From Pristiophorus japonicus (Eukaryota), in contig NC_091979.1 of assembly GCF_044704955.1 (NCBI RefSeq), positions 319,300,001 through 319,364,000 of the forward strand: a DNA stretch of 64,000 nt, in the 5' to 3' direction. The position numbers and the translations under genes are program-made. Under the pieces are notes generated by a model that searched no databases, was not told the origin of the DNA, and saw only the letters and a list, made by a program, of their open reading frames with translations. Shown here piece after piece: positions 1-64,000 of the stretch (within the stretch, counting starts at the first letter, position 1; each line of letters opens with the position of its first letter).

Positions 1-1696
1 AATGGCTTACCCATAGCCATACAACTGGACACTGGCGCTAACCAAACCATCATGAGTAAAAAGATGTGTGAGAGACTGTGGTGCAACAAGGCATTCAGGC
101 CAGCCCTGAGCCCCATCCACATGAAACTGAGAACGTACACCAAAGAGCTTATCACTGTCCTGGGCAGCACCATGTTCAAGGTTACCTACAAGGGCACGGT
201 GCATGAACTGCCACTCTGGATTGTCCCGGGCGATGGCCCCACACTGCTTGGAAGAAGCTGGCTGGGCAAAATTCGCTGGAACTGGGTTGACATCCGAGCG
301 CTATCACATGTCGATGAGGCCTCATGTACCCAGGTTCTTAACAAATTTCCTTCCCTTTTTGAGCTAGGCATTGGAAACTTTTCCGGGGTGAAGGTGTGGA
401 TCCACTTGGTCCCAGAGGCACGACCCATTCACCACAAAGCGCGAACGGTACCTCACATGATGAGGGAGAGAGTGGAAATTGAGCTGGACAGGCTGCAACG
501 CGAGGCCATCATCTCCCCAGTGGAATTCAGCGAGTGGGCCAGCCCGATTGTTCCAGTACTCAAAAGTGATGGCACGGTCAGGATTTGCGACGATTATAAA
601 GTAACTATTAATCGTTTCTCGCTACAGGACCAATACCTGCTACGTAAGGGGCAGACGACCTATTTGAGACGATGGCAGGAGGCAAGACATTCACTAAGCT
701 ATACCTGACTTCGGCCTACATGACGCAGGAGCTGGAGGAGTCTTCGAAGGGCCTCACCTGCATCAACACGCACAAGGGACTGTTCATCTCCAACAGATGC
801 CCGTTTGGAATTCTGTCGGCTGCAGCGATCTTCCAGAGAAACATGGAGAGCCTTCTCAAGTTGGTACCACGCATGGTAGTTTTTCAGGACGACATATTGG
901 TCACGGGTCAGGACACCGTCGAGCACCTACAAAACCTGGAGCAGGTCCTCCAGCAACTGGATCGCGTAGGGCTGCGGCTGAAGAGGTCGAAATGCGTCTT
1001 CATGGCAACAGAAGTGGAGTTTTTGGGGAGAAAGATTGCATCGGATGGCATTCGGCCCACAGACGCCAAGACAAAGGCTATCAGGAATACGCCCAGGCCA
1101 CAGAACATCACAGAGCTGCGGTCGTTCCTGGGACTCCTCAACTATTTTGGTAACTTCCTATCGGGGTTAAGCACCCTTTTAGAGCCCCCACGCATGTGTT
1201 ATTGCGTAAAGGTGAGAACTGGGTATGGGGAAAAAACCAAGTAATTGCTTTTGAGAAAGCCAGAAACATTTTATGCTCCAAAAAGCTGCTTGTATTGTAT
1301 AACCCGTGTAAAAGACTTTAGCTAGCATGTGACACATCATCGTACAGAGTCGGGTGTGTATGACAACAAGCTAACGTTGCGGGGAAGTTGCAACCTGTCG
1401 GCTATGCTTCCAGGAGCTTGTCTAAGGTCGAGAGAGCCATCAGCATGATTGAGAAAGAGGCATTAGTGCATGTATTCGTTGTAAAGAAAATGCATCAGTA
1501 GCTGTTTGGCCTCAAATTTTAGCTGGAAACCGAACACAAGCTCCTCATATCCCTGTTTGCTGAAAACAAGGGGATAAATACTAATGCCTCAGCCCGCATA
1601 CAAAGGTGGGCACTCACGCTATCAGCGTATAACTATACCATCCGCCACAGTCCAGGCAGCGAGAACTGTGCAGTTGCTCTCAGTCGGCTACCATCG
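1..1696 (+). mobile_element. Gypsy/Ty3 LTR retrotransposon pol fragment (protease-RT-RNase H), frameshifted and truncated by CR1
   Basis: ORFs 52..708 (LWIVPGDGPTLLGRSWL, WASPIVPVLKSDGTVRICDDYK) and 672..1244 (RCPFGILSAAAIFQ, FQDD, LRSFLGLLNYF); RNase H-like LACDTSS/IEKEAL sequence follows. Confidence 0.92.
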
Positions 1697-2950
1697 GAAC
1701 ATAAGAACATAAGAATTAGGAACAGGAGTAGGTCATTTAGCCCCTCAAGCCTGCTCCGCCACTCAACAAGATCATGGCTGATCTAGCCGTGGACTCAACT
1801 CCACTTACCCGCCCGCTCCCCGTAACCCTTAATTCCCTTATTGGTTAAAATCTATCTATCTTTGACTTGAAAACATTCAATGAGCTAGCCTCAACTGCTT
1901 CCTTGGGCAGAGAATTCCACAGATTCACAACCCTCTGGGAGAAGAAATTCCTTCTCAACTTGGTTTTAAATTGGCTCCTCCATATTTTCAGGCTGTGCCC
2001 CCTAGTTCTAGTCTCCCCCACCAATGGAAACAACCTCTCTGCCTCTATCTTGTCTATCCCTTTCATGATTTTCAATGTTTCTATAAGATCACCCCTCATC
2101 CTTCTGAACTCCAACGACTAAAGACCCAGTCTACTTAATCTATCATCATAAGGTAACCCCCTCATCTCCGGAATCAGCCTAGTGAATCGTCTCTGTACCC
2201 CCTCCAAAGCTAGTATATCCTTCCTTAAGTAAGGTGACCAAAACTGCACACAGTACTCCAGGTGCGGCCTGACCAATACCCTGTACAGTTGCAGCAGGAC
2301 CTCCCTGCTTTTGTACTCCATCCCTCTCGCAATGAAGGCCAACATTCCATTCGCCTTCCTGATTACCTGCTGCACCTGCAAACTAACTTTTTGGGATTCA
2401 TGCACAAGAGTTTCATGCACAAGAACCCCCAGGTCCCTCTGCACCGCAGCATGTTGTAATTTCTCCCCATTCAAATAATATTCCCTTTTACTGTTTTTTT
2501 TTCCCCCAAGGTGGATGACCTCACACTTTCCGACATTGTATCCCATCTGCCAAACCTTAGCCTATTCGCTTAACCTATCTAAATCTCTTTGCAGCCTCTC
2601 TGTGTCCTCTACACAACCCGCTTTCCCACTAATCTTTGTGTCATCTGCAAATTTTGTTACACTACACTCTGTCCTCTCTTCCAGGTCATCTATGTATATT
2701 GTAAACAGTTGTGGTCCCAGCACCGATCCCTGTGGCACACCACTAAGCACCGATTTCCAACCCAAAAAGGACCCATTTATCCCGACTTTCTGCTTTCTGT
2801 TAGCCAGCCAATTCTCGATCCATGCTGATACATTTGCTCTGACTCCGCGTACCTTTATCTTCTGCAGTAACCTTTTGTGTGGCACCTTATCAAATGCCTT
2901 TTGGAAATCTAAATACACCACATCCATCGGTACACCTCTATCCACCATGC
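1697..2950 (-). mobile_element. CR1 LINE 3' fragment (RT C-terminus, 3' UTR, microsatellite tail)
   Basis: ORFs with [43 protein letters not shown]; gaacataa tail at the left end. Confidence 0.95.
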
Positions 2951-3139
2951 ACCTTCCCTGCTGTCTCTCTGCACCTTCCCTGCTGTCTCTCACTATCCTT
3001 TAATATTTTTCCTGTGGTGTTTTGAATGCTGTGCTTCATCCCGATGTACCAAATAAACAAATTATTCATTTTAAGCAAGGAAATTTAATAAGCAAGCAGT
3101 TTTCATCCAAGTCCATAAAAGACATTAAAATATCAGGGC

Positions 3140-3625
3140 AGATGACCAAAAGCTTCAGCAAAGAGGTAGGATTTATGGAGCATCTTAAAAGAGGAGAGGA
3201 CGAGAGGCGGAGAGGTTATGGAAGGGAATTCCAGAGCAGAGGGCCCAGGCAGCTGAAGGCATGGGAGCCAATGGTGGAGCGATTAAAATCGGGGGCCAAT
3301 GGTGGAGCGATTAAAATCGGGGACCAATGGTGGAGCGATTAAAATCGGGGACCAATGGAGGAGCGATTAAAATCGGGGGCCAATGGTGGAGCGATTAAAA
3401 TCGGGGACCAATGGTGGAGCGATTAAAATCGGGGATCAATGGTGGAGCGATTAAAATCGGGGATCAATAGTGGAGCAATTAAAATCGGGGACCAATGGTG
3501 GAGCGATTAAAATCGGGGACACGCAAGAGGCCAGAATGGGAAGAGAGGAGAGATGTCGAAGGCTTCTCGGGCTGGAGGAGGCTGCAGAGATAGGGAGGGG
3601 TGTGACCATGGAGGGGTTTTAAAAT
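3140..3625 (-). mobile_element. Old L2-type LINE 3' fragment
   Basis: Minus-strand peptide ILKPLHGHTPPYLCSLLQP...SSHSGLLRVPDFNRSTIG, typical of the L2 ORF2 C-terminus. Confidence 0.65.
3268..3519. repeat. 28-bp tandem repeat (~9 copies) inside the L2 fragment
   Basis: Unit ccaatggtggagcgattaaaatcgggg(a/g). Confidence 0.95.
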
Positions 3626-4191
3626 CCTCTCTAATCTGGATCCTCTGGGGAACAACAGATACTCTCTAATGTGGCAAAAAACCCAGAATGACAATATTAT
3701 TCGGCAAAAAACTGTAATAATGTTAATTGTGATAAATAAAATTACGGAGAAGCACCTGGATAAATCAGCAGATGGATAATGGTAATACATTGCTCAATTT
3801 CTTATTGGTTCTTTTAAAGCTGCTTTCTGCTGATAAACTAACAATAGTCCTTTGATAACCTTTCTGATGGAATGGGGGAAACTGAGCTACACATCCAGAA
3901 AAAGCTGGTCAAAATTATTTCCAGGTTCAAGCAACTTTGGGCGATAGAACTGATCATCAAAATCAGAACAGGAACGGAACGGTGTTCTATACTCTGTCAC
4001 TCAGCAATGACCCCTAGTGCTGATAATCCTCAGGAAATACTGAAGCTGACACAATGTGCACCAGCCCCAGCATACTCGTGTGTTATCTCTCGATCTAATC
4101 CAGGGCTGTCCGCGGAACACATTAATCCCACCCACATTGCGCCTTTCTTCTGATTGCTGAGTTTGAAGCAGTGTCCGGGAGGATTGCGACT

Positions 4192-7100
4192 CCGCTCTGT
4201 GCCCTCACCAAACCCCCTCCCCCGCTCTGTGCCCTCACCAAACCCCCTCCCCCGCTCTGTGCCCTCACCAAACCCCCTCCCCCGCTCTGTGCCCTCACCA
4301 AACCCCCTCCCCCGCTCTGTGCCCTCACCAAACCCCCTCCCCCGCTCTGTGCCCTCACCAAACCCCCTCCCCCGCTCTGTGCCCTCACCAAACCCCCTCC
4401 CTCGCTCTGTGCCCTCACCAAAACCCCTCCCTCGCTCTGTGCCCTCACCAAACCCCCTCCCTCGATCTGTGCCCTCACCAAACCCCCTCCCTCGCTCTGT
4501 ACCCTCACCAAACCCCCTCCCCCGCTCTGTGCCCTCACCAAACCCCCTCCCCCGCTCTGTGCCCTCACCAAACCCCCTCCCTCGCTCTGTGCCCTCACCA
4601 AACCCCCTCCCTCGCTCTGTGCCCTCACCAAACTCCCTCCCTCGCTCTGTGCCCTCACCAAACCCCCTCCCTCGCTCTGTGCCCTCAGCAAACCCCCTCC
4701 CTCGCTCTGTGCCCTCACCAAACCCCCTCCCTCACTCTGTGCCCTCACCAAACTCCCTCCCTCGCTCTGTGCCCTCAGCAAACCCCCTCCCTCACTCTGT
4801 GCCCTCACCAAACTCCCTCCCTCGCTCTGTGCCCTCAGCAAACCCCCTCCCTCGCTCTGTGCCGTCATCAAACTCCCTCCCTCGCTCTGTGCCCTCACCA
4901 AACTCCCTCCCTCGCTCTGTGCCCTCATCAAACCCCCTCCCTCGCTCCGTGCTCTCACCAAACCCCCTCCCTCACTCCGTGCCCTCATCAAACTCCGTCC
5001 CTCACTCCGTGCCCTCATCAAAACCCCTCCCTCGCTCTGTGCCCTCACCAAACACCCTCCCTCGATCTGTGCCCTCACCAAACCCCCTCCCTCGCTCCGT
5101 GCTCTCACCAAACCCCCTCCCTCACTCTGTGCCCTCACCAAACTCCCTCCCTCGATCTGTGCCCTCACCAAACCCCCTCCCTCGATCTGTGCCCTCACCA
5201 AACCCCCTCCCTCGATCTGTGCCCTCACCAAACCCCCTCCCTCGATCTGTGCCCTCACCAAACCCCCTCCCTCGATCTGTGCCCTCACCAAACCCCCTCC
5301 CTCGATCTGTGCCCTCACCAAACCCCCTCCCTCGCTCTGTGCCCTCACCAAACCCCCTCCCTCGCTCTGTGCCCTCACCAAACCCCCTCCCTCGCTCCGT
5401 GCCCTCATCAAAACCCCTCCCTCGCTCTGTGCCCTCACCAAACCCCCTCCCTCGATCTGTGCCCTCACCAAACCCCCTCCCTCGCTCCGTGCTCTCACCA
5501 AACCCCCTCCCTCACTCTGTGCCCTCACCAAACTCCCTCCCTCGATCTGTGCCCTCACCAAACCCCCTCCCTCGATCTGTGCCCTCACCAAACCCCCTCC
5601 CTCGATCTGTGCCCTCACCAAACCCCCTCCCTCGATCTGTGCCCTCACCAAACCCCCTCCCTCGATCTGTGCCCTCACCAAACCCCCTCCCTCGATCTGT
5701 GCCCTCACCAAACCCCCTCCCTCGCTCTGTGCCCTCACCAAACCCCCTCCCTCGCTCTGTGCCCTCACCAAACCCCCTCCCTCGCTCTGTGCCCTCACCA
5801 AACCCCCTCCCTCGCTCTGTGCCCTCACCAAACTCCCTCCCTCGCTCTGTGCCCTCACCAAACCCCCTCCCTCGCTCTGTGCCCTCAGCAAACCCCCTCC
5901 CTCGCTCTGTGCCCTCACCAAACCCCCTCCCTCACTCTGTGCCCTCACCAAACTCCCTCCCTCGCTCTGTGCCCTCAGCAAACCCCCTCCCTCACTCTGT
6001 GCCCTCACCAAACTCCCTCCCTCGCTCTGTGCCCTCAGCAAACCCCCTCCCTCGCTCTGTGCCCTCACCAAACCCCCTCCCTCGATCTGTGCCCTCACCA
6101 AACCCCCTCCCTCGCTCTGTGCCCTCACCAAACCCCCTCCCCCGCTCTGTGCCCTCACCAAACCCCCTCCCCCGCTCTGTGCCCTCACCAAACCCCCTCC
6201 CTCGCTCTGTGCCCTCACCAAACCCCCTCCCTCGCTCTGTGCCCTCACCAAACTCCCTCCCTCGCTCTGTGCCCTCACCAAACCCCCTCCCTCGCTCTGT
6301 GCCCTCAGCAAACCCCCTCCCTCGCTCTGTGCCCTCACCAAACCCCCTCCCTCACTCTGTGCCCTCACCAAACTCCCTCCCTCGCTCTGTGCCCTCAGCA
6401 AACCCCCTCCCTCACTCTGTGCCCTCACCAAACTCCCTCCCTCGCTCTGTGCCCTCAGCAAACCCCCTCCCTCGCTCTGTGCCGTCATCAAACTCCCTCC
6501 CTCACTCTGTGCCCTCACCAAACTCCCTCCCTCGCTCTGTGCCCTCATCAAACCCCCTCCCTCGCTCCGTGCTCTCACCAAACCCCCTCCCTCACTCCGT
6601 GCCCTCATCAAACTCCGTCCCTCACTCCGTGCCCTCATCGAAACCCCTCCCTCGCTCTGTGCCCTCACCAAACCCCCTCCCTCGATCTGTGCCCTCACCA
6701 AACCCCCTCCCTCGCTCCGTGCTCTCACCAAACCCCCTCCCTCACTCTGTGCCCTCACCAAACTCCCTCCCTCGATCTGTGCCCTCACCAAACCCCCTCC
6801 CTCGATCTGTGCCCTCACCAAACCCCCTCCCTCGATCTGTGCCCTCACCAAACCCCCTCCCTCGATCTGTGCCCTCACCAAACCCCCTCCCTCGATCTGT
6901 GCCCTCACCAAACCCCCTCCCTCGATCTGTGCCCTCACCAAACCCCCTCCCTCGCTCTGTGCCCTCACCAAACCCCCTCCCTCGCTCTGTGCCCTCACCA
7001 AACCCCCTCCCTCGCTCTGTGCCCTCACCAAACCCCCTCCCTCGCTCTGTGCCCTCACCAAACTCCCTCCCTCGCTCTGTGCCCTCACCAAACCCCCTCC

Positions 7101-7920
7101 CTCGCTCTGTGCCCTCAGCAAACCCCCTCCCTCGCTCTGTGCCCTCACCAAACCCCCTCCCTCACTCTGTGCCCTCACCAAACTCCCTCCCTCGCTCTGT
7201 GCCCTCAGCAAACCCCCTCCCTCACTCTGTGCCCTCACCAAACTCCCTCCCTCGCTCTGTGCCCTCAGCAAACCCCCTCCCTCGCTCCGTGCTCTCACCA
7301 AACCCCTCCCTCACTCCGTGCCCTCATCAAACTCCGTCCCTCACTCCGTGCCCTCATCAAAACCCCTCCCTCGCTCTGTGCCCTCACCAAACCCCCATCT
7401 CGCTCGGTGCTCTCACCAAACCCCCTCCCTCGCTCCGTGCCCTCACCAAACCCCCTCCCTCACTCTGTGCCCTCACCAAACCCCCTCCCTCACTCCGTGC
7501 CCTCACAAAACCCCCTCCCTCGCACCGTGCCCTCACCAAACCCCCTCCCTCGCTCGGTGCTCTCACCAAACCCCCTCCCTCACTCCGTGCCCTCACCAAA
7601 CCCCCTCCCTCACTCTGTGCCCTCACCAAACCCCCTCCCTCGCTCTGTGCCCTCACAAAACCCCCTCCCTCGCACCGTGCCCTCACCAAACCCCCTCCCT
7701 CGCTCTGTGCCCTCACCAAACCCTCTCCCCCGCTCCGTGCCCTCACCAAACCCCCTCCCTCGTTCTGTGCCCTCACCAAACCCCCTCCCTCGCTCCATGC
7801 CCTGACCAAACCCCCCTCCCCCGCTCCATGCCCTAACCAACGCCCCCCCCGCCCCCTGCTCTGTACCCTCACCAAACCTCACCCCCCTACCCCAGCTGTG
7901 GGCCCTCACCAAACCTCCCC
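4192..7920. repeat. ~3.7-kb 30-bp minisatellite (~120 units)
   Basis: Unit gccctcaccaaaccccctccctcgctctgt in exact 30-bp phase for ~3.1 kb, degenerating at the right end. Confidence 0.98.
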
Positions 7921-8393
7921 TCCCCACTGCTGATGCCCCACTCAGCAGTAACCAGACTGTCTTGTGGAGGGGAGAGAGACACTTGGTCCTCAATATTAAC
8001 CCCCTCCCCTATGACGGGAGGGAGAGGGTCAGAGGAGTGTGAAAGACTTAAATACAGAGAACGTGTCCCCAACACATGGTGCCTTATATTCGCCGGCGGA
8101 CTTCGGGGTGAGTAAGTGCCTCACTGTGGAGAGCCAGGACATTTTATTAACATATTTAAATCGGGCTCCCACAGTGCAACACGCTGCTGATGAGCAGGTT
8201 TCCAAGGGGTCGGGAAACTCGGCAGTGGAAGGGAAGCGGGAACTGTCAGCTCCACAAGTTATGTGTCTTTCTCATCATTCCTTGTGGGCCAGGACCTAAC
8301 AAGGAAACATCTTGCCTCCCCTTTCCCGAGTACCTAGCACCCTCCCCATCGCAGCCTCTCCCCCCTCCACATCGCAGCCTCTCTCCCCCTCCC

Positions 8394-9129
8394 CATCACC
8401 TATGGAAACTATGCCTGGGTATATTATCACATGGGCCAACTGACAGAGGCCCAGTCCTACCTCGACAAGCTGGAGATGATCTGTAAACAATTTACTGATG
8501 GCTCTCGGTATACAGCACTGATACCTGAAGTATACGGGGAGAAGGGTTGGTCACTGTTGAGTTCTGCCGCTCAATGCTATGAAGAGGCAAAGGAATGTTT
8601 TGAGAAGGCTCTGGAGGAAGATTCTGATGACACTGAATGGAACGTTGGCTATGCGACTGCTCTGTTTTGTCTGGAAGGGTTTTCTGGTACCCCAGAGAGT
8701 GGTGACCGCAGCCAATCAGTGAAGCGGTTACAACGTGTGCTGGAACTTGATCCAGATGACTCTGTAACCATGGTGATGTTGGCTCTAAAACTGCAAGAGT
8801 TCAATCAAAAGGAGGCAGCACTCAGGAGTTCAATCAAAAGGAGGAAGTTGACCAAGCATTGCAGAAGTCTCCTGATCTTCCATATGTAACTCGTTATGCA
8901 GCAACATTTCTGAGAAGAGAAGATGTGGAAAAAGCTGTGGAGCTGTTGAAGAATGCATTAGAAATTACCCCAAACTCTCCCTTCTTACACCACCAAATAG
9001 GTCTGTGTTACAGAAAGCGACTACTTCAACTGATCAAATATCCAGGCAGCAGAGACCCTCGCAATCCTGCTTTTCAACAGAAAGCTGAGTTGATCAATCA
9101 ATGCAAGTACTATTTTCAAATGGCATTTA
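8394..9129 (+). pseudogene. IFIT: IFIT-family (interferon-induced TPR protein) pseudogene fragment, copy 1
   Basis: Translation ITYGNYAWVYYHMGQLTEAQSYLDKLE...EKGWSLL...YEEAKECFEKALEEDSDD...PYVTRYAA...LHHQIGLCYRK; N-terminus missing; internal duplication and frameshift at ~8797-8845; cut by a CR1 tail at 9130. Confidence 0.88.
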
Positions 9130-9355
9130 ACATAGAAACATAGAAACATATAAATTTACAATGTACCACACTCCAACCGGCCGTTAGTGAAGATCTCCTG
9201 GTGAATGGCGGAGTGATTGAGAAAGTTCCACAGCGGGAAGGAAACAAGGATTGTGGACTGAGGAACAACAGCAGGTGAACCAGCACAGGATTGTGAGAGC
9301 ACCAACCAGTGAGCCCCTTCCGTTTGAAAGCGCTTCAATAGATCGACTGGGGAGA

Positions 9356-10225
9356 AAGGAGGTGCGTGGAGAGGCGGGATTTCCGGGGATCAGAGAGGCC
9401 TACAAAAGGCCAGTGAGACTGGGAGCAGCGTCGAGGAGGTACGTGGAGAGGCGGGATTTCCGGGGATCGGAGAGGCCGACACAAGGCCAGTGAGACCGGG
9501 AGCAGCATCGAGGAGGTACGTGGAGAGGCGAGAGTTCCGGGGATCGGAGAGGCCGACACAAGGCCAGTGAGACCGGGAGCAGCATCGAGGAGGTACGTGG
9601 AGAGGCGGGAGTTCCGGGGATCGGAGAGGCCTACACAAGGCCAGTGAGACCGGGAGCAGCGTCGAGGAGGTATGTGGAGAGGCGGGAGTTCCGGGGATCG
9701 GAGAGGCCTACACAAGGCCAGTGAGACCAGGAGCAGCGTCGAGGAGGTATGTGGAGAGGCGGGAGTTCCAGGGATCGGAGAGGCCTACACAAGGCCAGTG
9801 AGACCAGGAGCAGCATCGAGGAGGTGCGTGGAGAGGCGGGAGTTCCGGGGATCGGAGAGGCCTACACAAGGCCAGTGAGACCAGGAGCAGCGTCGAGGAG
9901 GTATGTGGAGAGGCGGGAGTTCCAGGGATCGGAGAGGCCTACACAAGGCCAGTGAGACCAGGAGCAGCGTCGAGGAGGTGCGTGGAGAGGCGGGAGTTCC
10001 GGGGATCGGAGAGGCCTACACAAGGCCAGTGAGACCAGGAGCAGCACCGAGGAGGTGCGTGGAGAGGCGGGAGTTCCGGGGATCGGAAAGGCCTACACAA
10101 GGACAGTGAGACCTGGAGCAGCGTCGAGGAGGTGCGTGGAGAGGCGGGAGTTCCGGGGATCGGAGAGGCCTACACAAGGACAGTGAGACCTGGAGCAGCG
10201 TCGAGGAGGTCCGTGGAGAGGCGTG
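9356..10225. repeat. 77-bp tandem repeat (~11 copies) in the CR1 5' UTR
   Basis: gaggaggt recurs at 9433, 9510, 9587...; CpG-rich unit. Confidence 0.95.
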
Positions 10226-10407
10226 GCTTGTCCAGTTACAAGGGGAAGGCAAAAAAGAAGCAGAAAGAAATAGAAAGGTGACGTCACACCCAAGGGGGTA
10301 AGTGATTGGCTGGTGATTGGTAAGTAGTTTTTCTTTTTTCTCTTCTATATCAGGAAGTATCCTTTAGCATTGTTGTTGTCAATTTAAGTTAATCTAAGGG
10401 TTAAGTC

Positions 10408-11357
10408 ATGGCAGGAGAGCTTGGACACGTGTTATGCTCCTCCTGTACTATGTGGGAAATCAGAGACGCCTCCGGTGTCCCTGACGACTATGTGTGCGGG
10501 AAGTGTATCCGCGTCCAGCTCCTGGCGGACTGCGTTGTGGAATTGGAGCTGGAGGTGGATTCACTCTGGAGCATCCACGATGCTGAGAATGACGTGAATA
10601 GCACGTTTAGTGAGTTGGTCTTACCGCAGGTAAAGGGTCCACAGCCAGATAGGGAATGGAAGACCAACAGGAAGAGCAGTGAAAGGAAGGTAGTGCAGGG
10701 ATCCCCTGCGGTTATCCCCCTGCAAAACAGATACACTGCTTTAAGTGCTATTGGGGGGGATGACTCATCAGGGGGGAGCAGCAGCAGCCAAGTTCATGGC
10801 ACCGTTGGTGGCTCTGTTGCACAGGAGGGCAGGAAAAAGAGTGGGAGAGCAATAGTGATAGGGGATTCAATTGTAAGGGGAATAGATAGGCGTTTCTGCG
10901 GCCACAACCGAGACTCCAGGATGGTATGTTGCCTCCCTGGTGCAAGGGTCAAGGATGTCTCGGAGCGGGTGCAGGACATTCTGAAAAGGGAGGGTGAACA
11001 GCCAGTTGTCGTGGTGCATATAGGTACCAACGATATAGGTAAAAAAAATGGGATGAGGTCCTACGAGATGAATTTAAGGAGCTAGGAGCTAAATTAAAAA
11101 GTAGGACCTCAAAAGTAGTAAACTCGGGATTGCTACCAGTGCCACGAGCTAGTCAGAGTAGGAATTGCAGGATAGCTCAGATGAATACGTGGCTTGAGCA
11201 GTGGTGCAGCAGGGAGGGATTCACATTCCTGGGGCATTGGAACCGGTTCTGGGGGAGGTGGGACCAGTACAAACCGGACGGTCTGCACCTAGGAAGGACT
11301 GGAACCAATGTCCTAGGAGGAGTGTTTGCTAGTGCTGTTGGGGAGGAGTTAAACTAA
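10408..11357 (+). pseudogene. CR1 ORF1p (zinc finger/leucine zipper + SGNH esterase), frameshifted at the A-run near 11041
   Basis: ORFs 10408..11085 and 11130..11357: VIGDSIVRG, CLPGARV, VVHIGTND, DGLHL. Confidence 0.9.
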
Positions 11358-12665
11358 TATGGCAGGGGGATGGGAACCAATGCAGGGAGACAGAGGGAAA
11401 CAAAATGGAGACAGAAGCAAAAGACAGAAAAGAGATGAGTAAAAGTGGAGGGCAGAGAAACCCAAGGCAAAAAACAAAAAGGGCCACTTTGCAGCAAAAT
11501 TCTAAAGGGTCTAAGTATGGTAAAAAGGCAAGCCTGAAGGCTCTGTGCCTCAATGCGAGGAGTATTCGGCATAAGGTGGACGAATTAACTGTGCAGATAG
11601 CAGTTACCGGATATCAGAATGGCAGGCAGTGACTAGTGGGGTACCGCAAGGTTCTGTGCTGGGGCCCCAGCTGTTTACATTGTACATTAACGATTTAGAC
11701 GAGGGGATTAAATGTAGTATTTCCAAATTTGCGGATGACACTAAATTGGGTGGCAGTATGAGCTGCGAGGAGGATGCTATGAGGCTGCAGAGTGACTTGG
11801 ATAGGTTAGGTGAGTGAGCAAATGCATGGCAGATGAAGTATAATGTGGATAAATGTGAGGTTATCCACTTTGGTGGTAAAAACAGAGAGACAGACTATTA
11901 TCTGAATGGTGACAGATTAGAAAAGGAGAGGTGCAACGAGACCTGGGTGTCATGGTACATCAGTCATTGAAGGTTGGCATGCAGGTACAGCAGGCGGTTA
12001 AGAAAGCAAATGGCATGTTGGCCTTCATAGCGAGGGGATTTGAGTACAGGGGCAGGGAGGTGTTGCTACAGTTGTACAGGGCCTTGGTGAGGCCACACCT
12101 GGAGTATTGTGTACAGTTTTGGTCTCCTAACTTGAGGAAGGACATTCTTGCTATTGAGGGAGTGCAGCGAAGGTTCACCAGACTGATTCCCGGGATGGCG
12201 GGATTGACATATCAAGAAAGACTGGATCAACTGGGCTTGTATTCACTGGAGTTGAGAAGAATGAGAGGGGATCTCATAGAAACATTTAAAATTCTGATGG
12301 GTTTCGACAGGTTAGATGCAAGAAGAATGTTCCCAATGTTGGGGAAGTCCAGAACCAGGTGTCACAGTCTAAGGATAAGGGGTAAGCCATTTAGGACCGA
12401 GATGAGGAGAAACTTCTTCACCCAGAGAGTGGTGAACCTGTGGAATTCTCATCCACAGAAAGTTGTTGAGGCCAATTCACTAAATATATTCGAAAAGGAG
12501 TTAGATGTAGCCCTTACTATGAGGGGGATCAAGGGGTATGGCGAGAAAGCAGGAATGGGGTACTGAAGTTGCATGTTCAGCCTTGAACTCATTGAATGGC
12601 GGTGCAGGCTCGAAGGTCCGAATGCCCTACTCACGCACCTATTTTCTATCTTTCTATCTTTCTAT

Positions 12666-12927
12666 GAATCCCTGGCCCAAGACCGCCCTCAGTGGAGGAA
12701 GAGCATCCAGGAGGCCTCGAGTCTCGTCATCGAGAGCATGCAGAAACCAAGCACAGACAGTGGAAGGAGAGAGCGGCAAACCAGATTCCCTACCCACCCG
12801 TTCCTTCAACGACTGTCTGTCCCACCTGTGACAGAAACTGTAATTCCCATATTGGACTGGACAGTCACCTGAGAACTCACTTTTGGAGTGGAAGAAAGTC
12901 TTCCTCAATTTCGAGGGACTGCCTATA
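12666..12927 (+). mobile_element. RTE-type LINE 3' end
   Basis: ESLAQDRPQWRKSI and C2H2-like CPTCDRNCNSHIGLDSHLRTH; ends gagggactgccta; its (gat)n tail reappears at ~14692. Confidence 0.75.
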
Positions 12928-14691
12928 GAAACATAGAAACATAGAAAATAGGTGTAGGAATAGGCCATTCGGCCCTTCGAGCCTGCACCGCCATTCAATG
13001 AGTCTCTGTTTTTACCACCAAAGTGGATAACCTCACATTTATCCACATTATACTTCATCTGCCATGCATTTGCCCACTCACCTAACCTATCCAAGTCACT
13101 CTGCAGCCTCATAGCATCCTCCTCGCAGCTCACACTGCCACCCGACTTAGTGTCATCCACAAATTTGGAGATAGTACATTTAATCCTCTCATCTAAATCA
13201 TTAATGTGCAATGTAAACAGCTGGTTCCCCAGCACAGAACCTTGCGGTACCCCACTAGTCACTGCCTGCCATTCTGAAAAGTACCCATTTACTCCTACTC
13301 TTTGCTTCCTGTCTGTCAACCAGTTCTCAATCCACGTCAGCACACTACCCCCAATCCCATGTGCTTTAACTTTGCACACTAATCTCTTAAGTGGGACCTT
13401 GTCGAAGACCTTCTGAAAGTCCAAATATACCACATCAACTGGTTCTCCCTTGTCCACTCTACTGGAAACATCCTCAAAAAATTCCAGAAGATTTGTCAAG
13501 CATGATTTCCCTTTCACAAATCCATGCTGACTTGGACTTATCATATCACCTCTTTCCAAATGCGCTGCTATGATGTCCTTAATAATTGATTCCATCATTT
13601 TACCCACTACCAATGTCAGGCTGACCGGTCTATAATTCCCTGTTTTCTCTCTCCCTCCTTTTTTAAAAAGTGGGGTTACATTGGCTACCCTCCACTCCAT
13701 TGGTAACTGATCCAGAGTCCATGGAATGTTGGAAATGACTGTCAATGCATCCGCTATTTCCAAGGCACCTCCTTAAGTACTCTGGGATGCAGTCCATCAG
13801 GTCCTGGGGATTTATCGGCCTTCAATCCCATTAATTTCCCCAACACAATTTCCTGACTAGTAAGGATTTCCCTCAGTTCCTCCTTCTTACTGGACCCTCT
13901 TATCCCTTTTATATCCGGAAATTTGTTTGTGTCCTCCTTAGTGAATACTGAACCAAAGTACTTGTTCAATTGGTCTGCCATTTCTTTGTTCCCCGTTATG
14001 ACTTCCCCTGATTCTGACTGCAGGGGACCTACATTTGTCTTTACTAACCTTTTTCTCTTTACATATCTATAGAAGCTTTTGCAGTCGGTCTTAATGTTCC
14101 CTGCAAGCTTCCTCTCATACTCTATTTTCCCTGCCCTAATCAAACCCTTTGTCCTCCTCTGCTGAGTTCTAAATTTCTCCCAGTCCCCGGGTTCGCTACT
14201 ATTTCTGGCCAATTTGTATGCCACTTCCTTGGCTTTAATACTATCCCTGATTTCCTTTGTTAGCCACGGTTAAGCCACCTTCCCTTTTTTATTTTTACGC
14301 CAGACAGGGATGTACAATTGTTGTAGTTCATCCATGCAGTCTCTAAATGTCTGCCATTGCCCATCCACAGTCAACCCTTTAAGTATCATTCGCCAATCTA
14401 CCGTAGCCAATTCACACCTCATACTTTCAAAGTTACCCTTCTTTAAGTTCTGGACCATGGTCTCTGAATTAACTGTTTCATTCTCCATCCTAATGCAGAA
14501 TTCCACCATATTATGGTCACTCTTCCCCAAGGGGCCTCGCACAACGAGATTGCTAATTAATCCTCTCTCATTACACAACACCCAGTCTAAGATGGCCTCC
14601 CCCCTAGTTGGTTCCTCGACATATTGGTATAGAAAACCATCCCTTATGCACTCCAGGAAATCCTCCTCCACCGTATTGCTTCCAGTTTGGT
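12927..14691 (-). mobile_element. CR1 LINE ORF2 fragment with internal deletion
   Basis: GNYRPVSLT, QHGFVKGKSCLTNLLEF, LGKSDHNMVEF motifs; catagaaa tail. Confidence 0.95.
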
Positions 14692-14899
14692 TGATGATGA
14701 TGATGATTACACTATGTTACGAGATGTATTGACATTTTAAGATAAAAACAGTGACATTGACTCCGATATTAATCCAGAGACAGGATCAGAGTAGGGTGGG
14801 GGAGGGGCGATAGCAGATGACAGAACCCAACATTGTGGGACCCGTGGAAAAATCCATTTTCAATGGGGATTCCTCATTTTCAATTTTTTCCGGGTTTCG

Positions 14900-15780
14900 T
14901 GTCCCCAAAGTATGAGAGAAGGCATGACACAGACCTGCATGATGCAATTTTACCTCGAGCACTGAAAGGGCCAGTTCACAGAGGCAATGGAGGAGGAGGT
15001 TTGCAGTTAGCTACATTGGGTTGGAAGGGGTTCAGGCAGAATTATGGAAGGAAGGAGGACAAAGGCTGCTCCCAGGTTTAATGAGGCGTCCCTGGATATT
15101 ATTGGAGTCCTCATCTGATGGGGAGTGCTGAGCGGCTTGTTCCTCTGCACTTCTAGTCCTCGCTGCTGTGCTGTGTTGTGCAGAATGCAGCACACCACGA
15201 TTTTCCTGGAGACCCTCATTGGTGAGTACTGAAGGGTGTCTCCAGACCTGTCTAGCCTCCTGAAACGCAACTTGAGCATGTCAATGGCTTGCTCAATGAC
15301 ACATCTGGTTGACGTCTGGCTCCTGATGTAACTCTCCTCAGAGGTATCATTAGCCAGGTTTGAAGAGGATATCTTTGTCGCCTCGCCCTTAAGGCTGGTT
15401 CCAGGTCTGAACATGTTGGGGATTCTGGACTGCCACAGCATGATCGCAGCTCCCAGGGAATCTGGCGCAGACCTGCATGAACCTTTATTTTTTAATTACA
15501 CACTAGCTGAGCATTGATGGAATGGAATCCCTTGGGATTGACAAATACTCCTGGTTGATCTGTGGGGTGCTCGGACTGCCCCGTGTGTGCAGTCGATGCC
15601 AGCCTGCCCCTGTGGGAAGCCAGCCAGAGATGTAAATCCGAGTGCCCACTGATTCTGGCTATTGTCATCACAGGGGCAATTTATATACCTCCAGCACGGG
15701 CGAACAATCCATCAGTCACCTGCCTTACGCATTGACTTGCAGCCGACTGCGAGACTCCGTGTGCGTTGGGTTACGGCCGC
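14900..15780 (-). mobile_element. Harbinger (PIF/HARBI1-like) DDE nuclease relic
   Basis: IDCTH, KGFHSINAQLVC and TRCVIEQAIDMLKLRFRRLDRSG...CCILHN motifs. Confidence 0.85.
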
Positions 15781-15799
15781 ATTTCACATGTTTGACAGT

Positions 15800-16205
15800 T
15801 TAACCCTCCGTGACCCTCTCCCACCTGGTGTGAGGGGTTAATATCAAAGTCATTGTGATAGGGGCCCAGGAGAGGTGTGCGTTTGGGGCCCATAAGAGGC
15901 GAGGACACAGGAGCAGCACGGGCCAGCCCACACTACGATATGTGCGTGCACTAGGTCCATGCAGCAGAGCTGGCCTGCTGTCTTGGTTAATCCTTACAAC
16001 TGGACCAAGACCTAGTTCTGTCAAGCCTGTGCGATGGCTGGTGTGCAACGGCCACCACACATTAAAAAAATCCATGCACTGTCATCTTCCACCCTTCAAC
16101 ATGTTTTTCTGGACCAGTAATATTAGGTCCTTCATTGAAACACCTGTGAACTCATCCCTTTTTGACGTGGAAGCAAGTCATCCTCGATACGAGGGGCTGC
16201 CTAAG
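15800..16205 (+). mobile_element. Short non-autonomous element with an RTE-derived 3' tail (SINE-like)
   Basis: Ends gcaagtcatcctcgatacgaggggctgccta, matching the RTE tail at 12895-12927. Confidence 0.5.
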
Positions 16206-16715
16206 AGAGAGACATTGTTTTCAAACCCACTGAAATGAGGGGAGCTGGAGCTATCCGCTTATAGCAGAGGTATGTATACAACAAGGCAGCTGCCTCAGGG
16301 CAAACTCCTTCCTAAACCTGCCTCCCTGTGTCTGCTGCAATGAAAATAGAACATTTCTTACAGCAGGGGACTGGTGATGGTGGAATTGCTCTCTCTCTCT
16401 CCCTCTCTCTCCACTCTGTCTCCCTGTATTCCCTCCCTCTCTGTGAGAGCTGGGACTGGTGCATGCACTAGGTTCCAGAGGGTGGCAGTGTGGGTTATTA
16501 GTTACTCGCATTGCTCCTGCACAAATAGGCTGTGCGTTATATAAAAGACACAATCTGTAAGTGGTTTTGCCCTTGGTGGTTTCAATCAGCTCCCTTACAA
16601 CATTTCTAGACACCGGAATTATAGTGGTGAACAAGAATACATTTATAGCCAGATCATTCCGTCTCAACCGTCACAATGCTTTTATTCGATTTAAGGCACA
16701 CACTTGCTTCCAGTA

Positions 16716-19700
16716 AGAAACATAGAAACATAGAAAATAGGTGCAGGAGTCGGCCATTCGGCCCTTCGAGCCTGCACCACCATTCAATAAGATCATGGCT
16801 GATCATTCCTTCAGTACCCCGTTCCTGCTTTCTCTCCATACCCCTTGATCCCTTTAGCCACAAGGGCCATATCTAGCTCCCTCTTTGAATATATCCAATG
16901 AACTGGCAACAACAACTCTCTGCGGTAGGGAATTCCACAGGTTCACAACTCTATGAGTGAAGAAGTTCCTCCTCATCTCAGTCCTAAATGGCTTACCCCT
17001 TATCCTTAAATTGTGTCCCCTGGTTCTGGACTTCCCCAACATCGGGCCTGCATCTAACCTGTCCAGTCCCGTCAGAATTTTATACGTTTCTATGAGATCC
17101 CCTCTCATCCTTCTAAACTCCAGTGAATACAGGCCCAGTCGATCCAGTCTCTCCTCATATGTCAGTCCTGCCATCCCGGGAATCAGTCTGGTGAACCTTC
17201 GCTGCACTCCCGCAATAGCAAGAACGTCCTTCCTCAGATTAGGAGACCAAAACTGAACACAATATTCCAGGTGGGGCTTCACCAAGGCCCTGTACAACTG
17301 CAGTAAGACTTCCCTGCTCCTATACTCCTACACCTGAAGTACTGCGTGCAGTTTTGGTCACCTTACTTAAGGAAGGATATATTGGCTTTGGAGGGGGTAC
17401 AGAGATGATTCACTAGGCTGATTCTGGAGATGAGGGGGTTACCTTATAGAAAACATAGAAAACATAGAAAATAGGTGCAGGAGTAGGCCATTCGGCCCTT
17501 CGAGCCTGCACCACCATTCAACAAGATCATGGCTGATCACCCACCCCTGCACCTCCATATTATGATGATAGATTAAGTAGACTGGGTCTTTACTCCTTGG
17601 AGTTCAGAAGGATGAGGGGTGATCTTATAGAAACATTTAAAGTAATGAAAGGGATAGACAAGATAGAGGCAGAGAGGTTGTTTCCACTGGTCGGGGAGAC
17701 TAGAACTAGGGGGCACAGCCTCAAAATACGGGGGAGCCAATTTAAAACTGAGTTGAGAAGGAATTTCTTCTCCCAGAGGGTTGTGAATCTGTGGAATTCT
17801 CTGCCCAAGGAAGCAGTTGAGGCTAGCTCATTGAATGTATTCAAATCACAGAGAGATAGATTTTTAACCAATAAGGGAATTAAGGGTTACGGGGAGCGGG
17901 CGGGTAAGTGGAGCTGAGTCCACGGCCAGATCAGCCATGATCTTGTTGAATGGCGGAGCAGGCTCGAGGGGCTAGATGGCCTACTCCTGTTCCTAATTCT
18001 TATGTTCTTATGTTCTTATGTTCCTCACAGCTCACACCGCCACCCAGTTTAGTGTCATCTGCAAACTTGGAGATATTACATTCAATTCCATCATCTAAAT
18101 CATTAATATATGTTGTAAAATAGCTGGGGTCCCAGCACTGAGCCCTGCGGCACTCCACTAGTCACTGCCTGCCATTCTGAAAAGGACCTGTTAATCCCGA
18201 CTCTCTGCCTCCTGTCTGCCAACCAGTTCTCTATCCACATCAGTACATTACCCCCAATGCCATGTGCTTTGATTTTGCACACCGATCTCTTGTGTGGGAC
18301 CTTGTCAAAAGTCTTTTGAAAGTCCAAATACACCACATCCACTGATTCTCCCCTGTCCACTCTACTGGTTACATCCTCAAAAAATTCCAGAAGATTTGTC
18401 AAGCATGATTTTCCTTTCATAAATCCATGCTGAATTGGACCAATCCAAATGCGCTGCTATTTCATCCTTAATGATTGATTCCAACATTTTCCCCACTACT
18501 GATGTCAGGCTAACCGGTCTATAATTACCCGTTTTCTCTCTCCCTCCTTTTTTAAAAAGTGGTGTTACATTAGCAACCCTCCAGTCCATAGGAACTGATC
18601 CAGCGTCAATAGACTGTTGGAAAATTATCACCAATGCATCCACTATTTCTAGGGCCATTTCATTAAGTACTCTGGGATGCAGACTATCAAGCCCTGGGGA
18701 TTTATCGGCCTTCAATCCCGTCAATTTCCCGAATACAATTTCCCGCCTAATTACAATATCCTTCAGTTCCTCCTTCTCACTAGACCTTTGGTCCCCTAGT
18801 ACATCCGGAATGTTATTTGTGTCTTCCTTTACAAAGACAGAACCAAAGTACTTGTTCAATTGGTCTGCCATTTCTTTGTTCCCCATTATAAATTCACCTG
18901 AATCCGACTGCAAGGGACCTACGTTTGCCTTCACTAATCTTTTTCTCTTAACATATCTATAGAAGCTTTTGCAGTCAGTTTTTATGTTTCCGGCAAGCTT
19001 CCTCTCGTACTCTATTTTCCCCCTCTTAATTAAACCTTTTGTCCTCCTCTGCTGTATTCTAAATTTCTCCCAGTCCTCTGGCTTGCTACTTTTTCTGGCT
19101 AATTTGTATGCCTCTTCATTGGATTTAACACTATCCTTAATTTCCCTTGTTAACCACGGTTGAGCCACCTTCCCTGTTTTATTTTTACTCCAGACAGGGA
19201 TATACAATTGTTAAAGTTCATCCATATGATCTTTGTGTTTTGCCATTGCCTATCCACCGTCAACCCTTTAAATATCATTTGCCAGTCTAATCTAGCCAAT
19301 TCGCGCCTCATGCCATCAAAGTTACCTTTCCTTCTGTTCAGGGCCCGAGTTTCTAAATTAACTTTCTCACTCTCCATCTTAATAAAGAATTCTACCATAT
19401 TATGGTCACTCTTCCCCAAGGAACCTCGCACAACAAGATTGCTAATTAGTCCCTTCTCATTACACATCATCCAGTCTAGGATAGCCAGCTCTCTGGTTGG
19501 TTCCTCGACATATTGGTCTCGAAAACCATCCCCAATACACTCCAGGAAATCCTCCTCCACTGCATTGCTACCAGTTAGGTTAGCCCAATCAATATGTAGA
19601 TTGAAGTCGCCCATGGTAACTGCTGTACCTTTATTGCACACATCCCTTATTTCTTGTTTGATGCTGTCCCCAACCTCACTGCTATTATTTGGTGGCCTGT

Positions 19701-20200
19701 ACACAACTCCCACTTGCGTTTTCTGTCCTTTGGTATTCTGTAGCTCCTCCCATACAGATTCCACATCATCCAAGCTAATGTCCTTCCTACAATTGCATTA
19801 ATTTCCTCTTTAACCAGCAACGCCATCCCACCTCCTTTTCCTTTCTGTCTATCCTTCCTAAATACTGAATACCCTTGGATGTTGAGTTCCCAGCCTTGAT
19901 CACCCTGGAGCCGTGTCTCCATGATGCCAATCACATCGTATACGTTAACAGCTATCTGTGCAGTTAATTCGTCCACCTTATTCCGAATACTCCTCGCATT
20001 GTGGCACAGAGCCTTCAGGCTTGTCTTTTTAACATACTTTGACCCTTTAGAATTCTGTTGTAAAGTGGCCCTTTTTGTTTTTTGCCTTGGGTTTCTCTGC
20101 CCTCCACTTTTACTATTCTCCTTTCTATCTTTTGCTTCTGTCTCCATTTTATTCCCCTCTGTCTCCCTGAATAGATTCCCATCCCCCTGCCATATTAATT
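16716..20200 (-). mobile_element. CR1 LINE ORF2 (EN-RT), interrupted by an opposite-strand CR1
   Basis: Minus ORFs 16854..17297, 18103..18420, 18377..19207, 19150..19773, 19647..20264 with EN (MGDFN, SDH) and RT motifs. Confidence 0.93.
17328..18021 (+). mobile_element. CR1 3' fragment, itself containing a minus-strand CR1 tail (~17447-17560)
   Basis: ORF 17597..17917 EFRRMRGDLIETFK; ttcttatg tail. Confidence 0.9.
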
Positions 20201-21164
20201 TACACACTCTGGTGGCATGAAACAAACAGAATAAAATACAGTACAACACACAACACTGGCCCATCTGAACAGGCCCCCATCACAAAGTACCCATGACTAA
20301 AACACTCCTGTTTGGCTCAATAGGGCACCACTGAATCTGTCCAACAGATTGTACATACGCCTATGATCCATGCAGAAACCTCTCCATTAAATCCCTAAGG
20401 CTTGGTTGGGACACACAACACCCCTTCATACCATGCTGTGGTCTTAAGACATGTGTGGGCTGGGATAATGCTCACCAGTTACCCCTCTGGCTTACTCACT
20501 GCTTCTCCCGATGAGGGAGGCTCTCTTTGCTCATAGCTGGTGGTTTCTTCTCTCCGTCCCAGACCGAGTGCTCAGTCCTTGTGTGCGTTGAATGAAACAA
20601 GTAAGCTTGGAGGAGGAGAGCGATGGCTGCAACTGCCGTTTCTCTTATACCTGAAAATACTTCTGAATTCTTCGTGCCAAAATTCAGTCTTTTGCCTGAG
20701 GCAGTCCAACTGAAAGAGCAATGAATCCTGTGTCTTTGTTACTGGGCCATTCTGGGGATAAAGGCTCCAATGAGTCTGGGTGGCCAAATGGCTTCCTTTG
20801 TCCTGAGGTTCCTGTGCTCTGGGGCTCGCCGTCATTTCGATGGCTTGAGCTCTGACCAATTTACTTGGTCTCTCACTGATGACAAAGGGTCCCATCAGCC
20901 ATCTTCCTGCAATTTTAGCCATTGACCCATCCCCACCCACCTGATGTGTATTCCTGTGGAACATGTATGGACCTATCCCAAGTCCGCTGTCTGCTCTTCT
21001 GCAGTAACAGAAAATATGGAAAAGCAAAAGTCCAAAATTAAAGTACAAAATGTTTTGAAGTCTGTCGATGTTTCCGCCGATTCTTACAATCAGCAATCTC
21101 CAAGTGTGTTGCTAATGGTTACTCGAAGGATATGCTGCTTTAATGCAACCAGAATTAGTCAAAT

Positions 21165-22563
21165 TTAGAAAACCATTGGAGTGCTTAAGCAGCGCTTTAG
21201 ATGCCTGGACCAGTCAGGAGGCGAGCTCCAAAACCACCCTGAGAAGGTGGCTCAATTCGTGGTGGTGTGCTCCATGCTGCACAACTTGGCTATCAGGAGG
21301 GGACAAGAATTGCCTGAAGTGTCTGACAGTCCACCTCACCACAGAGAGGAAGAGGAGGACAAGGAGGCAGATGCTGAAATTATGCCAGACAATCAGGCTG
21401 GCGCTGAAGCCATGCCCCTGCCCCCCTGTAAACCGCATGAAAGGGCCCGTGGTGGCATGATAGCTGCAAGAGCCTTAGGTTAGGAGCTCATCAATGAGCG
21501 CTTTGCCTGGAAGAATGTTGGTGTTATTTACAAGGCTGACACACTGCTGGGTGTGCAGATCATACATCAATGGTGGGCATCATGTTGGTGACAGTTAAAA
21601 TTTACATTGATTGAAATTAAGTGTAATTATACCCTTTGATGTTAAGGAATCACCAGCATGTAACGGTGCAGCTACCTGAGCCTATGCGCAACTAGGTTTT
21701 GTTGAATAAAAATCATTTAAACCACACAGTTGTCTGAAATCATCAGTATTTCTGTAAAAAACAATCCTTCCCCTTGCCGTCCTCGCCCCCCCACCCCGCT
21801 TTTCCTCCCCACCTCTATCCCTTCCCCTTCCCCTCTTGACTCCAAGCCGCCTGGCCGAGGAGCTCCTCAGGTGATGCTTCATTGTGGAGGGTTGGGGGGG
21901 ATGACGGCTGAACTGCTGAGTGGACGGATACGGGAGAGGACGATCCCAAGGTGGAAATGTGCTCCGAGCCAGAAGCAAGATGTTGATCGTGGCTCTCATG
22001 TGTCGTGGCAATGGTGGCGTGGCACCTTGGGATGCAATGCTGTGCTCCGGGACCACTGGGAGCTCTCTGCCATCAGTGTTTCTGGCTACTAGCTCCAGGG
22101 CCTCCACCATCCCTTTCATGTTACATCTTATTTGTTGGATAAAAACTCGGTGCCAACAAAGTTCTTGGTGCTTAGTCGGCTCCTTGCTGCTGGTGAATCT
22201 CCCTCATGCCTCCCACAACAGCCAAACAAGCACACACCACAGCCACACACCAGTCCCTCTCAGCTCACCCTCTCTCTGTGTCCTCTTCTGTGCATGTCAT
22301 GGTGACCCTTGACCTACTGAATCACGGGAATCGAGCGCTAACATGCCATTGCTAAGGATGATGACACTTTACAACAGAAGTTCAGAGAGATTTAACGCTA
22401 CCGTGCATTTCATATCGCTCGCGGTAACGCCTAATTTAAAAAATGCTGACTGGTGCTTTGAGAATGGGCGAGAAGCCGACGATCTGACAACCCTTTCTTA
22501 CCGCCCACACCGGAAATAACGCCCATTTTTGGGCAATATGCACAAAAGTGTAAAATCTAACCC
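21165..22563. mobile_element. Harbinger DNA transposon half: nuclease 3' end (+), convergent second gene (-), terminus at ~22563
   Basis: EKTIGVLKQRFRCLDQSGG...CSMLHN; terminus reads gggttagatttt on the minus strand. Confidence 0.75.
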
Positions 22564-22564
22564 A

Positions 22565-22751
22565 TAGTGTTTAATCAGACTTTAAGATGGAATATAACAC
22601 ATTAGTTATATTGCAAAAACATACAATCGTAACAGGTAGTTGATAGATATTCCGTCTTTAGTTCAAAACAATGATTTAAACACAGCATTCGTATCAGTTT
22701 TATACATTCATAACAGTTTTATACATTTTTCGGTATCCCTGATTTCTAACA
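22565..22751 (-). repeat. Internally deleted 3' LTR remnant of the ERV
   Basis: Starts TGTTAGAAATC after the PPT; fuses the LTR start directly to sequence matching 29626-29700; cut by Harbinger. Confidence 0.75.
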
Positions 22752-25700
22752 TATTCCCCTCCTTGAGAGAAAGTTATTTTGATCTCTCATTTCCGTACCT
22801 CTACTAACCATGCCAACTCTAGATTTTGCTAAGGGTGATTCAAAAATGAAGATTTTCCCCTTTCTTACAATCCGTTCCTTTAAACGGGAGAAGCAACCTC
22901 TGACCCCTTTCTCAAATTCAATTCACTGTTCCGGTGTTCCAATTGTGCCCTGCCTGGGCTATCCTCTGTTTCTTGTATCTCTCCTGATCTTACCCCACCT
23001 GGGGTTTCCTCTGTGTTGCTTCACATATTCCATTTTGTTGTGTTCAATTAATCAAATATCAAATACACTATCATCACAAGTTAGATAATTACCAATCGTG
23101 TGAAATAATTTGAACCTAAGAATGTACTGATATATTAGGCCCAATATCCCACCATTCTGAATGTCGTACCAATTGCACCACTTAATTGTGCAGCTTATAC
23201 TGAAGTATCTCATTTACTGTCAGTTTCACTTCGGTATCGGTTTTGAAAGAGGTTCTGTTAGACCCATAAAACATGCTACAGGAGGCACCATCAAAACCCT
23301 CATACTGGATTCATACTGCCTTTTCCCACGCTCTGTTACCTACAAAACATAATTATTATAGTTACAATTCAGTCTGACAATCAGTAGCACATCAACTAAG
23401 TATATACATGTCCAGCAAACATTGATGCAGGTAATGAAAACAGACATTGTACAGAAAGCTGAAGTTTAACATCTAATCAACAAGTCATGGACTTAAAAGA
23501 TTCTCCAAATCTCTATTTTTGTCATTAATTAGATTGATTCTCGATGGAGTATGTGTTAATTGTCTCACTTCCCTGAGCCACATTAACCATTTCACATCTT
23601 CTGTTGTCAAGTAACTGAGCATGTCTGAGACCTGTTCTAATGTCTGAAGTAAATGATGACCTCCAGCAGGAGGGTTCGATAACTGATCATTCTTAACTGG
23701 TTCTATAAGATAAAACATGCAATATTTATTCTTTCACGGTTTTCAACTGATTGATATGGTACTATTTAGCCCCCTTGGTCCTCCCCTTTTTCCCCAGGGA
23801 ATTGCAACAGATAGACCGAAGGACTGACCCCATCAATAATCGGGAATGGGGCCATTCCACCTTGGTTCGAAGCAATGTTGTTGCTTCCCATAGTTTAGTA
23901 GCATTACGATATCTCCCACTTGCTGTTCAAAAGGTCGGAACTGCTTATCGAAGTGTTTCTATGCCTGGCTTCTTGACTTCCCTGTCTGTCTGGCTACATT
24001 TCAAGCCATTTTTGGTTGGCAGTTCCCTGTACTAAGGGTGTAACTGAAGGGGTTAACAGATGGGCTGGCATTCGCATTAGTCGCCCAGTCATAGCTTGGT
24101 AGGGTGAAATACCCGTTGTGCTATGCGGGGTGGATCTAATAACTATCTGGCACATTGACAGCATGCTAGACCATTTGGTGGGGTGATCTGCACCAAATTT
24201 GTTTAACATAATTTTCAGAATTCGATTTCCTCTTTCCACCATTCCAGATGATTGTGGACGGTGGGAGATGTGAAGTTTATGCAACATACCCATTGTCCGT
24301 TGCAGCTCGGTAAAACTTTGTGCGGTATCAGCCTGAATTGGCACTCCCTGCCTGCAGCTCACCTCACCCAATAATAGGCGAGCTGCTGTCAATACTGTGT
24401 TTGTTTTACATGGAAAAGACTCCATCCATTTTGTAAACGTATCAACTACAACCAGACAATACCACAACCCAGAAGGTCCTGTAGGCAAGGGCCTATAAAG
24501 TCAATTTGAAGGTGAGACCATTGCCCCTCGGGAGGAGGGGGACTACCCAACAGTGCTCGCTTCATGTGGCACTTGGGTTTTGCTGTAAACAGGGCAGGCA
24601 ACATTCACTCTATGAGTGACGTCAGTTACACAATTATGATGCCATGCAAATTTGCGTAGTCTCTGAACAGTTGCATCGGCTGAATAGTGTCCTCCCACCG
24701 GGTGTCAGTGGAGGAGATCAAACATTTTGGGTGCCATGGATGGGGGAACACAGACAACTGGGAGATCAGATGATAGCCACCGCAAGCAGGGCCCATACAT
24801 TAACAGGAGGGCAGATTTCCCAGACTGATCTGGAGCCAATTGTGTGTCCACAGCCCATGGAGTGGGCTGAGACAACGGACATCCATCCCGATGCCATGCA
24901 ATAACAACCGCATAGGGAAGATAACTGGCCTAGAGACCGGGAGATCGATATTCCCACCTTGAATACTCGGGACAGACCTTAAGGGAGGGGTAGGAGCTTG
25001 CCAGAGGTCACCGTTAACGGTGGCATCTGTAGCAGCATGATCTGCTTGTGAGTTGCTCCGGGTGTGTAAGTTCAAAGATGGTGAGTGAGACTTCTTCTTA
25101 CCAATATAAACAGGGGCTGATCGTGTTCCGAGCATACAGTGATAAAGGTAACAAAGTGTTAATCGCATAGGCACTATCTGGCCAGGCATTAACAGGTATG
25201 TCATAAGTCATTTGGATTGCTGTCACCAGGGTTGTAACTTCAGCACATTGAGCAGAGTGGGGAATGCATTTATACTTAATTTCTCGGTCAGGCATAACTA
25301 ATTCAAATCCACTAGGGGTTTTCCATTTCTGTGATAGGATGATCCATCAATGTAAACATCCGTGGCATCACCTATTGGAGTAAGAGAGATGGGATGACGG
25401 TCGAACTTCAGTGGTGAAAGTGGACATTCATGGCTTCTGCCCTCATAAAATACGAGCTGAGGTAGAGTTGTCTGCTTTGGCGTTAATTCCAAATCTCTCT
25501 GAGTTAATAGAAGTGTCCAATGACTGAGTTGAGCAGAGGAGACCAGCGTGCCCCCCGGTTTAAGTAGAAGATTCAAGGGAGTGTGGGGGCTATGAATGAT
25601 CGGTTTATTTAAACTGATAATAAACAAGAATTGTTTGACTGCCCAAAAAGTGGCCAGCAGATGTCACTCACACACAGTAAAATTCTTCTCCACGCCAGTC

Positions 25701-26180
25701 AAAATACGAGAGGCCTACACAATTGGCATAAGTTTACTCTGTACCTCTTGACACAAAATGGCACCAAGACTCTGATCGGTGGATCCCATCTCCAGGTGGA
25801 AAGGCTGAACTCGGTCAGGCTAATCAGGCATGTGACTTGCATATCGGCAATTTTAAGGAGGGACACCGCTGTTGTATGTTCGATGATCCAGTCACAGGCC
25901 ACAGTGTCCTCTTCACCCTTTAATAGTTCATATAAGGGTTTGGCCAGCTCTGCAAATCTGGGAATGAACGAGCGCTGATATCCCACCAGACCCAGAAAGG
26001 AGAGAAGTGCTGTTTTGGATACGGGCAATGGTACCTAAAGCATAGCAATCTTATCCTGGTCGGGACTGAGTCCCTTTGGCCCCACAATAACCCCGAAAAA
26101 TATCACTTCAGGCAGCAACAATTGTGCCTTTTTGGGATTAATGTTCAACCCAGCTTTCGGAAGAATGTCTAATAACTCTT

Positions 26181-26635
26181 CCATGAAGAAAGACTGGATC
26201 GACTAGGCTTATATTCACTGGAATTTAGAAGAATGAGAGGAGATCTCATAGAAGCATATAAAAGTCTGACGGGATTGGACAGGTTAGATACAGGAAGAAT
26301 GTTCCCGATGTTGGGGAAGTCCAGAACCAGGGGTCACAGTCTAAGGATAAGGGGTAAGCCATCTAATACCGAGATGAGGAGAAACTTTTTCACCCAGAGA
26401 ATTGTGAACCTGTGGAATTCTCTACCACAGAAAGTTGTTGAGTCCAGTTCGTTGAATATATTCAAAAGGGAGTTAGATGTGTCCCTTACGACTAAAGGGA
26501 TCAGGGGGTATGGAGAGAAGGCAGGAGTGGGGTACTGAAGTTACATGATCAGCCATGATCTTATTGAACGGCGGTGCAGGCTCGAAGGGCCGAATGGCCT
26601 GCTCCTGCACCTATTTTCGATGTTTCTATGTTTCA
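26181..26635 (+). mobile_element. CR1 3' fragment inserted in the ERV RT
   Basis: ORF 26233..26538 MRGDLIEAYK; tttctatg tail. Confidence 0.93.
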
Positions 26636-29537
26636 ATATGAGTTTGTTTATCAGATGTTGCAAGCAAAAGGTCATCAACATACTGCAGCAGACAGTCAGG
26701 TCTCAAAAAAGGGTTTAAGTACCTGAGCCATCCGTTTGTGGAATATAGTCGGGGCGTTGTGAAAGCCTTGAGGCAAACATGTCCTTCATGTTCCTTTGAT
26801 CTTCAAAGGTGAAAGCAAACTTGTTCTGATCCCTTCCCTTGACAGGGATACTCCAGAACCTGGTTGAAATATCAAAGGTGGAGACGTAGCAGCGACCCGG
26901 GGGAATTTGGGACAGGAGAATGTGGTCTCCCGATCAACAGGGGCACAAGCTGGAGTAACCGAATTAAGCTTGCGATAATCAATTGTTAAACGGCAACTAT
27001 CGTCTAGTTTCCTAACTGGCCAAGTTGGAGAATTAGTAGTAAAAGTGCCAGTGTGAATAACGACCCAATAGTAGACCCAACATAAGGTTTCCTCTCAGCT
27101 GGAATAGCATACTGCTTAACAGGAGGGTGGGAGGGCCCAATAATCTTCTCCTCCCCTGACATTCTACCACAATCGTGTCTGGATTTAGCAAAAACATCTG
27201 AAAATTTACACTCAGCAAATCAACCCCGGGGTCTTCAGTCCAGGGAAGGGTGAAGTTCTCGGGTTTTTTAATCGTATGTACCAAATGGGCATCCGAACAG
27301 GCCTCGGTGGTCCCTCACTAAAGTGCCACCATAAACAATAGTCGAGAACAGCGTGGTGTGTACGTAATGTGTCACTCCCGAGAATTCCTTTCTGGTCATA
27401 AGTAGTCAGATAAACGGCAGAGCGAACATTAACGGAATCCCCATTGATAGATAGGACAATAGGAATTAACCCCTGATTAGCCACCCGCGTAGCAGCATTA
27501 AAACCAGAAAGATTCAGAGCAAGACCTGAATGGGGCAGGGTCGTGTAAAATAGTCATGGCAGAGCCGGAGTCCATGAGCATGACATGGTGGCGGCCTTCA
27601 TGATCAATAGTTGGTCTGAAGGGTCTCGCATCCTCCTCATACCAAATGGGAGAGGAGGAGGAGTTGGTCACTGGTGAGGTTGGTGACCGTCACAGTGTTT
27701 GGGAAGGGGTGGATAGTTCTGGCCATGTACCCCCACTACGGGAGACAGCTGCCACAGTTTGCCCCCCATTTGATTGTGTTGCATGGTCTCTACCATTGCC
27801 GACAAGCACTCCAGTTTCTGTAGCATCTATCTTGAATCCAGTCTGCTATCGTCCTGACCTGGAGAATGGTAACGCGGCCCATAATTTGAGCGTCGACTAC
27901 CTCGACATTCTCGAGAAATGTGACCGGTTTTTTTTACAGTGAAAGCAAGTCACATCGCGTCTGTCCCTCTCATTGGGAGAGCCCTGTGGTGGTTGGGGAT
28001 CTGGGTTTAGGGGACCCTCCACCGCTGAAACTCGAGCTTGAGGTCGAAGGGACTTGCTCGGTCCAGGCTTGAATACAGACTCCCATCAAGTCCACCCACG
28101 GGGTCCGTTTATGAACTGCTATTCCCAGAGCATCTCTTATCCCAGGCAAAAAACCGTTCAGAAACTTCAGTTTGAATTTCTTAGCTTCATTTGCATCTTG
28201 ATATCATTGGGCCTTTTCGTATTAGCCATATAACCGAGAACGAAAGGAAATAGGGCGCTCATCTGGTGAGCGCATCCCATCAGCTGGTTAAAGTCAATTG
28301 AATCCATACCCAGTCGGACGGACACTGCCTCCAACACATACCACCAATCTCTGTCTGAATCATACACATCCTGGGGGAGCACATCCCAAAGGTCCTCGGA
28401 GACACATCACAACAAAACCTGTTTTAAATCTGCCGTCTCTAATTCAGGATGGCTACGGCGGAACCTGCCCCAGTTACGGGTCAGGGTGATCGGATTCATC
28501 CCCAAGATGACGGGTCCCATCGATTCTACGAGTGCCTTTAATTCATCCGGTTTCAGACTTCTGCTAGTAGTGGTGACGCTTTCTCTCGGGGGTTGGTCAT
28601 ATGTCCCGGAGACCTCAGAATTAGTGTCAAACTCATCTTCATTATCTGCCTGGGCTGTTGTAATAGTGGTAGTGATCAGATTAACCTTCTTTGTCTCTGC
28701 CGGGGTGTTCCCTCCTGGATAAGGGGGAGGGGGCGTGAGGGTCGGGGGCTGTCCTGACAATAAGAATCTTTGTGGGATTATTTCTGTTTAGTCAGGCCTT
28801 CCGGGTTAACATTGGGGTCTCCCAGTTTAGAGCGAGTGATGGCTGCCACAACAGCTGATTGCTTTCCCAGTTTCCCCTGCAATTCTAGTATTTTTAATTC
28901 ACACTGGGAGTGACCAATGCCCACCGGAGGGGGGCTTACAAGATACTCTCTGAGAACTCCTCTTGAGTTCCTCAGTTGTGAGGACAAGAGTTTAACCTTG
29001 GATTTTAAAGACTGGTTTTGCTCAAAGGCCTGCTGATGACGTTGTGAAGCCAGTCGGGCTTCCTCTCCTCATGTCGAAGGAAAGAACAGACATTAGCATA
29101 TCGATCCTGCCAGTCCTGTCATTTTTTTTCAAGTGAAGTATTTTGTTCTAAGCGCTCGAGTTCTTTCGAGCGGACGGCACACAAGTGGGCCATATTGGGC
29201 TGTATATGACTAGCTTCTTTAAGCTTAATCTTCTTCTCATTCACTTGGGATGCTATCCCATCCCAGTGCTTGGAGTAACTACACCCCTCCTCTTGGACCA
29301 CTCTAATAACCTCTTTGGCCCTCTGGACCCCGAATTTCTCGGAGAGACTGCTCATGATTTTATGTCTACAATGAGCATCCGTGATTTGTTTTTTGGTTTC
29401 CGTGACGAAGCACACCCCCATACGGGGTTTCCTACCCAGTCGTTCCACCTGATACCCTTTATGACATTTTAGAGCAAGTCTGTCTCCAACTCGTTTCTCC
29501 ACAATAACCTTTTTACAGTCCTGCCCCCGAAGCCAAT

Positions 29538-31175
29538 TGGTTGGAAATAGCCAAGTTTAAGGCTATCTCTGGTCCCTTTAATAATCAGGATCAACGGTAA
29601 AACCAATCTGGTGGATACATTATATTTAATCAGAGTTTAAGACAGAATATAACATATTAGTTATAGAGCAAAAACATACAACCGTAACAGGTAGTTGATA
29701 CCGATTCCGATCGGACAAAAGGCTGATACAAGTGAGCAGTACTCTGGCTTGCAGTCTCTTTCTCTCGTCTAGATCTTCCTTCGGTAAAGCATGGGATCTT
29801 TCTCGAAAAGTGTTCAATCAGCTAAATTTCTGTTTCGCCCTTCCCTCACACCATCTATACCATCATTCTTCAGGAAGCTACTTTTATTCTATTTTTAGGA
29901 GTGGGCCTGACCCTGGATATTGACAAGACCGTTTGACCTTTCGAGGTGCCCCTAAAAACTTACTATCCAATAAGCTTTCTAGTTCTTTGTCTCAATTCTT
30001 GTTTCAACAACCCGCCTTAAAGATGTCTTACAATTTTGGTCACATTTCACTATTTATATCTTATCGAAGTAGCTTTTCTGTGGAATTCCTTTGATACCTC
30101 TCTGTCTCTATTCTCCCAGGAACAATCACTACACAGCCTTATTCCTCTACTCTTTGAACTATGAAGCTGATGTGGAGTATTACAAAGATGCTCAACACAA
30201 GTCTGTTTTGGAGAAAAGATTTGTTTATTAAGTACTCGATCGAGAGAAAGACAGCTTCTGCACGAGTTCAGTAACTCAGTGATCCAAACTAGCTGTTCTC
30301 CTCGAACAAGCGTCAGGTTACTATTTTTATAGTAACAGTCAAAATACATACAAAATTATGAAGTTCCGTGTGGAAGCTTTCCATTTGTTGTTTCCCTGCC
30401 GCATCACAAAGTTTCGCCTAACTTTATGATTGCAAATATTAATTAGTTAATACAATTATATTGACAGCAAGCTTCGTTACCTCCCCTGTGCGCCTTTTAT
30501 CTGATAAGTTACGTGCTACATCATTCTCAGGTCTGCGCCTCTTGGCTGATCTGCTCTCAACCAGTTGAGATTTTTCTCAATCCGCCTTTGTTTCCCGTAA
30601 TCATTTATCACCTCATGTGACCTAACCTTGGCCCAACTGTCTGGGTTATACTGTGATAAGGTGATTTATCTTCCGAAGAGTTGGAGTTTTAACATTTTCC
30701 CTGTGTTTCGGAGCACGTATTTCTTTTGTTTCTGACAGCCTTTGTTTTTGGTTGTTAACGTTACTTAATTAGGTCCCCTTTGATTAATTAGGTTCCCTCT
30801 ACTTCATTTTTTTTCTACAGAAGCAAAACCAGAAAACTGCTCACCCCAGAGTGTTACCTCTTTTACGACATAGCAACATGTTTACCGTAACTCTACAAAC
30901 TTCCTTTCATTATCTACGCCAGCAGTTTTGTTCAGGTAACTTTAAACCCTACCCGTTGCATTATACATAAAATACATCAACAAGTATTTAAATTGCCTAG
31001 CATCAGGGAGATTGTAAATAGTACAAAAAACTATACCCTCCATTTCTAAGCATTTCTCTGATTCGAATAGATATTCCGTCTGCAGTTCAAAACAACGATT
31101 TAAACATAATATTCTTATCCGTTTTACACATTCGTGACAGTTTTATGCATTTTTAGGAATCCCTGATTTCGAAAA
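29538..31175 (-). repeat. Putative 5' LTR of the ERV (~1.64 kb)
   Basis: 31065-31175 and 29626-29700 both match the 3' LTR remnant; followed by TGGCTTCGGGGGCAGGAC, a degenerate tRNA-Ser-like PBS at 29518-29535. Confidence 0.65.
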
Positions 31176-32003
31176 AGTGCTGACAATCAGATGCCCCTCA
31201 CAACCAACAGTAATACAATAACTCATTGATAGTCTATATGTTACAAGCAGTAATAGGTGTAATGTCTCTCTATCCTACGTGTAACTAGCAGTAATACTTT
31301 AACCCACTGATACTCACCCTGAAACCATACCCAGAATCCCCCTGCACTGCACCAGGTGAGGTCAGGCTCCCCAGTTGAAGCCACATTTAACAGGCCCCAT
31401 CTCTCTCTCTATCTCCTTGGAATCTGATTTGGTCTCCGGTTCCGTGTGAAGGTGACAATTCTGAACTGGGAACCTCAGTCTGAGCTGATCTGTATTTGGA
31501 CTTCACACGTCAAACCCGGCCGGCACAGACCCACCTGAACCAATCCGAGAGATTGCGCAAAGGGCAGTGAGCTCAGTGTTTGGGGCACTTCTCACAGGGA
31601 ACATTGTCCTAAACTCAGCTCAGCACCAACATTTCTAAACCATTCCATGTGTTCGGTCTCAATAAAGGAGGGTTTTCATAGAATTATAGAAATGACTACA
31701 CAGGAGGAGACCATTCGGCCTCGGAGCTCGCACTCTCTTCTGTAATCCCATTCCCCCCAGATCTTATAACATTCTTCCTTTTCAAATATTTATCACGTTC
31801 CCTTTAGGTTTTAGAATCCTTGGTTTCTGTTCCATAGTTCCCCATTCGCCCACCACTGGAAATAATCTTTCACTATTTACCCACAGTAAGGTCCCCAGGT
31901 TTCACTCACCCCTTTACTGGCTGCTCCTCTCTCAGTGTCACTCCCACTCACCACGTTGCTGCTGCTCCCGGCTCTGGGGGAAATACTGGAACCCACACCC
32001 ACT

Positions 32004-32783
32004 CCATTCCCCAGTCTCCCTCTCCCCGAGCCCCCATTCCCCAGTCTCTCTCTCCCCGAGCCCCCATTCCCCAGTCTCTCTCTCCCCGAGCCCCCATTCC
32101 CAAGTCTCCCAGTCCCCAAGCCCCCATTCCCCAGTCTCCCTCTCCCAGAGCCCCCATTCCCCAGTCTCCCTCTCTCCCCGAGCCCCCATTCCCCAGTCTC
32201 TCTCTCCACGAGGCCCCATTCCCAAGTCTCCCTCTCCCCAAGCCCTCATTCCCCAGTCTCCCGCTCCCCGAGCCCCCATTCCCCAGTCTCTCTCTCCCCG
32301 AGGCCCCATTCCCAAGTCTCCCTCTCCCCAAGCCCTCATTCCCCAGTCTCTCTCTCCCCGAGCCCCCATTCCCAAGTCTCCCAGTCCCCAAGCCCCCATT
32401 CCCCAGTCTCCCGCTCCCTGAGCCCCCATTCCCCAGTCACCGTCTCCCTGAACCCCCATTCCCCAGTCTCCCTCTCCCCAAGCTCCCATTCCTCAGTCTC
32501 CCACTCTCCCCAAGCCCCCATTCCCCAGTCTCCCTCGCCCGGAGCCCCCATTCCCAGTCTCCCTCTTCCCAAGCCCCCATTCCCCAGTCTCTCCCTCTCT
32601 CCCCGAGCCCCCATTCCCCAGTCTCCCTCTCCCCCACCCCCCATTCCCCAGTCTCCCTCTCCACGAGCCCCCATTCCCCAGTCTCCCTCTCCCTGAGCCC
32701 CCATTCCCCAGTCTCTCTCTCCCCAAGCCCCCATTCCCAGTCTCCCTCTCTCCCCCAGCCCCCATTCCCAGTCTCCCTCTCCT
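32004..32783. repeat. ~30-bp purine/pyrimidine-skewed minisatellite, array A
   Basis: Unit ccccattccccagtctccctctccccgagc. Confidence 0.95.
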
Positions 32784-33107
32784 CCGGCCACCATACATAG
32801 AATCATAGAATGGTTGCAGCACGGAAGACGACCATTTGGCCATCCAGCCCGTGCCGAATTAGACATATCTCATTTACATTAAACACCAAAAGACCCAACT
32901 GGAGATTTCTATCCAATCACCAAAAAGAAAATATCCCCAAACCCACTCAATGATAGATACGTTACCGATTACTATTAACACTGGCAGCAGCCAGTGACAA
33001 TCAAACGAAATGAAGATGCAGAATCGTGGATTGCTTCTGAATGAACCCTCCTTGCGACACAGCAAGTCCAGATTCTAGTCCCAGTGAACTTCACTTCGGG
33101 ATCAGCC

Positions 33108-34175
33108 TCAGGCTTGGGCTGGTGAGTTTGGGGATAATTCTCTTCGTTCAGCAGGGTTCGCTGGGCTGTAACCAGATGTCTCCTCTCCTCCTCTCCTCTT
33201 CCACACAACCGCACCGATCACAAGAACAATCAGGGCGACGGCAGCAATCACAATTCCAACAATCAAACCCCTATTTGTTCCCTCTGGCGATCCTGGAGTC
33301 ACTCGGAACGTCCCGTCCCAGTCTCGGGTCTTCCCTCCTTCTTGGCCGCTCTGCTCATACTGACAGGAATAGGTGGCTCCATCCGCGGGCTCGATCTGAG
33401 CCCATGTCGTGAGCTGGTAGGTGCCATCGTGGTTGGGCAGGATGCCCGTGGATTCCGTGTCCCTGATTGGCTCGCCATTTCTCAGGAGGGTCACTTGGAT
33501 TTCGCGAGGGTAAAAACCTGTGAGGAGACAGGAGAGTTGGGGGGCTTTAATATTTGACGCCTTGTCCACAGAAGGAAACACTTGAGGAGCAACAGCTCCC
33601 AGTTCTCTCTCTCCAGCCTTCAGGTATTTCTTCAGCCACTCGATGCACTCCTGCTCCAGGTAACTTTTGTCCTGCTGCATTTCGGCCCTGTCCTGGTCCC
33701 ACTTGTTCTTGGTGATCTCTCCCCACGGTACCGGGGTGACCCACACCAGGCGATCCTTGTCGAAGCTGATCAGGTCCTTCCCGTCCCAGCCGTACTGCCA
33801 GAAGCCGCTGGTGGTGCCGTCATCCCGCAGCTCACAGCCGCACAACCTCTGCAGCGTGTGGATCCCGCCGGTCTGGTTGGTGCGGGTTAAGACGGTCTGA
33901 ATGTTGCCTTTCATCACCTGCTCCTTGCCCCGCAGGATCTGTGTGTAGCGCTCCCAGTACTCGGCGCCCTCGCTCTCCCTGATCCACCGCTGCCGCGGGG
34001 TGTACTGCCGGCTCACACTGTCATAGTAAATAAACTGCTGGTCATCCACATAACCCACATCGGTGAACTCAGCAATGCCCGGGAGCGGAGTGATAGCCGT
34101 GTGCATGTACCGTAGGGAGTGAGAGCCTGCACACACCTCTCCACACAGAAGGGCCAGCACGGTCAGTCCAAACAT
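33108..34175 (-). CDS. MHC class I heavy chain, single-exon, UAA (classical)-like, 355 aa
   Basis: Leader MFGLTVLALLCGEVCA; alpha1 GSHSLRY..GYVDD..YWERYTQ..RTNQT; alpha2 GCE..YGWDGKD..TKNKW..YLEQECIEWLKKY; alpha3 SCLLTGFYP..PNHDGTYQ..YSC; TM GLIVGIVIAAVALIVLVIGAVVW; tail with GYSPA; no stops; aacaATG context. Confidence 0.95.
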   Translation of the reverse strand: MFGLTVLALLCGEVCAGSHSLRYMHTAITPLPGIAEFTDVGYVDDQQFIYYDSVSRQYTPRQRWIRESEGAEYWERYTQILRGKEQVMKGNIQTVLTRTNQTGGIHTLQRLCGCELRDDGTTSGFWQYGWDGKDLISFDKDRLVWVTPVPWGEITKNKWDQDRAEMQQDKSYLEQECIEWLKKYLKAGERELGAVAPQVFPSVDKASNIKAPQLSCLLTGFYPREIQVTLLRNGEPIRDTESTGILPNHDGTYQLTTWAQIEPADGATYSCQYEQSGQEGGKTRDWDGTFRVTPGSPEGTNRGLIVGIVIAAVALIVLVIGAVVWKRRGGEETSGYSPANPAERRELSPNSPAQA

Positions 34176-34272
34176 TGTTACTTCCCTCGACAGGCTGGGA
34201 TGAGCAGTTTGCAGGCAATCCTTTTCCGAGAGACCGTCCGTGAGCTGCGCCCAATTCAGACCGTGTGATTCC

Positions 34273-35126
34273 TGTGCCCAGTGCCGATACTGTGTCTCTG
34301 GGACTGTCTCTCTGTGCCCAGTGCCGATACTGTGTCTCTGGGACTGTCTCTCTGTGCCCTGTGCTGATACTGTGTCTCCGGGACTGTCTCTCTGTGCCCT
34401 GTGCTGATACTGTGTCTCTGGGACGGTCTCTGTGCCCTGTGCTGATACTCTGTCTCTGGGACTGTTTCTCTGTGCCCTGTGCTGATACTGTGTCTCTGGG
34501 ACTGTCTCTGTGCCCTGTGCTGATACTGTGTCTCACTGTGTCTCTGGGACTGTCTCTGTGCCCTGTGCTGATACTGTGTCTCTGGGACTGTCTCTGTGCC
34601 CTGTGCTGATACTGTGTCTCTGGGACTGTCTCTCTGTGCCCTGTGCTGATACTGTGTCTCTGGGACTGTCTCTCTGTGCCCTGTGCTGATACTGTGTCTC
34701 TGGGACTGTCTCTCTGTGCCCTGTGCTGATATTGTGTCTCTGGGACTGTCTCTGTGCCCTGTGCTGATACAGTGTCTCTGGGACTGTTTCTCTGTGCCCT
34801 GTGCTGATACTGTGTCTCTGGGACTGTCTCTCTGTGCCCTGTGCTGATACTGTGTCTCTGGGACTGTCTCTGTGCCCTGTGCTGATACTGTGTCTCACTG
34901 TGTCTCTGGGACTGTCTCTCTGTGCCCTGTGCTGATACTGTGTCTCTGGGACTGTCTCTGTGCCCTGTGCTGATACTGTGTCTCTGAGACTGTCTCTGTG
35001 CCCTGTGCTGATACTGTGTCTCTGGGACTGTCTCTCTGTGCCCTGTGCTGATACTGTGTCTCTGAGACTGTCTCTGTGCCCTGTGCTGATACTGTGTCTC
35101 TGGGACTGTCTCTGTGCCCTGTGCTG
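34273..35126. repeat. 38/40-bp minisatellite (~22 units) between the MHC I promoter and ATG
   Basis: Unit tgtgccctgtgctgatactgtgtctctgggactgtctc(tc). Confidence 0.95.
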
Positions 35127-35154
35127 TCTGTTCTTGCGCTTTGCCCAGTGCAGA

Positions 35155-35240
35155 GTGTTTTACACTCAGACTCCTCCGGACTGATTGGTTCGAGGGTATA
35201 TTTGTCTCCAATTACAATAAAAACAGGCTGTGAGTCAATA
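35155..35240 (-). promoter_or_regulatory. Proximal promoter elements (AP-1 TGACTCA, CCAAT, weak TATA-like tgtaaaa)
   Basis: tgagtca ~35232-35238; ctgattgg 35181-35188; ttttaca ~35157-35163 on the plus strand. Confidence 0.4.
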
Positions 35241-35311
35241 GGCTCCGAGTAGAAAAGACACGGGGAGAGTTTGTGTTGGTGCCGAAATAAACTTTCCAAA
35301 CATTGAACTAT

Positions 35312-35353
35312 CCAATCAGACAAATACTGCGAGCTGCATCATCAGTTGCCGGG
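35312..35353 (-). promoter_or_regulatory. MHC X1-X2-Y promoter module
   Basis: Minus strand CCCGGCAACTGATG (X1-like), TGATGCA (X2-like), 20-bp spacer, CTGATTGG (Y), facing the class I ORF. Confidence 0.72.
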
Positions 35354-35479
35354 TAGGTTAAAGATAATCTCCGCATCTCCCGGTCCCGAGTTCTCCCACC
35401 ACCCTCCAAACCCAACTTCCCGACTCCCAACCCCCCGAAAGCTCTGCCCACCCCCGGCAGCTCGATCTCCTGAGGGGTT

Positions 35480-35700
35480 CAAGGGATCTGCTGGGAGGGG
35501 GCTGAAGGGATCTGCTGGGAGGGGCTGAAGGGATCTGCAGGGAGGGGACTGAAGGGATCTGCTGGGAGGGGCTGAAGGGATCGGCTGGGAGGGGCTGAAG
35601 GGATCTGCAGGGAGGGGACTGACGGGATCTGCTGGGAGGGGGCTGAAGGGATCTGCAGGGAAGGGACTGAAAGGATCTGCTGGGAGGGGGCTGAAGGGAG
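35480..35700. repeat. ~24-bp tandem repeat
   Basis: Unit gaagggatctgc(t/a)gggagggg(g/a)ct, ~9 copies. Confidence 0.9.
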
Positions 35701-35856
35701 TTGCTGTGGTGTGTGAGAGAAGGCCAGGGCTGGAGAGGCCCAGTGACCTTGTCTGGAGCCCAGGGATCAGTCCAGCTCCTCCAGGCCCCCACAGAATAAA
35801 TTACACTCAACCTGGCCTCTTCTACCTCCCGCCTGGCCTCACCATGATCCTCCCTG

Positions 35857-36375
35857 ACCCATTCCCCAGTCTCTCTCTCTCCCCGAGCCCCCATTCCCCC
35901 TCTCCCCGAGCCCCCATTCCCCAGTCTCCATCTCCCCGAGGCCCCATTCCCCAGTCTTCCTCTCCCCGAGCCCCCATTCCCCAATCTCTTTCTCCCCGAG
36001 CCCCCATTCCCCAGTCTCCCTCTCCCCGAGCTCCCATTCCCCAGTCTCGCTCTCCCTGAGCCCCCATTCCCCAGTTTCCCTCTCCCCAAGCCTCCATTCC
36101 CCAGTCTCCCTCTCCCCGAGCCCCCATTCCCCAGTTTCCCTCTCCCCAAGCCCCCATTCCCCAGTCTCCCTCTCCCCAAGCCCCCATTCCCCAGTCTCCC
36201 TCTCCCCGAGCTCCCATTCCCCAGTCTCCCTCTCCCCAAGCCTCCATTCCCCATTCTCACTCTCCCCAAGTCCCCATTCCCCAGTCTCCCTCTCCCCGAG
36301 GCCCCATTCCCCAGTCTCCCTCTCCCCGAGCCCCCATTCCCCAGTCTCCCATTCCCCGAGCCCTCTTTCCCCAGT
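35857..36375. repeat. ~30-bp minisatellite, array B (same family and orientation as array A)
   Basis: Unit cccccattccccagtctccctctccccgag. Confidence 0.95.
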
Positions 36376-36740
36376 GTTAAGGGATGATCTATTTGAGATG
36401 TTTGATATGATTAAAGGATTTGATCGGGTAGATCGAGAGAAACGATTTCCTCTGGTGGGGGAGGCCAGAACAAGGGGGCATGAAATAGAAATTTGAGCTC
36501 AGCCATTCAGGGGTGATGTCAGACAGCACTTCTTCACACAAAGGGTACTGGAAATCTGGAACTATCTCCCCCAATAAGCTGTCGAGGTTAGGCCAAATAA
36601 AAATGTCAAAACTGAGATGATAGAATTTTGTTAGGCAAGGGTATTAAGGGTTACAGAACCAGGGTGGGTAGATGGAGTTGTGATACAGTTCAACCATGAT
36701 AAATTAAATGGTGGAACATGTTCCTATGTTCCTACCTATG
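36376..36740 (+). mobile_element. Old CR1 3' fragment
   Basis: agggatgatctatttgag...ttcttcacacaaagggt...ttcctatgttcct tail. Confidence 0.75.
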
Positions 36741-38049
36741 ATCAGACTAATGGATGATCGTGGATTTCTGCTGGCACTCATGAGCCAATTGTTCATTTGT
36801 TGTTGCCTCCGGGACCATTACGGGATTCCAATGGGTTTCCCCCGAACTGAGGAATGCCAGGCAGTGAGGCTGCAGAGAGGTGTTCCGGACCCATGTGCAC
36901 TGACCTGCTCATCTGTTCTGCTATTCTGACTTTACCAGCATTGCTATGTTGATTATATATGAGCTAAAAATGTAAGTTAGATACACATAAGATGGGCTTT
37001 GATTATTTTGTTCTCTTACAGCAACACACTGAATGATTGCTTGAAAGCAAAACTCGGCCAGCTTCAATGTCACTTCACGTGGGGCCCACAGAGAGACAGC
37101 ATTGACTTGGGCGACATGAAGTATAGATTACAAGATTTAATACAGGCTGGTGTGAATTATCAGGCCAGGTCTGACAACCACCTCGCATTTGTAAACTGTC
37201 AGCAAGGCAATTCAAAGGGGCAATTCAAAACTTAAAGGAAGCTGAAAAGATTCTGAGGGAGAACCATGAACATGAATTTGAAAGAAGAAGCATCATCACC
37301 TATGGAAACTATGCCTGGGTATATTATCACATGGACCAACTGACAGAGGCCCAGTTCTACCTCGACAAGCTGGAGATGATCTGTAAACAATTTGCTGATG
37401 GCTCTCGGTATACAGCACTGATACCTGAAGTATACAGGGAGAAGGGTTGGTCACTGTTGAATTCTCCTCGTCAATACTATGAAGAGGCAAAGGAATGTTT
37501 TGAGAAGACTCTGGAGGAAGATCCTGATGACACTGAATGGAACGTTGGCTATGCGACTGCTCTGTTCCGTCTGGAAGGGTTTTCTGGTACCCCAGAGAGT
37601 GGTGACCGCAGCCAATCAGTGAAGCAGTTGCGACGTGTGCTGGAACTTGATCCAGATGACTCTGTAGCCATGGTGATGTTGGCTCTAAAACTACAAGAGT
37701 TCAATCAAAAGGTGGACGAACACGAATTAGTTGAACAAGCATTGCAGAAGTCCCCTGATCTTCCATATGTAACTCGTTATGCAGCAAAATTTTACAGAAG
37801 AGAAGATGTGGAAAAAGCTGTGGAGCTGTTGAAGAAAGCATTAAAAATTACTCCAAACTCTACCTTCATACACCACCAAATAGGTCAGTGTTACAGAAAA
37901 AAAATATATCAACTGATCAAATATCCAGGCAGCAAAGCCCCTCGCAATCCTGCTTTTCAACAGAAAGCTGAGTTGATCAATTAATGCAAGTACTATTTTG
38001 AAAAGGCATTTGAGCAGAAGCCATCATTTATTTTTGCACAATTGCAAAT

Positions 38050-40680
38050 CTACAACGCAGAAGGAGGCCATTTCGGCCCATCGTGTCCACACCGGCCGAC
38101 AAAGAAACATACGGCCCTCAGTCAGCAGCCCTGAAAGTTACATATAAACGTATGAACAATGAACAATGGCAGAAAGGTAAAGAACACCCAGCCCAACCAG
38201 TCTGCCCCACACAACTGTGACACCCCTTGCACCAAAACATTCTACACTCCTCCCCAACCGGAGCCATGTGATCCCCTGGGAAAGGCAAAAACCAGATAAA
38301 AACCCAGGTCAATTGGGGAAAAAAGATCTCGGAACATTCCTCTCCAACCCATCCAGGTAATCGAAACTTGGCCAGGAGATCACCCTGGATATATTCGATT
38401 CCCTGCAGTACTTACCATCATAGCTGTGCCTGCCAACAACAGGTTATCCAGTCTAATCCCACTTACCAGCTTTAGGTCCGTGTAACCCTGCAGATTGTGG
38501 CACTTTAATTGTCCATCCAAACACCTTTTAAATGTGTTGAGGGTTTCTACATCCACCACCCTTCCAGGCCCTAAGTTCCAGACTCCCACAACCCTCTGCT
38601 TGAAAAAGCCACCCCTCAAATCCCCTCTGAACCTTCCACCAACCACCTTAAAACTATGCCCCCTCATAATTGAACCCACCACCAAGGGAAATAGGCCCTT
38701 GCTATCCACTATATCCAGACCCCTCAAAATTTTGTACACCTCAATGAGGTCTCCTCTCAACCTCCTCTGTTCCAATGAGAACAAACCCAGCCTATCCAAT
38801 GATGTGGTATATTTGGACTTTCAGAAGGCTTTCGACAAGGTCCCACACAAGAGATTAATGTGCAAAGTTAAAGCACATGGGATTGGGGGTAGTGTGCTGA
38901 CGTGGATTGAGAACTGGTTGTCAGACAGGAAGCAAAGAGTAGGAGTAAATGGGTACTTTTCAGAATGGCAGGCAGTGACTAGTGGGTTACCGCAAGGTTC
39001 TGTGCTGGGGCCCCAGCTGTTTACATTGTACATTAATGATTTAGATGAGGGGATTAAATGTAGTATCTCCAAATTTGCGGATGACACTAAGTTGGGTGGC
39101 AGTATGAGCTGCGAGGAGGATGCTATGAGGCTGCAGAGTGACTTGGATAGGTTAGGTGAGTGGGCAAATGAATGGCAGATGAAGTATAATGTGGATAAAT
39201 GTGAGGTTATACACTTTGGTGGTAAAAACAGAGAGACAGACTATTATCTGAATGGTGACAGATTAGGAAAAGGGAAGGTGCAACGAGACCTGGGTGTCAT
39301 GGTACATCAGTCATTGAAGGTTGGCATGCAGGTACAGCAGGCGGTTAAGAAAGCAAATGGCATGTTGGCCTTCATAGCGAGGGGATTTGAGTACAGGGGC
39401 AGGGAGGTGTTGCTACAGTTGTACAGGGCCTTGGTGAGGCCACACCTGTAGTATTGTGTACAGTTTTGGTCTCCTAACTTGAGGAAGGACATTCTTGCTA
39501 TTGAGGGAGTGCAGCGAAGATTCACCAGACTGATTCCCGGGATGGTGGGACTGACCTATCAAGAAAGACTGGATCAACTGGGCTTGTATTCACTGGAGTT
39601 CAGAAGAATGAGAGGGGACCTCATTGAAACATTTAAAATTCTGACGGGTTTAGACAGGTTAGATGCAGGAAGAATGTTCCCAATGTTGGGGAAGTCCAGA
39701 ACCAGGGGTCACAGTCTAAGGATAAGGGGTAAGCCATTTAGGACCGAGATGAGGAGAAACTTCTTCACCCAGAGAGTGGTGAACCTGTGGAATTCTCTAC
39801 CACAGAAAGTAGTTGAGGCCAATTCACTAAATATATTCAAAAGGGAGTTAGATGAAGTCCTTACTACTCGGGGGATCAAGGGGTATGGCGAGAAAGCAGG
39901 AAGGGGGTACTGAAGTTTCATGTTCAGCCATGAACTGATTGAATGACGGTGCAGGTGAGAAGGGCTGAATGGCCTGCTCCTGCACCTATTTTCTATGTTT
40001 CTATGTTTCTATCCTCATAGCTAAGTTTCTCCATTCCAGGCAGCATCCTAGCAAATGTCCTCTGCACCCTCTCTATTGCAATCACGTCCTTTCTATAATA
40101 CGGCGACCAGAACTGCACGCAGTACTCCAGCTGTGGCCCAACCAAAGTATTATACATTTTAAGCATAACCTCCCTGCTCTTGTATTATGTGCCTCAGCCA
40201 AGAAAGGCAACCATTCCGTATGCCTTCTTCACCACCTTATCCACCTGGCCTGCTACTTTCAGGGATCTGTGGACAAGCACTCCAAGATCCCTTTATTCAT
40301 CTACACTTTTACGTGGTCTACCGGTTAATGTGTATACCCTTTCCTTATTAGCCCTCTCAAAGTGCATTAACTCACACTTTTCCAAATTAAATTCCATTTG
40401 CCACTGTTCTGCCCACCTGACCATTAGATTGATATCCTCCTGCAGTCCATGACTTTCTGCTTCATTAACGACCACACAGCCAATTTTGGTGTCACTTGCA
40501 AACTTCTTAATCATACTCCCGATAATCAAATCTAGATCATTGATGTATACCACAAAAAGCAAGGGACCCAGTACTGAGCCCTGCGGACCCCACTGGAAAC
40601 ATCCTTCCAGTCACAAAAACATCCATTAACCATTACCCTTTGCTTCTTACCGCTGAACCAATTTTGGATCCAACTAGCAT
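38050..40680 (-). mobile_element. CR1 LINE (long 3' UTR family) interrupted by another CR1
   Basis: ORF 38380..38799 LGLFSLEQRRLRGDLIEVYK continues at 40012..40680 (KFASDTK). Confidence 0.88.
38800..40011 (+). mobile_element. CR1 RT/3' fragment
   Basis: DVVYLDFQKAFDKVPH...; tttctatg tail. Confidence 0.95.
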
Positions 40681-40685
40681 GTTGG

Positions 40686-41780
40686 CATGGATAGAGGATT
40701 GGCTGACGAACAAAAACAGAGAGTCGGGATAAATGGGTCATTTTCTGGTTGGCAAACAGTGACGAGTGGGGTGCCGCAGGGATTGTTGCTGCGGCCTCAA
40801 GTATTTACAATCTATATTAATGACTTGGATGAAGGGACCGAGTGTAATGTAGCCAAGTTTGCTGATGATACAAAGATGGGTGGGAAAGCAAATAGTGAGG
40901 AGGACACAAAAAATCTGTAAAGGGATATAGACAGGCTAAGCGAGTGGGCAAACATTTGGCAGATATAGTATAATGTGGGAAAATGTGAGGTTATCCACTT
41001 TTGCAGAAAAAATAGAAAAGCAAATTATAATTTAAATGAAAAAAAATTGCAAAGTGCTGCTGTACAGAGGGAACTGGGGGTCCTTGTGCATGAAACACAA
41101 AAAGTTAGTATGCAAGTAATCAGGAAGGCAAATGGAATGTTGGCCTTTATTGCAAGGGGGATACAGTATAAAAGCAGCAAAGTCCTGCTACAACTGTACA
41201 AGATATTGGTGAGGCCAACCTATCGAGTACTGCGTACAATTTTGGCTTCCATATTTAAGAAAGGATATACTTGCATTGGAGGCTGTTCAGAGAAGGTTCA
41301 CTTGGTTGATTCCGCAGTTGAGGGGGTTGACTTATGGAGGTAGGTTGAGTAAGTTGGGCCAATACTCATTGGAGTTCAGAAGAATGAGAGGTATCTTATC
41401 GAAAAATAAGATAATGAGGGGGCTTGACAAGGTGGATGCAGAGAGGATATTTCCACTCATCGGGGAAACTAAAACTAGGGCACATAGTCTCAGAATAAGG
41501 GGCCACCCATTTAAAACTGAGTTGAGGAGGAATTTCTTCTCTCAGAGGGTTGTAAATCTATGGAATTCTCTGCCCCAGAGCACTGTGGAGGCTGGGTCAT
41601 TGAATATATTTAAGGAGGAGATATACAGATTTTTGAGCGATAAGGGAACAAGGAGTTATGGGGAGCGGTCAGGGATGTGGAGCTGAGTCCATTATCAGAT
41701 CAGCCTTAATATTAAATGGCGGAGCAGGTTCATGGGGCCAGGTGGCCTACTCCTGCTCCTATTTCTTATGTTCTTATGTT
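40686..41780 (+). mobile_element. CR1 RT/3' fragment
   Basis: ORFs 40687..40920, 40975..41343, 41276..41686; ttcttatg tail. Confidence 0.92.
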
Positions 41781-43399
41781 ATTATGTCCTGATAAACAGC
41801 AGGCAGTGTCTTTGCAGTTTGGGTTATTTGAACTGCACTAGAAAGGATCTGAATCAAATGCAATCACCCATTTTCTGGAAGGACTTACAATTGAACAAGG
41901 CACAAAAGGTTGGCAATTGTGTCACGAAAATTTGAGAAAGATTGTATCAAAACAAATTGACAGGAATCCCAGAGACAGCAAGGCCTTTGGTGTTCCTGGG
42001 TTACTGCACCAGCTGGATGGGGAGAAGTGCGAAGCTATTTAATGCTTTGAAAAGGCCTTGGAGTTTGATTATGACAAAAAATAAGCATTTTTAATAGAAG
42101 TGCCCAGCCTTTCACCTGTGGGAAACCTGATTTAAGATAACTGAAATGTCTGAAAAGAAAACTATACTGAGCCATTTATTAGTTTCATTGTTATACATTA
42201 GTCAGTTTGTAAGTCAATAAAGTATGTTTAATATGTAAAACTTTTAAATCATGCCGACTAGTGCCTGGTGCCTAAGACAATTAGTTTAATTTGAAAACCT
42301 TCCTCGAACGGGTGCAATCGGTGGAAACTCGCCATCCTCGTTATTTCTATCTGTGGGCCGGGCCAGTTTTGTAGATTTTTAAACCAGTGTTAAAGATCAC
42401 GGAATACTTGATTTACACTTGATGTAAATCATGCTCGAGTTCCCGTGATCTTTTGCGCTGGTTGAGCAGTTTTCACCGGATTGTGCTGATAAAACTATCA
42501 CAAATTAGCAGAGACTCTACCCCAGTGTTTGAAAGATGCTGTGATGCTCTCTGATCAATGAACAAGTTTGGCAGCATACTCATCCGACTTACCTTATTTA
42601 ATATATACTGTTAATATTTTTATTCGAAGCAGCCTTTTGCTTCAGTATTTGTGAGTACAGTCCCCACCGATTTCCCCGCTTTGTACGGGATGGTCGGTAT
42701 CACGCCTGAATAAAGATTATGTTCTCTCTCTCCGGGAAATGAGCCGCCCACAGCTCCCTGATTTCCAGCCTCTTCAATGGAAGCGGTTAATTTCTACCGC
42801 GTGACTTATGGATAAATGATAAAGTAATAGATTAAAATGGTTAAAAAATAATAAAGCTTTATAGTTGCAGAGATAGCTTTTCCCAGCAGAAATGTTAATT
42901 TGCTGTAATATCAGAGACTGAGTGTTAAAATAACCAATAAAAATAAACTGTAGTTACGATTTTATTTGTGTCATTGATCTGCGCTAATGCTGACAGTAAG
43001 TGTCACTCATAGTCCATACTTTGTGATAGTGAACTGTACCAGCTCTGTAAGGAACATTCAGACCAGCCTTTAACACAGGCAGTAAACTGAACAGCTGTTG
43101 ATTGTGGAGTGACACATGGCCCTTACACTGCTAGCTGTAGCCATAATGCTATTAGAGAAAGGTTAGGGAGGAATGGTTGGGAAAGTTCCGTGGAATTGGA
43201 CAGTGGAAGAACCTAACATTGGGAGAGGTGCAGATGCCTCACACCATATTTACACCGAATGGAAAATCACCTCCTTGAAACAGCACCAGAATCAGCCTTT
43301 CTGTGGAGGTTTTCTCAGGTCCGTGCAATGCTGGAAACTGAACTTAAGGTATTGGAGATGATACACAGTCACCTGAGGGGCTAAACTGGATCGCCCTGA

Positions 43400-44050
43400 A
43401 GACGGGATCAGAGATCATGAAGCGTGATTAACCCACGCCCGTTGATTGAAATGCAGGCAGCACGCCAACTTGGTGCTGCGCCAACCGGCACCTCTTAAAG
43501 GGGTGCTGCATTGTGGCTGGAGCAGGTGCTGGGGGTCGTGGTTGAAGAGATTCTGACCTGGGAAAGAGGAAAGGCACAACAGGGGAGCTAGTGGGCTCCA
43601 AGTTATTGGGACGCTGCACTGAAGGCCTTGATGGAGGATGTGGAAAGGAGGCGCGATGTCCTGAATCCACAGGGGGGAAGGCAGCCCTCCAGACACACGG
43701 TCAAAAGGAAGTGGAAGCAGATAGCCGTGGTGGTCAGTGCCCGGAGTCAAGCCCCGAGGACCCGCATACAGTGCCACAAGAAGTTCAGTGACCTCAAATG
43801 AGTGGTCAAGGTCAGTGAATGCAACCTCAAATACCATGTCTTCCCAACTGCAACAGGAGCCACACCCACTGCTCAATTCACCACATCCCCATCACTCACC
43901 TCCCAACAATCTCTCTCAGTCAGGCTTCATACCTGACATAGCTTCACCTCACCCTCACATACTTCACACTGCCGCAAGCCTCACACTCACATCTCACAGC
44001 TTGCACACACTGCTAGCTATTCAACCATGACAGCCACATCAGTCAAACAG
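43400..44050 (+). mobile_element. Harbinger Myb/SANT-like gene relic
   Basis: Translation AALKALMEDVERRRDVL...KWKQIAVVVSARSQAPRTRIQCHKKFSDL. Confidence 0.75.
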
Positions 44051-44185
44051 ATTGCCCTGGAGTCTGTCTGTATTGAAGGTTAATCTCCAGCACACTGCTG
44101 TGAGCAACTAGGGAGAACATTCACGGGGACATGAAATAAATGGTGTGTTTTTAACATTTTCTTTGAATCCTTTTATTTATTAGTA

Positions 44186-45527
44186 CAGGTACAACGTCTG
44201 AAATCCGCTGTTGGCGCTCCTCACCGCCGGCCAATCCTCCGCTCCTCACCGCCGGCCAATCCTCCGCTCCTCACCACCGGCCAATCCTCCGCTCCTCACC
44301 ACCGGCCAATCCTCCGCTCCTCGCCATCGGCCAATCCTCCGCTCCTCACCGCCGGCCAATCCTCCGCTCCTCGCCATCGGCCGATCCTCCGCTCCTCACC
44401 GCCGGCCAATCCCCCGCTCCTCACCGCCGGCCAATCCTCCGCTCCTCACCACCGGCCAATCCTCCGCTTCTCACCGCCGGCCAATCCTCCGCTCCTCACC
44501 GCCGGCCAATCCTCCGCTCCTCACCGCCGGCCAATCCTCCGCTCCGCACCGCCGGCCAATCCTCCACTCCTCACCACCGGCCAATCCTCCGCTCCTCACC
44601 ACCGGCCAATCCTCCGCTCCTCACTGCCGGCCAATCCCCCGCTCCTCACTGCCGGCCAATCCCCCGCTCCTAACCGCCGGCCAATCCTCCGCTCCTCACC
44701 ACCGGCCAATCCTCCGCTCCTCGCCATCGGCCGATCCTCCGCTCCTCACCGCCGGCCAATCTTCCGCTCCTCACCACCGGCCAATCCTCCGCTCCTCACC
44801 GCCGGCCAATCCTCCACTCCTCACCACCGGCCAATCCTCCGCTCCTCACCACCGGCCAATCCCCCGCTCCTCACCGCCGGCCAATCCTCCGCTCCTCACC
44901 ACCGGCCAATCCTCCGCTCCTCACCGCCGGCCAATCCCCCGCTCCTCACCGCCGGCCAATCCTCCGCTCCTCACCACCGGCCAATCCTCCGCTCCTCACC
45001 ACCGGCCAATCCTCCGCTCCTCACCACCGGCCAATTCTCCGCTCCTCACCGCCGGCCAATCCTCCGCTCCTCACCACCGGCCAATCCTCCGCTCCTCACC
45101 GCCGGCCGATCCTCCGCTCCTCACCACCGGCCGATCCTCCGCTCCTCACCGCCGGCCGATCCTCCACTCCTCACCGCCGGCCAATCCTCCGCTCCTCACC
45201 GCCGGCCGATCCTTCTCTCCTCGCCACCGGCCGATCCTCCGCTCCTCGCTGGCCGCCGATTCTCCGCTCCTCACCGCCGGCCGATCCTTCACTCCTCGCC
45301 ACCGGCCGATCCTCCGCTCCTCGCTGGCCGCCGATTCTCCGCTCCTCACCGCCGGCCGATCCTTCACTCCTCGCCACCGGCCGATCCCCCGCTCCTCGCT
45401 GGCCGCCGATTCTCACTGGCCGTGGCCCCCCGGCACTGCCCTCCGTTGCCACCTTGGCCGCTTCAAAACTGTCCAATTTTCGGACAATTCTGGTTTTGGG
45501 AATTCTGGATTCTGGACGTTGTACCTG
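44186..45527. mobile_element. Tc1/mariner-type MITE carrying a minisatellite
   Basis: ta-CAGGTACAACGTC at the left end and GACGTTGTACCTG at the right end (inverted repeat); right-hand TA not intact. Confidence 0.7.
44215..45420. repeat. 25-bp CpG-rich, CCAAT-containing minisatellite (~48 units)
   Basis: Unit cctccgctcctcaccgccggccaat. Confidence 0.97.
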
Positions 45528-46536
45528 GAATATAAATATTGGAGGTGGGGAAAAAGGCTGCTGTCTCACAATAAAAAATCATCCAATCAGGTTCTGGAGT
45601 CTGTTCCCTTTCCTATTGGTGGGGGAATGTGTGAGGATGTGCGAGTCCGGTAATCACTGATGGGAGCTCAGGGTGGGGCTATTGGAGGTGGGAGGTCATG
45701 TGATAAAACATCCAGGAATACGTCCAACCAGAGTTGGCAACACTACTTCAACCATCCCAGCAGCTTTTTTCATGATAGCTTTGAAATACCATTATATCTT
45801 CCTGAGCTGGGTTTTCCTCCAGGAAGGGTTTGTGTCAGAGGTGGGTCAAGCGGGGCTTCCACCGAACACTCTGACCCACGTCAACCGACCCATTTTCCTG
45901 GGTTGGGGCTCATTAGACCCGCAGGGCAGGCTCCCAGCGGGATCTCCGTTACACTTCAAGGAGCCACCACTGATAGCCAGGGAATGGTGGCATCGCACAG
46001 CAACACCAGAGAGAGGAACATCCACCATTAACGGGGGCAGAAACACCCCAAAGATTAGCAGCGCAATTTTACTTACCGCTTCAGAATGAGCAGCATTTGT
46101 ACAAACTGAGTGACTGGGGACAGAAGCGAGGGAGAGGTGCCCACTGTTGGGCCTTCTCTGTCCATAAGGGCGTTCTGCTACTTCCCCAGCCTGTATTATA
46201 AATATATCTAGATAGCAATACAAGTTGTTGTTGTATTGCCGGCCCTCACCTGGTGGCCCGTTTCCCACTCCCTGCCCCCCTCACCCCACCAACATATCAA
46301 ATGGGGTATGGGGGGACTTTCTGGTGGTGCTCTGAGGAGTGAGGTTCTGGCGGTCGGCTTCCGCACCCCATTTTCATCCTTCCCCATTTTTGGGTGGTGC
46401 AACTGAAGTAAAACCAGACCCTTGTTTCTCACTCAGTGGTGGATGTGTGAGTCGACTGTTAATTCTACAGTCACCATTTTAATTCTACCAATCTGGAGTT
46501 ATTAATTTGCAAAAAATAAACTTTAAAAATATAAAG

Positions 46537-46975
46537 GCCTAGAAATTCGTTAGCCCCCGAAAACGGGCGCGGGGATCGCGATGTGCGATCAACACACGCC
46601 AGTTGTGGGGAATGCAAGCAACACACGAACTTCATACTGCCTGCTCATTTCCATGGTTATGGCATTCAGCCCAGTGTCGAACGTGCTGCTGAGTGGCTGA
46701 ATGCTCAGCACGGGACCCAAGGTCGTGCGAGGCTAGTACCACATAAAGCTAGCCTGCACTACTTAAAGGCAGTCTACATTTCTGAAAGGGGAGGTGCATT
46801 CTGTCTGCAGCAGCTCATTGAACTGGCTGGGGAAGACAGTGAGAGGAGGAGAAAAGAAAAATCATGTCACAACAGCGAAGAGAGCGTGTGGCAAGTTTCT
46901 CGGATACAGCACTGGAGGCCTTGGTGTAGGGGGTCAACTCGAGGAGAGAGGTGTTGTTTCCACAGGGAGCCAGGA
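46537..46975 (+). mobile_element. Harbinger terminus with Myb-gene start relic
   Basis: ggcctagaaattcg terminus; FSDTALEALV-like translation at ~46895. Confidence 0.55.
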
Positions 46976-46979
46976 GACA

Positions 46980-47949
46980 TTCATCACCAAATCACACCAT
47001 GGTCTCTCACCATACTCCTCTGACACCTCCTCCTTTGAACAGCTCATCTTGTTCCACATCTCTGTCATCTCATGTAATTCCTCATTCTCCATCGCCCAGC
47101 CAAATACCAAGTAATTTCCACTCAGATATCTTCACAACCTCTTCACCGACTGACTTCTCATCTTTGGTGATTTCAAGTACGTCCCAACTCAGCTTTCTCT
47201 CTCACCTCTGACTTCACTGCCCTCCTATCCTCCCTTAACCTCTCCCTCCATATAAACTCCACAACCCATATTCACGGCCACCCACTCGATCTTGCCAGCT
47301 CACTTGGCCCATTTTCCACCCTCCATGAACTTGAATTCATCCAAAACTCTGCTGCCCGTACCCCAACTCACACCGTCCCGTTCACCCATCACCCCTTTGC
47401 TCACTGACATACATTGGCTCCCAGTCTGGCAACGCCTCAATCTTTAAATTCTCATTTGGTGAGAAGGCAGATTGCAAAACAGTTTTGTTTAAGAGGTTAA
47501 GCTTCTAGTTTCACAATCAGGAAACAAATAATCTGGATAATAGAATAACATACACAGGAATTCAGTTGCCAGCTCTGTTCCCCTTTTGTAACTGACTTTG
47601 TGGTCCCGATTTTAACTCCTCCCCCCCGCCTGGCGAAAACCGACAGGCAGGCAGTTAAAATGGAGTGGGGTAATTGCTATGTAACCAGGCCGATGGAACT
47701 TGAGTTTCCCTGTGTCCATTCTCGTGAGCATTTTGTCTGCCTCTCCGGACCCGAGCCCATCACTTCTACTTGTGCTTTTCACTGACACTTTATTTTATTT
47801 CTCTTTACCCTTCATTGATCCCTCACTTCTGTCGACGTGTCTCCTATCATTTCTCCCCTCTCGGGTACTCGGCCCTCCCAATTCCCTACTCCAATCCGAC
47901 AGCTCACCTCCACCTTCCTGCACTCATGCTGCCCTCACAGGTTTGACTG
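46980..47949 (+). repeat. Local duplication: deleted L2 copy plus ~0.6-kb flank, paralogous to ~48300-48640 and 50480-51107
   Basis: 47320-47949 is nearly identical to 50480-51107. Confidence 0.9.
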
Positions 47950-48049
47950 CATCTTAGATAAGCTTACAGCTGCCCCCTGTGCCTCGCTTGGCACTCTCCG
48001 GAGAGCCTAACAAGACACTCAGCATTCTCTCCTTATGAGCAACAACTCA

Positions 48050-50610
48050 AACTGCCTCATCCTATTCTTCGCTGAGCTTACTACTCAGTGTGAGAGCTGG
48101 GCATTAACCTTTCCAATCTCCATCCCGTCCCACTCACCCCTCCCAATGCTAACCCTGTGGATGATTGCTGCGACATCAGGGTCTTGACAGAAACCTGGCT
48201 GATGGTTGAAGGTGCCTTCCCCCAAGTGAATCTTTCCCACCAGGCTATACCTTTCACCACTGGCCTCACCCAAACGACCGCTGTGGCGGTGTGATACTTA
48301 TCACCAAATCACACCGAGGTAGTTCTCTGTACTTCTCTGGCATCTTCTCTCCCTTTGACCATCCCACTTTGTTCTACCTCTCTCAAATTTAAAATCCTCA
48401 TTCTCTAATGCCCAGCCAAATACAGAGCCATATTTCCACCGAGATATCTTCACTGCTTTCCTCCCTTAGTCTCTGCACCAACTGACTTCTCATCTTCGGT
48501 GATTTCAACCTCCATCTTAACTCAACATTCTCTCTCACCTCTGAGTTCATTACCCTCATATCCTCACTTAATCTTTCCCTTCATATAAACTCCCCTACCC
48601 ATATTCATGGCCATCCCCTCGACCTTGCCTCCTCACTTGGCCTCGCTGTTCCCCCCGTGTCAATCACAGATAAGGCCATCTCTGATCACTTCCTAGTATT
48701 GCTCACAACACACATCCCCCTTTCCCCTCACAACTTCACTTCGTTCTGTGTCTGCCACTGTAAAAAAAACTCTCCCCAAGTCACTTAACACTGCACTTTC
48801 AAATTCTCAACTGCCTCGCATTTGTCCCTCCATTGATCACAACATTTCTTCATTTACTGATCTGCTCAATCACTCCCTCACCTCCACCTCTGATGCTCTT
48901 GTCCCCATTTAAACCATTAATCTCTTTCACTCTGGTTCTTCTCCCTGGTACGGCCCTCATCACTGCTCCCTCAAGCCCAAGGGATGCAGACATGAATTTT
49001 TATGGTAAACAAATGGTTTCGCTATTCATTGCCAGCTCTGACTGCAGCATATAAAGTATTATCGGGCCCTGCGCTCCTTTGCCAAAAATGCTCACCTTTC
49101 CACGATCTTTCTGGAAGGCATTGAAAGCCCCTGGCTTCTATTCTATTGACACACAGTCTTCCCAAATCCCTCTTCCTGCCTCTTCCACCCTCATCTCCAA
49201 AAACAAGTGTGAGGAGGTCATACATTTTTTGGTCACAAACATTGAGACCATCCGTTCAGCCGCATCACCTGCTTCCGTCTTTTCACCGAGCCCACCAGGT
49301 CAAACTTCACCTATGGTTTCCCTCTGCTCTAGCCCTGAACTTGCATATTTCTCCATTTCTCCCCAATCTCACCTCATGCCCACTCCAAGCTCCCCTTGTC
49401 TATTCGACCCACCTCCTGCTCACTCGAACCCCATTGTTACCAAATTGATAACCGCCCAACTTCCCTTCCTGGCCCCCATAACAGCAGATATTGTTAAATC
49501 TCCTCAAGTACTGTCCCCCAGCCCTTCACATCTGCTTTCATCATCCTTCTCCTCAAAAAAAATCATTCCTAACACCTCTGTCCCTGCAACCCACTGACCC
49601 ATCTCCAAAATCCTTTCCTCTCCAATGTCCTTGAATGTGCCATCGCCTCCCAAATCCATGCTGATCATTCCCGCAGATCCATGTTTGAAACCCTACAATC
49701 AGTTTTCCTCCAGTACTGATTCGAACCTTATCAAAGTCACAAATGACATCCTATGTGTCTGTGACTGTGTTAAACTAACCCTCTTCATTGTTCTCAACCT
49801 GTCTACAGCCTTTGACACGGTTGACCACAACATCACTTGCAACACCTCTCCTCCCTCCTCCAGCTGGGTGGGTCTGCACTCTCCTGGTTCCATTCTTCTC
49901 TATCCAATCATAGTCAGACAATCATCTGCAATGGATTCTCTTCCCACTACCACAGCATTACCTCTGGACTCCCCAAGGATCTAGCCCTGGCCCCCTCCTT
50001 TACTCTACATCATGCTGCCCCTCGGTGAAATCATCCCACAACACAGCATCAGGTTCCATATCTGTGCTGACAACACCCAGCTCTACCTCACTACCACCTC
50101 TCCCGACCCATTCACAGTTTCTAATTGGTCACACTGGTTATCCAAAACTCAGTACTGGATGAGCAGAAATTTCTTCCAACTAAATATTGGGAATCTTCAC
50201 CACAAACTCTGTTCCCAAGCCACTGACTCCATCCCTCTCCCTGGCAACTGTCTGAGGCTGAACCAGTCCACTCGCAACCTTGGTGTCACATTTGACACCG
50301 AGATGAGCTTCCGACCACATGTCAGCTCCATCAGCAAGTCTGCTAACTTCCACCTCAGTAACGTCACACAACTGCACTCCTGCCTCAGCTCAGCTGCTGC
50401 TGGAACCCTCATCCATGCCTTTGTTACCTCTGGCCTTGACTATTCCAATGCTCTCCCGGCCGGCCTCCCATCTGCCATTCTCCATGAACTTGAATTCTTA
50501 CAAAATTCTGCTGCCCGTATCCTAACTCACACCGTCCCATTCACCCATCACCCCTTTGCTCACTGATATACATTGGCTCCCAGCCTGGCAATTTTTAAAT
50601 TCTCATTTGG
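48050..50610 (+). mobile_element. L2 LINE ORF2, degenerate
   Basis: LTETWL, GDFNLH, ISDHF, LSTAFDTVDH, ADNTQLYL, LIHAFVTSGLDYSNAL, QNSAARILT. Confidence 0.9.
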
Positions 50611-51107
50611 TGAGAAGGCAGATTGCAAAACAGTTATGGTTAGTTTTGTTGAACAGGTTAAGTTTCTAATTTCTCAATCAGGAAACAAATAATCTGGATA
50701 ATAGAATAACATACACAACAAATCAGTTGTTGGCTCCGTTACCCCTTTGTAACTGACTTTGTGGTCCCGATTTTAACTCCCCCCCTACCTGGCGAAAACC
50801 GACAGGCAGGCAGTTAAAATGGAGTGGGGTAATTGCTATGTAACCAGGCCGATGGAACTTGAGTTTCCCTGTGTCCATTCTCGTGAGCATTTTGTCTGCC
50901 TCTCCGGACCCGAGCCCATCACTTCTACTTGTGCTTTTCACTGACACTTTATTTATTTTTGTTTCCCCCTCCTTGATCCCTCACTTCTGTCGACGTGTCT
51001 CCTATCATTTCTCCCCTCTCGGGTACTCGGCCCTCCCAATTCCCTACTCCAATCCGACAGCTCACCTCCACCTTCCTGCACTCATGCTGCCCTCACAGGT
51101 TTGACTG

Positions 51108-54100
51108 TGTTATGTATGCTTGCTTGTATTGTTTTATGGTGTTTGTAACACTGAATGTACCTTACACTGTACACACCTTACTGTACACCAGAGGGTGCTG
51201 CTGCTGGAGACCTAAGGGTTGCCTACACACTGCAGGTAACCCAGTCTAAAAGGGAGCTCACAGCTTGGTGTCCCAACTCAGGAGCTGCAAATAAAGGACT
51301 ACAGTGTACACAGTTTAAGTACCATACCCTGCCTCGTGGAGTCATTACCAAAGGTGCCTGCATACACTGCAATTGGCGACGAGGTCACGAACTACATGCT
51401 CAGCATGTCGAATCTCAGCAACTTTCAGCAATTTACCGATGGGGAAGATTGGGATACTTTTGTAGAAAGATTGGAACATTTCTTCATAGCCAACGACCAG
51501 GATGGGGACACACTGGCTACACGACTGAAAGCGCAGGGCCATCCTGCTTAGCAGTTGTGGGCCCACCATCCATTGTCTCGTCAGGGACTTGCTAGCCCCT
51601 GTGAAGACAACCACCAACAGCTATGAGGAACTTGTAACACTAATACAGGAGCAAGTAAAACCAAAAGAAAGCATCCTCACAGCCAGGCACCGGTTCTTCA
51701 CTTACCGGCGACCCGAAGGCCAGGAAATTACTAAGTATGCTGCACATTTAAGAAGACTAGCTGCACCGTGTGATTTTGGAGACCACCTGAATGAAGCACA
51801 AAGGGACATATTTGTCATCGGAATCGGTCATGAAGGCCTCCTACACAAATTGCTCTCTGCTGACATCGCAGTCACCCTGCAGAAAGCAATTCAAGTGAGC
51901 CAGGCCTACATGGCTTCGGCCGGCGACTCCAGGCGAATACTGACCCAGGACTCTAAACCGCCGAGCGCAGTGCACCGCATGGACACTTCTAAAGGCAGAA
52001 ATGCTGCCCCGAGTTCCGTAACCCTGGTCCGCCACATGGGGCAAACCGGATAGCCCCGTGCTGGCGCTGTGGAGGAAACCACAGGGCCCACCAGTGCCGC
52101 TACAAAGACTAGACATGCAAAAGCTGCAAAGAGAAAGGGCACCTTCAAAGGATGTGTAGAAAAAGCTTTACTCACTGCGTCACTGAAGAGGAGGCTGATC
52201 ACCGGGGCTCCGACACAGATGAAGATGAAGCTGCTCAACCCCTGGAACAAAAGAATGGAGATAATACCTGCTCCACTGAAAGTTCTCTGTGGACGATGGA
52301 AATCTACATCGGTGGGGTCCCAGTTTCCATGGAGATCGACACAGGGCCGAGCCAGTCTGTGATGAGCCAAACGACCTTTGAAAAAATTTGGATGAATCCC
52401 ACCACTCGACCAAAACTGTCTCCTGTCCAGGCGCAGCTGCTCACCTACACCAAAGGTAAAATCCAAATCGTTGGCAGCGTGAATGTCCAGGTCTCTCAGG
52501 GCGACGTGTTGAACAAACTCTCCCTGTGGATCGTTGCCGGAGATGGTCCCACACTGCTGGGAAGGAATTGGATGAACCCGGTCCAAATCAGGGGAAGTGG
52601 CGACGGCCTCCAGGCTCCAGCAATCGACATCCCACGCAGCCCCGAACATGGATCCATCGTTGCATCGAGAGATCCCAGCGACCAGTCGACTGCAGGGTGA
52701 CGACTCCACAACACCGTGACAAGATCTCAGGAACCGAAAATCCAACCTTCATCTTCCAGGCCAGGGCAGGACTCCAAGAGGTGAACATCATCGAAAGAAG
52801 TGGATTCCCGACGTCCATGGCCAAACCTGAGGAAGAAAAGATCACCACAACCGACCTGGAGGAGAGCCAGAAGATAGCTGCCTCACCACGAGGAAAAAAA
52901 CCTAAAATCAAAATGGCCGGGACCAGACCACGAGGGGCCGCATTGGAGGAGCGACACGTGACATCGAGCGGCCAATCGGATTTGAAGGCTCCCTTAAAGG
53001 AGACCGGTAACCAAAAAAATTTAAAGGGGCAGTTTCAACTTAAAGATGACAGGGACTTTAAAACTAAAAATGCAGTAAAAGGGTGGACGTATGATAATGT
53101 AACCATGAATTGTGATGCTGGTGTAACTAATGTGAAAAATAAAATGAATGCTTGTGTAAGTAAGTTTAGGAACAAGCTTGTTATGTGTGATGATTATGGC
53201 AGGGAGTTTGAAATACCTAATGTAACCATGTCTGGTGAGACCATGATACCAAAAAGTGATGCAAATGCTGTTATTAACAATGTAAAGGCAGTCAATAATA
53301 TAGACTCAACTATGTATGATCAGAGCTAGGGTGTCATGTATACAGGTAGGACACTGTTAAAGCACACAGTGTTCGACAGGGACCATGCAAATGCTAGAGG
53401 AATCCCCCCATGGGAGACCCCCAGGTCCAGTTGGCTACCAGACCATGTAGCCTGGATCTTTGGAACGAGTGTGATGCCCCAGGAAGGACACACACACACC
53501 CAGCACACCCAGTGGAAGCAGACCCACTACAGGGACAGTGGTCAATGGGCAACACAGCCACCACCACTGGCAACCTGCCCCAGACCAGCCCTACACCCCC
53601 TGGCCACCAGGGCCAACACCAGGAGCAAGAGGCCAATACCCTCCAGCTTTCCTGGCAAACCCTGGGATGACCAGACTCTCATCCCAATTGGAGGACAAGG
53701 AGCCCACACAGTCCTGTGGTCCTGCCCACCACCACACAACTACCCACATCTCAGAATATGCACCCTACCCACTGCTGCAATGGCTACCTCACTGAGGGAT
53801 CCCACAACAGTGACACCCACATGGTCTGTGTGAGGGGTGGGGGGGAAATATATGAGGCCAGCCTTAAGAACAGGGATCACACCTGGCACCCACACAACCC
53901 TCACTACACCTAGCACCCACACAACCCTCACCACAACCTCCCATAACCCACTACCGATCACTTCCCCAGGTCATTACAATAAGGACTTGAAAAATGCTTA
54001 GGGGGGAGTGTTGTTATGTATGCTTGCTTGTATTGTTATATGATGTTTGTATCACTGAATGTACCTTACACTGTACACACCTTACTGTACACCAGAAGGT

Positions 54101-54276
54101 GCTGCTGCTGGAGACCTAAGGGTTACCTACACACTGCGGGTAACCCAGTCTAAAAGGGAGCTCACAGCTTGGTGTCCTCACTCGAGGAGCTGCAAATAAA
54201 GGACTGCAGTGTACACAGTTTAAGTACCATACCCTGCCTCATCGAGTCATTACCAAAGGTGCCTGCATACACCACA
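51108..54276 (+). mobile_element. Non-autonomous Gypsy LTR element (gag + protease; no RT or IN)
   Basis: LTRs 51108..51371 and 54012..54276 (TG...CA); PBS TGGCGACGAGG (tRNA-Ser) at 51374; gag EDWDTFVERLEHFF..RRLAAPCDFG; knuckle CWRCGGNHRAHQC; protease MEIDTG..GPTLLGRNW; PPT at ~54000. Confidence 0.9.
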
Positions 54277-55390
54277 GTAACGGCTCCCCAGTTTATGACC
54301 TGGACCAGCCAGGATCCCACGTTACTGCCTGCTAACGGCAAACCGCTAGACGGGATGTTGCAGCTTATCCGTCGCAAACACAGGTTGCTCATCCCATCAG
54401 ATTGGCTTCTATGGGGCAATCCTGCTACGTTGCAAAGAAAGGGAGGGAGGCTATACATAGTTGGTGGTCCGGGCCTCCATACCATGGCCCAGGATTGACG
54501 GGGACCCTCCCACGACCACTGAAAGTCTCAAGTCCATATCAGCCATCCTTGGCTTGCCAGACCTCAGGGTCAGAGACAATAGTCCAGAGCGGGCAGCCCA
54601 AATCATAAAGCCAAGCACCACACGTGTCACGGTAGACTCTCCACAGACCCAGATATCTCGGGTGCTACGCAGTTACCAGACAGAATCACTCAGAACCGTG
54701 CTTTCCTTATGCTATCAGCAGAGAATGCACCACGATCGCATGGCTCCTCCACGCGACATCAGAATAAATGATGTAGACCATGTTCAAGGCCCCAGATGGG
54801 CTGCTAGCACTGTATTAGCCAACGAGGGGAATGGAGTGTTTGTGATAAAAATGGAACGTTTGTTGTGGAACCATGTACTGGGCAAACGCACAGAGCATTT
54901 GGACCAGACCCAACTGCGAACTACAGATAAACAGGAACCACAGGAACCACTGGCCCCCAGCAACACACTAACCACAAGTGACCTCGCCGTCAACCACGAG
55001 GATGAACCCACCATGCCCATCAGTCCGATCAGACCAGCCGCGTGGCCGTGCAGCAACGATCAGACCAACTCACCCATGCCAGGACTTCAACTCAGGCGAT
55101 CGACCCGGGGACGCGGGGTGCCAGATCACCTCAACTTGCAAATAACTTGTACATAAGACTTTGGGGGGGGAGCGATGTTATGTATCTATGTAAACCTCAC
55201 CAATATGTAAGACTTGCCACTAGGGGGCATACCTGTGGGAGACCTAAGGGTCACCTGTGCACCCTGAGCAAGCAGGTATAAAAGGTCATTCACCATGCTG
55301 TCTCCTCACTCTGGAGTCTGAATAAAGAGACCAAGGTCACAACAGTTTGAGCTCACAATACAGTCTTGTGGAGTTATTCTGAACATAACA
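54277..55390 (+). mobile_element. Second Gypsy family: integrase remnant, PPT and 3' LTR (55176..55390)
   Basis: NGSPV/NSPERA/HLDQ/LRRSTR remnants; G-rich PPT; LTR tgttatgt...acataaca. Confidence 0.8.
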
Positions 55391-55519
55391 AGACTCATTT
55401 CCAGATTCTTGTTTTTTTGGCTCTAAGCCAAAGGAGACCACCTGAACCTTTTCATTTGAAACTGGTTCAATCTCTCAGTGCAAAGCTTTTATGAGAGGAA
55501 GATTCAAGGGGAATAATTC

Positions 55520-56870
55520 ATCCTATTTGGAAGAAACATCGGGCCTAAGTTTCCACACACGCCTAGAACGGCGCAGTCCCGACCTGGACGCCCGTTTTTC
55601 GCGCCACAAAGTGCGCCTAAAAAAATCCTCGGTATTCTCCACCTCCCTGCAGGTCCTCTGGCCCTCGCGCAGCGCAGCACGAGCTGTGGTGGGCGGAGCC
55701 ATGTCCCTGCGCTGAAAACAGTGCCGGGACCTCTGCACATGCGCGCTATAGTGGGCACGCAAGTGCAGTAGCTCCAGGCGCCCGAAGCACGCAGCCCCTA
55801 GCCCTGGCCGAATGGCCTCACTGGAGCTGCGTGAATAAGGCTCCTCCCCCGGCCAGCTCCTGCTTCCCCCACCCCCCGACCGGACCCGACCCGATCCGAC
55901 CCGCGCTCCTGCTCCCCCCCACCCCCGAATGGACCCGACCCGACCCGACTCCCGCCCCCCAACCTGACCCCCCCGACCCTCCGACTGGACCCCCCCCGAC
56001 TCGATTCCCACCCCCCCCCCAACCCGACCGGACTCCCGCTTCCGCTCCCGCTCCGCCCCCCGCCGACTGGACCTGACCCGCGCTCCTGCTCCCGCTCCCC
56101 GCCCCCCCACCCCGACTCGACCCGACCCGATCTGACACGACTCGACTCCCGCTCCCCCCCCCGCCCCCAGACTGGATCCGACCTGACCTCCCCCTCCCCG
56201 ACCTGACCTCTNNNNNNNNNNNNNNNNNNNNNNNNNNNNNNNNNNNNNNNNNNNNNNNNNNNNNNNNNNNNNNNNNNNNNNNNNNNNNNNNNNNNNNNNN
56301 NNNNNNNNNNNNNNNNNNNNNNNNNNNNNNNNNNNNNNNNNNNNNNNNNNNNNNNNNNNNNNNNNNNNNNNNNNNNNNNNNNNNNNNNNNNNNNNNNNNN
56401 NNNNNNNNNNNNNNNNNNNNNNNNNTCTCTCTCACCCTCCCCCCTCTCTCTCCCCCCCTCCCCACTCTCTCTCTCTCCCTGCCCCCCTCTCTCTCCCTCC
56501 CTCCCTACCCCCCCCCTCTCTCTCCCTCCCTCCCCCCCCCCGCTCTCTCTCCCTCCCTCCCTCCCCCCGACCCGAACCGAACCGAACCTCCCCGACCCAA
56601 CGCCACCTACCTGTAAATCTGGTGCTGGGGACGGGCCCTGCCTGAAGTCTCGGGCCGGCCCGTTCAGCCTTCGGTCCCGAAAGGCCTGCCTGAAGCACTT
56701 TCACACAGGTTGGGAGATGGTTTATTTAATCTTTTCTTTGCTTATAAATGTTTATTCAGGTTGGATTTATTTGTATAATATTTGTATAAGTATAAATAAG
56801 GATTTATTATAGAATTTAATGACTTCCCTTCCCTGTCCCTCCCCCCCCCACCTCGTTCTGGACGCCTAAT
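55520..56870. mobile_element. GC-rich non-autonomous DNA-transposon-like repeat containing low-complexity ccga/ccct tracts
   Basis: gggcctaagtttccac terminus resembling the Harbinger ends elsewhere in the window; family assignment tentative. Confidence 0.45.
56212..56425. other. Assembly gap (N run)
   Basis: 214 N. Confidence 1.
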
Positions 56871-57790
56871 TTGTCTTTACCATCCACCTCACCAGCCTAT
56901 TCATTCATCGGATCATCCTGCACCATTCCTGCCCCCTCCAGCGTGATTCCACCACCAAACACATCTTCCCCTCCCCTTTCAGCATTCCGAAGTGACCGTT
57001 CCCTCCTCAATCACCCCCAGCACTGCTCCCCTTCCCACAGCACGTCCTGTGCAAACGCAGGAGATGTAAGACCAGCCCTTTCATGTCCTCCCTTCCCACC
57101 GTTCAGGGCCCCAAGCACTCATTCCAGGCCAATCAGCGATTTACTTCTCCTTCTTTCAATTTCACAAACTGTATTTGTTGCTTACGATGCGCTCTGATCT
57201 ACACTGGGGACACCAAACGCAGATTGGATGAACCCTCCGACGAACCCTTCTGTTCAGTCCACAAGCGTGACCCTGAGCTTCCGGTCACAATTAGTTATAA
57301 ATCTCCCTCCCACTCCCACTCTGACCTCTCTGTCCTCGGCCTCTGACATTGTTCCAATGAAGCCCAACAGTAACTCGGGGAACAACACCTCATCTTTGGA
57401 TTACCATCTTCAGAGCCTTCCGGTCTCAACATTGAGTTGATCAATTTCACTGCTCCCACATTTTCAAACAGGTCATGGCTCTGCTGTTGCCATTTACAGC
57501 TCCTCTAGAACCATCTTTTGTTTCTTTACTTGTTCCATTACCACCCCCTTTTGCCTTGCACCATCATCCCTTTTGCCATTTGATCACTTCTGCCTTCCAC
57601 CTATCACAAACCTTCCCTTTTGTTCCTTCTGGCCCTCACCCCTCCTTTCCCTGCCTCTGTACTTTCTGAAAAACCATTACATCTCGAACATTTTCCAGTT
57701 CTGATGAAAGGTCACCGGCCTGCAACATTTCTCTCTCCACAGATGTTGCACGATCTGCTGAGTATTTCCAGCATTTTCTGTTTTTATTTA
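56870..57790 (+). mobile_element. Penelope-like element 3' part (GIY-YIG endonuclease relic and terminal repeat)
   Basis: GPKHSFQANQRFT...CICCLRCALIYTGDTKRRL; terminal ctgatgaaaggtca...ctctccacagatg...ctgctgagtatttccagc. Confidence 0.85.
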
Positions 57791-57989
57791 TTGAACCTAT
57801 CGGCTCAGATACAATCAGATAGCACAATACAAGCTTCACTGCTGCATTCCAATATTTATCTATTGTTACTGTTGATCATCTGGTCCCTTTCAATTGGGAT
57901 TGATTCCTCGAGATCTGATTGGTCCTTAGGAATCAAATGACCCACAACTCTGTTGTTCTTCTGCCAATACTTTGGTTGATGGGATCATG

Positions 57990-58203
57990 TGACCCATATC
58001 ATTAATACTGCTCTAGTGATCTGATTGGTCTGTGGGAACATGTAACCCGCGGGAGGGGACTAATTGGCCTGTTTTCTTTCAATAATGACAGACAATCTGA
58101 TTCCTTGTTTAAACAGGCCCTGCTCCCACCTCGGCCTCACCAGTCAGGGCCAGAAGTGTCCCCCTCGAGGGCTTCAGGCTCATGTTCCCCGCCCTTCTTA
58201 CTG
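57990..58203. repeat. ~210-bp segment duplicated at 59891..60113
   Basis: Shared gtgacccatatcattaatactgctctagtgatctgattggtctgtgggaacatg...cccgcccttcttactgtg. Confidence 0.9.
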
Positions 58204-58587
58204 TGTGAAGATGCCTTTGTACATTTAAAATGTATGAATACAGCTGCACTAAGCGGGCTGCAAAGGATCAGGAACTCAGCTCTGTGGCCTGAGGGTGGGG
58301 GAATGTCCTGGAAGTGACCACCCCCTTTACACTCACGGCCCTGATCCTGGGATTGGGGATGGTGTCAGTGCGAGGGCAGACTGCTGGTCAGGACGTGCTG
58401 CTCCAGCACAGTTCCAGTGGCTCAGCAGTCTGACTAGACTCTCCAGTTCTAGGCGTTACCGACACTGAGATCAATTTACCATGGAGATGTCACTGAAACA
58501 TGTTGTATAACTGCATTCCAGAGGAGTTGATGAGTGATATGGTCAGAAGGCAGAGAGAAAAGCCGTGGTGGTTAGTTATATTTAACA

Positions 58588-58733
58588 GTTTCAGTAAATA
58601 GTTTCACATTGAGAAAACAAATAGCTGGAAATTATAACACACCGAGTACTGATCTCAATCAACTCACCATTGGAGGGAAAGCTGAAGAAGGAATTTGCCG
58701 CATTTTCCATTCGATTCGCATTATGAGGTATAG
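58588..58733 (+). promoter_or_regulatory. Candidate IFIT promoter and exon 1 (ISRE-like halves, TATA, ATGAG|GT)
   Basis: agtttcagta and agtttcacat at 58588-58611; attataa at 58631; ATGAG at 58723-58727 followed by GTATAG, in phase with the IFIT exon-2 acceptor (ag|C AAC). Confidence 0.4.
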
Positions 58734-58875
58734 ATCATTGGAATTCCTTCTGTATTTAAATTTACATTCAGACGATTGAATGAGGAGTTTTCTTTCAGGA
58801 ATAAAATAGCATACTCAATAGTATACAACGAAGCAGTTGAAATGCACAGAGCTGGGATAATTTGCTCACAGTGGG

Positions 58876-59190
58876 AACATAAGAACATAAGAATTCGGAG
58901 CAGGAGTAGGCCATAGGATGCCTCGAACCTGCTCCGCCATTCAATAAGATCATGGCTGATCTTCTACCTCAACCCCATTGTCCCACTCTGTCCCCATACC
59001 CCTTGATTCCTTTAATGTCCAAAAACTATTGATTTCAGTTTTGAATATACACAACTGCTGAGCATCCGCAGCCCTCTGGGCTCGAGAACTCGAAAGGTTC
59101 ACAACCCTCTGAGTGAAGAACGTTCTTTTCATCTCAGTCCCAAATGTCCCAATCTTTTTCCTGAGACTATGACCCCTAGTTCTAGACGCT
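58876..59190 (-). mobile_element. CR1 3' fragment
   Basis: SRTRGHSL..FFTQRVVNL; aacataag tail. Confidence 0.85.
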
Positions 59191-60639
59191 CCGGCTCCCC
59201 ACATTCCCCCCAACCCCTGCCCCCTCTCTTGCACTCCGAGGGAAGTGGAGTGCTTGATTTATTGCTCTACTTCCCTCTTGGAGTAAATTTGGGAATTTCT
59301 CAAATGATTGAAAAGACTAACGCCTGGCTCTAACTTTTCAAACATTTTTCACTGAGCTCCCCAAACTGGACCCCAGGGGAATTTCTATCCCATTGTTCCA
59401 GAAAACTGTCTCAAACGCATTTCATAAATTGTCCTCAAAACTACTTTTGCCATTTTGGGTTGCCCAGTATATATGAAGATTAAAGTCCCCACGATTACTG
59501 CATTACTCTCGTTACATGCTCCTCTAATTTACTGATTTATATTCTGTCCAACACTGTTATGGGGCCTATAAACTACTCACACCAATATTTCTGTCCATTG
59601 CTATTTCTTTGCTTCAACCAAACTGATTCTACATCCTGATTTTCTGGGCTAAGATCCTTATTCACTGCTGTCCTTATCTCATCCTTTATTATCAGGGCTA
59701 CCCCCGCCCTTTTCTATTTCAACTATCTTTCTTAAAAGGCAAGTACCCTGGAACATTTAGTTTCCAGTCTTGGTCACCCTGTAACCACGCCTCAGTACTG
59801 GCAACTAAATCACACACATTTATCTCTATGTATGCCATTAGTTCATCTATCTTGTTTCATGACGTCATCTCTGGATGCATCGCCCCGGTAGTGACCCATA
59901 TCATTAATACTGCTCTAGTGATCTGATTGGTCTGTGGGAACATGAAACCCATGGCCGGGGTACTAACTGGTCTGTTTTCTTTCAATAATGACAGACACTC
60001 TGATTCCTGTTTAAACAGGCCCTGCTCCCACCTCGGCCTCACCAATCAGGGCCAGAAGTGTCTCCTTCGAGGGCTTCAGGCTGTTAGTCTCATGTTCCCC
60101 GCCCTTCTTACTGTGCCTGCGGACGTGGGGTGCGTACCGCGATCGGTCAGTCTTGCACTCTGCTTGAGTGCTGGGCTGATTGCATGACACCCGCACTCCC
60201 CATTGGTCGAGGTAAGTTAAAACATTAATTCAGAGTTTGCAGCCTGGGCCCTTGCTGTTAATTCAGGGAAGAGCCCCTACAATGCAGCAGTGCCATGTGT
60301 CATAGTGCATAGTGCTGCTGAGCCGTGCGCCTCGCTCACAATCTTCCCCCCATCTTGCGCTCCAAGAAGGAAGTGGACCGATTTAGTGCTCCACTGCCCT
60401 CGGAGCAAAAAGTGGGAATTTCAGAGAAGCTGGAAGAAGATAGCTCCTGGCTCTAACTTTTCCAGCTTTCCTGATTTAGCGTGTCAAACGGGACCCGAGG
60501 GGAATTTCTAACTCGCCTTTAATTTTAACTTTTTACTATTTTTCCCTGATGTGACCTTAATCACGAGAGCCCTATGACCTTTGTTAACCTCTCTCGGTTA
60601 GAAATTCATCATAGCCTAGAATGGGCGGTAGGATTAGAA

Positions 60640-61790
60640 AAGTTTGAGGGGTCGAAATTCGGTCGCGCCGTTTTTGAGGCGGTATCACGGTTTAAATGGA
60701 GATTTTACCACCAGGCGGCAGTTGCCGTCATCAACCGTGAAATTTAGTTTTGCTGCCTGAAAAGGGGATTGCAGGGTTAAAGCAGGTGTTGCATGCTCCC
60801 CAGGAGGTGGCAAACGGCGGTAAATGGGGTGGAAAGTGAGGCAGCAACACCCAGACGGCAATTATCATTTGTAAATGTGCCACAGACACACTCCCGCCAC
60901 CTGCATTCAATTGAGGCGGTGATTGGGTGTGGCACCGCCTTGTGCGTACACTGGCTTCCTACGCACTCACTCACAGGGTGAAGATTACAGATGCAGCCGC
61001 AGCTCGCCAGCGAGCTCTCCGCTTCTCCGACACCGCTATCGATGAACTGCTTGATACCCTGGAGAGGCGTCGAGAATTACTTCGGACAGAGGCTGGCAGC
61101 AGGCCACAACCCCAAACATTTCGAAAGCTCTGGTGGGAAGTCGCTGAAATAATGTCAGTGAGTGACACGGACCCCAGGACAGTGACCCATGTCACAAGTA
61201 GTGTCAGTGAGCGACACGGTGCCCAGGACAGCGACCCATGTCACAAGTAGTGTCATTGAGTGACACGGTGCCCAGGACAGCGACCCATGTCATAAGAACG
61301 ACATGACTCGGTTCTGAGGGTGAGTATATTTTACATTAACCTGACCATGCCACGCTCTGAGCTCAATGTGCAGTCTCTCCTCAATGTGAATGTGTCTGAC
61401 TCCATGCTCTATGTGGGTGAGACCAGATACAAGGTTCCCATTTGCAGCCTCACCCACTCCAAGGCCTGCATGCACAATTAACCTTCCTACTCCCTTGTGG
61501 ACACCCACCCCTCATCCTGTTACCTCCTCAGTCTTCAGATGTATCTGGAAGATGCTATCCTCACAGTAACTGTTAGGTCCTGGCTCCCCTTCATTCAAGC
61601 ATTGCCACAAGTACTCGGAGCTAATGGAAGTTACATCAAACTTTACAGAGTCTCAGACACTAACATGTTCTGAACTATGTAAGGCACTTCAGACAGACAG
61701 ATAGAAGGCACTAATTATGACGTTCTTTTTAATCTTGCAGGCCAAGTTTGCACAGATTGAAAGAGACCAGATGCGGAATGGAGGAGGGGA
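60640..61790 (+). mobile_element. Harbinger Myb/SANT-like gene relic with an intron
   Basis: RFSDTAIDELLDTLERRRELL...LWWEVAE; acceptor tcttgcag|AKFAQIERDQMRNGGG at 61741. Confidence 0.75.
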
Positions 61791-64000
61791 CATAACATAA
61801 GAATTAGGAACAGGAGTAAGCCATCTAGTCCCTCGAGCCTGCTCCGCCATTCAACAAGATCATGGCTGATCTGGCCGTGGACTCAGCTCCACTTACCCGC
61901 CCGCTCCCCGTAACCCTTAATTCCCTTATTGGTTAAAAATCTATCTATCTGTGATTTGAATACATTCAATGAGCTAGCCTCAACTGCTTCCTTGGGCAGA
62001 GAATTCCACAGATTCACAACCCTCTGGGAGAAGAAATTCCTTCTCAACTCGGTTTTAAATTGGCTCCCCCGTATTTTGAGGCTGTGCCCCCTAGTTCTAG
62101 TCTCCCCGACCAGTGGAACCAACCTCTCTGCCTCGATCTTGTCTATCCTTTCATTATTTTAAATGTTTCTAAAAGATCACCCCTCATCCTTCTGAACTCC
62201 AATGAGTAAAGACCCAGTCTACTCAATCTATCATCATAAGGTAACCCCCTCATCTCTGGAATCAGCCTAGTGAATCGTCTCTGTACCCCGTTCAAAGCTA
62301 GTATATCCTTCCTTATAACGACCAAAACTGCACGCAGTATTCCAGGTGCGGCCTCACCAATACCCTGTACAGTTGCAGCAGGACCTCCCTGCTTTTGTAA
62401 TCCACCCCTCTCGCAATGAAGGCCAACATTCCATTCGCCTTCCTGATTACCTGCTGCACCTGCAAACTAACTTTTTGTGATTCATGCACAAGGACCCCCA
62501 GGTCCCTCTGCACCACAGCATGTTGTAATTTTTCCCCATTCAAATAATATTCCCTTTTACTGTTTTTTTTTCCAAGGTGGATGACCTCACATTTTCCGAC
62601 ATTGTATTCCATCTGCCAAACCTTAGCCCATTCGCTTAGCCTATCTAAATCTCTTTGCAGCCTCTCTGTGTCCTCTACACAACCCGCTTTCCCACTAATC
62701 TTTGTGTCATCTGCAAATTTTGTTACACTACACTCTATCCCCTCTTCCAGGTCATCTATGTATATTGTAAACAGTTGTGGTTCCAGCACCAATCCCTGTG
62801 GCACACCACTAACCACCGATTTCCAACCCGAAAAGGACCCATTTACCCCGACTCTCTGCTTTCTGTTCGCCAGTCAATTCTCGATCCATGCTAATACATT
62901 TCCTCTGACTCCGCGTACCTTTATCTTCTGCAGTAACCTTTTATGTGGCACCTTATCGAATGCCTTTTGGAAATCTAAATATACCACATCCATCGGTGTA
63001 CCTCTATCCACCATGCTCGATATATGCTCAAAGAATTCCAGTAAATTAATTAAACATGATTTCCCCTTCATGAATCCATGTTGCGTCTGCTTGATTGCAC
63101 TATTCCTATCTAGATGTCCTGCTATTTCTTCCTCAATGATAGTTTCAAGCATTTTCCCCACTACAGATGTTAAACTAACCGGCCTATAGTTACCTGCCTT
63201 TCATCTGCCCCCTTTTTTAAACAGAGGTGTTACATTAGCTGCTTTCCAATCCGCTGGTACCTCCCCAGAGTCCAGAGAATTTTGGTCGATTATAACGAAT
63301 GCATCTGCTATAACTTCCGCCATCTCTTTTAATACCCTGGGATGCATTTCATCAGGACCAGGGGACTTGTCTACCTTGAGTCCCATTAGCCTGTCCAGCA
63401 CTACCCCTCTAGTGATAGTGATTGTCTCAAGCTCCTCCCTTCCCACATTCCTGTGACCAGCAATTTTTGGCATGGTTTTTGTGTCTTCCACTGTGAAGAC
63501 CGAAACAAAATAATTGTTTAAGGTCTCATCCATTTCCACATTTCCCATTATTAAATCCCCCTTCTCATCTTCTAAGGGACCAACATTTACTTTAGTCACT
63601 CTTTTCCATTTTATATATCTGTAAAAGCTTTTACTATCTGTTTTTATGTTTTGCGCAAGTTTACTTTCGTAATCTATCTTTCCTTTCTTTATTGCTTTCT
63701 TAGTCATTCTTTGCTGTCGTTTAAAATTTTCCTAATCTTCTAATTTCCCACTAACCTTGGCCACCTTATACGCATTGGTTTTTAATTTGATACTCTCCTT
63801 TATTTCCTTGGTTATCCATGGCTGGTTATCCCTTCTCTTACCGCCCTTCTTTTTCACTGGAATATATTTTTGTTGAGCACTATGAAAGAGCTCCTTAAAA
63901 GTCCTCCACTGTTCCTCAATTGTGCCACCGTTTAGTCTGTGTTTCCAGTCTACTTTAGCCAACTCTGCCCTCATCCCACTGTAGTCCCCTTTGTTTAAGC
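61790..64000 (-). mobile_element. CR1 LINE ORF2 (runs off the window)
   Basis: Multiple minus ORFs with RT motifs; aacataag tail. Confidence 0.95.

What the first reader, a model, noticed from the sequence alone, without database searches (positions are those of the whole stretch)
33108..34175. Intact, completely intronless MHC class I heavy-chain gene
Seen: leader, alpha1, alpha2, alpha3, TM and cytoplasmic tail are fused in one uninterrupted 1068-bp ORF, while every other recognisable coding relic in the window is broken. Known: jawed-vertebrate class I genes normally place each domain on its own exon. Inference: this is a functional retrogene or a gene that lost all introns in place, possibly a single-exon shark class I lineage. 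I saw no poly(A) tract or target-site duplication. I cannot exclude that such a lineage is already described.
Basis: partly seen in the sequence, partly recalled or inferred. Interest (0 to 1): 0.9.

Follow-up and report, generated by a model that had tools for sequence, protein, structure and literature searches.

The report
Single-coding-exon shark MHC class I gene
A Japanese sawshark gene encodes a complete, apparently working antigen-presenting (MHC class I) protein on one exon, keeps its own MHC-type promoter, and sits among interferon genes instead of the usual MHC neighbours, which is unusual for both gene structure and location.

Summary
Window 33108-34175 (minus strand) is one 355-codon ORF encoding leader, alpha1, alpha2, alpha3, transmembrane region and tail of an MHC class I heavy chain.

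It is a known public gene model of Pristiophorus japonicus (P0124, 100% identical). It belongs to a family of at least 6 proteins that are 98-100% identical.

This scan already flagged another copy 2.68 Mb away (s1-874703).

"Completely intronless" is too strong. The model adds a short 5' exon (36818-36748) spliced over a 2.55-kb intron to a site 19 nt before the ATG. That intron holds minisatellites and an exactly spaced X1-X2-Y promoter module (35349-35312).

Evidence for a working gene:
- All eight peptide-end-binding residues are kept.
- Only 3 of 79 highly conserved sites are changed.
- A long branch separates it from its nearest other relative (73% identity).
- A single unbranched DNA contig across 33355-34271 argues against a near-identical spliced parent.
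- RNA contigs cover it at low depth, but they are unstranded, and an antisense transcript spliced to the neighbouring IFIT pseudogene also exists.

No poly(A) tract or signal was found.

Best reading: a functional class I gene family that lost its coding introns through cDNA and was later duplicated together with IFIT. Teleost L-lineage genes are the precedent.

The parts
33108..34175 (-). Complete class I heavy-chain coding sequence on one exon (355 codons plus TGA). By homology: leader 34175-34128, alpha1 34127-33867, alpha2 33866-33591, alpha3 33590-33318, connecting peptide, TM and tail 33317-33111.
   Evidence: The domain limits are inferred from the alignment to 6lup and the usual class I domain starts; they were not measured.
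32799..33107 (-). 3' untranslated region, at least this long. It runs into a SINE-like fragment and the 30-bp satellite. No poly(A) signal was found.
   Evidence: An RNA contig of run X5 lies unbroken on 32799-33358. No AATAAA/ATTAAA and no A-tract.
34176..34244 (-). 5' untranslated part of the large exon. Two alternative splice acceptors: CCCAG|CCTG (exon starts at 34194) and GCGCAG|CTC (exon starts at 34244).
   Evidence: P0124 and P0001 N-terminal extensions. X6 contig 34054-34245 ends at the distal acceptor. The 50 nt before the ATG are conserved with a horn shark class I model, P0054.
34195..36747 (-). 5' intron of the public model (GT...AG), 2553 bp. It holds the 40-bp, 24-bp and 30-bp tandem arrays and the X1-X2-Y module.
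36748..36818 (-). 5' exon of this gene's public model (P0124). Its ATG gives an in-frame 30-residue extension, which is probably an annotation effect. The donor is TTA|GTCTGA.
   Evidence: Translation of 36748-36818 (minus) equals P0124 residues 1-23, 23 of 23. Frame check.
36934..36941 (-). End of an alternative 5' exon, ATGCTG|GT, as used by sister copies (P0001 and P0121 start with ML|LTDG).
   Evidence: a match on the right strand within 3 kb upstream; about 0.06 expected there by chance.
35312..35349 (-). MHC-type X1 (GCAACTGATG), 20-nt spacer holding an X2-like element, and Y box (CTGATTGG), 1.14 kb upstream of the ATG. CCAAT (35188-35184) and a TATA-like element follow.
   Evidence: Exact match; no match in any of 100 shuffles even with 2 mismatches allowed. 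Sequence. The consensus and spacing were recalled from the HLA-DRA promoter, so this is a lead, not a functional test.
34272..35126 (.). 40-bp minisatellite (21 copies) between the promoter module and the 5' UTR.
   Evidence: A horn shark class I model (P0012) also has a tandem repeat directly upstream of the homologous 5' UTR (weak, E 0.065).
32004..32794 (.). 30-bp satellite flanking the gene on its 3' side.
35889..36375 (.). The same 30-bp satellite, same orientation and nearly continuous phase, on the 5' side. The block 32795-35888 looks set into one array.
   Evidence: junctions read.
33660..37021 (+). Intron of an antisense transcript. The donor CAG|GTAAC lies inside the class I coding sequence (33659|33660), and the acceptor TTACAG|CAACAC lies at the start of IFIT exon 2 (37022).
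   Evidence: The 30 loose-end letters shown (of 71) on an X5 contig at 33659 match window 37022-37051 exactly.
37022..37984 (+). IFIT pseudogene exon 2, head-to-head with the class I 5' exons. It is frameshifted near 37200, has an in-frame stop at 37982-37984, and is then cut by a LINE.
   Evidence: IFIT5/IFIT1 residues about 102-305, E 6e-51.

Best explanation
This is a real, probably functional MHC class I heavy-chain gene of the Japanese sawshark. It is one of at least 6-7 near-identical copies.

Protein: it has a classical-type groove and should pair with beta2-microglobulin and hold peptides by their ends (inferred).

Origin: all introns inside the coding sequence were removed through a reverse-transcribed copy of its own message. 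The 5' flank survived, namely the X1-X2-Y promoter module, the upstream minisatellite and the conserved 5' UTR. This points either to recombination of a cDNA with the gene or to retroposition of an incompletely processed, upstream-initiated transcript. A plain copy of mature mRNA fits poorly. The unit was then duplicated at the DNA level together with an adjacent IFIT gene.

Expression: transcripts start at short exons 2.55-2.7 kb upstream, next to the IFIT pseudogene, and splice into the 5' UTR. Expression is low compared with the species' main class I gene (P0005).
For: Shown:
- An intact ORF with all class I domains.
- 100% identity to the public model P0124, whose extra 5' exon maps to 36818-36748 with GT-AG ends.
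- A family of 6 public proteins that are 98-100% identical.
- The Y7, Y59, R84, T143, K146, W147, Y159 and Y171 equivalents are present, as are both disulphide pairs and the NQT site (residue set from PMC8236899).
- Only 3 of 79 sites that are at least 90% conserved in 47 cartilaginous-fish class I proteins are changed, mid-range among accepted genes. Neutral drift along the 0.26 stem predicts at least 18, P=3e-6.
- Amino-acid differences among copies avoid the ectodomain: 2 of 8 fall in 78% of the length, P=0.002.
- One unbranched 961-base DNA contig lies over 33355-34271, so no near-identical spliced copy is present in that genome.
- Other DNA contigs share only the last roughly 60 bases around the stop codon and then diverge behind an AG. 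These are spliced paralogues with a short last exon.
- The X1-X2-Y module is exact.
- RNA contigs lie on 32799-33936 and on 34054-34245, the latter ending at the acceptor.

Inferred: beta2-microglobulin and peptide binding, the route of intron loss, and duplication together with IFIT (scan notes s1-874703, s1-874857 and s1-874856, not checked by me).
Against: - The RNA contigs are unstranded. At least one transcript runs antisense through the coding sequence and splices to IFIT exon 2, so part or all of the coverage could be antisense.
- Coverage by this family is about 35-50, against 17,000-75,000 for short stretches shared with P0005. The tool warns that depth cannot rank genes.
- No poly(A) signal was found.
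- Window versus the commonest copy shows 3 non-synonymous and 1 synonymous change, which does not differ from neutrality.
- The copies are nearly monomorphic in alpha1 and alpha2, unlike classical genes.
- Position 63 is Y instead of D/E/Q.
- Much of the long stem may have been travelled as a spliced gene whose spliced form was later lost. Selection since the intron loss itself rests only on the among-copy pattern.
- The X1-X2-Y consensus was recalled from memory, and no transcript start near it is shown.
- The public models' upstream in-frame ATGs would put 25-30 residues in front of the signal peptide.
Confidence: 0.55

Rival explanations
1. This is a classical retrogene. A mature class I mRNA was reverse-transcribed by LINE machinery and inserted beside or inside an IFIT gene. 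It is expressed from IFIT-side promoter activity through newly recruited 5' exons. The X1-X2-Y match would then be coincidental or without function.
For: - All coding introns are absent.
- The location is among IFIT relics and transposons, with no MHC neighbours in 64 kb.
- The model's 5' exons lie 80-270 bp from IFIT exon 2, in divergent orientation.
- The block sits inside one 30-bp satellite with nearly continuous phase, like an insertion.
- Recruited 5' exons are typical of working retrogenes (general knowledge).
Against: - There is no poly(A) remnant and no poly(A) signal, and no target-site duplication was seen.
- An X1-X2-Y module with the exact 20-nt spacing, in the gene's orientation, never appeared in 100 shuffles.
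- The sequence just upstream of the conserved 5' UTR, next to a tandem array, resembles the arrangement in a horn shark model. That would have to have been part of the transcript.
Confidence: 0.25
2. This is a transcribed but functionless copy family. The genes lost function when, or after, they lost their introns. They remain open only because the duplications are recent or are homogenised by gene conversion, and the RNA seen is antisense or read-through from IFIT and ERV promoters.
For: - An antisense spliced transcript is shown.
- Depth is very low relative to P0005.
- The 3:1 non-synonymous to synonymous count between copies is neutral-like.
- There is no poly(A) signal.
- The neighbourhood is full of pseudogenes.
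- Copies differ by 2% or less, so little time has passed for disabling hits.
Against: - Seven sequences (the window plus six public ones) are all open.
- Differences avoid the ectodomain, P=0.002.
- Conserved sites are kept along a long stem.
- The public models and one contig end support minus-strand GT-AG splicing into the 5' UTR.
- A promoter module is present.
Confidence: 0.15
3. This is an assembly artefact or cDNA contamination.
For: None beyond the unusual structure.
Against: - DNA-run contigs join the coding sequence to both flanks, and one spans 33355-34271 into the 40-bp array.
- Several annotated copies exist.
- The ORF is embedded in genomic repeats.
Confidence: 0.01

Closest known systems
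Shark classical class I (UAA), e.g. nurse shark Gici-UAA*01 (PDB 6lup) and the Squalus acanthias cDNA Q8HWH7
   Same: - Same domain order.
- 59-71% identity.
- The same peptide-end-binding residues, disulphides and glycosylation site.
- The gene falls in a fully supported clade with Squalus Q8HWH7, sawshark P0005 and Heptranchias.
   Different: - There are no introns within the coding sequence.
- The gene is multi-copy and nearly invariant among copies.
- Its neighbours are IFIT relics, with no antigen-processing genes in the window.
- Depth is low.
- Y stands at position 63.
- The identification of Q8HWH7 as Sqac-UAA*01 is from memory.
Teleost L-lineage class I genes of trout and salmon ('processed genes', Dijkstra et al. 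2007; reviewed in PMC4364491)
   Same: - These class I genes lack the introns between alpha1, alpha2 and alpha3.
- Retroposition of partially spliced mRNA has been proposed for them.
- They are multi-copy and lie outside the classical region.
- Salmon L genes respond to interferon and virus (PMC6797598, PMC11695323), which echoes the IFIT neighbourhood here.
   Different: - L-lineage molecules lack the peptide-anchoring residues (PMC4364491); this gene keeps them.
- This gene groups within shark U-type sequences, not with teleost L.
- Here the TM and tail introns are gone as well.
The sawshark's own annotated paralogues (P0001, P0121, P0122, P0123, P0125; this gene itself is P0124)
   Same: 98-100% identical proteins of one family. 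P0124 is this window's gene.
   Different: - Eight variable residues, six of them in the last 77 residues.
- Different 5' exon use in the models.
Reverse-transcriptase-mediated intron loss by recombination of a cDNA with its gene (general mechanism)
   Same: Precise loss of all neighbouring coding introns while the promoter, the 5' flank and a 5' intron remain.
   Different: The mechanism is not demonstrated here. The gene is also not at a recognisable ancestral class I site.

Membership tests
MHC class I heavy chain | alpha1-alpha2 peptide-binding superdomain | tested here: met
   Pfam PF00129, residues 17-192, E 8.4e-53. 6lup aligns over residues 17-277.
MHC class I heavy chain | membrane-proximal C1-set Ig domain, transmembrane region and cytoplasmic tail | tested here: met
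   PF07654, residues 199-275, E 1.1e-14. The hydrophobic residues 303-325 and the tail align with other shark class I proteins.
Classical (peptide-presenting, Ia/UAA-type) class I | conserved residues that hold the peptide ends (Y7, Y59, R/Y84, T143, K146, W147, Y159, Y171) | tested here: met
   Precursor residues Y23, Y73, R98, T155, K158, W159, Y172 and Y184 are identical to those of 6lup in the alignments. Part of the residue set is cited from PMC8236899. Position 63 is Y instead of D/E/Q.
Classical (peptide-presenting, Ia/UAA-type) class I | high allelic polymorphism in alpha1 and alpha2 | tested here: inconclusive
   Seven sequences from the reference annotation differ at only 2 ectodomain residues. 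No population data are available.
Classical (peptide-presenting, Ia/UAA-type) class I | tight linkage to TAP and immunoproteasome genes (class Ia region; PMC10751288) | tested here: not met
   None of these genes occurs in the 64-kb window. The neighbours are IFIT relics, LINE and ERV fragments and satellites. The wider chromosome was not testable.
Classical (peptide-presenting, Ia/UAA-type) class I | conventional exon per domain structure | tested here: not met
   One uninterrupted ORF, continuous in DNA contigs.
LINE-mediated processed retrocopy | absence of the parent's introns | tested here: met
   This holds for all coding introns. Paralogues with an intron just before the stop codon exist in the same genome. 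A 5' intron is present in the public model.
LINE-mediated processed retrocopy | 3' poly(A) remnant preceded by the parent's poly(A) signal | tested here: not met
   No A-run of 6 or more and no AATAAA/ATTAAA within 2.6 kb.
LINE-mediated processed retrocopy | target-site duplication | tested here: inconclusive
   None was recognised. Both flanks are the same 30-bp satellite, which hides short duplications.
LINE-mediated processed retrocopy | parental promoter not carried along | tested here: not met
   An exact X1-N20-Y module lies 1.14 kb upstream in the gene's orientation; no match in any of 100 shuffles.
Teleost L-lineage class I | phylogenetic placement in lineage L and loss of the peptide-anchoring residues | tested here: not met
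   The gene groups within shark U-type sequences, and the anchoring residues are present. Only the gene structure is alike.

The most novel reading that the evidence does not exclude
A self-contained, intron-free class I cassette with its own X1-X2-Y promoter and a classical peptide-type groove has been copied together with IFIT genes to sites outside the shark MHC proper. It works there as an interferon-linked, extra-MHC peptide presenter. This would be the first MHC class I family outside the MHC in an elasmobranch, against the rule stated in PMC10751288. It would also be a convergent counterpart of the teleost L-lineage 'processed' genes, but with peptide binding kept.
Probability: 0.3. Interest if true: 0.75.

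Novelty: new variant of a known kind. Interest (0 to 1): 0.58.

Why it matters
Class I genes are a textbook case of one exon per domain. The only known intron-poor working members (teleost L lineage) have lost peptide binding. A shark family that lost all coding introns yet keeps a classical groove and an MHC-type promoter would show that a complete antigen-presenting unit can be rebuilt through cDNA and then spread by duplication.

If the IFIT cluster lies off the MHC chromosome, this would also be an exception to the report that all elasmobranch MHC genes map to the MHC. That report covered white shark, catshark and sawfish only (PMC10751288).

The intron-free genomic copies also offer a simpler source for the 'spliced' class I fragments that this scan noted inside Harbinger MITEs of the same genome. 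Those fragments could have been captured from DNA rather than from mRNA.

Tried and rejected
I could therefore not fetch the genes of P0005, Heptranchias, Heterodontus or the other sawshark copies, and exon structures of relatives remain unknown.
- The exact look-up of the 355-aa protein was blank only because the public model is 385 aa long.
- I first took the N-terminal extension of horn shark P0010 as a sign of an ancestral 5' UTR intron. Inspection of all extended models shows it can be an upstream in-frame ATG in the same exon, so I dropped that argument.
- The X5 loose end at 34135 maps to 23308-23337 with one mismatch, but it has no GT-AG on either strand. I set it aside as coming from another locus.
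- Searches for ISRE, NF-kB and GAS motifs between 31000 and 37400 gave one ISRE-like core at 36482, inside a repeat-like stretch. This is no evidence for interferon control.
- Self-comparison gave no empty-site copy of the IFIT unit; only 735 bp of IFIT are duplicated.
- No terminal inverted repeats bound the block.
- The search of earlier findings by sequence was blank, which means nothing.
- Two shark class I lineage papers (PMC7002201, PMC8454915) are not held.
- In one search I joined the two exons inside a local script, only to check the reading frame. The check by reference is.

Full report
**1. The observation**

The window holds one ORF at 33108..34175 on the minus strand, ATG to TGA, 355 aa.
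- Pfam finds MHC_I (residues 17-192, E 8.4e-53) and C1-set (residues 199-275, E 1.1e-14).
- The best solved relative is nurse shark Gici-UAA*01 (6lup, E 5.8e-94). It aligns without interruption across alpha1, alpha2 and alpha3 (naming from PMC8236899).
- A hydrophobic segment (residues 303-325) and a tail follow in frame.
- tblastn finds no second class I piece in the window.
- In a DNA run, a single 961-base contig lies on 33355-34271 and runs on into the upstream array. Other contigs tie the coding sequence to its 3' flank. The structure is therefore genomic and not an assembly or cDNA artefact.

**2. Whose gene it is**

- The closest proteins are from Pristiophorus japonicus.
- One 90%-identity cluster holds six public proteins of 355-385 aa.
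- P0124 (385 aa) is 100% identical to the window ORF over all 355 residues. The other five differ at 1-5 residues.
- The next relatives are a single sawshark protein, P0005 (73%), Squalus acanthias Q8HWH7 (71%) and Heptranchias (68%).
- The scan had already followed up another copy 2.68 Mb away (s1-874703) and noted one 173 kb away (s1-874857). I did not verify those notes.

**3. Not quite intronless**

- P0124 carries 30 extra N-terminal residues. Residues 1-23 are encoded exactly by 36818-36748 on the minus strand.
- The donor there is TTA|GTCTGA and the acceptor is CCCAG|CCTG, so the large exon starts at 34194, 19 nt before the ATG. That call joined the exons locally for a frame check only.
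- P0001 and P0121 start with ML|LTDG. This fits ATGCTG|GTAAAG at 36941-36936 and the acceptor GCGCAG|CTC at 34245/34244.
- An RNA contig of run X6 lies on 34054-34245 and ends exactly at that acceptor.
- The gene therefore has a 2.55-2.7 kb 5' intron. Only the canonical coding sequence is on one exon.
- The in-frame upstream ATGs are probably by-products of annotation.

**4. What lies in the 5' intron**

- A 40-bp array (34272-35126), a 24-bp array (35472-35706) and a 30-bp satellite (35889-36375).
- The same 30-bp satellite, in the same orientation and nearly continuous phase, flanks the 3' side (32004-32794).
- At 35349-35312 (minus strand) stands GCAACTGATG, then 20 nt, then CTGATTGG. This is the X1 box, the spacing and the Y box of MHC promoters. 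No match appeared in 100 shuffles, even with two mismatches allowed. CCAAT and TATA-like elements follow. I took the consensus from memory of the HLA-DRA promoter, so the match is a strong lead rather than proof of function. It agrees with scan note s1-876504.
- Without the 40-bp array, the Y box would lie about 280 bp from the ATG, a normal class I geometry.
- The 50 nt before the ATG are conserved with horn shark class I models (P0054, 24 of 33 residues including the untranslated part).
- Another horn shark model (P0012) has a tandem repeat directly upstream of that segment (weak).

**5. Is it kept by selection?**

- The tree puts the window and P0001 on a 0.26 stem inside a fully supported clade with P0005, Squalus and Heptranchias, in an unresolved fork with the first two.
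- Of 79 sites conserved in at least 90% of 47 cartilaginous-fish class I proteins, the window changes 3 (F24M, P35A, S347L). That places it 20th of 48 sequences. Neutral drift along the stem predicts at least 18, P=3e-6.
- All eight peptide-end-binding residues, both cysteine pairs and the NQT site are present. Position 63 is Y rather than D/E/Q (PMC8236899).
- Among the seven family sequences, only 2 of 8 variable residues lie in the first 278 residues, P=0.002.
- Caveat: the stem may largely predate the intron loss.
- The window differs from the commonest copy by 3 non-synonymous changes (E279A, V317A, R345G) and 1 synonymous change (33555). That is too few to test.

**6. Parent and age**

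- The unbranched DNA contig over the leader-alpha1, alpha1-alpha2 and alpha2-alpha3 junctions argues that no near-identical spliced copy exists in that genome. Such a copy would make the contig branch at exon ends (my inference from how contigs are built).
- Two other DNA contigs, one 4913 bases long, match only 33054-33113/33117 at 95%. They then diverge behind an AG in gene orientation. These are spliced paralogues whose last exon holds the final codon or two.

**7. Transcription**

- Runs X5 and X6 have no recorded kind. However, an X5 contig joins 33659 to 37022 with CAG|GTAAC...TTACAG| on the plus strand, so X5 is RNA.
- That junction is antisense to the class I gene. It leads into exon 2 of an IFIT pseudogene (IFIT5/IFIT1 residues about 102-305, E 6e-51; frameshift and stop).
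- X5 contigs cover 32799-33936 at equal depth on both sides of 33659, so most of the RNA is not that spliced form. Contigs carry no strand, however.
- Sense transcription is supported by the GT-AG models and by the X6 contig end.
- Short stretches shared with P0005 reach depths of 17,000-75,000, and their loose ends read NQGVKG, as in P0005. P0005 is thus the dominant class I message and this family a minor one, within the limits the tool states.
- A run of another organism code (X7) also holds 33566-33868 with one difference.

**8. Mechanism**

- Loss of every coding intron at once points to a reverse-transcribed message.
- The retained promoter module, upstream array and 5' UTR, together with the missing poly(A) tail and signal, fit two routes better than LINE-mediated insertion of mature mRNA. 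One is recombination of a cDNA with the gene. The other is retroposition of a partly processed, upstream-initiated transcript, as proposed for trout L genes (PMC4364491).
- The repeated class I-IFIT pairing noted by the scan suggests later segmental duplication.
- The protein should work as a beta2-microglobulin-associated peptide presenter. That is inference from conserved residues.

**9. Literature**

- I found no paper on intron-free shark class I genes.
- Teleost L-lineage genes are the precedent for the gene structure, but they lack the anchoring residues.
- Verissimo et al. 2023 report no MHC genes outside the MHC in three elasmobranchs, none of them a squalomorph.

**10. Verdict**

This is a real, annotated, probably functional single-coding-exon class I gene family: a new variant of a known kind and of moderate to high interest.

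Noticed in passing
window 33659/33660 to 37021/37022, plus strand: A cryptic donor inside the antisense strand of the class I coding sequence is spliced to exon 2 of the IFIT pseudogene in an RNA run. Plus-strand transcripts therefore run through the class I gene from somewhere upstream.
   Followed up: partly
window 37022-37984 (+) and 8394-9128 (+): Two IFIT relics, 91% identical over 735 bp. The first has a frameshift near 37200, an in-frame stop at 37982-37984 and a LINE cutting its 3' part. The second lacks its 5' part.
   Followed up: partly
window 32004-32794 and 35889-36375: The same 30-bp satellite, in the same orientation and nearly continuous phase, lies on both sides of the 3.1-kb block that holds the class I gene, as if the block had been set into one array. 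Related G+C-rich arrays lie at 4122-7933 and 44211-45653.
   Followed up: partly
window 34225-34272 compared with protein P0012 (Heterodontus francisci): The stretch between the 40-bp array and the conserved 5' UTR (translated ...SALGTGITRSELGAAH) resembles the unit of a tandem repeat that a horn shark class I model reads through just upstream of its own 5' UTR (E 0.065). A repeat-prone site upstream of shark class I genes may be old.
   Followed up: partly
window 32796-32850: A roughly 32-bp core (ATAGAATCATAGAATGG...) at the 3' end of the gene's unique flank has a depth of about 30,000 in the DNA run. It is a fragment of a very abundant shark repeat.
   Followed up: no
same genome, other windows (scan notes s1-874478, s1-874696, s1-877408, s1-877520, s1-877184): Harbinger-type MITEs said to carry 'spliced' class I fragments. 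Since intron-free genomic class I genes exist in this genome, those fragments could have been captured from DNA of this family rather than from mRNA.
   Followed up: no
window 22565-31175 and many LINE reverse-transcriptase ORFs (e.g. 12654-13763, 18377-20264, 38495-39913): The gene lies in a transposon-rich stretch with an ERV-like element (scan note s1-876615) and CR1/L2-like LINE fragments. An assembly gap is at 56212-56425.
   Followed up: no
run X7 (organism B) on window 33129-33277 and 33566-33868: A small 2021 run filed under another organism code holds pieces 97-99.7% identical to this gene. It is either the same species under another label or a close relative that keeps the gene.
   Followed up: no

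What the first reader, a model, noticed from the sequence alone, without database searches (positions are those of the whole stretch)
35312..35353. The intronless class I gene keeps a correctly spaced MHC X1-X2-Y promoter
Seen: on the gene's strand, CCCGGCAACTGATG then exactly 20 bp then CTGATTGG, with TGATGCA overlapping the X end. It lies ~1.14 kb from the ATG, or ~280 bp if the intervening minisatellite is removed. Known: the RFX/CREB/NF-Y module with 19-20 bp X-Y spacing recruits CIITA or NLRC5, and ordinary retrocopies do not carry sequence upstream of the TSS. Inference: introns were removed by cDNA-mediated recombination at a native or duplicated locus, or the retrocopy came from an upstream-initiated transcript or captured an MHC promoter. 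An S box at canonical distance was not evident.
Basis: partly seen in the sequence, partly recalled or inferred. Interest (0 to 1): 0.8.

Follow-up and report, generated by a model that had tools for sequence, protein, structure and literature searches.

The report
MHC X-Y promoter module inside retrocopy
A Japanese sawshark's intron-free MHC class I gene really does carry a textbook MHC "X1-X2-Y" control module upstream. The module seems to have travelled with the gene when it was copied through RNA, but public gene models start further upstream and splice over it, so whether it is the working promoter today is open.

Summary
Observation confirmed. On the gene's (minus) strand, CCCGGCAACTGATG (35353-35340) is followed by 20 nt and then CTGATTGG (35319-35312). 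TGATGCA (35341-35335) shares the canonical 2-nt overlap with X1. A textbook X1-N20-Y pattern finds only this site in 64 kb (2 mismatches; 0 of 100 shuffles match).

The module lies in a ~3.07-kb unit (~32786-35857) inserted into one 30-bp satellite. The unit ends in a CR1-type hairpin and octamer tail.

"Keeps a promoter" is only partly supported:
- There is no S box at the canonical ~16 nt, and no ISRE or kB site.
- X2 is degenerate.
- The public protein model identical to this ORF (P0124) has an N-terminal exon at 36818-36748 spliced to 34194. Sister copies use ATGCTG at 36941-36936 spliced to 34244. These models place the module in an intron.
- A contig of a probable RNA run spans the module and its upstream flank.

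In favour of use:
- A second CCAATCAG lies 62 nt before the minisatellite.
- There is no ATG from 35302 to the start codon.
- CpG is retained.

The scan had already noted the same module at other copies of this family (s1-874748, s1-878174).

The parts
35340..35353 (-). X1 (RFX-type) box, CCCGGCAACTGATG
   Evidence: Read directly. It has 2 mismatches to the textbook X1 within the composite pattern, which has a unique hit. It holds the only RGYAAC half-site in 35100-35480.
35335..35341 (-). X2-like (CRE/ATF-like) box, TGATGCA, overlapping X1 by TG
   Evidence: It is one CpG-to-TpG step away from TGACGCA (inference).
35312..35319 (-). Y box (inverted CCAAT, NF-Y type), CTGATTGG, 20 nt after X1
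35380..35386 (-). S-like GGACCGG, 26 nt upstream of X1 (not canonical and not significant)
   Evidence: The canonical S-X distance is about 16 bp (PMC4374748). In the probable RNA contig, three differences from the window fall on the canonical S position (35370, 35373, 35375).
35181..35188 (-). Second NF-Y-type box, CCAATCAG (forward on the gene strand), 123 nt after Y and 62 nt before the minisatellite; candidate core-promoter CCAAT
34272..35126 (.). 40-bp minisatellite (21.4 copies) between the module and the 5' leader; contains no ATG on the gene strand
34176..34271 (-). Unique 5' leader holding two annotated-model splice acceptors (exon starts at 34244 and 34194)
33108..34175 (-). Intact single-exon MHC class I ORF, 355 aa
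   Evidence: Pfam MHC_I plus C1-set; PDB 6lup, E 6e-94; 100% identical to P0124 over its 355 residues.
32786..33107 (-). 3' UTR ending in a hairpin and ATTCTATGATTCTATG (CR1-type tail) that abuts the satellite
   Evidence: the octamer pair recurs at 5 other sites in the window (two lie beside LINE reverse-transcriptase ORFs); hairpin -25.7 kcal/mol, z = -3.2.
32786..35857 (-). Whole inserted unit (~3.07 kb): 5' flank, 24-bp minisatellite, module region, 40-bp minisatellite, leader, CDS, 3' UTR, CR1 tail
   Evidence: The same 30-bp satellite in the same orientation lies on both sides (32004-32794 and 35858-36375).
36748..36818 (-). Upstream 5' exon of the public model of this gene (encodes MVPEATTNEQLAHECQQKSTIIH plus TA); donor GT at 36747-36746
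   Evidence: tblastn of the P0124 N-terminus, 100% identity; sequence.
36936..36963 (-). Candidate small upstream exon ending ATGCTG|GTAAAG, matching the 'ML' N-terminus of sister-copy models P0001 and P0121
   Evidence: The exon's 5' limit (acceptor AG at 36965-36964) is inferred.

Best explanation
The X1-X2-Y string is a genuine MHC enhanceosome module (RFX site, CRE-like site and NF-Y site in canonical overlap and 20-nt spacing). It was inherited from a parental class I promoter. It sits inside a ~3.07-kb unit that was inserted in one step into a 30-bp satellite by CR1-type target-primed reverse transcription. The template RNA was spliced in the coding part, ended in a CR1 tail, and began upstream of the normal promoter. 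After insertion, a 40-bp minisatellite expanded at about the old transcription start, pushing the module from ~280 to ~1,140 nt from the ATG. Today the gene has at least one further source of transcripts: 5' exons recruited from the flank (36818-36748 and 36963-36936), which splice over the module. The module most likely still acts as an internal proximal promoter or enhancer, working with the CCAATCAG at 35188-35181. It would bind RFX, CREB/ATF and NF-Y, but without a canonical S box, so NLRC5 dependence is doubtful. Shown: the motif, its uniqueness, the unit's boundaries, the CR1 tail, and the mapping of the model N-termini. Inferred: parental origin, the upstream-initiated template, and present activity.
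For: - Motif and spacing: (unique hit, 2 mismatches, 0 of 100 shuffles).
- An X-Y distance of 20-22 bp, and SXY lying upstream of the TSS, are the published rule (PMC4374748).
- The unit is bounded on both sides by the same satellite.
- The tail is a CR1-type hairpin plus octamer pair that recurs at 5 other sites in the window, two of them beside LINE RT ORFs.
- The geometry without the minisatellite is coherent: Y, 123 nt, CCAATCAG, ~62 nt, array edge, then a 96-nt leader.
- There is no ATG on the gene strand from 35302 to 34176 (P about 0.02 for the 272 unique nt).
- CpG o/e is 0.71 in 35127-35471 against 0.45 for the whole window and 0.34 in the upstream-exon region.
- Contigs of a probable RNA run lie on the proximal minisatellite units (34286-34355), which are intronic under the spliced models.
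- A 97%-identical contig shows differences on both sides of the module but none within it.
- About 3% of expressed mammalian retrocopies inherit a promoter in just this way, and new 5' exons are common in retrogenes (PMC4772013).
Against: - The public models of this gene and of two sister copies start at least 1.4 kb upstream and splice over the module.
- No S box lies at ~16 nt, and no ISRE or kB site is present.
- X2 is degenerate.
- A contig of the probable RNA run covers 35167-35434, which takes in the module and 80 nt upstream of it. This fits transcription through the module. The run's kind is not on record, and contigs show neither strand nor ends.
- The lack of ATG is not strand-specific: the plus strand has only 1 ATG in the same 272 nt.
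- Homology with a parental promoter was not tested.
- The copies are 98-100% identical, so the intact motif may simply be young.
Confidence: 0.5

Rival explanations
1. Working, self-sufficient class I promoter. The module is the gene's main promoter, recruits NLRC5 or CIITA, and gives transcripts that start just downstream and carry the minisatellite in a long 5' UTR. The upstream-exon models would be minor or artefactual isoforms.
For: - Canonical X1/X2 overlap and X-Y spacing.
- A downstream CCAATCAG.
- A 1.13-kb leader free of upstream ATGs.
- Upstream-exon transcripts would put in-frame ATGs (36818, in a strong context; 36941) 25-30 codons ahead of the signal peptide, which is a poor design for a secreted-pathway protein.
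- Three of the six public models are plain 355-aa proteins.
- A contig lies on 34286-34355.
Against: - The S box, essential for NLRC5 (PMC4374748), is missing at the canonical distance.
- No ISRE or enhancer A is present.
- The model identical to this ORF splices over the module.
- A contig spans the module and its upstream flank.
Confidence: 0.25
2. Inert passenger. The module was carried in with the retroposed RNA and has no present role. The family is transcribed only from recruited upstream exons, and the motif looks intact because the unit or its duplicates are young in a slowly mutating genome.
For: - Upstream-exon models exist in three of six copies.
- The module lies 1.14 kb from the ATG, behind a minisatellite.
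- S, ISRE and kB sites are missing, and X2 carries a TpG where a CRE has CpG.
- The CR1 hairpin and tail are also still perfect, which argues for little decay anywhere in the unit.
- The copies are 98-100% identical.
Against: - The family's stem branch is long (0.24, against 0.18 for its sister P0005). If retroposition was early, an unconstrained 29-nt composite would be expected to have decayed.
- The leader is free of ATG and CpG is retained.
- The upstream-exon mRNAs encode N-terminally extended proteins.
Confidence: 0.2
3. Not parental. The module was captured from elsewhere, for example from a dispersed solitary SXY copy or a second insertion, or the introns were lost by cDNA recombination at a native locus and the gene then moved as DNA.
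For: An earlier scan note (s1-879241, unchecked) reports exon-less SXY copies among transposons in this genome. The 5'-most 150 nt of the unit differ in CpG content from the module region (o/e 0.07 against 0.71).
Against: One clean insertion into one satellite, with a CR1 tail exactly at the 3' junction, is most simply a single reverse-transcription event. No other copy of 35127-35460 exists in the window.
Confidence: 0.05

Closest known systems
Mammalian MHC class I SXY module bound by the RFX/CREB/NF-Y enhanceosome and NLRC5 (Ludigs et al. 2015, PMC4374748)
   Same: X box followed by a Y box at 20-22 bp; orientation towards the gene; located upstream of a class I coding sequence.
   Different: No S box at ~16 bp, although S is the element that confers NLRC5 specificity. 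No ISRE or enhancer A alongside. It lies 1.14 kb from the ATG. Annotated transcripts start upstream of it, whereas at NLRC5 targets the module lies upstream of the TSS.
MHC class II X-Y promoter and distal X-Y enhancers (CIITA type; Krawczyk et al. 2004, as cited in PMC4374748)
   Same: The X1 string is within 2 mismatches of the textbook class II-type X1. It shows the 2-nt X1/X2 overlap, 20 nt to CTGATTGG, and could act at a distance.
   Different: It stands in front of a class I gene. The S box is not in place, and occupancy is unknown.
Retrocopies that inherit a parental promoter from an upstream-initiated transcript (Carelli et al. 2016, PMC4772013, Fig. 2A; about 3% of expressed retrocopies)
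   Same: An intronless coding copy carrying parental-type promoter sequence 5' of its leader, which also gained new 5' exons from the flank.
   Different: It was mobilised by a CR1-type tail, not by L1 and poly(A). It is an MHC gene whose promoter module is a recognisable enhanceosome site. Homology to the parental promoter and the TSS have not been shown here.
Class I genes moved out of the MHC with conserved promoter elements (opossum UB/UC, flanked by retroelements; PMC1351924)
   Same: A classical-type class I gene outside the MHC that keeps SXY-type elements and is associated with retroelements.
   Different: Those genes keep their introns. This one is a single coding exon in an IFIT cluster.

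Membership tests
MHC SXY enhanceosome module | X1 (RFX) box | tested here: met
   CCCGGCAACTGATG at 35353-35340, 12 of 14 matches to the textbook X1; unique composite hit.
MHC SXY enhanceosome module | X2 (CRE/ATF-like) box overlapping the 3' end of X1 | tested here: inconclusive
   TGATGCA at 35341-35335 has the right position and 2-nt overlap, but no TGACG core.
MHC SXY enhanceosome module | Y box (inverted CCAAT) 20-22 bp from X | tested here: met
   CTGATTGG lies 20 nt after X1; rule taken from PMC4374748.
MHC SXY enhanceosome module | S box ~16 bp upstream of X | tested here: not met
   ATGCGGA sits at the canonical position. The only S-like string is 26 nt away and could be chance. The canonical position varies between copies.
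MHC SXY enhanceosome module | Lies upstream of the gene's TSS | tested here: inconclusive
   The public models imply a start at least 1.4 kb upstream of the module. A proximal TSS is not excluded. There are no CAGE data or raw reads.
MHC SXY enhanceosome module | Occupied by RFX, CREB and NF-Y and dependent on NLRC5 or CIITA | not testable with these tools
   Needs ChIP or a reporter assay.
Promoter-inheriting retrocopy | Intronless coding region derived from a spliced parent | tested here: met
   A single 1,068-nt ORF covers leader to cytoplasmic tail. No joints were seen in contigs over 32850-33936.
Promoter-inheriting retrocopy | Hallmark of reverse transcription at the 3' end | tested here: met
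   A CR1-type hairpin plus ATTCTATGATTCTATG lies at the junction with the satellite.
Promoter-inheriting retrocopy | The inserted unit extends 5' of the parental TSS | tested here: inconclusive
   The unit's 5' edge at ~35857 is ~500 nt beyond the module. The parental TSS is unknown.
Promoter-inheriting retrocopy | Upstream part is homologous to the parental promoter | not tested
Retrogene with recruited 5' exons | New upstream exons outside the retroposed unit spliced into the leader | tested here: met
   The P0124 N-terminus maps to 36818-36750 and then 34193 onward, with GT and AG at the breaks. The 'ML' of P0001 matches ATGCTG|GT at 36941-36934. This rests on public protein models, not on reads.

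The most novel reading that the evidence does not exclude
A self-contained, portable antigen-presentation cassette. A CR1-mobilised class I retrogene took its own RFX/NF-Y enhanceosome promoter with it, landed in an IFIT cluster, and was amplified there to six or more intact copies. These copies would still be driven by MHC-type regulation outside the MHC. If so, MHC promoter logic can be moved by retroposition, and the module is older than the shark/bony-vertebrate split in class I as well as class II.
Probability: 0.3. Interest if true: 0.75.

Novelty: new variant of a known kind. Interest (0 to 1): 0.55.

Why it matters
Retrocopies normally arrive without a promoter, so one that brings a recognisable MHC enhanceosome module shows how an immune gene can be relocated together with its regulation. 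It also gives a shark example of the X1-X2-Y architecture with mammalian spacing. If the module is used, class I expression outside the MHC, next to interferon-induced genes, would remain under RFX/NF-Y control. If it is bypassed, the locus shows a retrogene switching from an inherited promoter to recruited 5' exons. Either outcome can be tested with 5'-end mapping in one species.

Tried and rejected
- **Chance match:** rejected.
- **Second module or another copy of the promoter region in the window:** none. Self-BLAST of 35127-35460 gave no real hit, and there is no X1-like box before the second CCAAT.
- **ISRE, kB, CRE or palindromic RFX sites near the module:** none. The only ISRE-like core nearby (36482) lies in a repeat that recurs in the window.
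- **Module as an IFIT promoter or a shared bidirectional promoter:** not supported. The module lies inside the inserted unit. IFIT exon 2 starts near 37018 on the plus strand and carries a frameshift. No IFIT first exon or ISRE was found between 36376 and 37018 or in 31100-32004.
- **TATATAA at 36959-36953 as a TATA box for the upstream exon:** rejected, because it lies inside the candidate exon.
- **Expression and TSS from reads:** only one run was offered, kept as contigs and of unrecorded kind. It showed no joints and had holes at 33994-34081 and 34170-34257, so it cannot place a start.
- **Dating the retroposition from the protein tree:** the tree gives only the split from P0005, not the insertion time.

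Full report
**1. What is there**

The minus strand of 33108-34175 carries an intact 355-aa MHC class I ORF with no intron. It has Pfam MHC_I (E 8e-53) and C1-set domains. Its best solved relative is PDB entry 6lup, "MHC class I protein" (E 6e-94), which attributes to Ginglymostoma cirratum (nurse shark).

The word search finds six near-identical UniRef proteins of Pristiophorus japonicus, 98-100% identical to this ORF. In a maximum-likelihood tree the family is sister, with weak support (86/80), to another sawshark class I protein, P0005 (73% identity). Squalus acanthias class I is the next relative. The family's stem branch is 0.24 changes per site.

**2. The observation**

On the gene strand:
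- CCCGGCAACTGATG occupies 35353-35340.
- Twenty bases follow.
- CTGATTGG occupies 35319-35312.
- TGATGCA (35341-35335) begins with the last two bases of X1, which is the canonical X1/X2 overlap.

The end of Y is 1,137 nt from the ATG. The 40-bp minisatellite at 34272-35126 (21.4 copies) makes up 855 nt of that.

A generic pattern built from the textbook X1, 20 N and CTGATTGG, allowing up to 3 mismatches, hits only this place on both strands of the 64-kb window. The hit has 2 mismatches, and none of 100 dinucleotide shuffles gives any hit. The published rule for occupied modules is S-X about 16 bp and X-Y 20-22 bp, with the module upstream of the TSS (PMC4374748). The X1-X2-Y part is therefore real and not chance.

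**3. What is missing**

- At the canonical S position (35376-35370) the sequence is ATGCGGA.
- The only S-like string, GGACCGG (35386-35380), lies 26 nt from X1 and has too few specified bases to mean anything.
- There is no ISRE core, kB site or CRE within the unique region 35127-35471.
- X2 lacks the TGACG core. It is one CpG-to-TpG step from TGACGCA (inference).

According to PMC4374748 the S box is the element that confers NLRC5 specificity, so recruitment of NLRC5 cannot be assumed.

**4. Surroundings and origin**

The same 30-bp satellite, in the same orientation, lies at 32004-32794 and at 35858-36375. Everything between, about 32786-35857 (3.07 kb), is foreign to it. In gene orientation the unit contains:
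- about 150 nt of unique sequence;
- a 24-bp minisatellite (35472-35706);
- the unique 345 nt that hold the module;
- the 40-bp minisatellite;
- a 96-nt leader;
- the ORF;
- a 3' UTR.

The 3' UTR ends in a stable hairpin (-25.7 kcal/mol, z = -3.2) followed by ATTCTATGATTCTATG directly at the satellite junction. The same octamer pair, within 2 mismatches, occurs at five other places in the window, where 0.04 matches are expected by chance. Two of these, at 12932 and 39990, lie beside LINE reverse-transcriptase ORFs.

The simplest reading is one target-primed reverse-transcription event of CR1 type. Its template was a class I RNA spliced in its coding part but starting upstream of its own promoter module. 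It corresponds to the "inherited promoter" class, about 3% of expressed mammalian retrocopies (PMC4772013).

Earlier notes of this scan, made on other copies, reached the same view of the tail and the satellite insertion (s1-874724, s1-878157, s1-878475). I checked both points on this window independently.

The ends of the 40-bp array resemble the unique sequence beside it, so it probably expanded in place (inference).

**5. Is the module the promoter now? Evidence against**

P0124 is 100% identical to this ORF and carries 30 extra N-terminal residues.
- Residues 1-23 map at 100% identity to 36818-36750, and residues 25-47 map to 34193-34125.
- The split codon TA|C, a GT at 36747-36746 and an AG at 34196-34195 fit an intron of 2,553 nt.
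- That intron contains the module.

Two sister copies (P0001, P0121) begin ML-LTDGLSEK. In this window that corresponds to ATGCTG|GTAAAG at 36941-36934, joined to the acceptor before 34244. Both upstream exons lie outside the inserted unit, antisense to the start of IFIT exon 2, and both have plausible acceptors of their own. The true start may therefore be further away (inference).

I compared the model exon by exon and did not join the pieces.

These are public protein models, and I could not see the reads behind them.

The only sequencing run offered (X1) is kept as contigs and its kind is not on record. Its size (136 Mb of contigs) and the summed depths of tens of thousands over class I coding sequence make RNA-seq likely (inference).
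- Near-identical contigs lie on 32850-33936 without joints.
- One contig lies on 34286-34355.
- One 97%-identical contig lies on 35167-35434. This covers the module plus 80 nt upstream of it, which fits transcription through the module.

Contigs cannot show ends or strand.

**6. Is the module the promoter now? Evidence for**

- A second NF-Y-type box, CCAATCAG (35188-35181), lies 123 nt after Y and 62 nt before the array. Without the array the layout would be module, CCAAT, a start near the array's edge, and a leader of roughly 100-140 nt. That is a normal class I promoter geometry (inference).
- From 35302 to the start codon there is no ATG on the gene strand. For the 272 unique nt, shuffles expect 3.0 ATGs and give none in 2.3% of trials. 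The opposite strand is also ATG-poor, so this is weak evidence.
- CpG o/e is 0.71 in the module region and 0.63-0.82 across the leader, ORF and 3' UTR. It is 0.45 for the window and 0.34 around the upstream exons.
- The upstream-exon transcripts place in-frame ATGs 25-30 codons ahead of the signal peptide, which is an awkward design. Three of the six public models are the plain 355-aa protein.
- The contig on 34286-34355 covers sequence that is intronic under both spliced models.
- In the 97% contig the listed differences fall at 35248, 35250, 35370, 35373 and 35375, with none in 35312-35353. At 3% divergence that has a chance probability of about 0.28, so it carries no weight.

**7. Verdict**

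The module is a genuine MHC X1-X2-Y site (about 0.85) and most probably came in with the retroposed unit (about 0.7). Whether it is used today is open.

The same module was already noted by first-stage readers at other copies of this family (s1-874748, s1-878174). A spliced class I gene of this genome is reported to have tandem SXY modules (s1-879240, unchecked). If that is true, a transcript started at the distal module would offer a simple source for an RNA that carries the proximal one.

**8. Comparison and novelty**

The site works like, and is partly a member of, the SXY family: X1, Y and their spacing are met, X2 is doubtful, and S is not met. As a gene it belongs with promoter-inheriting retrocopies and with retrogenes that gain 5' exons, both of which are known kinds (PMC4772013). 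Three things are new here: CR1 mobilisation, an MHC class I gene as cargo, and a recognisable enhanceosome module as the inherited promoter, in a shark. I found no paper describing this.

Noticed in passing
window 37018-37984 (+): An IFIT-like gene lies head-to-head with the class I unit. Its large exon starts after an acceptor near 37018 and changes frame around 37200-37215 (GNSKG|AIQNLKEAEK). The ORF then stops at 37984, ahead of a LINE RT ORF (38495-39451). It is probably a pseudogene.
   Followed up: partly
window 8431-8889 (+): A second IFIT fragment that lacks its N-terminal part and is broken by frameshifts. It abuts a ~3.8-kb satellite (4100-7900).
   Followed up: partly
window 36748-36963 (-): Two small exons, used by public class I models, lie antisense to the 5' end of the IFIT gene. 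Each has an in-frame ATG and plausible acceptors of its own, so the real transcript start may lie further right, inside or beyond the IFIT gene.
   Followed up: partly
window 34272-35126: The 40-bp minisatellite has no ATG on the gene strand in 855 nt, although 47 of its trinucleotides are one change away from ATG.
   Followed up: partly
window 9131, 12932, 16721, 39990, 31677: TTTCTATGTTTCTATG-type octamer pairs recur. Those at 12932 and 39990 lie beside LINE reverse-transcriptase ORFs. They have the same tail type as the class I unit.
   Followed up: partly
window 36446-36680: A dispersed repeat (about 65% identical copies at 1796-2030, 17681-17916 and 61884-62184) lies between the satellite and the upstream exons. 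It contains the only ISRE-like core near the gene (GAAATAGAAA at 36482, plus strand).
   Followed up: no
window ~55900-56400: A run of N (an assembly gap or masked stretch) lies inside a GC-rich repeat.
   Followed up: no
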